A stretch of DNA of 43,938 nucleotides from Bacteroidales bacterium (GTDB lineage Bacteria; Bacteroidota; Bacteroidia; Bacteroidales; ML635J-15). Below are positions 1-43,938 of the stretch, piece after piece. The translations under genes were made by a program, and so were the position numbers. Each line of letters starts with the position of its first letter. Within the stretch, counting starts at the first letter, position 1. The stretch lies in the NCBI GenBank assembly GCA_049975305.1, contig JBNGDT010000004.1, forward strand, positions 1 to 43,938, in the 5' to 3' direction. The notes below the pieces were generated by a model. It searched no databases, was not told where the DNA came from, and worked only from the letters and a program-made list of their open reading frames with translations.

Positions 1-2
1 CA

Positions 3-98
3 TCCACCGGAGTGTATTTTTACATCATCAAAGGTGAAGGTATTGATGGATATGTTTATGATCTTCAGGGACCATTCCACCTGATCAGGAATAAGTAA
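3..98 (+). CDS. 3' end of a protein with a type-B T9SS (gliding-motility-associated, CHU_C-like) C-terminal domain; partial at window edge
   Basis: Manual translation from position 3 gives STGVYFYIIKGEGIDGYVYDLQGPFHLIRNK*. This matches the 'GVYFYII...G.(F/L).LIR' ending of type-B CTDs and the C-terminus of 772..2550. Confidence 0.8.
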   Translation, partial: STGVYFYIIKGEGIDGYVYDLQGPFHLIRNK

Positions 99-112
99 AC
101 CATAAATAAATG

Positions 113-152
113 AAAAAAACGGCTGTCTTTCAGAACAAAGACAGCCTTTTTT
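113..152. terminator. Intrinsic terminator, probably bidirectional
   Basis: A-run, GGCTGTCTTT / CAGAAC loop / AAAGACAGCC, then a T-run. Confidence 0.85.
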
Positions 153-194
153 AATTAATTTTATGTAAGGAACAATTTATTATTGAACTTCAGA

Positions 195-220
195 CAACGA
201 AACAGAACAAAAAACTGTCT
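195..220 (+). promoter_or_regulatory. Possible ECF-type (autoregulatory) promoter
   Basis: CAAC-N17-TGTCT just upstream of the ECF sigma gene, resembling AAC...GTC ECF promoters. Confidence 0.3.
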
Positions 221-235
221 GATTAATGAAAAAAG

Positions 236-775
236 ATGAGGGAGGAAAAAAAACTTGTTAAAAGATGTCAACTGAGAGACGGAAAAGCTTTTAATAAGCT
301 TTATGAAAAATATGCTCCTGTTCTGTTTGCGATTTGTATGCGATACGGTAAAAACCAGGCAGAGGCTGAAGACATCCTGCAAGAATCATTCCTTACGATA
401 TTTAATAAAATTGAAACGTATAGATTTGAAGGTTCTTTTGAAGGCTGGATGAAACGAATAACTGTAAACACTGCAATTAACCTGTTACGGTCAAAAAACC
501 ATCAATTGTACCGAATAAAGTCTGATGAGTATGATCAAGTTAAGTTTGAAGGGTATGATGCAATTTCAAAATTGAATGAGGAAGAAATTTTAAAATGCAT
601 ACAAAATCTACCAGTGGGATACCGGACTGTATTTAATTTGCATGTGGTTGAAGGATACAAGCACAGAGAAATAGCGGAGTTATTGATGATAAGTGAAAAT
701 ACTTCACGAACACAGTTGGGAAAAGCCAGACAGGCCTTGATAAAAGAAATGGAGAAGTTAGGTTATAAATTATGA
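236..775 (+). CDS. RNA polymerase ECF-type sigma-70 factor
   Basis: Region 2 (AEDILQESFLTIF...FEGSFEGWMKRITVN) and region 4 (LPVGYRTVFNLHVVEGYKHREIAELL...TSRTQL); 179 aa. Confidence 0.95.
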   Translation: MREEKKLVKRCQLRDGKAFNKLYEKYAPVLFAICMRYGKNQAEAEDILQESFLTIFNKIETYRFEGSFEGWMKRITVNTAINLLRSKNHQLYRIKSDEYDQVKFEGYDAISKLNEEEILKCIQNLPVGYRTVFNLHVVEGYKHREIAELLMISENTSRTQLGKARQALIKEMEKLGYKL

Positions 776-2550
776 ATACATTTGATAAACATATCAGAGA
801 CAAAATGACCAGGATGGAGGTCAATCCATCCAGGGAAGTGTCTGAACGGATAAAATCAACCAAGCCCAGGCCATATTTTAAACATTTGTTTAAACGTTAT
901 GGGTATTGGTTTGCCGCTGGAATTGCAGTAATTGGAATTTTATCCTTAGTTGTTTTTGATCATCTGTTTGTAAACAACAGATCAAACGATAATACAATTT
1001 CACAATCGCAGGAACAACTCGATAATCACACTCAAAATATATCATCACTAAACAACAATTCAGATAATCCTGAACAAGATAGCAAAGCAGTTGTGACAGT
1101 GGATGCGCATAAAAATGACATTCGGCACACTGAACATAAAGAAATACATAGTTACAAAAATAATATTGTCCTTACTTCTGATACGAAAGGAAGCTGGTTG
1201 TGCAAATCGAATGCTGACATTATCACCACAAACTATAATGAATGTGTCATTCATTGTCCGGATTATGGCAATTACAAAATGCTGTGGTTTAACGACAATG
1301 GAGATACCGTTTATTATCATATTGAATACATGGAAATGCCACAGATATTCTCATCAAAAGATACAACTGTTAAAGGACTGAAGTGCAGGATTTCCTGTAA
1401 TACAAATGATGGAAACTGGCAAGTACCGGAAGGCATAGAATTGACCGCTTTAAGCGACAAAAACATAATTATTTCAGCTAACAAACCAGGTCATTATATG
1501 GTGATTCGTACAGAAAAAGATTCAATTGGCAGGTATTCGGACACAATTTCAGTACATTTTATTGATTCACAAAATAAATACAAGGTGGTTTTACGTCCAG
1601 TTTGTCCCGGAGAGAGTGCTGTAATTGTTGTAGACAAAGGATTTGTACCCGTAGCTGAGGAAATGAACTGCATAAAAAGCGGTGAGGATACATTCAGGCT
1701 GACATTTATGCCTTCAGCTTCAGAATTAGCAATATGTAGTATCATAGATGAAAAAACCGGAAATAAAATCGAATCTATAAAGTTTAATATACCCAAAAAA
1801 GTAGAACTCAATTATGAAACGCATCCCAAAACATGCAAAAACAACGGGACTGTTTTTGTGAAGGATAACCCGGACATTGTTGAGATTTATCTGGATGATA
1901 ATAATAAAGTGGAAGTTGGGAAACACATTGACCTGGAAGCAGGCAATTACACACTCACATGGAAAGATACACGCGGATGCATAGATAGCAGTGAAATAAC
2001 CATAAATCAGGCTGATATCCTAAATGCAGATTTTGAACTGGAGATATCCCTTGACGGATTTTCTGCCAGGACCACTAATCTGACAAACTATGCCGATCAA
2101 ACATATTCCGACAACCTTTATTATGAATGGTATGTCAATGGAAATTTACAAAGTACTGCAAAAGAACCAGAACTTCAGCTTGATGAACTAATCAATAGTG
2201 TTAAGTTATACGTTACAGATGGTAAATTGTGCTCCGATTCGATGATTAAAAAAGATATCATACCTGATCAATCACCCATTCGCGTTCCAAACTTCTTCAC
2301 ACCCAATAATGACGGATATTTTGATCAATTCAAAGTATTGATTGACTCCCGGTTAACCGATTTTAAAGCTATTATTACTTCCCGTTCCGGACAAACTGTT
2401 TATGAATGGTCTGATCCCTCTAAAGGATGGGATGGAAAAATTTTCGGCAATGAAAACGCCAGCGAAGGGGTGTATTTTTACATCATTCAGGCCTATGATT
2501 CCACCGGCCTGGCAATTGAAAAACGCGGTACTTTGCAGTTGATCCGTTAA
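772..2550 (+). CDS. Anti-sigma-like membrane protein with Ig/PKD-like repeats and a C-terminal type-B T9SS sorting domain
   Basis: 4-nt overlap with the sigma gene. N-terminal 'FDKHIRDKM...EVNPSREV..RI', one TM helix (YWFAAGIAVIGILSLVVF), an N/S/Q-rich linker, beta-rich repeats, and C-terminal 'VPNFFTPNNDGYFDQF...WDG...GVYFYII...GTLQLIR'. Confidence 0.85.
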   Translation: MNTFDKHIRDKMTRMEVNPSREVSERIKSTKPRPYFKHLFKRYGYWFAAGIAVIGILSLVVFDHLFVNNRSNDNTISQSQEQLDNHTQNISSLNNNSDNPEQDSKAVVTVDAHKNDIRHTEHKEIHSYKNNIVLTSDTKGSWLCKSNADIITTNYNECVIHCPDYGNYKMLWFNDNGDTVYYHIEYMEMPQIFSSKDTTVKGLKCRISCNTNDGNWQVPEGIELTALSDKNIIISANKPGHYMVIRTEKDSIGRYSDTISVHFIDSQNKYKVVLRPVCPGESAVIVVDKGFVPVAEEMNCIKSGEDTFRLTFMPSASELAICSIIDEKTGNKIESIKFNIPKKVELNYETHPKTCKNNGTVFVKDNPDIVEIYLDDNNKVEVGKHIDLEAGNYTLTWKDTRGCIDSSEITINQADILNADFELEISLDGFSARTTNLTNYADQTYSDNLYYEWYVNGNLQSTAKEPELQLDELINSVKLYVTDGKLCSDSMIKKDIIPDQSPIRVPNFFTPNNDGYFDQFKVLIDSRLTDFKAIITSRSGQTVYEWSDPSKGWDGKIFGNENASEGVYFYIIQAYDSTGLAIEKRGTLQLIR

Positions 2551-2670
2551 ACACGAAAGCACCAAAGCGAGATGGAACGAGAGCAAGATCGAAGAAAGAA
2601 TAAAAATACATAATGAACTAAAAGGTTATTACTTTACATCTCGTGCTCTCATGCTTTCGTCCATTCGTGC
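2551..2670. repeat. Inverted array of degenerate 8-mer units (GCACGARA-like)
   Basis: Left arm 2551-2598: acacgaaa gcaccaaa gcgagatg gaacgaga gcaagatc. The right arm 2637-2670 reverse-complements to gcacgaat ggacgaaa gcatgaga gcacgaga. Confidence 0.75.
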
Positions 2671-2783
2671 GTAGTTCCCTGACTTTTATGTTGATTTCTA
2701 ATTTTCGGCATCCATTTTGCAAGATTTTGTTAAACAAGTGAGCTTTGCTATTTTTACACCATAATAATTTTGGGCAACATATC

Positions 2784-4340
2784 ATGAGACTAAGAACAGG
2801 GAAATATGTGTTGATTTTGGTATTAATATGCTGGTTAAAACATGGATTTGGACAGCGTAATATAATCAGGGGAGATGAAGCCTTTGAGCGCGAGCAATAC
2901 AAAACAGCCATTGATTATTACCAGGAAGCTTTTGAACGGGGCGATAAATCCAGAAAAACAAGGGCTGAAGCTTCTTTCAAAACAGCAAGAGCATATATGA
3001 AAATTTCAGATCCGAAAAGTGCTCTGGAACATTATAATAGGGCTGAAAGATACAATTACGAAAACGATAACATGTATTTTGAAATGGCAGATGCATACCT
3101 TCAGTATGAAGAATTTGATTCCGCACTACTGGCCATAGAAAAATATGAGAAAATTCATCCCAATGATCCCAGGGTGGATAAAGAAATTGAAAAAATTAAT
3201 AGAACATTGGAAATGCTCGAAAATCCAACAAACATTTCTGTTAAGCTGGCAGCCATTTTGAACTCAGGGGAAATGGATTTTTGCCCTTTTTACGGCTATA
3301 AAGATTACGATAAGATTTATTTTACCTCTTCACGATCAATACTTGATGATCCGGATATTAACATGGAATCGGGTCAGCTTTTTACCGATATTTATAAGGC
3401 CGAACGTGATAAAAACGGGCAATGGAATTTGCCGAAAAAATCCTTGGGTGCCGTAAACACAAAGTATGATGAAGGTGTTGCCAGTTTAAACAGGCGTTAC
3501 AATGTGCTTTATTTTACACGCTGTGATTATGACCCTAAGGCAGACCGGCCATGTCGTTTATATAAAGCCAAAAGAAGAGGATCATACTGGGCAGATATCA
3601 GTGAGGTGATCATCCCTGGTATTCCAAAAGGAATCAGCATCGGACATCCTTCAATTTCTGATGATGAATGTGTCTTGTATTTTGTGGCTGATTCCATGCT
3701 TGGTGGCTATGGTGGTAAAGACATTTATAAAGTAACACGGGAACGTAAATCCAAACCATGGAGCTCCCCAAAAAACCTTGGGCCAGATATAAATACCGAA
3801 AAAGACGATTGTTTCCCGTATATACGTAAAAACGGGTTGTTGTATTTTGCCTCTGACGGGCACAACAGCATGGGAGGCCTGGATATTTTTGAAGCCAGAT
3901 GTACCGGAACAGCATCATACGAGGTTAGAAATATGAAATGCCCGGTAAATTCACCTGCCGATGATTTTGGTATCGTGTTTAGAGATGATAAAGAAGAAGG
4001 ATTTTTTACATCTCAACGAAGAGGCGGTGTAGGAAAATCCGATATTTATCATTTCTTTATTCCCGGCATTACTGTTCAGGTCTATGGAACCGTGTATGAC
4101 AAATTAACCAAAGAACCCGTTGAAAATGTATTGGCAGAACTTTGCGGGCAGGATGGTAATGTTATTGAATCAACCCTTACGACGCCTGACGGGAATTATG
4201 AAATTACCGTTAAACCGGATAATGTATATCAGATATACTTCAGAAAACAGCCATACGTGCCTGCAAGCAAGCGCATTACAACATACGATATAATAAGCAG
4301 TAAAAAAATAAAGCAAGACATATTTCTTGAAATCCGGTGA
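2784..4340 (+). CDS. PorE-like TPR + PD40 beta-propeller + carboxypeptidase-regulatory-like protein, lacking the OmpA domain
   Basis: ATG at 2784 gives a signal peptide ending FG-Q. TPR helices and PD40 motifs (NLGPDINT, LYFASDGHNSMGGLDIF, PVNSPADDFGI) follow, then a CarboxypepD_reg-like C-terminus. It is a clear paralogue of 4410..6494 but stops before OmpA_C. Confidence 0.85.
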   Translation: MRLRTGKYVLILVLICWLKHGFGQRNIIRGDEAFEREQYKTAIDYYQEAFERGDKSRKTRAEASFKTARAYMKISDPKSALEHYNRAERYNYENDNMYFEMADAYLQYEEFDSALLAIEKYEKIHPNDPRVDKEIEKINRTLEMLENPTNISVKLAAILNSGEMDFCPFYGYKDYDKIYFTSSRSILDDPDINMESGQLFTDIYKAERDKNGQWNLPKKSLGAVNTKYDEGVASLNRRYNVLYFTRCDYDPKADRPCRLYKAKRRGSYWADISEVIIPGIPKGISIGHPSISDDECVLYFVADSMLGGYGGKDIYKVTRERKSKPWSSPKNLGPDINTEKDDCFPYIRKNGLLYFASDGHNSMGGLDIFEARCTGTASYEVRNMKCPVNSPADDFGIVFRDDKEEGFFTSQRRGGVGKSDIYHFFIPGITVQVYGTVYDKLTKEPVENVLAELCGQDGNVIESTLTTPDGNYEITVKPDNVYQIYFRKQPYVPASKRITTYDIISSKKIKQDIFLEIR

Positions 4341-4409
4341 TGTTTTTATCTAAATATCTTTTGGTTTTAATAGAATTAATTATTTTAGTAAACTGAAAAA
4401 CTATATATT

Positions 4410-6494
4410 ATGAAACGATTGATCATTTTAACGCTTTTTACAGCCATGTTTATGTACATCGCTAGTGCCCAAACAGTGGTAAAAAAGGGTGATGTAGCCT
4501 GGGACCAATACCGGTATAAAGAAGCCATTGAGTATTATACCGAAGCATTGCCAGGTTTGAAAAGTTCTGAACAAATAGCTTTGGTTGCTTACAGAGTCGG
4601 TTTTTGTTATCGTGAAATGAGGGATTCACAAAAAGCCGAAGAATATTTTCGTATAGCACTCAAAGCAAATTCTCAACGTTTACAACCAGAGGCAAGGTTA
4701 TTTTATGCCGATGCATTGCGCATGAATGGTAAATATGAGGATGCCATCGAAGTGTATAAAACTTATCTGGATCTCGTTCCCAATGATCACAGGGCTAAAG
4801 TTGGTATTGAATCATGTAAAAGAGTACCCCAATGGGAAAATCAGCCTGCACGTTATGTGGTAAGCACAATGGCATATTTTAACTCACTTGAACAAGATTT
4901 TGCCCCTGCCTGGGGAAATGACGATTATTCTACAGTCTATTTTACTACATCCAGAGAAGGCACCATGGGAGATCGAAATAACCTGAAAAGCGGGCAAAAA
5001 TTTACGGATATATTTATGATCGAACAAGACAGGAAAGGAAACTGGAGCGAAGCAGTGCCTGTTACAGGATATATTAATTCCGAAGAGGATGAAGGTGCTG
5101 TGTGTGTTAACAACAAAGGCAATTTAATGTATTTTACACGGTGTTTCAGTGGAGATAATATTGATATCCCCTGTCAGATTTTTACAGCAACCCAACGCGG
5201 ACGTGCCTGGAGTGGTATTGAAAAACTCGACATTCCAGGATTTGAAACTTATGAAGTGGGATACCCGGAACTTTCTCCTGATGAAACAAAATTATACTTC
5301 TCTGCCATTGCTCCAAACGGATTTGGGGGGAGCGACCTGTATGTGTTGACCAGACCCAATACTAAAGCTGAATGGGGGCAGCCTATTAATCTTGGTAAAC
5401 CTATCAATACTGCTGGCGATGAAACATTTCCTACCATCAGATCTGATGGTACCTTATATTTTGCTTCCGATGGTCATATTGGTATGGGAGGCCTTGATAT
5501 ATTTGAAGCCAAGCCTGATGGAAAAGGTGGTTTTGAAGAACCGGTTAACCTGAGACCTCCTATTAACTCACAAGCTGATGATTTTAAAATTATCTTTAAA
5601 GGAGAACAGAATGTTGGGTATTTTTCATCCAACAGGCCAGGAGGAAAAGGCATGGATGATATATACCAGTTCTACATGCCTCCATTGGATATTTCAGTCA
5701 GGGGAGTGGTCAGGGATACAACCAATCCAAAATTTCCGTACCGCATCAAGGGGGCTAAAATACAACTTATGACCGACGAAGGCCTTCAACAGGCTTTTGA
5801 AACCAGCGATGACGGAACCTATGTTTTTAAAAACCTGGATGAAGAAACAGATTACATACTAAAAGCCTCTGTCGGTGAAAATTATTTTGCTAATACTTAC
5901 AGTTTTACCACTCGTGGTATCAGAAGGGATACATCCATTGTCATTGATATCAACATGGCAAGCATTCCGAAAATTATTGAATTGCCTAACATTGAATATG
6001 ACCTGGATAAGGCAACCTTGCGGCCTGAATCAACGGTGGCTTTGGATGGGCTTGTGAAAACACTGAATGATAACCCTCACCTCACTATTGAATTGAGAGC
6101 ACATACCGACTTTAGGGGTAGCGATGAACACAACATGGAGTTGTCTGATGCACGTGCCAAATCCTGTGTTGATTACCTCACTGAAAAAGGAATTGATAAA
6201 GACAGATTAACATGGCGGGGCTTTGGTGAGTCTATGCCCCGGGTCATTGATTCAACACTGGCTGGAAAATATAATTTCCTGAAACCCGGAGATATCCTCA
6301 CTGAAGGGTTTATTCTTGACCTCCGGTCAGAAGAACAACGGGAAATCGCACATCAGTTAAACCGTAGAACAGAGTTTAGTGTCAAATCAAAAAATTATGG
6401 GCTTAAACCTGGAGAAGACCCCTTTGAAATGGAAAATGAGAATGTTATTAAAAAAGGCGATGCTGAAATTGAAGTCGGTGGCGGCGAATTTTAA
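4410..6494 (+). CDS. PorE-like OmpA-family protein (TPR + PD40 + CarboxypepD_reg + OmpA_C peptidoglycan-binding)
   Basis: Signal peptide ASA-Q, TPRs, PD40 repeats, and OmpA_C motifs (NIEYDLDKATLR, AHTDFRGSDEHNMELSDARA, NRRTEF). Confidence 0.92.
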   Translation: MKRLIILTLFTAMFMYIASAQTVVKKGDVAWDQYRYKEAIEYYTEALPGLKSSEQIALVAYRVGFCYREMRDSQKAEEYFRIALKANSQRLQPEARLFYADALRMNGKYEDAIEVYKTYLDLVPNDHRAKVGIESCKRVPQWENQPARYVVSTMAYFNSLEQDFAPAWGNDDYSTVYFTTSREGTMGDRNNLKSGQKFTDIFMIEQDRKGNWSEAVPVTGYINSEEDEGAVCVNNKGNLMYFTRCFSGDNIDIPCQIFTATQRGRAWSGIEKLDIPGFETYEVGYPELSPDETKLYFSAIAPNGFGGSDLYVLTRPNTKAEWGQPINLGKPINTAGDETFPTIRSDGTLYFASDGHIGMGGLDIFEAKPDGKGGFEEPVNLRPPINSQADDFKIIFKGEQNVGYFSSNRPGGKGMDDIYQFYMPPLDISVRGVVRDTTNPKFPYRIKGAKIQLMTDEGLQQAFETSDDGTYVFKNLDEETDYILKASVGENYFANTYSFTTRGIRRDTSIVIDINMASIPKIIELPNIEYDLDKATLRPESTVALDGLVKTLNDNPHLTIELRAHTDFRGSDEHNMELSDARAKSCVDYLTEKGIDKDRLTWRGFGESMPRVIDSTLAGKYNFLKPGDILTEGFILDLRSEEQREIAHQLNRRTEFSVKSKNYGLKPGEDPFEMENENVIKKGDAEIEVGGGEF

Positions 6495-6512
6495 CTTGTT
6501 AAAATACTATTT

Positions 6513-6548
6513 AGGCGTCCATTGAATGTAGATGGACGCCTTTTATTT
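6513..6548 (+). terminator. Intrinsic terminator
   Basis: AGGCGTCCAT / loop / ATGGACGCCT followed by TTTATTT. Confidence 0.85.
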
Positions 6549-6576
6549 GTTTAGAATGATGATGTCAAATTAAATA

Positions 6577-7749
6577 ATGAAAAATTTTTCTGATAAATAC
6601 AGCAAAAGAGGAGTTTCTGCAGCCAAAGAAGATGTCCACAACGCTTTGAAAAACATGGATAAAGGAATTTTTCCCAATGCTTTTTGCAAAATTTTACCCG
6701 ATATACTTGGGGGCGATGATGATTTCTGTAATATCATGCATGCTGATGGCGCCGGCACAAAATCTGCCCTGGCCTATTTGTACTGGAAAGAAACAGGAGA
6801 TTTAAGTGTGTGGAAAGGCATTGCCCAGGATGCTGTGGTGATGAACCTCGACGACCTCCTCTGTGTGGGGGCTACCAATAATATTCTGCTGTCATCTACC
6901 ATTGGAAGAAATAAAAATAAAATCCCCGCTGAAGTGATTGCTGCTATTATTCAGGGGACTGAAGATGTGTTGGAACAATTACGCAAACAGAATATTGATA
7001 TTTTCCTTACCGGTGGCGAAACTGCAGATGTCGGTGACCTTGTGCGAACAATAATAGTGGACTCTACCGTGACATGCCGCATGAAAAAAGATGAAGTCAT
7101 CTCTAATGACCGAATAAGCCATGGTGATGTGATCGTTGGACTGGCAAGTTACGGACAAACATCCTATGAAAATCAATACAATTCCGGCATCGGAAGCAAC
7201 GGACTGACATCCGCCAGGCATGATGTGTTTTCCCATGTTCTGGCTGAAAAATACCCGGAAGCATTTGACCCCGAAATTCCTGATGAGCTGGTTTTTTCAG
7301 GCTCAAAATCACTGACTGACATCATCCGGGAAACAGGAATGGATGCCGGAAAACTTGTGTTATCACCAACAAGGACCTATGCCCCCGTCGTTAAAGAAGT
7401 ACTGGATAACCACCGCCGTGATATTCACGGCATGATCCATTGCAGTGGAGGAGCTCAGACAAAGGTCATGAATTTTGTTTCGAACAAGCACATTGTAAAA
7501 GATAACATGTTCATTACCCCGCCACTTTTTAAGTTGATACAACAGGAATCCGGAACCAGCTGGCAGGAAATGTACCAGGTGTTTAACATGGGACATCGTT
7601 TTGAGTTTTATGTGGATGAAAACACAGCAAAACACATTATTGATATCGCTGCAAAGTTCAATCTTGAAGCACAAATCATCGGTCATGTGGAAAATGCAAA
7701 TGAAAATAAACTGACGATTATGTCAGAACACGGAATTTTTAATTATTAA
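6577..7749 (+). CDS. purM: Phosphoribosylformylglycinamidine cyclo-ligase (AIR synthase), Bacteroidota type
   Basis: RGVSAAKEDVH, HADGAGTKS, TGGETADVGD, HCSGGAQTK and FNMGHR motifs. Confidence 0.93.
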   Translation: MKNFSDKYSKRGVSAAKEDVHNALKNMDKGIFPNAFCKILPDILGGDDDFCNIMHADGAGTKSALAYLYWKETGDLSVWKGIAQDAVVMNLDDLLCVGATNNILLSSTIGRNKNKIPAEVIAAIIQGTEDVLEQLRKQNIDIFLTGGETADVGDLVRTIIVDSTVTCRMKKDEVISNDRISHGDVIVGLASYGQTSYENQYNSGIGSNGLTSARHDVFSHVLAEKYPEAFDPEIPDELVFSGSKSLTDIIRETGMDAGKLVLSPTRTYAPVVKEVLDNHRRDIHGMIHCSGGAQTKVMNFVSNKHIVKDNMFITPPLFKLIQQESGTSWQEMYQVFNMGHRFEFYVDENTAKHIIDIAAKFNLEAQIIGHVENANENKLTIMSEHGIFNY

Positions 7750-7764
7750 ACCTGTCTTTTAGGT

Positions 7765-8856
7765 ATGAAAGAAAACATGATACTCAACAAACTTGAAGGC
7801 GTGAAAAAGCGCTATGAGGAAGTTGAAAAACTGTTGTCTGAACCATCAGTAACAGCAGATATGGATAAATACATCAAATTAAACAAGGAATTCAAAGACC
7901 TGGAGCCTGTCATTGAAGCTTATGATAAATACCTGGAAATCATCAACGGCATTGAAGATGCCAAAGAAATGCTGGATACAGAAAATGACGGGGAAATGCG
8001 TGATATGGCAAAACAGGAACTGGAGGAGCTGGAAGCCAAAAAAGAGCCCATGGAAGAAAAGATCAAATTCCTGTTGATTCCCAAAGACCCTGAAGATGAG
8101 AAAAATGCTGTACTGGAGATCAGAGCAGGATCAGGAGGCGATGAAGCCAGTATTTTTGCAGGTGAATTGTTCCGAATGTACACAAAATTTTGTGAATCAA
8201 AAAACTGGAGCATTGATGTAACCCGTTTTACTGAAGGCACACAAGGAGGTTTTAAGGAAATTGTTGCTAATGTGAGTGGTGACGGTGTGTATGGCGTGTT
8301 AAAATATGAATCCGGGGTGCACAGGGTACAACGGGTTCCCCAGACAGAAACCCAGGGAAGGGTACATACTTCTGCTGCATCTGTTGCGGTATTGCCTGAA
8401 GCTGAAGAAGTGGATATTGAAATAAACCCCACTGATATTAAACGCGATGAGTTTTGTTCTTCGGGACCCGGCGGGCAAAGTGTTAATACAACGTATTCAG
8501 CGATAAGGCTAACCCATATCCCTACAGGGATTGTGGTAATGTGCCAGGATGAAAAATCCAAGCTGAAAAACCTGAACGCCGCCATGAAAGAACTCAGAAC
8601 AAGGTTATATAACCTCGAACACCAAAAATACCTTGATGATATTGCATCCAAACGGAAAACCATGGTATCTACCGGCGACCGCTCTGCCAAAATACGAACT
8701 TATAATTTTCCACAGGGGCGCGTTACAGACCATCGTATTAACCTGACATTATATAACCTGCCGGAAATCATGAATGGCAATCTCATGGAAATCATTGAAA
8801 AGCTCAATATGGCTGAAAATGCCGAAAGGCTTAAAAGTGAAACCAATGAAGCATAA
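7765..8856 (+). CDS. prfA: Peptide chain release factor 1
   Basis: GGQ motif (SSGPGGQSVN), RF1-specific PxT (RVPQTE), ESGVHRVQR, IRTYNFPQGRVTDHRI. Confidence 0.98.
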   Translation: MKENMILNKLEGVKKRYEEVEKLLSEPSVTADMDKYIKLNKEFKDLEPVIEAYDKYLEIINGIEDAKEMLDTENDGEMRDMAKQELEELEAKKEPMEEKIKFLLIPKDPEDEKNAVLEIRAGSGGDEASIFAGELFRMYTKFCESKNWSIDVTRFTEGTQGGFKEIVANVSGDGVYGVLKYESGVHRVQRVPQTETQGRVHTSAASVAVLPEAEEVDIEINPTDIKRDEFCSSGPGGQSVNTTYSAIRLTHIPTGIVVMCQDEKSKLKNLNAAMKELRTRLYNLEHQKYLDDIASKRKTMVSTGDRSAKIRTYNFPQGRVTDHRINLTLYNLPEIMNGNLMEIIEKLNMAENAERLKSETNEA

Positions 8857-8923
8857 TCTCTCTATTCTAAATCTAACAACAATTTATTAGATTAGAGCTA
8901 TTATAATTTAATACTACTAACTC

Positions 8924-9757
8924 ATGACCAGTGAACAACTTTTTCAACGCATCAAAGAAAAAAAATCTTTTCTTTGTGTTGGCCTCGACACAGACATTGA
9001 CAGGATACCACCCCATTTGAAAAATATCGGTGATCCTGTTTTTGAATTTAACAAAACCATTGTAAATGCTACAGCTTCTTATGCCATTGCCTATAAACCA
9101 AACCTAGCATTTTATGAAAGACTGGGTTCTGCCGGCATTTTATCCCTTGAAAAAACATTGAAATTTATCCGTAATAATTTTCCCGGGTTATTTGTGATTG
9201 CAGATGCAAAACGGGGAGATATTGGCAACACTTCGGCTTTGTATGCACGTACATTTTTTGAAAAAATGGATTTCGATGCCGTTACTGTAGCACCATACAT
9301 GGGAAAAGATTCGGTCACGCCTTTTTTGGGCTTCGATGGTAAATATGTCATTCTCCTTGCATTGACATCAAACCCCGGGGCTGATGATTTTCAATATCTT
9401 TGTGATGGCACAGATAAATTGTTTGAGAAAGTCTTGAAAACATCCCTGCATTGGGCAGATAAGAATGCCATGATGTATGTGGTGGGAGCTACACGGGCAA
9501 ACATGCTTGCCGGTATCAGAAAGATCGTTCCGGAGCATTTTTTGCTTGTCCCGGGAGTGGGAGAGCAGGGTGGGAGCCTTGAAGAGGTGGCAAAATATGG
9601 GATGAATAGACAATGCGGACTGATCGTAAATTCTTCACGTGGTATTATTTATGCCAGAAATGATGAGGAGTTTGCAAATGCCGCAAAAGAAAAAGCTCAC
9701 GAAATGCAACAGGCAATGGAAAAATTGCTTATCAGTGCCGGCCTTGTTAGCGCATAA
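8924..9757 (+). CDS. pyrF: Orotidine-5'-phosphate decarboxylase
   Basis: [34 protein letters not shown] and NSSRGI motifs. Confidence 0.96.
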
Positions 9758-9812
9758 CTCTGAATTAAAGCAAGTAATAAGATTTTAAGCCATTCTTTAG
9801 GCTAAAACTGAA

Positions 9813-10110
9813 TTAAGATTGGGACTCTTCGTTTGTTTTTTCACCTTTGTTTGTCAATTTGGAAAAACTTTGAGTACGATCACTGTAAGAGCTCTCTTTT
9901 TTAGATTTACAATTTGCCTGCATCTTACCCTTATCCATATATGCTTGTTTCAACTCTGCTTCTTTCTTTTCTAATAAGCGTTTATAAAACTCTAATTCCT
10001 GTTTGCACTCATCATCAGCACGCTTTGCCGGTGGTGGTTTGCTGTTCTGGTCCTTTTGCAGCATTTCACCCTCAACGGTGATTAGCCAGTTTGCATTAAT
10101 ACTATATGAA
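9813..10110 (-). pseudogene. Remnant of an XRE/phage-repressor-like HTH regulator, with the N-terminal HTH missing
   Basis: The frame reads 'SINANWLITVEGEML', the linker that closes XRE HTH domains (IN..WL.TGEG.M), followed by a coiled coil (KQELEFYKRLLEKKEAELK). The space upstream is occupied by the 3' end of 10117..11061. Confidence 0.6.
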
Positions 10111-10116
10111 AGGCAA

Positions 10117-11061
10117 TCAATAAAGTAAATTTGACACATCCAGATTCCCTCCTGAAACAATCAACCCGACATGCTTCCCCTGAAACATTGTTTTGTGTTC
10201 AAGGATGACCGCCAGTGGAACGGCAGCGCTGGGTTCAACCACAATTTTTATTCGTTCCATAATGAGTTTCATTGCCAACACAATGTTTTCTTCAGTGCAT
10301 GTTAATATATCATCGATGTGAGTTGATAATATCGAAAAAGTAAGATCACTTAGTGATGTCAGCAGGCCATCAGCAATGGTTTTGGGTTGTACAGAGGGAA
10401 TAAGTTTTTTGCTGTACAATGATTGTTGGGCATCCGAAGCTCCGGCCGGTTCTGCTCCTATGAGTGTTATCCGGGGATTGATGTGTTTGGTTGCAATTGC
10501 AGTGCCGCTCATGAGGCCACCACCGCCAACCGGTGCCATGACAACATCCAGCCCAGGTTGTTTTTCAAGCAACTCCAGCGCTGCGGTTCCCTGTCCGGCT
10601 ATAATATCAGGATGATCATAAGGATGTATAAAATGAGCGCCGGTAGTGTTTTGCACCTTCTTTAGTTTTTTTTCCCTGGCTTCCAGTGTTGAATGGCAGA
10701 AAAACACATCAGCGCCATAATGGTTGACAGCCTCCACTTTGTTGCAAGGAGCAGATTCAGGCATAACAACATAGGCTTTTGTTCCCGCTTGTGCCGCTGC
10801 CAAACTTAATGCCTGTGCATGATTGCCGGAAGAATGAGTGCATACACCCTGCCTGAGTGCTTTAGGATTTAATTTCAATATGGCATTGGTGGCTCCCCTG
10901 TACTTAAATGCCCCTGCTTTTTGAAAATTTTCGCACTTGAAATAAAGGTGACAGCCGCATAATTCATTTAACATTGATGATTGCAATACCGGTGTCTCAT
11001 GTATCCGGTGATTGATGCGGTTTTTTGCTTGTCTAATGTCAGAATATGCTGGTGCTTCCAT
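10117..11061 (-). CDS. PLP-dependent serine/threonine dehydratase / serine racemase family enzyme
   Basis: FKCENFQKAGAFKYRGA (PLP lysine), HSSGNHAQA, PVGGGGL, VEPSAAV, SGGN. Confidence 0.93.
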   Translation of the reverse strand: MEAPAYSDIRQAKNRINHRIHETPVLQSSMLNELCGCHLYFKCENFQKAGAFKYRGATNAILKLNPKALRQGVCTHSSGNHAQALSLAAAQAGTKAYVVMPESAPCNKVEAVNHYGADVFFCHSTLEAREKKLKKVQNTTGAHFIHPYDHPDIIAGQGTAALELLEKQPGLDVVMAPVGGGGLMSGTAIATKHINPRITLIGAEPAGASDAQQSLYSKKLIPSVQPKTIADGLLTSLSDLTFSILSTHIDDILTCTEENIVLAMKLIMERIKIVVEPSAAVPLAVILEHKTMFQGKHVGLIVSGGNLDVSNLLY

Positions 11062-11064
11062 AGT

Positions 11065-11427
11065 TTAGGCTTCAGGGATGATGGCTGATTCATAATGTTC
11101 TAAGCTAGGAGCATTGTTTTTATCCAACAACACCGTAATTACATCAAAACGTATCTCCTCATCCCGGTTGTGAATATCAACATAAGCATTGAGAGCTTGT
11201 AAAAGAAATGACTTTTTGCGTTTTGTTATGGCACGTGTCGGATCCTCCAAACAGGTATCCTGTCGTGTTTTGACTTCAACAAACACAAGCATGCCTTTGT
11301 ATTCGGTTATCAGGTCTATTTCTTTATTACCAAACTGCCAGTTCCTTTCTATGATACGATAACCAAGAGAAGCCAAATAATCAGCAGCTATGTTTTCGCC
11401 CATTTTGCCAAATTCCTTCGAATTCAT
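11065..11427 (-). CDS. yraN: YraN family PD-(D/E)XK protein
   Basis: G..GE..AA.YL...GY.I..RNW, EIDLI, LVFVEVKTR, IRFDVI. Confidence 0.92.
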   Translation of the reverse strand: MNSKEFGKMGENIAADYLASLGYRIIERNWQFGNKEIDLITEYKGMLVFVEVKTRQDTCLEDPTRAITKRKKSFLLQALNAYVDIHNRDEEIRFDVITVLLDKNNAPSLEHYESAIIPEA

Positions 11428-11507
11428 TGAATATTGTTCGTATTATGTGTTGTAACCGTTAATAATCATTTTTTATTGTTATTAGCTGTAAGTGGTTACG
11501 ATATGTT

Positions 11508-12251
11508 TTAACGAATGATCAGTTTTTGTGTGTTTGTTATCGTTCCGTTGATAATGTAGCGGCAGATATATGAGCCTTTTGGCAACGATGTAAGGTTTAT
11601 GTTTACCGTTCCTTTATCATAACAGGTATAGTCTTTTATTTGCTTCCCGATAATATCATACATGATCACTTTCAGTTCACTGCCGGCCGGCAGATCATAA
11701 TCTATGGCAGTGTTTTCTTTTGCAGGATTTGGGTACACTTCGCTTACCTTGATGTTTGCTGATTTGTCTTCTATACCGGTAGGCTCTGCTGTGTAATTAA
11801 TGGTTAAGGATACTGAGTCAGTAGGATTGTTGATGTCAAAAGCTGTGTACCTGATTGTTGATGTGCCTTCATTGCCCAGACAGTGATAATGCGTGTCAAA
11901 ATCATCCGCTGATGCACCAGCTGCCAGTGTAACTGCTACTGGTGAAATCATTGTTGAGCTGCTGAGGCATGTCCCGTTCCAACAAAAATCATTTGCTGTA
12001 CCCGGTACAATATTGACGTAATATTTTTTTACCTTAACGTCTATGCTTTGATCACCATCATTTAACACGGTAAAGTGTGCTTCAATGGTGCCGTAATTCT
12101 GTTCAACATTACCAGTAAAAGACAGTGTGGAGTCCGATACATCTGCGTTGTTGTCTTCTTCATGTAGTATCTTAAGGCTCTGTGATACAGTAACGTTTGC
12201 TTGGAGTAATACTAGCATGCCAAGCAAAAATGGTAAAATATGTTTCATCAT
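11508..12251 (-). CDS. Small secreted protein with a type-A T9SS sorting domain
   Basis: Signal peptide from MMKHILPF, an Ig-like domain with FCWNGTC, and CTD 'VYPNPA...YDIIGK...LPKGSYI...KLIIR'. Confidence 0.88.
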   Translation of the reverse strand: MMKHILPFLLGMLVLLQANVTVSQSLKILHEEDNNADVSDSTLSFTGNVEQNYGTIEAHFTVLNDGDQSIDVKVKKYYVNIVPGTANDFCWNGTCLSSSTMISPVAVTLAAGASADDFDTHYHCLGNEGTSTIRYTAFDINNPTDSVSLTINYTAEPTGIEDKSANIKVSEVYPNPAKENTAIDYDLPAGSELKVIMYDIIGKQIKDYTCYDKGTVNINLTSLPKGSYICRYIINGTITNTQKLIIR

Positions 12252-12295
12252 GTGTGGTTTTAGTTTGATATTGATCAAATATAAATATTATTTTT

Positions 12296-12602
12296 GTAAC
12301 TACTCAGTGCTAAAATTAAAAAACCTTAACTATTCAGACGCATTTGATTTTCACCGCAAAGACGGAGAGGCGCTAAGAAATTGAATAATTTGGTCACATA
12401 GACAGTTAACATCGGTTAACACTGGTTAAAAACGGTTGCGATATGTCATGTTTCCTAAAGAATCGAATGTTCACAAGTAACCGATTTTAACCATTATTAA
12501 CATATATTAACCGTTGTTAACCGTTCAGTTTACAAATTTTTAAACTTTGCGACTTTGCGACTTTGCGGTGAGGAGCTACTTTTGCTGACACTGATTAGTT
12601 GC
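12296..12602. repeat. Nested palindromic MITE/REP-like element (about 307 bp)
   Basis: Outer inverted repeat gtaactactcagtg / cactgattagttgc. Middle 8-mer arms tcaccgcaaagacgg (12351-) / ctttgcgactttgcgactttgcggtga (12545-12571). Inner 10-mer arms (..ggttaac x4, 12401-12440 / ttaaccg.. x5, 12477-12525). Confidence 0.8.
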
Positions 12603-12808
12603 TTATTTTTTACTATATGGATATTTATCCAGATAAGTTGTAACGACTTCAAATACTAACAGTATTTTAACAACTTTGTTCACCCTTGCATTAAACCAGT
12701 GAAGAAACATGTTGTCTAAAAAAATATCACGGTTAACCAAACGTTAAATGTGGTATCTGCTTCGTTAGCTAAAGAATAAAATATAATTTTTGTATAAATT
12801 TTAATGTC

Positions 12809-15325
12809 ATGATAAAATATAGATTCGTTGTTTTTCTTGTAAGTTTATTCATTTCTGCAAGCGTATTCCTGCCACGTCAGGCAAATGCACAGGGAAAACA
12901 TCCCGGAGGCCGTCCAGGCGGGGGAGATGCAGGAAAAGGAGGCGCCATTAAAGTTAAGGTCATTGATAAAACAACTTCAGGACCGGTAGAATATGCTAAT
13001 ATTGTAGTGTATTCTGTAAAAGATTCCAGTTTGGTTACAGGTGGTGTAACCAATTCAAAAGGTATCGCTTTTATTACACAAATTCCGTTCGGGAACTATT
13101 ATGTTGATATAGATTTTATCGGGTACATCAAGCAGCAAAAAGACAACATTGAAATCACTGAAAATAAGCGGTTTGTTGATCTGGGTACCGTTAAATTGCC
13201 TCAGGCAGCGGAAGTGCTTCAGGATGTTGAAGTGGCTGCTGACAGGAAACACATTGACTATAAAATTGATAAAAAAATTGTCAATGTAAGCCAGGATATT
13301 ACATCTGCCGGAGGCAGCGCTGTGGATGCATTGGAGAATGTTCCATCCATACAAACGGACATTGAAGGCAATGTTCAGTTGAGGGGAAGCTCAAGTTTTA
13401 CAGTACTTATTGACGGCAAACCAACACCACTCGAAGGCAGTGAAGCACTGCAGCAAATTCCGGCCAGTAGCATTGAAAACATTGAAATTATTACAAATCC
13501 TTCTGCCAAGTTTGACCCCGATGGTACAGCAGGCATTATTAATGTCATCATGAAAGAAAATCAGAAACAGGGAGTGAATGGAAATTTCAACCTGTCGTAT
13601 GGTTCATTCAATGCATTTAATGGTGATTTTCTTGTCAATGCACGTACCGGAAAATTTAATTTTTTTGTAAGCGGAAGTTACCGTGATGGCAAACGTAAAT
13701 CTGAGACCGAATCACTGCGGGCAACGTTCTCAGATTCTACCTTTGTCAATGATGTTGAAGGTGAGGGACAATTTCAACACAAAGGCTATGATGCACGCGT
13801 TGGGGCAGATTATTTCCTTACAGACAAAGATATTTTTACCATTTCAGGAGAGTATGGGAACCGTGGCTTTGAGCGTAGCGGGATAAGTAACTACGACCAG
13901 TTTACAACGGATATCACAGAACGCCCCTTTGATGATCCCGCTGTAAATCATACTTATTACATCAACAAAAGCGGCTTTTCGGTGAGCAGTGATTACATCA
14001 GCGGAGACCTTAACTATCAGCATAAATTCAATGACGAAGGACATGAATTACAGGCGTATGCTTATTACAGCAGTGTGGTTACGGATGAAACATCCGGCTT
14101 TGAGCAGGAATATACCAACAATGAATTTGAAATCCTCGATAGTGTTACCCCGGTTAAGGAACGGGCCATCCAGGATGGTGAAAACAACCGCCTCCGGGCA
14201 AAACTGGATTATACATACCCGTTTTCCGAACACGGGAAGTTTGAAGCCGGGTATCAGTTCAGGAACCGCATAGGCCTGACAGATTACAACTATGAAATCT
14301 GGGATGAAGGCGAATACTGGGATGACAGTTCACAATTCAACGATGTGGACTTTAACCGGCAGGTTCAGTCTGCGTACTCTACCTACACCAATCGGCTGGG
14401 AAAATTTGATTTTATGCTTGGGCTGCGTGTGGAATATACCAGCAGGTTATTCATCAGCAACACCATGAACAACGAATGGTCATACAGCAAATTCGATTAT
14501 TTTCCCAGTATTCATGTGTCACGCAAGCTTCCCTTGGACATACAATTACAAGCCGGCTATACCCGGCGTATCCGCAGGCCACGACCTTGGTTTCTGGATC
14601 CATTCCGCTCGAAAATGGATGAATACAATTACCGCGAAGGAAATCCAGACCTCGAACCTGCCTATATTGATTCTTACGAATTGAATGCCCAAAAACGATT
14701 TGGAAAACATTTTGTAGCCCTGGAAACCTTTTATCGCCAAACGCACAATAAATTTGAACACATTACCCGTGTGGATTCACTGGATCCCGATATTTTGATA
14801 ATGAGTTTTGATAATGTGGGTTCGGATGTATCTTACGGGATTGAAATGATGGGTAATTTTAATTTTGCTGATTGGTGGAACCTGAATGTCACCGCAGATG
14901 TTTATCAGTATTCGCTTGATGCAATGGTGGATGGTGCTTCCACTCAAAAAAGCACAATCACATACAGCGGACGCCTTAACAATACCTTTAAAATTACAAA
15001 AACAAACACCCGCTTTCAGATTTTTTCCATGTACAGAAGTCCTTCAGTAACTGCCCAGGGGGAACGCGGCTCATTTTTTATGGTCAATGCGGCGGTTAAA
15101 CAAAGTTTCCTGGATCGCAAACTGTCTGTGATGTTTAGCCTGGATGATGTGCTGGGAACCATGAAACACCACAGGGAAAGTTATTCGGATAATTTTTACA
15201 ATTACCATGAATTTGATATGATGTCCCCGACCTTCAAAATTACGGTGTCATATATACTGAATGATTATGAGCGCAGAAACGAAGAACACGATGCTGTGGA
15301 AATTGAAAGTGACACGATGATGTAA
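12809..15325 (+). CDS. TonB-dependent receptor / outer-membrane beta-barrel family protein
   Basis: Signal peptide ANA-Q, CarboxypepD_reg-like N-domain, plug motif (LRGSSSFTVLIDGKP...IENIEIITNPSAKFDPDGTAGIINV), and barrel with GNPDLEP. Confidence 0.93.
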   Translation: MIKYRFVVFLVSLFISASVFLPRQANAQGKHPGGRPGGGDAGKGGAIKVKVIDKTTSGPVEYANIVVYSVKDSSLVTGGVTNSKGIAFITQIPFGNYYVDIDFIGYIKQQKDNIEITENKRFVDLGTVKLPQAAEVLQDVEVAADRKHIDYKIDKKIVNVSQDITSAGGSAVDALENVPSIQTDIEGNVQLRGSSSFTVLIDGKPTPLEGSEALQQIPASSIENIEIITNPSAKFDPDGTAGIINVIMKENQKQGVNGNFNLSYGSFNAFNGDFLVNARTGKFNFFVSGSYRDGKRKSETESLRATFSDSTFVNDVEGEGQFQHKGYDARVGADYFLTDKDIFTISGEYGNRGFERSGISNYDQFTTDITERPFDDPAVNHTYYINKSGFSVSSDYISGDLNYQHKFNDEGHELQAYAYYSSVVTDETSGFEQEYTNNEFEILDSVTPVKERAIQDGENNRLRAKLDYTYPFSEHGKFEAGYQFRNRIGLTDYNYEIWDEGEYWDDSSQFNDVDFNRQVQSAYSTYTNRLGKFDFMLGLRVEYTSRLFISNTMNNEWSYSKFDYFPSIHVSRKLPLDIQLQAGYTRRIRRPRPWFLDPFRSKMDEYNYREGNPDLEPAYIDSYELNAQKRFGKHFVALETFYRQTHNKFEHITRVDSLDPDILIMSFDNVGSDVSYGIEMMGNFNFADWWNLNVTADVYQYSLDAMVDGASTQKSTITYSGRLNNTFKITKTNTRFQIFSMYRSPSVTAQGERGSFFMVNAAVKQSFLDRKLSVMFSLDDVLGTMKHHRESYSDNFYNYHEFDMMSPTFKITVSYILNDYERRNEEHDAVEIESDTMM

Positions 15326-15365
15326 AATTCGGATTAATTTAGGTGCATAGAACTGTGGCCGCTTG

Positions 15366-15438
15366 TTACCGCTAAGACGCTAAGACGGGTCTGCGTTTTT
15401 GCCGTGAATGTTTACTTGTGTTCATACTGATTTAGTTA
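15366..15438. repeat. Short member of the 12296-12602 element family
   Basis: ttaccgctaagacgctaagacg ... ctgcgtttttgccgtgaa, ending in catactgatttagtta, which resembles the right end cactgattagttg. Confidence 0.55.
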
Positions 15439-15468
15439 ATAAAATTCAAAAATAAAACCCGTTATTTG

Positions 15469-15499
15469 TTGTATAGAAGATAAATTTAACCTATATTTG
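15469..15499 (+). promoter_or_regulatory. Bacteroidota housekeeping (-33/-7) promoter of rpsT
   Basis: TTG-N20-TATATTTG. Confidence 0.7.
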
Positions 15500-15534
15500 C
15501 AGCCCGAATATAATCAAAAATAAAGAATAAAAAT

Positions 15535-15786
15535 ATGGCAACACACAAATCTGCAATTAAACGCATAAGACACAATGAATCCAGGCGTGTATTGAATAAA
15601 TATTACGGACGTACGGTACGGAACGCTGTGAACAAGTTTAAACAAACCACTGATAAAAAAGAAGCGGAAGAAAAACTTCCAAAAGTTATGTCTATGGTGG
15701 ACAGGCTTGCCCGTAAAAATATCATTCACGATAATAAAGCGGCCCGGATAAAATCACAGATTTCACGTCACGTCGCTTCATTATAA
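15535..15786 (+). CDS. rpsT: 30S ribosomal protein S20
   Basis: MATHKSAIKRIR...DRLARKNIIHDNKAARIKS; 83 aa. Confidence 0.98.
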   Translation: MATHKSAIKRIRHNESRRVLNKYYGRTVRNAVNKFKQTTDKKEAEEKLPKVMSMVDRLARKNIIHDNKAARIKSQISRHVASL

Positions 15787-15813
15787 ATAAATACGTTTTC
15801 ATAGATATTTCAC

Positions 15814-15846
15814 AGCACCCCTTATGTAATAGTCGGGTGCTTTTTT
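15814..15846 (+). terminator. Intrinsic terminator after rpsT
   Basis: AGCACCC ... GGGTGCT followed by a T-run. Confidence 0.7.
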
Positions 15847-15903
15847 GTTTTTTTTTATTGATTGTCAAAGAAATGCTCTATCTTTAAAAAAACTCAAGTT
15901 AAA

Positions 15904-16608
15904 ATGGCAGAGAGATCTATAAAAAGCATGCCAGAACAAGACCGGCCGCGGGAAAAATTGCTCGAAAAAGGACCTCTGGCACTTACCGATGCTGAATTGA
16001 TGGCTATTTTGATTAATTCAGGAAACCAAAATATGTCAGCGGTAGAGTTAGCCAGGCATATATTGAAAAATTACAACAATGAGCTCAACCGAATTGCAAA
16101 AGCAGGCGTTGGCGAACTTACTAAATTCCCGGGCATAGGCCAAGCCAAAGCCATCTCAATCGTTGCTGCTATGGAGCTTGGCAGGCGGCGTAAAGGATTG
16201 AAAACAAAAGCTGTTAAAATCAGTAGCCCCTATGATGCTGTTCAACTTATGGAACCATTCATCAGTGAATTGTCCCATGAAGAATTTTGGGTAATATATG
16301 TCAATCAGGCAAACCATGTACTTGATACAAAACACCTGTCAACAGGGGGCACCGTTGGAACAGTTGTGGATATTAAAATTATATTGAAACATGCTGTTGA
16401 AATGCTGGCACAGGGAATTGTTCTCTCTCATAATCATCCTTCGGGAAACATCACGCCAAGCAAAAGAGATATTGACATAACCTACAAATTGAGAGATGCA
16501 GCAAAATTGTTTGAAATCAAACTCATAGATCATGTTATTATTTCCAACAGTGGATATTATAGTTTTGTGGATCATGGTTTACTCAAAGAACAAACAGGTG
16601 AAACGTAA
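15904..16608 (+). CDS. radC: RadC family (JAB domain) protein
   Basis: PREKL, L...EL.AIL..G, HhH PGIGQAKA, JAB motif HNHPSG...PS..D, DHVII. ATG at 15904 is preferred as the start. Confidence 0.95.
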   Translation: MAERSIKSMPEQDRPREKLLEKGPLALTDAELMAILINSGNQNMSAVELARHILKNYNNELNRIAKAGVGELTKFPGIGQAKAISIVAAMELGRRRKGLKTKAVKISSPYDAVQLMEPFISELSHEEFWVIYVNQANHVLDTKHLSTGGTVGTVVDIKIILKHAVEMLAQGIVLSHNHPSGNITPSKRDIDITYKLRDAAKLFEIKLIDHVIISNSGYYSFVDHGLLKEQTGET

Positions 16609-16693
16609 TAATTTAATCAGTCAGAAGCCGGCAGCCCGGGTTTAGGTTTTCGTGCCCATGACGCCCAACTACCTGCCGGTACAATTTTTGCCT

Positions 16694-17590
16694 ATGAATA
16701 TTCAACGGGTTTCAAATAAACAGATAGACAAGACAGCATGGGACAATTGTATCCGGCATACTGAAAATCGCCGTGTTTATGCGTTGAGCTGGTATCTCGA
16801 CAGTCTTACAAACAACAAATGGGAAGCGCTGATTCTTGATGATTTCAAAGCTGTAATGCCATTGCCTTTTATTAGAAAAGTCGGTTTTAAGATGTACATT
16901 CAACCCTTGTTCTGTCAGCAACTTGGGCCTTTTTGGACATTTGGCTATCCCCCTGGACTCATGACAAACTTTAAAAGCAAAATTCCATCCCCGTTTTATG
17001 CTCTTAATTTAAGCGGGCCTGCAAGGTTTTACCCGGAAAATGCATCCTTGCGCGTAAAACTCAACATGGTATTGCCATTGGATAAAACCTATAAAAATAT
17101 ATACAGTCAATTTACAACTAATCATAAACGCAATATAAAAAAAGCAGAGAAATCCGGTCTGGAAGTGCGTGAAGTAAGTATAGATGAATTTTTGGAATTG
17201 AAAAAAAACAACAGTGAGTTAAAGCATCCCGGCACATTAAACAGGTTGTCTAAATTGTTGCAGGAAATACAAAACAAAGGCTTACTTATTCCCCATGGAA
17301 CGTGGAGAAATAATAAATTGATATCAGCAGTATGCTGGGTAAAAGATTTTGACAGACTGATATATTTTCAGGCTGCAAGCAATGATGAAGGTAGAAAATA
17401 TGCAGCAGCATTTTTGCTTGTAAATCGTATCCTGCAACAATATCAAAACTCAAAATGGACCATTGATTTTGAAGGCTCATCTATTCCGGGCGTAAGACGA
17501 TTTTATCGGGGATTTGGGGCAATGAATGAGGCATACCCGGTGTTAATAAGTAAAAACATGCAATTTGTTTATAAAATTATGTCAAGGTGA
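16694..17590 (+). CDS. FemAB-like / GNAT (Acetyltransf_6-type) protein
   Basis: IDK..WD.CI, YALSWYLD, PLFCQQLG, HKRNIKKA, IDFEGSSIPGVRRFYRGFGA. Confidence 0.8.
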   Translation: MNIQRVSNKQIDKTAWDNCIRHTENRRVYALSWYLDSLTNNKWEALILDDFKAVMPLPFIRKVGFKMYIQPLFCQQLGPFWTFGYPPGLMTNFKSKIPSPFYALNLSGPARFYPENASLRVKLNMVLPLDKTYKNIYSQFTTNHKRNIKKAEKSGLEVREVSIDEFLELKKNNSELKHPGTLNRLSKLLQEIQNKGLLIPHGTWRNNKLISAVCWVKDFDRLIYFQAASNDEGRKYAAAFLLVNRILQQYQNSKWTIDFEGSSIPGVRRFYRGFGAMNEAYPVLISKNMQFVYKIMSR

Positions 17591-18585
17591 CACACCTGCA
17601 AAAAATACGATACACTGCCTGGATCAGACCTTTTATTAATTTCCGCGGGCTTTTAAAAAGCCTGAAATACCCATTGATTTTTCCATTTTATCATACCATT
17701 AGTGATGAGTATCTGCCACATATAGCTTCCCTGTATAAAATAAAAAACACCACGCAATTTGTCAGTGACCTGGATTTTTTGTTGCAGCATTTTAAACCTG
17801 TATCTGTTGATCAGATCATAAATCATGAATTAAAGCCCGACAAGGCCTATATGTTGTTGAGTTTTGATGATGGATTGAAGGAATGTTATTCCGTGATTTC
17901 CCCGATACTGAAATCCAAAGGTGTGCCGGCGGCTTTTTTTATCAACCCGGCTTTTATTGATGATGCTGCGTGGTTCTTTCGCTACGAGGTTTCATGGCTT
18001 ATACATGAATTGAAAACACTCCCACCAACAGATTCATCAAGTTGTTCTGTTATTAAAATGCATGAACAGGAATCATTGCGGCTGCAAAATACACTCATAA
18101 ACACCACATGGAAAACCAGGGATAACATTGACATGGTATTGAAAAAACTCAATCTCTCAAGGGAATACATGCGCCGCCAAACCCGTGTTTACATGACAAA
18201 AAAAGAGCTTATCAGTCTGCATCAGGATGGTTTTCATATTGGTGTTCACAGTATGCATCATCCTTTATTCAGTGACATATCTGCCGAAGAACAGATTAAA
18301 GAAGTAGCGGACAGTTTTAATGCGTTCAACACAATGGTTAATCCGCAGTACAAAAGTTTTGCATTTCCTTTTACCGATGATGGTGTTGGTGAGGAACAGC
18401 TGATTCGTATTTACAACGAAACGGACTTAGACATAAGTTTTGGAACATCAGGAATTGGTACAAACAAGATATTACCACACTATCAACGCATCCCTATGGA
18501 GCATTACAAGGTTTTCAATGCAGGTAAAATCATAACATCCGAATTACTGGCATATAAAATGAAAAAATTAGTGAATAAAGCATGA
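17587..18585 (+). CDS. Polysaccharide deacetylase family protein (CE4/NodB)
   Basis: FYH, LSFDDG, G.PAAFFI, IGVHSMHH, FAFPF. GTG start overlaps the upstream stop. Confidence 0.9.
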   Translation: MTHLQKIRYTAWIRPFINFRGLLKSLKYPLIFPFYHTISDEYLPHIASLYKIKNTTQFVSDLDFLLQHFKPVSVDQIINHELKPDKAYMLLSFDDGLKECYSVISPILKSKGVPAAFFINPAFIDDAAWFFRYEVSWLIHELKTLPPTDSSSCSVIKMHEQESLRLQNTLINTTWKTRDNIDMVLKKLNLSREYMRRQTRVYMTKKELISLHQDGFHIGVHSMHHPLFSDISAEEQIKEVADSFNAFNTMVNPQYKSFAFPFTDDGVGEEQLIRIYNETDLDISFGTSGIGTNKILPHYQRIPMEHYKVFNAGKIITSELLAYKMKKLVNKA

Positions 18586-19649
18586 CACCCAGGTTATACA
18601 CAATATCACATTCTGAACTCAGAGCATTCAGAGATTCACTGCAATACCAGCAACTCAGTGAAAAACCGGTGTCGTATGAACGTTTGGAATCATACCTGCA
18701 TAATCCGCATGCTAAACCTGATGATAAAGTGTTGTACATGTTATTGCAGGATGGCCGGCTTATTGCCTACCGGACTATTCTGCCAGATGATCTGTATGGA
18801 AAAATACCGGAACATTTTGGCTGGTGCAGTGGTAACTGGGTACATCCGGAGCACAGGCGTAAAGGATATTCGAATTATTTATTGAAGCAGGCAATGCAGG
18901 ATTGGAACGGAAAGCTCATGTATACCAATTACGCTCCCGAATCCCATGCCCTGTATCAAAAAACCGGTGAGTTTACATTGTATTCACATAAGGAGGGAAA
19001 CGGGTTTTACCTGTATGCCAAAACACACGAATTATTGCGGCACAGGGTTGCTCCTCTATTGATGCCATTGTTGCATATTGCAGATGTTTTTGTATGGATA
19101 GTGGCTGCTTTACGGTCTTTGCTGTTATCTCCCGGAAAAAACCGGTGGAGTATTGAAGAAAAAAACAGCCCTGACAGTGAATTTCTTCACATGTTTGATG
19201 CCAGGCGAAAAGTGTGTTTTGAACGGGGAGCAAACGATCTGGAATGGATTCTGAAATACCCGTGGGTGAAGGAAAAGCGGCAAAAACAAGCGTATTTCTT
19301 TTCGCACAGAGCAAAGCGATTTTATTACCGTTTTATCGCATTGAAAGATGAAGGTAACACAACAGGATTTGCCATGCTCCAGTATCGTGATGGTTATCTG
19401 AAAGTTCCTTATTTTCAGCTTGACAGCGATGGGCATACAGAGCTGGCCATCTACCTGGTTAAATTTTGTAAAAAACACAAGATCAAGCTAATGACAATCT
19501 TTGATCCGGTATTATCGGAAGCGGTATCCATGGTAAGACATCCGTTTCTTTATAAGAAACAAAAATCCCAGAATGTGTATGCTGCATGGAAGCCCTCCTG
19601 CAGGCACCCATTGGTATCAGATGGAGACGGTGATTATGTTTTTACCTGA
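18582..19649 (+). CDS. GNAT family N-acetyltransferase
   Basis: Acetyl-CoA-binding motif WVHPEHRRKGYS; overlaps the upstream stop. Confidence 0.8.
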   Translation: MTPRLYTISHSELRAFRDSLQYQQLSEKPVSYERLESYLHNPHAKPDDKVLYMLLQDGRLIAYRTILPDDLYGKIPEHFGWCSGNWVHPEHRRKGYSNYLLKQAMQDWNGKLMYTNYAPESHALYQKTGEFTLYSHKEGNGFYLYAKTHELLRHRVAPLLMPLLHIADVFVWIVAALRSLLLSPGKNRWSIEEKNSPDSEFLHMFDARRKVCFERGANDLEWILKYPWVKEKRQKQAYFFSHRAKRFYYRFIALKDEGNTTGFAMLQYRDGYLKVPYFQLDSDGHTELAIYLVKFCKKHKIKLMTIFDPVLSEAVSMVRHPFLYKKQKSQNVYAAWKPSCRHPLVSDGDGDYVFT

Positions 19650-20037
19650 AATCGCTCCTGACTTTTTCAGCCAGTGCTTTGAATTCCTCATCTGACATTT
19701 TTACCCTGGTGTTAGAGAAATGCACATCCGACTCTTTGTCAATGGGAATAAGATGTATATGTGCATGTGGGACTTCAAGGCCAAGTACGACGACAGCAAG
19801 CCGTTTGCATTCCACATTTGGCTCAAGTGCGCTGGCTACCCGTTTTGTGAAATCCATCAGGCCACGGTAGGTTTCTGTGTCAAGATCAAAGAGATAATCC
19901 ACTTCTTGTTTTGGTATTACCAGCGTATGCCCTTTTTTCAATGGATTGATATCAAAAAATGCAAGAAAATGGTCGTCCTCTGCTACCTTGTGGGCAGGTA
20001 TGTCGCCGTTTATAATTTTTGAAAAGATTGAACTCAT
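19642..20037 (-). CDS. HIT family nucleotide hydrolase
   Basis: SIFSKII.G.IP, GHTLVIPK, histidine triad VPHAHIHLIP. Confidence 0.95.
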   Translation of the reverse strand: MSSIFSKIINGDIPAHKVAEDDHFLAFFDINPLKKGHTLVIPKQEVDYLFDLDTETYRGLMDFTKRVASALEPNVECKRLAVVVLGLEVPHAHIHLIPIDKESDVHFSNTRVKMSDEEFKALAEKVRSDFR

Positions 20038-20048
20038 AACGATATGGA

Positions 20049-20522
20049 TTACATGCTTATTTCTAAAATTTCAAATTGGAATATTCCGTTGGGAACCTCA
20101 ATTTCAGCAATATCACCAACTTTCTTCCCGAGGAGACCCTTAGCAATGGGAGTATTTACGGAAATTTTGCCTGATTTAAGGTCAGCTTCGCTTTCTGCCA
20201 CAATCTGATATTGCATAACAGCATTATTGTTTAAGTTTTTTATTTTAACTTTATTCAGTATCCTTAATGCCTTTGTATCAATTTTAGACGGATCTATGAT
20301 TCTGGCATTGTTAATGGTTTCCTGAAGTTTGGTAATTTTCATTTCCAGGATACCCTGAGCTTCTTTTGCAGCATCGTATTCTGCATTTTCAGACAAATCT
20401 CCCTTATCTCTTGCTTCAGCTATTTGTTGTGATATAGCAGGCCTTTCAACTGATAGCATGTGTTTAAGTTCTTCTTTCATCTTATTAAGGCCCGTTTCGG
20501 TTACATATATTGTTTTTGCCAT
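20049..20522 (-). CDS. greA: Transcription elongation factor GreA
   Basis: ARDKGDLSENAEYDAAKE, ISVNTPIAKGLLGKKVGD. Confidence 0.97.
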   Translation of the reverse strand: MAKTIYVTETGLNKMKEELKHMLSVERPAISQQIAEARDKGDLSENAEYDAAKEAQGILEMKITKLQETINNARIIDPSKIDTKALRILNKVKIKNLNNNAVMQYQIVAESEADLKSGKISVNTPIAKGLLGKKVGDIAEIEVPNGIFQFEILEISM

Positions 20523-20552
20523 AAGGCTGTTATTTTAATTAAAAAATACAAT

Positions 20553-20591
20553 AAAAAAGAACCCCCTGCCAGTTACGCTAGCGGAGATTCC
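20553..20591 (-). terminator. Terminator-like hairpin in the greA leader
   Basis: Minus strand: GAAUCUCC-GCUAG / CGUAA / CUGGC-A-GGGGGUUC followed by a U-run. Confidence 0.7.
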
Positions 20592-20597
20592 AAAGTA

Positions 20598-20628
20598 CAA
20601 ATATAGTTAGTTTTCTTCATCATACAAA
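20598..20628 (-). promoter_or_regulatory. Bacteroidota -33/-7 promoter for greA
   Basis: Minus strand TTTG-N19-TATATTTG. Confidence 0.65.
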
Positions 20629-20708
20629 ATGTTTTTTATATATTAGACAAAAAACAGAATTTATGTGGTGATTCTTAGTAAAAATGCAGACATAAGGATT
20701 TCTGAATT

Positions 20709-21164
20709 TTATTTACTCAATCCGCCGAACCATTTTACCACTTTCTCACCGATTTCGGGTGCATCAATGTGAATGATGTACATGCCGCCGCCAATGCGTT
20801 TGCCGGATTGATTATTGAGGTCCCATTCCAGCCATGGTATATCATCCGATTTGGTAAAACGCCGTACAAGTGTCCCGGATACATCAAAAATGCTGATGGT
20901 ACAGATTTGTGTCAGGTTGGTGATTTTTACACAGCGTGTTCCGCTGCTTTCATCATAAGAATACCCATTATACGGATTGGGCACCACGCGTATCAGGTCG
21001 AGGGCAGATTCAGCGACGTCACTGTTTTGGGTCATGGTTTGGATGTTGGTTGTGTTGAATACGTATTTACATGGCTTGTCCCGGATGGTATCTTCGGTGG
21101 AAAAATCCCTGTAAAAATAGGGCGTGGCAACCCTGATGCGTATTTTCACATCCGTTTCGAGCAA
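20709..21164 (-). CDS. Orphan C-terminal-domain cassette; diverged copy of the last ~160 aa of 22401..26495 (possibly a silent gene fragment)
   Basis: Shares LETDVKIRIRVATPYF, SALDLIRVVPNPY, QICTISI and GMYIIHIDAP.IGEKVVKWFG (about 60% identity by manual count). TTG start, no signal peptide. Confidence 0.8.
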   Translation of the reverse strand: MLETDVKIRIRVATPYFYRDFSTEDTIRDKPCKYVFNTTNIQTMTQNSDVAESALDLIRVVPNPYNGYSYDESSGTRCVKITNLTQICTISIFDVSGTLVRRFTKSDDIPWLEWDLNNQSGKRIGGGMYIIHIDAPEIGEKVVKWFGGLSK

Positions 21165-21173
21165 TCCAAAAAT

Positions 21174-21206
21174 AAAAAAACCACTCCAGGGAAGAAGCGG
21201 CTTTTT
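21174..21206 (-). terminator. Intrinsic terminator closing the TBDR-cargo-PorV-like operon
   Basis: Minus strand GCCGCUUC / UUCCCU / GGAGUGGU (with G-U pairs) followed by a U-run. Confidence 0.75.
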
Positions 21207-21236
21207 GAAAATAAAATATAATAATATCTTTATTTA

Positions 21237-22370
21237 TTACAGGCTTATCCTGGCGCCAATGGTGTGTACTCCAGCAAAGGGATTGGTATCACGGTAACTG
21301 TAATCAATGGCAATAACGCTGCCCGAATTATTCATGGGGATATGTACAGAAAGCCCTGCAGAAGGCCCTGTGAAAACAGTGTTTCTTTCGGTATATTCAA
21401 ACATGCCTTTTTCATACACATATCCGCCGCGCAGAAAGAACAGGTTTTTAAATCCATACTCCAGGCCAAAATGAAACTGGTCTCTTGTAAATGAATTGGA
21501 TGTAAAATTGGCAGCGATAATAAGCTGATGGTTACTTATCAGTTCGTCAGCATCTGCGGTTTCTTCACCCATCATGGCATCGGAAGGTGTTTTAGCATCG
21601 AGGTTAATGTAATAGGATGCCCCTATTTTAATTAGGGAAGGAAGTTCAAATTCGGCAGACCTTTGTTCAACTGTCATGTTGGTTCCCCATTGTGATTGGC
21701 CAATAAATGACATGCCATCACCGGTAAATTTCATGGTAGTGCCAACGTTTTTCATGGTAATGCCAAAACGCAGGTTATCCCTCTTACGGTTGCCCAGTTT
21801 ATCTTTACCAATGCCTGTTACGTATTGTATGCCGGCATCCAGGGCAAATCCCATGGCGTTGGCATTGGGCAGGCCTTCATTGATAATTTTTACACTCATT
21901 CCACCATAGATGCTGTTGGAGAATTCCTGTGCATAAGCCAACTGAATGTTGTTGTAACTTACTTTGTAAGTTCCCAAACCACCTTCAGGAAGTTCCTCTG
22001 TGGTGATATCAATATCGCCGAAATTCATGGTCATAACACCCACGCTTAACACTCCAACTTCACCAATTTTCTGGCTAAAGCCAAAATTGTTTATGTTAAT
22101 ACCACTACCAACCAGGTATTGAGAGTTGGTAAAAATCAGTTCTGTTCGGCGGGTAAAAGCGGTTCCGGCAATGTTCTGATAGAGGGCTTCAAGGCCCTGA
22201 ACACTGCCTACATTTGCACTTCCCCAACCGGAACTGCGTGCCCATGGGTTGATTAATAATTCAGAAGCTCCGGCACTACCGGCACGTTGTTCATTTCCTG
22301 CCATCAACGCTGGACTGAGAAGTAAGCATCCCAGTGTGACAATCAGTAATTTTTGCAATCTTTTTTTCAT
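21237..22370 (-). CDS. PorV/PorQ-family (FadL-like) outer-membrane beta-barrel protein
   Basis: Signal peptide, N-terminal 'AGASELLINPWARSSGWG...ALYQNIAG' like the PorV-family 'L.I...AR..GMG...A.YWNPAG', beta-strand pattern, ELPSLIKIG, GLEYGF...FLRGGY. Confidence 0.85.
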   Translation of the reverse strand: MKKRLQKLLIVTLGCLLLSPALMAGNEQRAGSAGASELLINPWARSSGWGSANVGSVQGLEALYQNIAGTAFTRRTELIFTNSQYLVGSGININNFGFSQKIGEVGVLSVGVMTMNFGDIDITTEELPEGGLGTYKVSYNNIQLAYAQEFSNSIYGGMSVKIINEGLPNANAMGFALDAGIQYVTGIGKDKLGNRKRDNLRFGITMKNVGTTMKFTGDGMSFIGQSQWGTNMTVEQRSAEFELPSLIKIGASYYINLDAKTPSDAMMGEETADADELISNHQLIIAANFTSNSFTRDQFHFGLEYGFKNLFFLRGGYVYEKGMFEYTERNTVFTGPSAGLSVHIPMNNSGSVIAIDYSYRDTNPFAGVHTIGARISL

Positions 22371-22400
22371 GACATTATTATTAAATCGTATTCGTAGTTG

Positions 22401-25400
22401 TTAAAAGTTTTGTAAATCAACAGGTCTAAGTGAACCAAACCATTTCACCACTTTTTCACCAATACCAGGGGCATCAATGTGTATGATGTACATGCCGCTG
22501 GAAATAGCAATGTTGTAACCATTTTTTAGATCCCAGTCAATATAGGACGCATCATTTGCTTTATTGAACCTACGTATCAGCCTTCCACTCACATTATAAA
22601 TGCTGATGGTACAGATTTGTGGCAGGTTGGTTATCCGTACACGGTTGTCAAGCTGTGATGTTTCATAGTATGATGTTCCATAATATGGATTTGGAACTAC
22701 CCTGATCAGATCAAGAGCGGATTTTGCTATATCCAGATCTTTTGTAATTGTCTGGATATCAGCAGTGTTGAAGGTGTACATTCCGAAATTATCATTTACA
22801 GGATTATCAAGAGCTATTTGACCCAATCTTTGGAAATAGGGAGTAGCCACCCTGATGCGTATTTTTACATCCGTTTCGAGCAATTCATATCCATGGTTGA
22901 GGTAAGGTAAAGATGTCCACATGGCGCCGCTAAGTGCACACCGTTTGTACATAACGTTTTCATTTTCTTCATATTTCATCATCTTATTGTATATCCATTT
23001 GCATGAATCATAAGCAGGCGTTGAAACTAACGTATCTAGCACATGATTGGTATGGCCAAAAACGTAAATGTAATGTTTGCCGCCAAAGAGTGGGCCATTA
23101 AGATTATAAATGCCTTCTGAGGGATTCCACATCATATCATCACCGTTTTCACCTTTGAGCCATGAATCTTCACCAAAGGCCATGTTTAGGCGCTCGCCTG
23201 TTCTCACATCTATGGCATATCCGGGGAACCAACTCATGCCATGAGTACCTGAGTTATCCGGATTTCCCTCTTTATCTACAGAAGGTGCTTGGCGTAAATC
23301 AAAACGCAGTGCATTGCCCTCTGAGAGATAATTCACAAGCGGGGTAACTTGCACTTCATGGCCATGTTCATTGGTTGTCCATTCGTTTTCACACATTTCA
23401 AGTACCACACATCTTGTCCATTTGGATTTATCGCTTGTAATCACAACATCAACACTGGATAACAGGTCGTATTTGTCAATTTTTATCTGTGATCTGTCAT
23501 AAGTAGGTCCATATTTGAAAGTGGAAGAAAGGTAAATCGGACCCCATGTACCACCAAGAATTTTTTCATAGTACTCATCCGGATCCATGCTCAGGTAGTC
23601 ATCGTAATTTTTATCTGGGTTTACCAATTCTCCATTTTTATAGGTACCTGCCCTGATCCAGTTGTATGGATCCAGATTATCACCATCGGGGATAAAAGAC
23701 AACCATGGTCGTGTCGGATCAGAAAATTCGATACTTGCTTCAAGGAACCCATTCCGGTAGTCGTTTTGATTTTTATAAGCCGCAGGATACACCTGGTAAA
23801 TTGAAACACTTAAACCAAGATCAAGTAACAACTGATCAGTTTGAGTTTTGTTTATCGGATAATCTGAGTGGATGGTGTCATTGGTTGCATTGTTGATCAT
23901 AATCCAGTCAGCTCCGTCTTCTTGTAAACCATAATAATTAGCGGTTGCATTATGAAATTTCAACGTATATGAACCATCGGGCACATTTAATGGATCAATA
24001 ACCTTGATGTTGATAGGGCCTTTCCCATTTTCATAGGTTGGGGTAAAATCTTTCCAGGGGTAACCGCTCATTATGGTTTCAATGGATTCATCTTTCAGAT
24101 CCAATATGTTATTTGCGTTTCCATAACCTTCAATCTGGGTAATTTCTGGTCCATATCCGTATTCTGCCTGTATTACAGTTCCTTCATCAGCAGGTTCTGT
24201 CATGTGTGGCATGGCAAAATATTTTTTAATGTTATTACGACCAGCCAGGTATGGTTTTTTCAAGCCATTGAATGTGGATTGTATTTGCTGGTCATAAGCC
24301 TCAGTTTGGTTATAACCATAAGCAATGGCTGTATAATAGTATGTTTTGTAATTAATTAAGCGTTTATCTCCACTGGCAAAACGGTCTTCAGTGATTACAA
24401 AGCTGTGTTCAATACCTGAATTTGCCCCATTGACCATTTCCAATGGGTTATTGGCGCCCAGTTCATCAGACCAGATAAAATTTACCAGTTGAGACACATC
24501 GTCTTTGATATCACACTGGTAAATTTCACGGACAAGGTCTTTGTTATGGCGGTCAGTGATACTAGCTGATTCATTTTTCAACTGAAATACCTGGTATCCC
24601 TGGAACCTGTAGTACTCATCACAAGGGTCAAGATCACCACCACAAATGATGGATTTGTCTTTTTCTTCGTATTGTTCAAGATAGTTGTTTGAATTTTCTT
24701 TGTTATAGATGTGGAAAATCAGTTTTTTATCCAGTTCCACGATGTTCAACTCCGGGGCATCCGGTCCGTTGAGTACACGGAAACAATTTTCAAACAAGGT
24801 TTGTGCTTTGTCATCGGCTCTTCTGACAGCCTCTACGGATGCCCATGGGCCGCCGGAACTTGCTCTGGCATATACAGCCCCGATAGTGATATCGTTAACA
24901 GCCCCGGGTTGCAGTGTGAACGGGCCTGCAGATTGCACGAACCTTCTGTCATAAGGTGTATTATCCTCGGTTTCTTCAGACCAGTCGGGCATCACAACAC
25001 CACCCTGTCCCCATCCACAAATGTCAGTGGTTGGATTGCCTGGGAACATAAAATCTGTAGGGGTATTTGTTGTTGTGGCACCAGAATGATGACCTGTTCC
25101 TCCATACAACAATGGAGAACCGTCTTTCCAGTAACCTGTCATGTAATTGTAGTAGTCAATGGCATCAATAGGATCAGTCATATTCGGGTTACTACCACCA
25201 CCGGTATTGTTAAAATACAAGAATCTTCTCATGCCCCATCGTTCATTGTCTATGGTTCCATCTTCGAAATTCAATCCATTAATGTTCCCGTTGAGGATAT
25301 CGCCTCTACTACAATTCAATACAGGCAAACCGTTTACAGTATCATAACTGGTAGTATTGTCTTTGCCGTCGGGATCCTGGTAAGGGCCTTCAAAAAAGTC

Positions 25401-26495
25401 AATGCCAATTGCCGGTGGTTGCACACCATACCCGGGGCTGGAACCGTCATCTTCATCCACATTGTCGCCATTGTATAAATACCCCAAACCTCTTCTTACA
25501 TCACATCCGATATAATCATCTTTAGGGCCACCCAGGTCAGCGTCTGTCCATACTCCAAAATAAGTTTCATATAAGGTGTATGTTGATCTGTTTATGATGT
25601 TATAATTATAAAATGTCATGTCATTCAGTTCATCGTTGGTTGCAAAAGCAAAAGCCTGTGCTCTGATTTCCATGCCAATGGCATCGCCTCCGGTTTCTGT
25701 GTGGATATTGCCTTTATCATTGTAAACCCACCATAGAGTAGAGTCACCATAAATTTTGGCATCTCTGTCACGAGGCCTGATACAATTTGGATCGTCGGTA
25801 ATGCCTTCATCGGGATATTCATAATAAGGAAAATCACCGTCGTAAGGGTTGTAATAGCCATCGCCATTGTAGTCCCAAAACGGGGCGAGGTAGTATGCAT
25901 AACCGCCTGCGGGGCCGTGAGCGGGCCAGTTGAGTATTTCTTCCGGGATGGTATAGGTAGGATACTCATCAGCGGTATTACATGCAGGGTCCTGCTGGCA
26001 ATCAAACCATGCTCTGAATTCATCCACCATATTTTTGCTCAATACATAGTGTTTGTCATATTCCTGACAGATATCAAAAGAAACACTACCAATCTCTGAA
26101 CCACTGGCAATCAAAGGTCCTGTCCAGTAATCAATACCGACCTGACGATAACGCACAGCAGCGAGTTTCAATTGTCCGTTTGCATCCAGGCCACCCATCC
26201 ATATTCCCCCACAGAAGAGGGCATTTGGTCCGTTCCCAGATACGGTAGCAGGTACTTCATACCGAGGAGCACCCTGTAAATCCCACCACATATCACCACC
26301 GGTATGTATGAGCGTACGTACATTGTTTACATACAATTCAGTTGATGTTTTACCCTGTTCACAGCCTGCTGCTCTAGTAGCTTTTTCTTTTGACCTTAGT
26401 TTGTCAGCAGGATTGACATCGGCAAAGGTCTGCATTGTTAACAAACTTAAAATACTGATTCCGATTAATAATTTTAATAATTTAAGACTTTTCAT
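22401..26495 (-). CDS. Large (1364 aa) secreted protein with a T9SS-like (FlgD-Ig-type) C-terminal target domain
   Basis: Signal peptide, acidic/aromatic-rich sequence with several Cys, Dx[DN]xDG-type Ca-binding motif (DYNGDGYY), and C-terminal 'LDLIRVVPNPY...TNLP..CTISIY.VSG.LIRR...WDLKN...SGMYIIH'. Confidence 0.88.
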   Translation of the reverse strand: MKSLKLLKLLIGISILSLLTMQTFADVNPADKLRSKEKATRAAGCEQGKTSTELYVNNVRTLIHTGGDMWWDLQGAPRYEVPATVSGNGPNALFCGGIWMGGLDANGQLKLAAVRYRQVGIDYWTGPLIASGSEIGSVSFDICQEYDKHYVLSKNMVDEFRAWFDCQQDPACNTADEYPTYTIPEEILNWPAHGPAGGYAYYLAPFWDYNGDGYYNPYDGDFPYYEYPDEGITDDPNCIRPRDRDAKIYGDSTLWWVYNDKGNIHTETGGDAIGMEIRAQAFAFATNDELNDMTFYNYNIINRSTYTLYETYFGVWTDADLGGPKDDYIGCDVRRGLGYLYNGDNVDEDDGSSPGYGVQPPAIGIDFFEGPYQDPDGKDNTTSYDTVNGLPVLNCSRGDILNGNINGLNFEDGTIDNERWGMRRFLYFNNTGGGSNPNMTDPIDAIDYYNYMTGYWKDGSPLLYGGTGHHSGATTTNTPTDFMFPGNPTTDICGWGQGGVVMPDWSEETEDNTPYDRRFVQSAGPFTLQPGAVNDITIGAVYARASSGGPWASVEAVRRADDKAQTLFENCFRVLNGPDAPELNIVELDKKLIFHIYNKENSNNYLEQYEEKDKSIICGGDLDPCDEYYRFQGYQVFQLKNESASITDRHNKDLVREIYQCDIKDDVSQLVNFIWSDELGANNPLEMVNGANSGIEHSFVITEDRFASGDKRLINYKTYYYTAIAYGYNQTEAYDQQIQSTFNGLKKPYLAGRNNIKKYFAMPHMTEPADEGTVIQAEYGYGPEITQIEGYGNANNILDLKDESIETIMSGYPWKDFTPTYENGKGPINIKVIDPLNVPDGSYTLKFHNATANYYGLQEDGADWIMINNATNDTIHSDYPINKTQTDQLLLDLGLSVSIYQVYPAAYKNQNDYRNGFLEASIEFSDPTRPWLSFIPDGDNLDPYNWIRAGTYKNGELVNPDKNYDDYLSMDPDEYYEKILGGTWGPIYLSSTFKYGPTYDRSQIKIDKYDLLSSVDVVITSDKSKWTRCVVLEMCENEWTTNEHGHEVQVTPLVNYLSEGNALRFDLRQAPSVDKEGNPDNSGTHGMSWFPGYAIDVRTGERLNMAFGEDSWLKGENGDDMMWNPSEGIYNLNGPLFGGKHYIYVFGHTNHVLDTLVSTPAYDSCKWIYNKMMKYEENENVMYKRCALSGAMWTSLPYLNHGYELLETDVKIRIRVATPYFQRLGQIALDNPVNDNFGMYTFNTADIQTITKDLDIAKSALDLIRVVPNPYYGTSYYETSQLDNRVRITNLPQICTISIYNVSGRLIRRFNKANDASYIDWDLKNGYNIAISSGMYIIHIDAPGIGEKVVKWFGSLRPVDLQNF

Positions 26496-26530
26496 TTTTA
26501 TGATCGCTTTATTAATGTTTTACAAATTAC

Positions 26531-29500
26531 TTAAAAACTAAATTGAACACCCAAACGAATGGTTCTTGGGGTGCTGTAATTATAAGGACTATTGATGTAC
26601 ATTGTATAATAATTCCGGTATGCCTCTTCATCCGTTTGTGAGGCAATGGCATCCTGGAAAGCTGCATAAGTTAAGAAACCATTATCATCAGGATTGCCGG
26701 TATATCCGTAAACGTTAAGGACATTTTTGGCATTCATAAGGTTGGATATTTCCAAATATACATTCAGGAATGCGAATTTTTCTTTTGTGCCAGCGTCATT
26801 GTCTTTTTCTTTGAGTGTTAACCTGATATCACGGTCAAGGCGCATGTTAATTGTTGTACGCCATGGTTTACGAGAACCATTCAGTGAGCCGATAAGTTTT
26901 CCATTACTTGGCCTGTTGAGCTTAGAATAGGGGCTACCGGAACCAGCGTTTACCACAAAGTTTACTCCGGTGTTAGCAAAGAAATCAGTATTAAACCATT
27001 TTGGGCCTTTGTAAGGTGTGCCATTGGCTTTCCCACCATAACGATAATCCATGGAAACAGCAAAATTATGTCTCTGGTCAAAATTCAACGGGATGGTGGT
27101 TCTCAGGTTGGGCTGATTTGATTTGATGATATCCAGGCCTGATTCATAAGAAGAACCTGTACCATTGGCAAATTGTAATGTATAAGAAGCTCTCAGTGAA
27201 ACATTGCCTGTTCTTCTCAAATCGTATGCAGCAGTAAAACCTTTTACTGTACCAAAGTCAATGTTCCCGTAGGTATAATAATTTACCGGATAAGCTCCAT
27301 TGACAGCAATGGTTTGTTGCATATCACGCATTTCACGGTAGTAAGCTGATAATTTCAATGAAGATGTGTTCCCCAATTTTTGTTGATAACCGACTTCGTA
27401 ATCTATTGTTTTTTCAGTGATCTGATTGGGATTATTGATTGGTTCCTGGTTGACCTGTCTAATATATAAATACTGAATTGGATTTAACCTGGCATTGTAA
27501 GATGGCCGTTTTGATAAAATATCATAATGTGCAAAGAAAAGTGCTTCGTCAGAAATGGGGAATGAGAAGGCAACACGTGGCATCACTGTCATCTGTGGTT
27601 CATAATCCACAAATGCATTGGTATTCAGTTCATCATTTTCAAGCAAATAAGGTGTAATACCTGTAGGGCCAGCTATTGCATTTGGATTTTCAGTTTCAGT
27701 ACCATCGCTGGTGTACCATGTATCACCGTCACGGAAACCGGTTATACGTGATGGATTTTCGGCATCATTCACATACACCACAGCCCCATTGTTGATATTT
27801 CCGGGTATTTTAGATTCTGCGAGTAAGCCTGCAGGGTCAGATTCACCAACACGGTAAGCATCACTGAACATATATTGATCTTTTAATACGCGTTGGTTAG
27901 CATCAAAGCGGTCCACCCTGATACCAATATTAAAAATAAGGTCTTGAAATGAAAATTTATCTTGGATATAGCCGGCTATGTAGTTTGGCTGGAAAGAAGG
28001 AATGGGGCGTGTCAGGTTTCCGAATTCATCGGTTTTTGTAAAGAAATCTTCAAAACTGGGATCGTAATCGAGTTTTTTTCCTGTATGATCATATCCGTAA
28101 TAAGATACATAAGTGTTCCCCTGGTTGAACAGTTCGCTTGCTGAAAAATAAGAAATATCAAATTCATCAGGGTCATAAGAATCTACATCTATCCACTCAA
28201 GGCCGTCAACTGGTTTACCAAGGTGTTCACGGAATTTCAAGTCAAAAAGGGCCTGTTGGGATGCGTTAAAAAGCCTGGGGTAATTGATAGTATCCTGGAA
28301 AACACCATTGGCGTCATACACAGGATTGGGATTGGAAAGGTCACGTTCCATAATGTGTTTGTTCATCAAGTCTTCAGCAAGTCCCCAAAGGCCAAAAGGA
28401 GCCAGTGCAAAATAATTGTCGTTTCGTTGTTCAAATTCAAAGCCAAGTGTGATCTCATGATCTTTTATGTCTGCCACACCATTAGCAGAAACGCGTATTT
28501 GGTTGTTATTAGTTTTCGTATAAGAAGTGTAAGGCATGCCAGGTGCTGTATAAAGGCCTGCAATGCTTGCAGGGCCCGAACCATTCAACAATCCACCATT
28601 TTGAATAACTGTATTCCTGTCAATGTAGTATAGATCTTTTACTATGTCAAAAAACTGTTCAGAATAGGTTGAAAGTTCGGGATTCTTGGTTCCCGGTGTA
28701 AAAGAATCAATTCTGTAAAAGTACGTTTCATGAATCCATCCTTCGAGGTTGCTGGCGGTATCTATACCCCACTGATAGAATTTTTCGGGAATTGTTTCAT
28801 ATTTTCCAATGTAGCCGTAATCGAAGAAATTATCTTTGTGATCCGCGTCCTGCGTGGTACTGGATGTTTTTGAGTAATCAACTTGGATGGAATAATACGC
28901 ATTTTTGATCAGGCGTTGTTCGGGTTCTTCTCCTACTTCCGGCGGTGGTGCCTGGAATTTTTGAGTTAACCTTCCATATACCCGCCAGTTATTGTAAATT
29001 TGCTGGCCGTTGTTTTCTGAATTGAACAAGGAATAGGAATAACTATACAGACGTTGATTTCTGTAGTCCATGGTTCCGCCAAACGTCAGGTTCAGATTTT
29101 TGATGGGTTGAAAATCCAGTTTTCCGGCGAGGTTTAATTTCATTCTTTCAGCGTTGGGGCGTGTATCCACATTTTTAAACGCATCTTTTCTCAAAAAGTC
29201 AGCGTTCTGATAAACAATTGGAAGACCTGCTTCTGTTGGAATGACACGAAGTGGATCGTTGGCTATTTGATCCCTGGTATCATCTTTAGCTACCCATGTC
29301 CCGATGGCGGATGGGTACTCGTCTTTTATATATTTCAGTTCACTTGAGATAAGGAACCCTGCTACTGTGCGTTGTCTGTCAGTTCCGGCTTCTTTTGTGC
29401 GGTAAATTGGGCCGGACAACATCAATCCGTTGAGGTTATAACCATACGGGTCAAGGAATTGAGATGTTACCACTTCAGCGCCGCCGAAGAATTTACTTGT

Positions 29501-30175
29501 TGGTCCTTTAGTTGTAACATCAATGATACCACCGGTAGCGTCACCATATTTGGCGGCAATACCACCTGTTACAACTGATATTTGTTCGATGGCGGATTTA
29601 GGTACAGCGTTTGTACCGCGTACTTTTACACCATCAACATAATAAACGGTAGCTTCAGAACGAGCACCACGGATGCTGCCAACTTCACCATCTTCTGAAT
29701 ATACACCACCAACGGTTGTTGCCACAGCATCGGCTGAACGGCCAGGCATTTTGGCAATATCTTCGGATGTAACTGTTCCCCCTGACTGGGTTTGGTCTTT
29801 CTTAATCAGCGGAACTATATATTCTTTTACTTCTACTTCATCGAGAATTTCAACGGATGCTTTCAGTGCAAAATTCTGAAAGGCAATTTTACCGGCCTCG
29901 ATTTGCACATTATTATACTGTAATGAAGCGTATCCAACGTATGAAGCTTTTACGGTATATTTGCCTGCCGGTATGGGTTTTATCTGGTATTGACCGTCAA
30001 AATCCGTCATACCTCCGGTCAATGTGTTTCCATTTTCTTCGATACTCACATTGGCAAAGGGTATCGGTTCTCCGGTTTCTGCATCAAGGACTTTCCCTTT
30101 TAGTGTTCCGGATTGTGCGAAAGCACCTGTGCTGATTACAAGTGCTGTTAAACCAATAATTAATCTCCGTAGCAT
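26531..30175 (-). CDS. TonB-dependent-receptor-like protein with an N-terminal carboxypeptidase-regulatory-like domain
   Basis: Signal peptide AFA-Q, GKVLDAETGEPIPFANV, plug (IRGARSEATVYYVDGV...GGIAAKYGDATGGII), barrel motifs (YIQDK, GIRVDRFD, PRVAFSFPI), terminal PRTIRLGVQFSF. Confidence 0.92.
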   Translation of the reverse strand: MLRRLIIGLTALVISTGAFAQSGTLKGKVLDAETGEPIPFANVSIEENGNTLTGGMTDFDGQYQIKPIPAGKYTVKASYVGYASLQYNNVQIEAGKIAFQNFALKASVEILDEVEVKEYIVPLIKKDQTQSGGTVTSEDIAKMPGRSADAVATTVGGVYSEDGEVGSIRGARSEATVYYVDGVKVRGTNAVPKSAIEQISVVTGGIAAKYGDATGGIIDVTTKGPTSKFFGGAEVVTSQFLDPYGYNLNGLMLSGPIYRTKEAGTDRQRTVAGFLISSELKYIKDEYPSAIGTWVAKDDTRDQIANDPLRVIPTEAGLPIVYQNADFLRKDAFKNVDTRPNAERMKLNLAGKLDFQPIKNLNLTFGGTMDYRNQRLYSYSYSLFNSENNGQQIYNNWRVYGRLTQKFQAPPPEVGEEPEQRLIKNAYYSIQVDYSKTSSTTQDADHKDNFFDYGYIGKYETIPEKFYQWGIDTASNLEGWIHETYFYRIDSFTPGTKNPELSTYSEQFFDIVKDLYYIDRNTVIQNGGLLNGSGPASIAGLYTAPGMPYTSYTKTNNNQIRVSANGVADIKDHEITLGFEFEQRNDNYFALAPFGLWGLAEDLMNKHIMERDLSNPNPVYDANGVFQDTINYPRLFNASQQALFDLKFREHLGKPVDGLEWIDVDSYDPDEFDISYFSASELFNQGNTYVSYYGYDHTGKKLDYDPSFEDFFTKTDEFGNLTRPIPSFQPNYIAGYIQDKFSFQDLIFNIGIRVDRFDANQRVLKDQYMFSDAYRVGESDPAGLLAESKIPGNINNGAVVYVNDAENPSRITGFRDGDTWYTSDGTETENPNAIAGPTGITPYLLENDELNTNAFVDYEPQMTVMPRVAFSFPISDEALFFAHYDILSKRPSYNARLNPIQYLYIRQVNQEPINNPNQITEKTIDYEVGYQQKLGNTSSLKLSAYYREMRDMQQTIAVNGAYPVNYYTYGNIDFGTVKGFTAAYDLRRTGNVSLRASYTLQFANGTGSSYESGLDIIKSNQPNLRTTIPLNFDQRHNFAVSMDYRYGGKANGTPYKGPKWFNTDFFANTGVNFVVNAGSGSPYSKLNRPSNGKLIGSLNGSRKPWRTTINMRLDRDIRLTLKEKDNDAGTKEKFAFLNVYLEISNLMNAKNVLNVYGYTGNPDDNGFLTYAAFQDAIASQTDEEAYRNYYTMYINSPYNYSTPRTIRLGVQFSF

Positions 30176-30310
30176 AGTTTTATCTTCTTTAGTGTTCTTT
30201 ATTATTATTATTTAATTTTACTATTAAACTTAACCCAATTAGTTTATTTAAGAAAGCGTAAATATAATGTCCAAAATCAAACGAGCAAAATAAAATCAAA
30301 TAAAAATTCC

Positions 30311-30796
30311 TTATAAATATTTTGTGTTTAAAATTTCTGAGAAAATTACAGCTTTTTTAATATCAAATCTGTTGGCAATTTTTGCAGTCTCAGATTTTGG
30401 CTGTGCTCTCAAATCCTTATTAATCTCTTGATTTAAAGCTGCTTTTGCTTTCCCGGCGTCAATATCGTCATTTTCCACGTTTTGAACGGATGCTTTGTAT
30501 TTCGTCAGATTTTGTTCATTAATTTGATTAAAAGCCCTCTTTATGTCATTTTTTTTGTTTTCAATTTCTGCATCAGAATATGTGTATGCATACTTATTTT
30601 TTGATGCAGGTTGATCATGAGTGTTGGTGTCCAAATCATTTTCTGATTCATCAGCGTTGAAAAAGCCATGGGCACTGCCAGCAGGTTGGGATGTTGTTTT
30701 TGATTTTTGATTTTTCTTTTCGAGCGCACTCAACAAAGGAACTCCGAAAGCAAAAGCAATGATCAACAATAAATTAAGAATATCTCCTGTTTCCAT
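30311..30796 (-). CDS. Hypothetical membrane-anchored protein
   Basis: N-terminal TM helix, low-complexity middle, C-terminal 'KKAVIFSEILNTKY' motif of a small Bacteroidota family. Confidence 0.75.
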   Translation of the reverse strand: METGDILNLLLIIAFAFGVPLLSALEKKNQKSKTTSQPAGSAHGFFNADESENDLDTNTHDQPASKNKYAYTYSDAEIENKKNDIKRAFNQINEQNLTKYKASVQNVENDDIDAGKAKAALNQEINKDLRAQPKSETAKIANRFDIKKAVIFSEILNTKYL

Positions 30797-30840
30797 AATT
30801 AAGGGTTTTTATTTTTATTGAATAATTTTTCCCAAAAAGG

Positions 30841-31188
30841 TTATTTCCGGCTTGAATTTTTCCGGGCTTCACGTTCCGATTTTTTCATACGCTTGTACAC
30901 TTTTTTCCCGTTAACAAGCTCTTTACTGCTGCCGGGCACTTCTTTTTTGTATTTTTTTAAATTACGTTTATGTTGGCGTTCGCGTTGTTTTGCCTGTTTT
31001 GTCTGTTTTCTTTCTGCTTTTCTTACAGCTCTCTCTTCTAAACGCTCCTGGCGGGTGCTGTGATGCTTGCGTTTTTTCATTTTTTGATCAATAGAATACC
31101 TGTTTTGTGCATTGACACAATTTAAATCTGGTGAGATGGACGGAAACACCCACGTGATAAAAAGGCCTATTATCAAAAACTTTTTCAT
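30841..31188 (-). CDS. Hypothetical exported Lys/Arg-rich protein
   Basis: MKKFLIIG signal-like start at 31188, processing site VNA-Q, strongly basic mature part. Confidence 0.65.
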   Translation of the reverse strand: MKKFLIIGLFITWVFPSISPDLNCVNAQNRYSIDQKMKKRKHHSTRQERLEERAVRKAERKQTKQAKQRERQHKRNLKKYKKEVPGSSKELVNGKKVYKRMKKSEREARKNSSRK

Positions 31189-31233
31189 AAATTTGTATCC
31201 AACAAAGTAAATAAATGTTATTGCGGGACAAAT

Positions 31234-31668
31234 ATGCATATTTTAAAAACAAAAATAGTAAAAATTTTCATTTTAACAATATTAATGGTATGTAGTTTTT
31301 CAGCATGTCAGGATGACGATTACATTCCCGAGGTGATGTTTAATTATTACATTGATTTGAATTCTGTACAATACAACAGCCTGAAAATTCCCGGAAATGC
31401 AGAATATATGAATGTGGCAGGATACAGGGGAGTTATTGTGCACTGTAATTATACTGATGAGTACGTGGCTTTTGAAAGAGCCTGCCCCTATCATCCGGAA
31501 GCAGACGATGCAGTGGTGGAAATTGAAGACAATAGCATAGCAACTTGTCCTGAATGTGGATCACAGTTTTCTTTATTTGACGGTTCGGTGATAAAAGGGC
31601 CTGCTGAGTTACCATTGAAAAGGTATTATACTGACTTGCAGGGGAGTCATTTATATGTTTATAATTGA
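31234..31668 (+). CDS. Rieske-like domain lipoprotein
   Basis: Lipobox FSA-C followed by acidic QDDD; AFERACPYH...ATCPECGSQFSLFDGSVIKGPA..PL..Y. Confidence 0.85.
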   Translation: MHILKTKIVKIFILTILMVCSFSACQDDDYIPEVMFNYYIDLNSVQYNSLKIPGNAEYMNVAGYRGVIVHCNYTDEYVAFERACPYHPEADDAVVEIEDNSIATCPECGSQFSLFDGSVIKGPAELPLKRYYTDLQGSHLYVYN

Positions 31669-31708
31669 TCGGTGGTTGGTGGGGTGATCGGTAATCGGTG
31701 GTCAGTAG
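31666..31708 (+). repeat. Short degenerate 7-mer array
   Basis: tgatcgg tggttgg ... tgatcgg taatcgg tggtcag. Confidence 0.5.
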
Positions 31709-31905
31709 TGGGATTGTCTTCACTGTCAGTTTTTATTAACAATATAGTGTCATATTTTGTCATTCAAACCAAAATAATATTTCACAAATAACAGCACTCA
31801 AATCTATCATTGACATTGTTGGGTGTTATTTAGTGTTTGTCCATAGAGTCAGTGTTCCTCCATAAAGTTGAACATTTTTCTATAATTGAATAATGGAGAC
31901 TAATC

Positions 31906-32015
31906 AGTCCGGAGTCCGGAGTCCGAAGACCGTAGTCGGAAGTAAAGCATACACTTTTAAAGTGAAAATTAATTAATGTGATATCTTCGGACTTCCGTCT
32001 TCCGTCTTCCGACTT
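31906..32015. repeat. Inverted array of 7-mer units
   Basis: Left arm agtccgg agtccgg agtccga agaccgt agtcgga; right arm cttcgga cttccgt cttccgt cttccga. Confidence 0.8.
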
Positions 32016-32048
32016 TTATCTATACAAGCTGTACTTTATAGACAGACT

Positions 32049-33053
32049 CTATTTAAACAATGACCTTACATTGCCTGCAATCAGTTCATTTTTAGCATCA
32101 CGAAGATTTTCGATGGGTTTAATCTTATCAAATTGCGCCTGTACTTGTTCGCGGTTAGGCATTGTTAAACGCATCTTGTTGTTGTTTTGATTGTCAACAT
32201 AATAAATATAGGTAACATTGCCTGCCGGGAATGCGGGTGACAACTCAGGTATGTCGCGCTCCTGCATTGGTGTAGTGATATAATTGTCTTTTTTTGCAGG
32301 AATTATTGCTGCAGTCAGCCGGGGCAAATGTTCTGTTTTTATTTCAGATGTTCTCTGTTCATAGTTCTGTGCTGCATTTGTATTTCTAATGGCAACCGGT
32401 AGGTTAGGGGGTGCAACTTGAGCTGTTTGCATGGATGCATTAGCATTTATCTGTGAGATATTGGTTTCCGGGTGTGTGTATTTTTCTGCATCAACCATAA
32501 TCAAGTTGCCTTGTGCAAGAGGCTGAGAATTGAAAGGGTGGTTTGTTTGAAGCAGACTTAACCGAAGCATGCCAACAACCAGCAACCCTGTTATCACAGC
32601 AGCAGCGGCAACATATTGCATTTGTTTCATGGAAATTAGCGGGGCTTTCTTTTTCAGGGCTGATTTACGAGGGTAAGTGATGTTTTTGTCCGGATTAAGT
32701 TTTGATTTAAGGTATAATTCATAATCATCAATGGCCGATGGATCTGAAGAAAGCAGATTTTCTGCATGTTGTTTTTCATCTTCAATCAAATCATTTTCAG
32801 CCAGGCCGATGAGCAGTTTTTCCCGTTGATTGAATTCCGGCATTTCTTCATCACGTTTCAATGTATTTTTATGGTTAAAATTCAATTGAGCATCCGGATT
32901 CAATGTTAAACCAGATAGATCAAAAATATCAGCATCCAATTGAGGATTATCAATTAAAAAGGACTCAAGTGCTTTTGTATCTTCTGCACCCAGTGTTCCC
33001 TCCATGAAATCCAACAGGTATGCTTCGTAGTTATGTTTGTTTATTTTTGACAT
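32049..33053 (-). CDS. Putative anti-sigma factor
   Basis: Directly downstream of an ECF sigma. N-terminal 'INKHNYEAYLLDFMEGTL', a second similar helical unit, then a TM helix 'YVAAAAVITGLLVVG'. Confidence 0.8.
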   Translation of the reverse strand: MSKINKHNYEAYLLDFMEGTLGAEDTKALESFLIDNPQLDADIFDLSGLTLNPDAQLNFNHKNTLKRDEEMPEFNQREKLLIGLAENDLIEDEKQHAENLLSSDPSAIDDYELYLKSKLNPDKNITYPRKSALKKKAPLISMKQMQYVAAAAVITGLLVVGMLRLSLLQTNHPFNSQPLAQGNLIMVDAEKYTHPETNISQINANASMQTAQVAPPNLPVAIRNTNAAQNYEQRTSEIKTEHLPRLTAAIIPAKKDNYITTPMQERDIPELSPAFPAGNVTYIYYVDNQNNNKMRLTMPNREQVQAQFDKIKPIENLRDAKNELIAGNVRSLFK

Positions 33054-33062
33054 GTTACCTTA

Positions 33063-33551
33063 TTATATAATAGCTTCAATGCTACCGATTTTTTCTTTCA
33101 TTGCTGATCTTGCCCTGTAAATATAGACTTTCACCTGTGATTCTGTCAATCCTGTGATTTCTGCAATCTCTTTGTATGAATAAGATTCATAATCGCGGAG
33201 TAACAATACCGAACGTTGTGTTTCATTTAAATCATTAAGCACACTATTTAACACTTCGCTCAAATCGCTATAATGATCATCATGATAAGATGATGATACA
33301 TCATGTATTTCATCCAAATGTTGAGCATATTTGTTCTTTCTTTTCATGTCAATCATACGATTATGTGCTGTCGTAAACAAATAGGAGCGAACTTTTTTTG
33401 CATCAACTTTTTCATGATTTATCCACAATCGTTCATAGGTGTCCTGCACAATATCACGTGACAATTCTTCATCTTTCAGATTGCTCAGGATAAACCTGTA
33501 CACGTTGTCAGCGTACTCTTCCACACTATCGTTATACTCCTTTGTTGTCAT
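33063..33551 (-). CDS. RNA polymerase ECF-type sigma-70 factor
   Basis: DIVQDTYERLW, SYLFTTAHN, QRSVLLLRDYESYSYKEIAEITG..ESQVKVYIYRAR. Confidence 0.95.
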   Translation of the reverse strand: MTTKEYNDSVEEYADNVYRFILSNLKDEELSRDIVQDTYERLWINHEKVDAKKVRSYLFTTAHNRMIDMKRKNKYAQHLDEIHDVSSSYHDDHYSDLSEVLNSVLNDLNETQRSVLLLRDYESYSYKEIAEITGLTESQVKVYIYRARSAMKEKIGSIEAII

Positions 33552-33563
33552 AAATCAGTTGTG

Positions 33564-33590
33564 TAACGAATTGACGGCTGAAAAGTTACA
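33564..33590 (-). promoter_or_regulatory. Probable ECF-type autoregulatory promoter
   Basis: Minus strand TGTAAC-N16-CGTTA, 12 nt upstream of the sigma start; fits the AAC/CGT ECF pattern. Confidence 0.5.
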
Positions 33591-33632
33591 ATTGATGTTT
33601 AAATTATGCCTGTTCATTTTAATGAAATTACT

Positions 33633-33640
33633 TAGATTTG
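33633..33640 (+). promoter_or_regulatory. Bacteroidota -7 element
   Basis: TAGATTTG 6 nt before the ATG at 33647. Confidence 0.55.
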
Positions 33641-33646
33641 CACGGT

Positions 33647-34393
33647 ATGAAAAAACGAGGATTTAATTCAGAGGAGCAGTCAGGTGTTCGACTGAATAAA
33701 TATTTATCCAATGCAGGTGTATGTTCGCGTCGTGAGGCAGATAAACATATAGCCGAAGGTCATGTAAAAGTAAACGGTAATGTAGTAAAAAACCTCGGGG
33801 TAAAGATTCCTCAACATGCAAAAGTGGAATTTAAGGGGCAGGTTATTCACGGCGAAAAAAATGTTTATATCCTGCTCAACAAGCCCAAAGATGTGGTTAC
33901 TACCATGAATGACCCCGACGGCAGACATACCGTATATGATATTATTAAGGATTCTGTTAGCGAACGGGTATATCCTGTTGGCAGGTTGGACAGGAACACC
34001 ACAGGGCTTTTGCTTTTGACCAATGATGGTGACCTAACACAACGCCTGTTGCATCCTAAATACAACAAAAAGAAAATATATCATGTTGGCCTTGACAAGC
34101 CTGTTGACCCTAAGGACATGGACATTATCAACAAAGGAATTGAGCTTGAAGACGGTTTTATTAAAGCAGATGACCTGGCTTATGTGGATGACACAAAAAT
34201 GGAAGTAGGTATTGAAATCCATTCGGGCAAAAACCGCATCGTACACCGGATTTTTGAACATCTGGGTTATAAAGTAAAAAAACTTGACCGTGTGTATTTT
34301 GCCGGGCTGACAAAAAAAAACCTGCCGCGTGGAAAATACAGGTATTTGAAGCCAAATGAAATCAACATGCTGAAGAGTGGAAAATTCAAATAA
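33647..34393 (+). CDS. rRNA pseudouridine synthase, RsuA/RluB/RluF family, with S4 domain
   Basis: RLNKYLSNAGVCSRREAD, LLNKPK, catalytic YPVGRLDRNTTGLLLLTNDG. Confidence 0.95.
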   Translation: MKKRGFNSEEQSGVRLNKYLSNAGVCSRREADKHIAEGHVKVNGNVVKNLGVKIPQHAKVEFKGQVIHGEKNVYILLNKPKDVVTTMNDPDGRHTVYDIIKDSVSERVYPVGRLDRNTTGLLLLTNDGDLTQRLLHPKYNKKKIYHVGLDKPVDPKDMDIINKGIELEDGFIKADDLAYVDDTKMEVGIEIHSGKNRIVHRIFEHLGYKVKKLDRVYFAGLTKKNLPRGKYRYLKPNEINMLKSGKFK

Positions 34394-36863
34394 ATTTTGG
34401 TTAGGGATTACGATTACATTGTGTTTGCTAGTTCCTGTGTTTACTATTGCACAGGAAACATTGCGGGGACGCATTACAGATGCAGAAACCGGAAAGCCGT
34501 TAACTTTTGTTAATGTGGTATATAATGATGCCAGGCAAGGAACCACAACAGACCTTGATGGTTATTTTAGCATACCCCTCACTCACTCGCCGGATTTTCT
34601 GAAATGCAGTTTTATAGGGTATAAAGAAAAAATGGTGGATGTACCTGAAAATAAAAACTATATTGAAATATCCCTTGAGCCAAAAGCATATACGTTGAAT
34701 GAAGTAACAGTATTGCCGGGCATAAATCCGGCGCATCGGATTATCGGGGGCGCCATTGGTATGCGGGACAAACATGCCCCTCACAACCTGGATTCATATA
34801 CATATACTTCCTACAGTAAATTTTACATCACCATAGAGGTTGACAGTTTGCGTCAACTTGCAGACACAGATACCACAACCGAATTATCCGACACTTCCAC
34901 ACTGGCAAAGACCATTAAATTTCTCAATGAGAAACACTTGTTTATGATGGAATCGGTGACAGAAAAAAAGTTTGAATATCCTGACAAATCTTCAGAAAAA
35001 GTGCTTGCCAGCCGCATGTCCGGATTAAAAAAGCCATTTTTTACCTACATGGCTTCCGAATTTCAATCCTTTTCGTTTTATCGCCAAAGCATTGATGTGG
35101 GAGGCCAGGAATTTATCTCTCCCTTATGCGATAATTGTACAAATAAGTATTTTTTTCTGCTCCAGGACAGCCTTTTTCATGAATCCGGGGATACCAGCTT
35201 TGTGATTTCTTTTCGTCCTCATCGGAACACCAATTTCAAAGGACTAAAAGGGTTTATCACCATTACTTCAGATGGCTGGGCAATAGAAAATGTTATGGCA
35301 GAACCCATGGAAACAGGGGGGATATTTAGTATAAAGATACAGCAGAAATATGAAAAAATAAACGGGAAATACTGGTTCCCCATTCAACTTAACACGGATT
35401 TTATTTTCAATTTAGACCAGGCCAATGCCAACAGTGTTTCCATAAGTAATGATACAACAAGGAGCAATACAATACCCATGATTGGTGTTGGGAAAACCTA
35501 CATCCGTGATATTAATATTAACACACCAATTGATGAAAAAATACTTGGAGGCACGAAAATCGAGTATGAAAAAGAAGCTGCAGAACGGAACACATCGTGG
35601 TGGAATGAATACAGGCAATCTCCTTTGAACTCCAAAGAAAAAGAAACTTACAGGCTAATAGATTCACTGGGGGAAGAACACAATTTTGACCACCTGGTGG
35701 AAAGCATAGAAATCATTGCCACGGGTGCCATTCCCTGGAAAATATTCAACATCCGGCTCAACGAACTGATGTGGTACAACGAATTTGAAGGATACAGGCT
35801 GGGGCTTGGACTGGAAACCAACAGTAGGATGAGTGAATATTTCAGGCTATACGGTTTTGGGGCTTACGGTTTTCGTGATAAAACATTAAAATACAGCGGT
35901 GGTGTGGCTTTATATCCCCTGAAAAACAATCAGCTCATTGTTGATGTGGAGTACATCTATGATGTAATGGCTTCCAATCAGATTTTTTATGAAAGCCGTT
36001 TGTTTAGCACAGAGAGTTTCCGAACCTTGTTTCTCAAAGAAATGGATTATTATAAAACCTGGCGTGCATCGCTTAAGGCACAGCCATTCAGGGGCTTCTA
36101 TGCCAATGCCTACCTTGACCACAACCAGATTGATGTGACAAACAATTACCGGTTTTTTCACAATGAATTTATTAATGATATCAGGGAATGGCAGGCAGGT
36201 CTTGAGTTGCACTGGGTGATAAAAGAAAACATTCTGCGCACCCCTGAAGGCAATGTCATCGGGCTTGGTAGCAAATACCCGGAGATGTATGTCAATATTC
36301 GCAAAGGCCTGCCCTATAAATCTGCATCAGAGCCTGATTACTGGCGTTTTGATGGGCGCATAAACCAGACATTTAAAACGCGGTGGGCCGGCGATTTTCA
36401 TTTTACCATAGATGGTGGCTATGTGCTGGGTGATGGTGATAATTACCTTCAGAATTTTTATATGCCCGGCACCGGGGTCTGGCTTGATGCTGATAAGAGT
36501 TTTGCTACCATGCGCCCGCATGATTTTATTGCAGACCGGTTTGCGGCAGCCTATTTTAAATACGATATTGGCAGCCTTTTGTTCAGCATAAAAAAGTGGA
36601 AACCTGAATTTGCTTTTGTTACCAGGGCTTGTATCGGGGAATATGATTATCAATTTCCTCAACCCTTCCCGTACAACACAGGATACAAGCCTGCATCAGC
36701 ACCTTCTGACGGGTACATTGAATCGGGATTGCAATTCAATGCGTTGTTGCGTCAGTCTTTCTTTAAGTATGGATCAGGCGTTTATTACCATTATGGCCCC
36801 GTAAGTTCGGATATTTTCAAAGAAAACCTGGCGGTAAAATTCAGGCTGGAATATGCGTTTTAG
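34377..36863 (+). CDS. Carboxypeptidase-regulatory-like domain + DUF5686-type outer-membrane protein
   Basis: Signal peptide TIA-Q, GRITDAETGKPL.FVNV...GTTTDLDGYF, NPAHRII, FISPL....Y.F, YNEFEGYRLG, terminal Phe. Confidence 0.85.
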   Translation: MENSNKFWLGITITLCLLVPVFTIAQETLRGRITDAETGKPLTFVNVVYNDARQGTTTDLDGYFSIPLTHSPDFLKCSFIGYKEKMVDVPENKNYIEISLEPKAYTLNEVTVLPGINPAHRIIGGAIGMRDKHAPHNLDSYTYTSYSKFYITIEVDSLRQLADTDTTTELSDTSTLAKTIKFLNEKHLFMMESVTEKKFEYPDKSSEKVLASRMSGLKKPFFTYMASEFQSFSFYRQSIDVGGQEFISPLCDNCTNKYFFLLQDSLFHESGDTSFVISFRPHRNTNFKGLKGFITITSDGWAIENVMAEPMETGGIFSIKIQQKYEKINGKYWFPIQLNTDFIFNLDQANANSVSISNDTTRSNTIPMIGVGKTYIRDININTPIDEKILGGTKIEYEKEAAERNTSWWNEYRQSPLNSKEKETYRLIDSLGEEHNFDHLVESIEIIATGAIPWKIFNIRLNELMWYNEFEGYRLGLGLETNSRMSEYFRLYGFGAYGFRDKTLKYSGGVALYPLKNNQLIVDVEYIYDVMASNQIFYESRLFSTESFRTLFLKEMDYYKTWRASLKAQPFRGFYANAYLDHNQIDVTNNYRFFHNEFINDIREWQAGLELHWVIKENILRTPEGNVIGLGSKYPEMYVNIRKGLPYKSASEPDYWRFDGRINQTFKTRWAGDFHFTIDGGYVLGDGDNYLQNFYMPGTGVWLDADKSFATMRPHDFIADRFAAAYFKYDIGSLLFSIKKWKPEFAFVTRACIGEYDYQFPQPFPYNTGYKPASAPSDGYIESGLQFNALLRQSFFKYGSGVYYHYGPVSSDIFKENLAVKFRLEYAF

Positions 36864-36882
36864 TCACAGGCAGGATATGCAT

Positions 36883-36936
36883 GCGGTTTTGGCATGAATT
36901 TTTGCGTGTTGTTGCATAAAATCATGCCAAAACCGC
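36883..36936. repeat. 23-bp-arm hairpin between convergent genes (terminator or REP-like)
   Basis: gcggttttggcatgaatttttgc / gcataaaatcatgccaaaaccgc, with 2 mismatches. Confidence 0.75.
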
Positions 36937-36946
36937 CTTTAAAATT

Positions 36947-37156
36947 TTACTTTTTATCTGCCAACGCTTGCAAATCGTCAACAAATCCCTGGATTTTATC
37001 CTCATCAAATCCTTTTTCACGGGCCGCTTCTTCGAGGGTTCCCCAAATCGGTTCTCCACAACGCAAACACCGGATTCCATGCTCTGCCAAATACGATACA
37101 GAATCCGGAACATTGTCCACCAATTCTTCAATGTAAATGTCTTTTGTGATTTTCAT
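36947..37156 (-). CDS. DUF1858-like small CxxC protein
   Basis: MKITKDIYIEELV...GIRCLRCGE...TLEEAAREKG; ATG at 37156. Confidence 0.82.
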   Translation of the reverse strand: MKITKDIYIEELVDNVPDSVSYLAEHGIRCLRCGEPIWGTLEEAAREKGFDEDKIQGFVDDLQALADKK

Positions 37157-37261
37157 ACTTCTCCAATTTCTGATGTTTTTTTCTTTTTGAATGACAAATA
37201 TAATGAACAATTGTTCACAATGAAAGCACGAAATGGTAAAAGTTCCGTGTTTTGTGTTTAT

Positions 37262-37845
37262 TTGGGCGTGCCCCTTATTTGTTTTTTAATCCTTTCTACC
37301 CCAAAGACCTTTTCTAAAGTTTTAAACTTTAGAAAAGATGGGTAGAAAGGATTAAAAAACAAATAAGGGTCGGTCTTCGGCTATTAGCTGCTTTGCTTCG
37401 CCTTCAGCCTGCGATGCTGTGAGCAGGAGCTTCCGCTGGTCGCTCTGCCACAGCACCAGGCTGTAAGGCTCATCTTCAGCAGGCTAACCCTGTCTGTCGG
37501 CAGGCAGGCACCTCCGCCCTCACGCGTGAGTGGCGATAGCACGATAGCAAGATTGAGTGATGGTGAGATAGCACGAGAGGGTGAAGGAACGAAAGCACGA
37601 ATGCGTGATGGAACGATGGGGAGATGATGTGATTGGAGAGACGGAGAAATATAGTGATAGCATGATAGCGAGATAGCACGACAGAACAAAATGGAAGAAA
37701 TAAAAACACATAAATCACTATGTACACGAATCCAGACCAATGGAAATTATGAGAATCTCATTTAATCATATATTATCTCACCATCGTGCCATCGTGCTAT
37801 CATGCAATCGTGACTATGCGGTGAGCAGATACTTTTGTTGATATT
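37262..37845. repeat. Composite non-coding element: long hairpins plus inverted 8-mer arrays
   Basis: Perfect 30-bp arms (37272-37301 / 37340-37369) around an inner 14-bp-arm palindrome. A second hairpin at about 37387-37485, the palindrome cctgtctgtcggcaggcagg (37489-37508), about 20 GCACGATA-like 8-mers (37531-37700), and inverted copies (37774-37813). Confidence 0.85.
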
Positions 37846-37938
37846 CATTTATTTATATGTTTTAGTTAGGATTTGCAAATTACCCGGCAGATGTTAATTT
37901 TGTTGTGATAAACAAAAATGTGTTGAAATGACATCTTT

Positions 37939-38739
37939 ATGAAAACATACCAGGACAACCTCTTGAAGATGCGTACAGAAGCCACGCAACCTGTGTCATA
38001 TTTTCTTCAGATGGAAGGAGAAAAGATTCACGTCAATGATTTATTAGACCATACTTTAGGCATTCAGTACAAACATAAAATCAATTGCATCGCCTGTGGT
38101 GCCGAAACCAACAAGTCATTTCACCAGGGGTATTGCTACTCGTGTTTTACCACTTTACCACAGACTGATGTGGGGATACTGCACCCAGAAAAGGACCGTT
38201 CCCATGAAGGCATTTCCAGGGATATGGAATGGGCAAAAAAGAACATGCTGGTTGACCATTATGTGTATCTGTCGCTGACCAGCAATTTAAAAGTAGGTGT
38301 AACCCGTGCCAAACAAGTTCCAACAAGATGGATAGATCAGGGGGCTTCACACGTTATACGTTTGGCAAAAACCCCTTACCGTAAATTGGCCGGCGACATT
38401 GAAGTGTTTTTAAAACAATACGTGTCCGACAAAACCAAATGGCAACAAATGTTGTTGTCTGCCGCCCCGGATATTGACCTGAAATCCAAAAAACTGGAAT
38501 TAAGTGAACGTTTACCTGATGGCCTGAAGGAATTTGTAAGCCTTGATAACAGAATTGAACATTTTATTTATCCCGGGCAGTATGGTTTTGATAACATTCA
38601 GCAAATAAACCTGGATAAGGAAGACAAATTCACAGGAAAACTGATTGCCATTCGCGGGCAATATCTGATTTTTGAACAGGGAATGGCCTTTAATGTAAGG
38701 AAACACAACGGGTACCTTGTGAAACTGGAAATCCAATAA
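37939..38739 (+). CDS. DUF2797 domain protein
   Basis: CIACG...SFHQGYCYSCF, HYVYL...LKVGVTR..QVPTRWIDQGA, GQYLIF, NVRKHNGY. Confidence 0.88.
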   Translation: MKTYQDNLLKMRTEATQPVSYFLQMEGEKIHVNDLLDHTLGIQYKHKINCIACGAETNKSFHQGYCYSCFTTLPQTDVGILHPEKDRSHEGISRDMEWAKKNMLVDHYVYLSLTSNLKVGVTRAKQVPTRWIDQGASHVIRLAKTPYRKLAGDIEVFLKQYVSDKTKWQQMLLSAAPDIDLKSKKLELSERLPDGLKEFVSLDNRIEHFIYPGQYGFDNIQQINLDKEDKFTGKLIAIRGQYLIFEQGMAFNVRKHNGYLVKLEIQ

Positions 38740-38742
38740 TTC

Positions 38743-39207
38743 ATGTCTAAAGAATATGATATATTTTTGGAAAAAGCACGAAGGTATTGCCTTCGCGCTG
38801 AGAAATCAGAGCATGATGTCAGACAAAAACTAATTGTATGGCAGGTGCCTGAAATATGGCATGATATGATTCTGAACAGCCTGAAAAAAGATAAGTTTGT
38901 GGATGAAAAGCGTTTTGTGAGAAGTTTTGTGCGGGATAAGTGTTATTTAAACAAATGGGGTCGCATAAAAATACGGTATCATCTTAGGCAGAAAAACATC
39001 CATGAAGAGTTGATTGAAACAGGCCTTAACGACATCGAAGAAGATAAATACCGGCAGATATATTGCGATGTGGCCAGGCAAAAACTGAAAAGTTTAAAAA
39101 GCAAAACCACAGATGCAAATACGTTGAAACAAAAATTGTTGCGGTTTTTATCTCAACGTGGGTTTGAAATTTCCTTGCTTGAAGATACTGATATTTTGAA
39201 GGAATAA
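38743..39207 (+). CDS. recX: Regulatory protein RecX
   Basis: RYC...E.SE.DVRQKL, FVDEKRF..SFVRDK...NKWGRIKI, KLLRFL.QRGFE. Confidence 0.9.
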   Translation: MSKEYDIFLEKARRYCLRAEKSEHDVRQKLIVWQVPEIWHDMILNSLKKDKFVDEKRFVRSFVRDKCYLNKWGRIKIRYHLRQKNIHEELIETGLNDIEEDKYRQIYCDVARQKLKSLKSKTTDANTLKQKLLRFLSQRGFEISLLEDTDILKE

Positions 39208-39264
39208 GGAGATCACTTCTTAACTATGAATTTGTCCTTTATACCGATAGCATGAGGGATTTAT

Positions 39265-40275
39265 TTATTTGTATGCGTACGGATTTTCAGGCCGGAAATC
39301 GCCATAGGTGTCTTTGATGGTTTCAAGCAAGGCATAAATTTCCCAGGGATCTGTGCTGGTAACGAGTTTCATACGCAGGGGTTTGAAATTTGGAATGCCT
39401 TTAAAATACAGTGAAAAATGTTTACGCATCTCAAAAATGCCGCGTGGCAGTGCTTTGTGTTCCAGTGACAACGCAAAATGTTTTCTGGCAATATCTACTC
39501 TCTCAGCGACGGTTGGCAGAGGCAGGGATTTTCCAGTATCCAGGAAATGCTTAATTTCTTTAAAAATCCATGGTCTCCCAATGCTTGCCCTGCCGATCAT
39601 TATTCCATCCACTTTATAAGTGTCAAAATATTCCCTGGCCATTTCCCCGGAACGGATATCCCCATTCCCGATGACGGGAATTTCAATATCGGGGTGTTCG
39701 TTCACGGCGCGGATGAGGTCCCAGTTGGCTTTGCCTTTGTACATTTGCGATCGTGTTCTGCCATGAATGGTAAGTGCTTTTATGCCGGCATCCTGCAGGC
39801 GTAGTGCAATCTCAATCACATTTTTGTTTTCCTCATCGTATCCCAGCCGGGTTTTTGCTGTCACAGGCAATGTGGTTGACTGCACTATCCGGCGTGTCAT
39901 CTCTTCCATGAGTTCAGGATTCTTCATCATGCCCGAGCCGGCACCACGGGCAGCAATTTTTTTTACAGGGCAGCCAAAATTCAGGTCAATGACATCGGGG
40001 TTGGCTTTTTCAACGATTTTTACCGATGCCAGCATGGGTTCAACAAGGTGCCCGTATATTTGTATGCCAATGGGGCGTTCGCTGTCATCAATGTTTAGTT
40101 TTTGCAGGCTTTTCCTGCCATTGCGGATGAGGCCGTCAGAGGATATAAATTCAGTGAACATCATATCGGCACCATACATTTTGCACATGTGCCTGAAGGA
40201 AGCATCTGTGATGTCTTCCATGGGAGCAAGCAATACAGGCTCGTCGTGAAGTGTTATGTTTCCGATTGTCAACAT
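39265..40275 (-). CDS. dusB: tRNA dihydrouridine synthase DusB
   Basis: LAPMEDITD, IDLNFGCPVKK, TIHGRTR, IGNGDI, GIMIGR. The true start is likely MLTIGNI at 40275, with a TATTTTTG -7 element at 40285-40292. Confidence 0.94.
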   Translation of the reverse strand: MLTIGNITLHDEPVLLAPMEDITDASFRHMCKMYGADMMFTEFISSDGLIRNGRKSLQKLNIDDSERPIGIQIYGHLVEPMLASVKIVEKANPDVIDLNFGCPVKKIAARGAGSGMMKNPELMEEMTRRIVQSTTLPVTAKTRLGYDEENKNVIEIALRLQDAGIKALTIHGRTRSQMYKGKANWDLIRAVNEHPDIEIPVIGNGDIRSGEMAREYFDTYKVDGIMIGRASIGRPWIFKEIKHFLDTGKSLPLPTVAERVDIARKHFALSLEHKALPRGIFEMRKHFSLYFKGIPNFKPLRMKLVTSTDPWEIYALLETIKDTYGDFRPENPYAYK

Positions 40276-40378
40276 GAATTGCGGCAAAAATACGAAGAAA
40301 AACAAAACGCCCCGCTTTATGTTTAGTGAATTCCAAAGTCTAAGTGTGTAGCGAAAATGTTTGAACAGGCACTCTTTT

Positions 40379-40524
40379 GCGGCCTGACGCAGGTGTAAAG
40401 CTTGTGACACTGCGGGCTGCGTATTTTGCCTTACAGGCAGAGCGACAGGAGAAGCTCCTGCCTGTAAGCATGCAAATACCAGGCTGCAGTGTTGCAACTT
40501 GAAACCGGAGGCAGATACAGCCGC
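40379..40524 (+). ncRNA. Candidate structured RNA or hairpin element (family not recognised)
   Basis: Nested pairings ttgtgacactgcgg/ctgcagtgttgcaa (mismatches all G-U on the + strand), gtattttgc/gcaaatac, cttacaggcag/ctgcctgtaag, and closing gcggc/gccgc. Confidence 0.4.
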
Positions 40525-40830
40525 CCAACAAATAAATTCCAAAAGACAAGCACCTAAACGGTACCTGCGCATGACGGGAAGACAAACAAAGCCAGTCCGG
40601 GTATTGATAGTTGTGCATGGGTTTACGCGAAAGGCAGGCTTAGTCAAGGGTTGTTACAGCGGCTTATGCCAATTTGTCATTTTGACAGTTATGTCTGCCA
40701 GATAAGATGGATAAAATATGTTATTTTGACCGATGTTTGGACAAAATCATTCATGGCATAATATTCGTAAAGGGGAGTGCAGTGAATAAGGAATAATTTA
40801 GTTAATCAATACGGAAACTTTAAAGAATAA

Positions 40831-42477
<1,647 letters not shown>

Positions 42478-42505
42478 TTATACACTTCAACATATATACC
42501 CACTA

Positions 42506-42540
42506 ATCAAAAAAAAGCCCTGCGGGGCTTTTTTTTTGAT
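42506..42540. terminator. Bidirectional intrinsic terminator
   Basis: atc-A-run-GCCC / TGCG / GGGC-T-run-gat between convergent genes. Confidence 0.9.
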
Positions 42541-42618
42541 TTGATATGAGACGAAGCAAAAAACTGTGATGTTAACCTAATGTTATTGGTTTACGCCGGA
42601 TACAATACAATATCTTTA

Positions 42619-43347
42619 TTAATATACGCCGATGCGATAAGATTTTAGTTTTTGTCTGTATTCCTGGTGTTTACCACCGGATAATGTTTCCAGCAGGCCG
42701 TAAAAATCTTTGCTGTGATTTTTGTGTACTGTGTGGGCAAGTTCATGCAAAATAATATAATCTATCAACTCATCAGGGAGCATCATGAGGTGAAGGCTAA
42801 AATGGAGTTTGTTTGTGGAAGAACATGACCCCCACCTTGTGCGCGCTCCCGTAATACCAACGCTTGAATAATGCAAACTATGTTGAGTTGCCAGGGTATG
42901 TACCCGCCCGGGAATATAGAGTTTTGCTTCATAACGCCACAGATGTTCAATGGCTTTGCGGATAAAATCCTGGATATCCTTATTTTCAACAGCTAATTGA
43001 GAGGGGACTTCCACAACAAGCAATTTGTCATTTTTTGGGTGGAAGTAATAACTTGCTGTGGTTGTATTTTTTCTGATAATATTTAAGCGGTAACCCCGGG
43101 TTTGAAAATCAATACCAGGACGAAAAACAGTTACATTTTGTATTTGTTGCTTAATTTTTTGTTTGGATACCAGTATTTTATCTTTGATGGAAATTATCAT
43201 GGCGCGGGCATCCCTGTATGATTGTCCCGGCGGGATACTCACTTCTACACTACCATCCTCCGATACACGGATGTTAAAATATTTTCTGGCTCTGCCATGC
43301 TTGTTAAGCCTTACAATACCTATGTCCGGAATGTGGATTTCTTTCAC
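42619..43347 (-). CDS. YgjP/DUF45 (M48/SprT-like) zinc metallo-hydrolase
   Basis: TRWGSCS, LIDYIILHELAH..HKNHSKDFY. Confidence 0.9.
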   Translation of the reverse strand: MKEIHIPDIGIVRLNKHGRARKYFNIRVSEDGSVEVSIPPGQSYRDARAMIISIKDKILVSKQKIKQQIQNVTVFRPGIDFQTRGYRLNIIRKNTTTASYYFHPKNDKLLVVEVPSQLAVENKDIQDFIRKAIEHLWRYEAKLYIPGRVHTLATQHSLHYSSVGITGARTRWGSCSSTNKLHFSLHLMMLPDELIDYIILHELAHTVHKNHSKDFYGLLETLSGGKHQEYRQKLKSYRIGVY

Positions 43348-43643
43348 GCCTGTTTTGTTGTTTTGTCAGCCAGATTGCTTATTTTTCTGAAAGCTTTGTC
43401 AACACTGGTTATTAAATCTTCGTGAATCTCATCAAATGCTTTTTTCTTTTCTTTTTTATCATCCAGCTTTCTGGCTTCATTTACACGCGAAATAAGCTCC
43501 CCGCGTTTTATCATCATATCTTTCATAATTTTGTCTGATGCTTTTGATTCATCAATGTTAACATGCTTGTGAATCATGCAGTCAGTTAGTACTTCATAAA
43601 TCAGGTAATTGATGTCTTTTTTTGTTTCTCTAACACTTGCCAT
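43344..43643 (-). CDS. Conserved Bacteroidota hypothetical protein
   Basis: MASVRETKKDINY...ELISRVN; all-helical, overlapping the next gene's start. Confidence 0.75.
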   Translation of the reverse strand: MASVRETKKDINYLIYEVLTDCMIHKHVNIDESKASDKIMKDMMIKRGELISRVNEARKLDDKKEKKKAFDEIHEDLITSVDKAFRKISNLADKTTKQA

Positions 43644-43938
43644 AGGTCTTTTTGTTTATTTATTGTGTAAAAGTACTGTTTTTTCAGGAAACATTAATTT
43701 GTTTTGATAAAAATGATTTTCTGTGCACTGATAGAGTTTATCTTAAAAGTTATTATGTGCTGTTTTTATAATTGAATCAAATTCAGTTGTTTAGCTGACA
43801 AAAAACTCGTGAATTTTTTGTAGAACAAAGATTAGGGGAGATGATGGCTGTATAGTTTATGCACGCAGATATTGAAAAGCGTAATAATTTTATATGATTA
43901 CTTAATGTTATACCTAAATTCATTTTTATAGCTAATTC

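Follow-up and report, generated by a model that had tools for sequence, protein, structure and literature searches.

A conserved three-gene outer-membrane locus of Bacteroidota with a TonB-dependent-receptor-like protein, a T9SS type-A sorting-domain protein and a PorV-family barrel

Results

Organization of the locus

The window, i.e., the whole stretch of 43,938 nucleotides of Bacteroidales DNA that was analyzed, contains three minus-strand open reading frames which encode, in this order, a TonB-dependent-receptor-like (TBDR-like) protein, a large secreted protein (the cargo) and a PorV-like barrel. The following features were assigned to this trio and its 3' end.

26531..30175, minus strand: TonB-dependent-receptor-like outer-membrane protein, 1214 aa (open reading frame and Pfam)
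22401..26495, minus strand: cargo, secreted protein of 1364 aa with signal peptide, body and type-A CTD (open reading frame and NCBIfam match of the tail)
21237..22370, minus strand: PorV/PorQ-family outer-membrane barrel, 377 aa (NF033709, profile and tree)
21175..21206, minus strand: terminator-like hairpin with T run, 30 nt past the stop of the PorV-like gene, kept in relatives
20709..21164, minus strand: relic of a second, tandem cargo paralogue, of which the last 151 codons are left

The TBDR-like and cargo genes are separated by 35 nt, and the cargo and PorV-like genes by 30 nt. The hairpin was also found behind the orthologous PorV-like gene in two relatives of the same genus, while the terminator scan overall was not above chance (9 sites found versus 10.6 expected). 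With the reading frames, both short gaps and the conserved 3' hairpin all found, the tight operon with a single terminator described in an earlier sequence-only reading was confirmed. A look-up of sequencing runs listed none that contains the locus, and hence no RNA run. The relic is 61% identical to cargo residues 1205-1356. At its position the same-genus relatives hold a full-length second cargo copy, and the part of the window that resembles these relatives stops just past the hairpin, where the relic starts.

Among the scanned neighbors of the trio, no SusD-like gene, no glycoside hydrolase or other enzyme gene and no hybrid sensor gene was identified. The earlier statement that a SusD-type lipoprotein and enzymes are lacking therefore holds for these neighbors, and since none of the three gene types was found, a polysaccharide utilization locus (PUL) was ruled out. 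That the locus has no regulator was only partly right, because a pair resembling an ECF sigma factor and its anti-sigma factor lies ∼2 kb upstream (33551-32049). This pair was rejected as a part of the module, since among the relatives' loci compared its upstream placement recurs only in one relative of the same genus.

The TonB-dependent-receptor-like protein

The TBDR-like protein begins with a signal peptide, which is followed by an NTE domain at residues 24-116. A strand like a TonB box connects this domain to the plug (residues 125-217), and behind the plug there is a long, divergent barrel with F as its last residue. The NTE is carboxypeptidase-regulatory-like (Pfam CarbopepD_reg_2, 68.5 bits), and the plug was recognized by Pfam Plug with 38.8 bits (cut-off 23.9). 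The barrel was matched weakly, both by Pfam TonB_dep_Rec_b-barrel (24.3 bits, below the cut-off of 27) and by NCBIfam models, and no SusC/RagA signature family was among the NCBIfam matches at E ≤ 0.01. A profile built from 44 orthologues matched the plugs of PirA, Cir and FepA (best E 1.6e-15) and the NTE domains of the SusC structures 6ytc and 9hfj; no barrel in the PDB was matched by this profile.

29804..29839, minus strand: TonB-box-like motif E113-I124 (EVEVxEYxVPLI), between NTE domain and plug

This motif is conserved in an alignment of the TBDR-like protein of the window with 29 orthologues. In a set of 44 sequences, P122 was invariant and Y119, L123 and I124 were nearly so. The motif presumably resembles the TonB boxes of SusC-type proteins and may work as a TonB box.

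The body of the cargo protein

The cargo starts with a Sec signal peptide, judged by eye from a hydrophobic N-terminus that is conserved in the orthologues. No Pfam or NCBIfam family was found in the body, so that only the CTD was recognized, and no useful match was obtained when solved structures were searched with the cargo sequence (best E 0.19). At E ≤ 1e-10, at least 6176 relatives (protein clusters) were obtained, which are named only "hypothetical" or "T9SS type A sorting domain-containing" and carry no Pfam domain. The body was described from AF2 models, in which residues 44-1243 reached a pLDDT of 89.2 and residues 578-1243 a pLDDT of 92 with a pTM of 0.88. The following regions were delimited.

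24774..26363, minus strand: galactose-mutarotase-like beta-supersandwich with large insertions, cargo residues 45-574 (AF2 and VIA-align)
24186..24764, minus strand: FN3-like beta-sandwich with an insertion, cargo residues 578-770 (AF2 and VIA-align)
22767..24185, minus strand: mostly beta region of about 470 residues, confidently predicted, cargo residues 771-1243 (AF2 models)
22404..22712, minus strand: type-A sorting domain (PNPYY ... KWFG) with terminal extension, cargo residues 1262-1364 (TIGR04183)

In a per-block comparison, the supersandwich region was the best conserved part of the body. VIA-align matched it to the N-terminal sandwich domains of dextran dextrinase and of GH94, GH15 and GH65 enzymes, with Z scores of 18.6-15, an rmsd of about 3 Å and about 250 of the 530 residues aligned. 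The N-domains with which glycoside hydrolases and phosphorylases bind sugars have this fold as well, and as a likeness between a model and known folds it gives nothing firm on the ligand. The FN3-like domain was aligned to FN3 domains over about 95 residues (Z about 10, rmsd 2-3 Å).

When the 1200-residue cargo model was compared with the PDB using Foldseek, only weak matches were obtained (best E 5.4e-4, TM about 0.2), and for the C-terminal half nothing was found at E ≤ 0.001. The VIA-align rows for this half reach only its first 193 model residues. In the ESM Atlas, residues 770-1243 had no usable match and the whole cargo led to unnamed clusters only. Of 68 orthologous C-terminal halves that were scanned with Pfam, one had a borderline match (E 0.0097), and no match was credible. 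For residues 771-1243, the lack of matches is not evidence of a new fold. In Pfam, in NCBIfam and in the Pfam scan of the 68 orthologues, no catalytic family was recognized.

The cargo CTD and the type IX secretion system

The CTD was recognized as a T9SS type-A sorting domain by TIGR04183 (24.9 bits, cut-off 23), and Pfam PF18962 reached 18.1 bits, below its cut-off of 27. In an alignment of 46 CTDs, the PNPYY and KWFG motifs are conserved and the domain ends in a conserved extension of about 10 residues (LRPxDLxxF). The CTD had previously been called non-canonical; this alignment shows rather a divergent type-A domain with a conserved C-terminal extension. Its mean identity to the cargo of the window is 0.62, compared with 0.51 for the body.

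The genome encodes a full T9SS (SprA, 2714 bits; PorU, 1173; GldM, 330; PorQ, 382; PorV on contig C230). In a sample of 401 genomes from the phylum, cargo relatives were present in 86 of the 312 SprA-positive genomes and in none of the 89 SprA-negative genomes, an association that is low in power since 87 of these 89 belong to one family.

These data bear on the proposal that the trio is a minimal export or display pathway of its own, in which the TBDR-like protein would be the exit channel of the cargo, similar to Oar and PopC in Myxococcus, and the PorV-like barrel a private, SprA-independent shuttle. For the requirement of a TonB-dependent transporter in protein secretion there is a precedent in the accessible text of PMC6434023, in which the TonB-dependent barrel Oar of Myxococcus xanthus is functionally tied to the secreted protein PopC, and the barrel of the TBDR-like protein is unusually long and divergent. 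However, no Oar-type family was among the Pfam matches of the TBDR-like protein, and the cargo is equipped with a T9SS signal and accompanied by a PorV-type protein. The type-A tail of the cargo passes the NCBIfam cut-off, SprA was present in all 86 genomes with cargo relatives, and modeling predicts that the CTD binds a PorV-type barrel in the manner of T9SS cargo. In addition, a folded protein of 150 kDa would generally not fit through a barrel of 22 strands that holds a plug. A self-contained pathway is thus considered very improbable, because of the type-A tail, the distribution of SprA (86/86 versus 0/89) and the plug of a TonB transporter.

The PorV-like barrel and its predicted docking to the CTD

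The barrel belongs to the PorV/PorQ family (PorV_fam NF033709, 134.4 bits, cut-off 90), but it stays far below the equivalog models for PorV (NF033710, 57.3 bits, cut-off 250), PorQ (NF033711, 58.2 bits, cut-off 220) and PorV2 (NF052325, 61.2 bits, cut-off 325). The single sequence had no match among solved structures. A profile of 46 orthologues matched the PorV chain 6h3i_F (E 8.8e-14), the sequence of which is also found in seven further PDB entries (eight in all), and more weakly TbuX and TodX. A quick ML tree was built from 47 members of the family, in which the 18 trio barrels formed one side of a branch with an SH-aLRT of 99; by this sequence comparison, the trio barrel represents a separate clade of the PorV family that goes together with the trio.

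Elsewhere in the genome, PorV was identified on contig C230 behind the tail of porU, where it scored 235 and 216 bits in two frames, PorQ on contig C273 (381.7 bits), and PorV2 (450 bits) paired with PorU2 (751 bits) on contig C14. The possibility, left open by the first reading, that the PorV-like gene is the only, canonical porV of the genome was ruled out by these separate genes, and the trio barrel is therefore an extra paralogue.

When the CTD and the PorV-like barrel were modeled together, an ipSAE of 0.88 was obtained, compared with 0.01 for the best control; this mark was attained in 116 of 157 solved complexes and in two of 215 mismatched pairs. The runs shared at least 92% of their contacts, the pLDDT of the partners was at least 78, and the modeled contacts include residues of the CTD extension. 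Interface positions of the barrel were conserved at 0.62 versus 0.52 for the rest, which was reached by 144 of 10000 random draws, and those of the CTD at 0.65 versus 0.56 (837 of 10000 random draws). The modeling check that had been suggested for this pair thus yielded an interface with clean controls. This result may be explained by the likeness of the barrel to solved PorV structures, because the profile of the barrel matches a PorV sequence that is present in eight PDB entries. As a model score, the ipSAE of 0.88 supports docking; it does not show a preference for this barrel over the canonical PorV.

Conservation of the trio across the phylum

The order TBDR-like, cargo, PorV-like was found in every informative locus examined, in Bacteroidales, in Flavobacteriales and in other classes of the phylum. 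Within the order, the trio was present in all 12 loci of relatives, and it was also present in all eight loci from other classes. Between orders, the cargo proteins are 40-50% identical. Of 71 cargo-seeded loci taken from genomes of named species, 42 have the cargo followed by the PorV-like gene, with the TBDR-like gene upstream in 41 of these; in a further eight, the TBDR-like gene is followed by the cargo and the sequence ends inside the cargo gene. Lone cargo genes, which look like extra paralogues, were found at 20 loci. These were considered as counter-evidence to co-conservation and rejected as such, since the tested genomes carry the full trio elsewhere: a PorV-like orthologue was found in five of five genomes and a full trio in four of four regions.

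In the 401-genome sample, the three genes of the type found in the window follow one phyletic pattern. Within the class, TBDR-like, cargo and PorV-like matches were obtained, at the thresholds used, in the same 16 genomes in addition to this one; the TBDR-like and cargo genes are adjacent in all 16, and the cargo and PorV-like genes in 15, with the remaining genome split over contigs. The three genes are thus kept together far beyond this genome, with order and strand preserved. The earlier statement that similar trios occur elsewhere in the FCB group holds for Bacteroidota (in the sense of GTDB), the phylum that was searched; in the ESM Atlas, the cargo also gave a lead of 0.92 to a cluster labelled Fidelibacterota. 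Co-conservation shows a shared function and does not point to the proposed lid mechanism.

In another explanation, the cargo would be an extracellular enzyme or adhesin on a private PorV-type shuttle or anchor. The TonB protein would take up a product, or a nutrient that has nothing to do with the cargo, with no contact between the two proteins, and the genes would share a regulon and not form a complex. The components are co-conserved and, from the operon layout, co-transcribed, which fits this explanation. Moreover, extra cargo paralogues occur without an extra TBDR-like protein or barrel, and therefore a stoichiometric pairing with the TBDR-like protein is not required. However, the identical phyletic pattern and the fixed gene order across classes point beyond loose co-regulation, and the cargo has no recognized catalytic family. 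We consider this explanation unlikely.

The surroundings of the trio are stable as well. In 36 of the 42 loci its neighbors are greA, which follows the trio, and a HIT gene, and serA lies upstream in three of the eight remote loci from other classes. In the genomes whose loci were examined, only one trio locus is present per genome. A single, conserved locus flanked by greA or serA and without degradative enzymes is more like a housekeeping envelope function than like substrate-specific uptake. The trio might accordingly be an accessory module of the envelope or of the T9SS, with cargo and PorV-like barrel as a counterpart of PorZ and PorQ that binds an envelope glycan (LPS or a surface polysaccharide) and with the TBDR-like protein as a partner in surface-coat assembly or outer-membrane maintenance. 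In addition to the synteny, the single locus and its high conservation across orders and classes, this is favored by the lack of catabolic genes nearby and by the upstream genes of seven of 13 other unnamed PorV-family paralogues, which match the CTD end of the PorZ model. The PorU2/PorV2 pair indicates that accessory sorting modules exist in this genome, and PorZ/PorQ is the closest known anchor pair in what is available of PMC10202324. On the other hand, 226 of the 312 SprA-positive genomes, which include many T9SS-bearing families, scored no cargo relative with the queries used here, and therefore the trio is not a core part of the T9SS. The cargo has no sequence match to PorZ outside the tail, and the TBDR-like protein retains a plug and a TonB-box-like motif that are typical of importers. 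A housekeeping role is therefore regarded as a rather improbable alternative.

Discussion

The explanation that we prefer, with confidence and doubt about evenly balanced, is that the cargo is a capture protein which is delivered by the T9SS, stays attached to a dedicated barrel through its uncleaved CTD and works together with a TonB-dependent transporter. The three genes would encode one outer-membrane module. The cargo would pass the inner membrane via Sec and the outer membrane via the T9SS of the genome, using its type-A CTD. Whereas type-A cargo usually loses its CTD to PorU and is linked to anionic lipopolysaccharide, here the CTD would stay on the protein and dock non-covalently on the PorV-family barrel encoded by the neighboring gene, comparable to PorZ on PorQ and PorU on PorV. 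Held at the surface, the cargo would present its supersandwich, which is of a carbohydrate-binding type, together with the FN3-like spacer and the large, conserved beta region. It might capture, and perhaps process, a polymeric substrate, most likely a glycan. The substrate would then be handed to the co-encoded TonB-dependent transporter and imported, for which the cargo could act as a lid or capture unit of the TonB barrel. Such a module would be a functional analogue of SusC/SusD with a T9SS-anchored protein in place of the lipoprotein. The data show the structure of the genes, their families, a T9SS in the genome, the co-conservation and the assigned folds, and a model predicts the docking of the CTD on the barrel. 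The retention of the CTD, the contact with the TonB barrel and the substrate are what we infer only.

A further-reaching proposal, which we put forward tentatively and hold to be possible rather than probable, is that the trio represents an ancient, phylum-wide machine that couples the T9SS to TonB-dependent transport. The cargo, kept at the surface by an uncleaved, co-evolving CTD on a fourth kind of PorV-type barrel, would join the TonB-dependent barrel in a stable three-part complex, in the place of a SusD-type lipoprotein, and its ∼470 unmatched residues could represent a fold unseen among solved structures.

If the capture model is correct, TonB-dependent transporters of Bacteroidota would have, in addition to SusD-type lipoproteins, another type of partner at the surface, and the rule that a cognate PorV-like barrel keeps the CTD would reach beyond the attachment complex. 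With at least 6176 protein clusters, the cargo family is very large, and its members are named only "hypothetical" or "T9SS sorting domain" protein. The trio is a conserved and testable target in Bacteroidota from the environment, the rumen and digesters that have no classical PUL logic at the locus. Co-varying pairs of CTD and barrel would, moreover, be material for studying the sorting of T9SS cargo into proteins that lose and proteins that keep their CTD.

In a full-text literature search, no description of the combination of TBDR-like protein, cargo and PorV-like barrel was found. Each part of the trio can be assigned to a known family, at least by its ends, and it is the combination of the parts that appears undescribed. 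The trio shares features with several known systems. According to the available portion of PMC10202324, the CTDs of PorU and PorZ remain attached to PorV and PorQ, respectively, and cognate PorV-like barrels have been proposed to protect the CTD. Similar to PorQ-PorZ and PorV-PorU, the trio has a PorV/PorQ-family barrel beside a protein whose type-A CTD would be the docking element, and the barrel gene comes after the gene of the CTD protein. In contrast to these pairs, the trio barrel lies below the PorV, PorQ and PorV2 equivalog cut-offs in a separate clade, the cargo resembles PorZ and PorU in its tail only, and the unit, whose CTD retention is presumed, includes a TonB-dependent barrel.

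With SusC/SusD (RagA/RagB), the trio has in common a TonB barrel with NTE domain, TonB-box-like motif and plug, the gene of which adjoins that of a large surface protein, in the trio one with a predicted carbohydrate-binding-type fold. In contrast to SusC/SusD, there is no SusD or lipoprotein partner; instead, the TBDR-like protein is encoded beside a T9SS protein that has a barrel of its own, and the locus is single in each genome examined and strongly conserved instead of diversified.

A dedicated barrel gene that adjoins a putatively anchored T9SS cargo is also described, in the accessible text of PMC10202324 and PMC9143113, for PorP/SprF-like barrels with type-B CTD proteins (SprB-SprF), whereas the trio has a CTD of type A (TIGR04183) and a barrel of the PorV/PorQ family. 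Finally, PorU2/PorV2, annotated as "putative type IX sorting system" (NF052324, NF052325), likewise pairs a PorV-family paralogue with a CTD protein; in contrast to this pair, the trio includes a TBDR-like protein and a cargo that does not resemble PorU, and its barrel reaches 61 of the 325 bits required for PorV2.

Organization of the trio locus

The genes for the TonB-dependent-receptor-like protein (TBDR), the cargo with its C-terminal sorting domain (CTD) and the PorV-like barrel are found with the following features:

26531-30175, minus strand: TBDR-like ORF, 1214 aa
22401-26495, minus strand: cargo ORF, 1364 aa
21237-22370, minus strand: PorV-like barrel ORF, 377 aa
21206-21175, minus strand: terminator-like hairpin and T run, 3' of the PorV-like gene
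20709-21164, minus strand: cargo-paralogue relic of 151 codons, directly past the hairpin, 61% identical to cargo residues 1205-1356
33063-33551, minus strand: ECF sigma factor, near the PG0214/GFO_1088 type (NF058625, 119 bits vs a cut-off of 130)
32049-33053, minus strand: anti-sigma-like membrane protein of 334 aa, beside the ECF sigma factor

The gaps within the trio are 35 nt (TBDR/cargo) and 30 nt (cargo/PorV-like), and ORFs, gaps, family matches and hairpin all agree with the three-gene operon described in the sequence-only reading. A window-wide terminator scan was at chance level (9 found vs 10.6 expected); the trio hairpin was kept 3' of the orthologous PorV-like gene in two same-genus relatives. 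The same reading had noted no regulator, which has to be qualified by the ECF sigma/anti-sigma-like pair ∼2 kb 5' of the trio, a position repeated only in one same-genus relative. Between this pair and the trio are two small ORFs of basic, low-complexity sequence (30841-31239 and 30311-30796), which recur 5' of the trio in the family. Further outer-membrane proteins with carboxypeptidase-regulatory-like N-termini are encoded at 12809-15325 (+) and 34377-36863 (+); one of them matches OMP_b-brl_3 (331 bits) and has a plug, and the other is a DUF5686 member (162 bits).

In the TBDR-like protein, a carboxypeptidase-regulatory-like N-terminal domain (68 bits) and a TonB-receptor plug (38.8 bits vs 23.9) could be identified, together with a weak barrel match under the cut-off (24.3 vs 27). 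The SusC/RagA family was absent from its NCBIfam matches. When a profile of 44 orthologues was compared with solved structures, plugs of siderophore/colicin receptors were matched (best E 1.6e-15), as were SusC-type proteins (6ytc, 9hfj) over their N-terminal extension domains, and no barrel was matched. The plug is the best conserved part of the protein. The conserved strand EVEVxEYxVPLI, located between extension domain and plug, looks like a TonB box.

The trio barrel is an additional PorV-family paralogue

The PorV-like barrel passed the PorV/PorQ family model (134 vs a cut-off of 90) and stayed far under the equivalog models for PorV (57 of 250), PorQ (58 of 220) and PorV2 (61 of 325). 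The window genome assembly (2.64 Mb, 325 contigs, 95% complete) encodes the T9SS proteins SprA (2714 bits), PorU (1173), GldM (330) and PorQ (382), as well as a PorU2/PorV2 pair (NF052324, 751 bits; NF052325, 450 bits). Canonical PorV is located on contig C230 (L001/L003), directly behind the porU tail, as two overlapping frames scoring 235 and 216 bits against NF033710, which reflects a frameshift or else a misassembly of the draft genome. A fifth, short member of the family was found on contig C172. Since PorV, PorQ and PorV2 are encoded elsewhere in the genome, the trio gene is an additional paralogue, and the objection that it might be the single canonical porV falls away. The PorU2/PorV2 pair, on contig C14 (L115:1120-6168, L005:1456-2586), is a putative second T9SS sorting module.

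Five further genomes contained 5, 5, 6, 14 and 16 PorV-family members. Of 30 loci retrieved from these, 29 were labelled by NCBIfam (one, without an ORF hit, was left out) and combined with four members from the window genome and 14 further trio barrels in a quick maximum-likelihood tree of 47 members. The 18 trio barrels were on one side of a branch with an SH-aLRT of 99, apart from PorV (6 rows), PorQ (4) and PorV2 (4). A profile of 46 trio barrels matched PorV chain 6h3i_F at E 8.8e-14 (identical sequence in seven further PDB entries) and, weakly, the FadL-type channels TbuX and TodX. In a BAM paper on the FadL-like BamG, the authors regard a PorV-like function of this protein as unlikely (PMC12578637).

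For 7 of 13 unnamed PorV-family paralogues in three genomes of other classes, the gene just 5' has a CTD-like tail; these tails weakly matched the PorZ-model tail, and three also passed TIGR04183. Therefore, the placement of a PorV-family barrel gene 3' of a gene for a CTD protein seems recurrent, and such pairs may represent a general design. Genomes of this kind (G081, G173 and G137; L130-L153) carry 14-16 PorV-family barrels, and one unnamed barrel gene is preceded by a TonB-dependent receptor.

Predicted docking of the cargo CTD

The cargo CTD was assigned to the T9SS type-A sorting domains by TIGR04183 (24.9 vs 23) and was under the cut-off of Pfam PF18962 (18.1 vs 27). Averaged over the 76 full-length relatives, identity with the cargo of the window was 0.62 for the CTD (residues 1262-1356) and 0.64 for the likewise conserved last 14 residues, vs 0.51 for the body and 0.36 for the linker that precedes the CTD. 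A sorting signal destined for cleavage and disposal would not be expected to be better conserved than the body of its protein.

The mature barrel and cargo residues 1240-1364 were modeled as a complex in three runs, each partner being supplied as a 46-row alignment (46 sequences for the CTD). As anticipated in the sequence-only reading, an interface was predicted, with an ipSAE of 0.88 vs 0.01 for the best control, although this pass may come from likeness, because PorV structures are already solved. The ipSAE mark is reached by 116/157 solved complexes and 2/215 mismatched pairs, counts that are only rough for user alignments. The runs shared at least 92% of contacts, partner pLDDT was at least 78, and the conserved terminal extension of the CTD was within the predicted interface. 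Interface positions were more conserved than the rest in the barrel (0.62 vs 0.52; equaled in 144/10000 random draws) and in the CTD (0.65 vs 0.56; 837/10000). The modeled pair looks like a PorV-CTD pair, which bears on neither barrel preference nor the uncleaved state of the CTD.

Fold of the cargo body and proposed function

Pfam and NCBIfam family models recognized the cargo at its C-terminal end only. At least 6176 protein clusters were related to it at E<=1e-10 among 7999 candidates scored; the 120 relatives listed were all annotated as 'hypothetical' or 'T9SS sorting domain-containing', none with a precomputed Pfam domain. An AlphaFold2 model of residues 44-1243 (68 sequences) had a mean pLDDT of 89.2 and a pTM of 0.68. 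The Foldseek check proposed earlier yielded only weak matches for this model (best E 5.4e-4, TM about 0.2). Using VIA-align, residues 45-574 matched galactose-mutarotase-like sandwich domains, namely the N-terminal domains of dextran dextrinase and enzymes of GH94, GH15 and GH65 (Z from 18.6 down to about 15, with an rmsd of about 3 Å). As only about 250 of 530 residues were aligned, the sandwich carries large insertions. In a separate model of residues 578-1243 (pLDDT 92, pTM 0.88), the first 190 residues formed an FN3-like domain (Z about 10); the remaining ∼470 residues had no match in limited structure and sequence searches. A carbohydrate-related role is suggested by where the sandwich fold occurs, a shared fold in itself giving no ligand. 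A shorter paralogue of 607 aa on contig C68 (L114:563-2386, minus strand) combines a supersandwich matching cargo residues 54-540 with its own type-A CTD; it adjoins recB-like, LysM and mutS genes, and many relatives have short paralogues of this sort.

At about an even chance, the trio is a surface capture-and-import module. The large cargo would be exported by the T9SS, and its CTD would be retained and would dock on the private PorV-family barrel, in the way that PorZ docks on PorQ and PorU on PorV via the attached CTD (PMC10202324); the docking, though not the retention, is supported by the complex model. The displayed cargo would bind or process a polymer, probably a glycan, and pass it on to the TonB-dependent transporter encoded alongside. 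This reading builds on the gene anatomy, family assignments, T9SS, co-conservation and folds shown here, and adds CTD retention, contact with the transporter and the substrate as inferences. Among known systems, those that come closest are the PorQ-PorZ/PorV-PorU anchor pairs, SusC/SusD pairs, PorP/SprF with type-B cargo, and the PorU2/PorV2 pair. By the tests that define membership, the trio differs from PorV, PorQ, PorV2 and SusC/SusD; on the capture-and-import reading it would work as a blend of anchor pairs and SusC/SusD. Full-text searches of the literature yielded no account of such a trio, and there is an appreciable chance that it is a distinct class of outer-membrane complex.

Co-conservation of the trio

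The cargo query matched 30 of 41 genomes among relatives, including 23/24 other genomes in the same family and 6 of the order's 16 other families. In 12/12 fetched regions from relatives in the order, TBDR, cargo and PorV-like genes followed one another on one strand, with greA next in 12/12 and a HIT-family gene in 11/12. This housekeeping neighborhood counts against capture and import, as do the high conservation and the finding of only one trio locus in each genome examined; all three fit the main rival, a PorZ/PorQ-like accessory module of the envelope or the T9SS, which is nevertheless considered unlikely. A looser functional link between the trio parts, without a complex, is considered rather improbable.

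A species-level scan (one genome per species) with a 16-cargo alignment returned at least 782 stretches, 781 of them confirmed. The 71 loci kept belonged to Bacteroidales, Lentimicrobiaceae and Flavobacteriales such as Crocinitomicaceae, Cryomorphaceae and Fluviicola (taxa as labelled in the records). The cargo was followed by a PorV-like gene in 42, of which 41 had the TBDR 5' and one begins 252 nt ahead of the cargo. Eight loci had TBDR then cargo, the sequence ending within the cargo gene; one was a second-copy fragment followed by greA and HIT; and 20 held a cargo homologue without TBDR or PorV-like neighbor. Genomes with lone cargo genes had a PorV-like orthologue elsewhere (5/5 tested) and regions with TBDR, cargo, PorV-like, greA and HIT (4/4 fetched), and the lone copies look like extra paralogues.

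Cargo relatives from the phylum's other classes are shorter (about 1100-1260 aa, 30-35% identity), and the order TBDR, cargo, PorV-like was found in 8/8 fetched loci, without greA or HIT. Neighbors vary there, with serA upstream in three loci. In L117, L118 and L121, the gene 3' of the PorV-like gene encodes a ∼725-aa protein rich in TPR repeats that weakly matches multihaem cytochrome c; in L119 and L122, it encodes a GWxTD-domain protein.

In an even phylum sample of 401 genomes (cargo E<=1e-20, TBDR E<=1e-40, PorV-like E<=1e-25), matches to all three within the class shared the identical 16 genomes plus the window genome at these thresholds. By coordinates, the TBDR ends just ahead of the cargo in 16/16 and the PorV-like gene starts just past it in 15/16, the pieces lying on separate contigs in the sixteenth. 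With this shared pattern and the constant order in both sets of fetched loci, co-conservation of the trio holds beyond the window genome. SprA was present in 312/401 genomes, and several large SprA-bearing families had no match at the queries and thresholds used (e.g., f24, 0/28; f31, 0/12). Cargo relatives occurred in 86/312 SprA-positive and 0/89 SprA-negative genomes, an association that is weak evidence because 87 of the 89 belong to one family. Autonomous export through the TBDR is regarded as very improbable.

Extra cargo copies downstream of the barrel gene

The relic site, 3' of the barrel gene, is occupied in same-genus relatives by one or two extra cargo genes of full length, and the layout cargo, barrel, cargo was also found in one more distant genome of the class. 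Similarity between window and relatives stops just past the hairpin, where the relic starts. Given the intact copies in these relatives, there appears to have been a loss of about 3.6 kb in the window genome. Both the extra copies and the lone copies elsewhere retain the conserved CTD, which suggests that several cargo paralogues may share one barrel. In one relative (G008, L031:5940-7020), the interval from the PorV-like gene to the second cargo copy is ∼870 bases longer; the extra sequence includes a masked (N) stretch and repeats the 3' end of the barrel gene, and may be an insertion or an assembly artefact.
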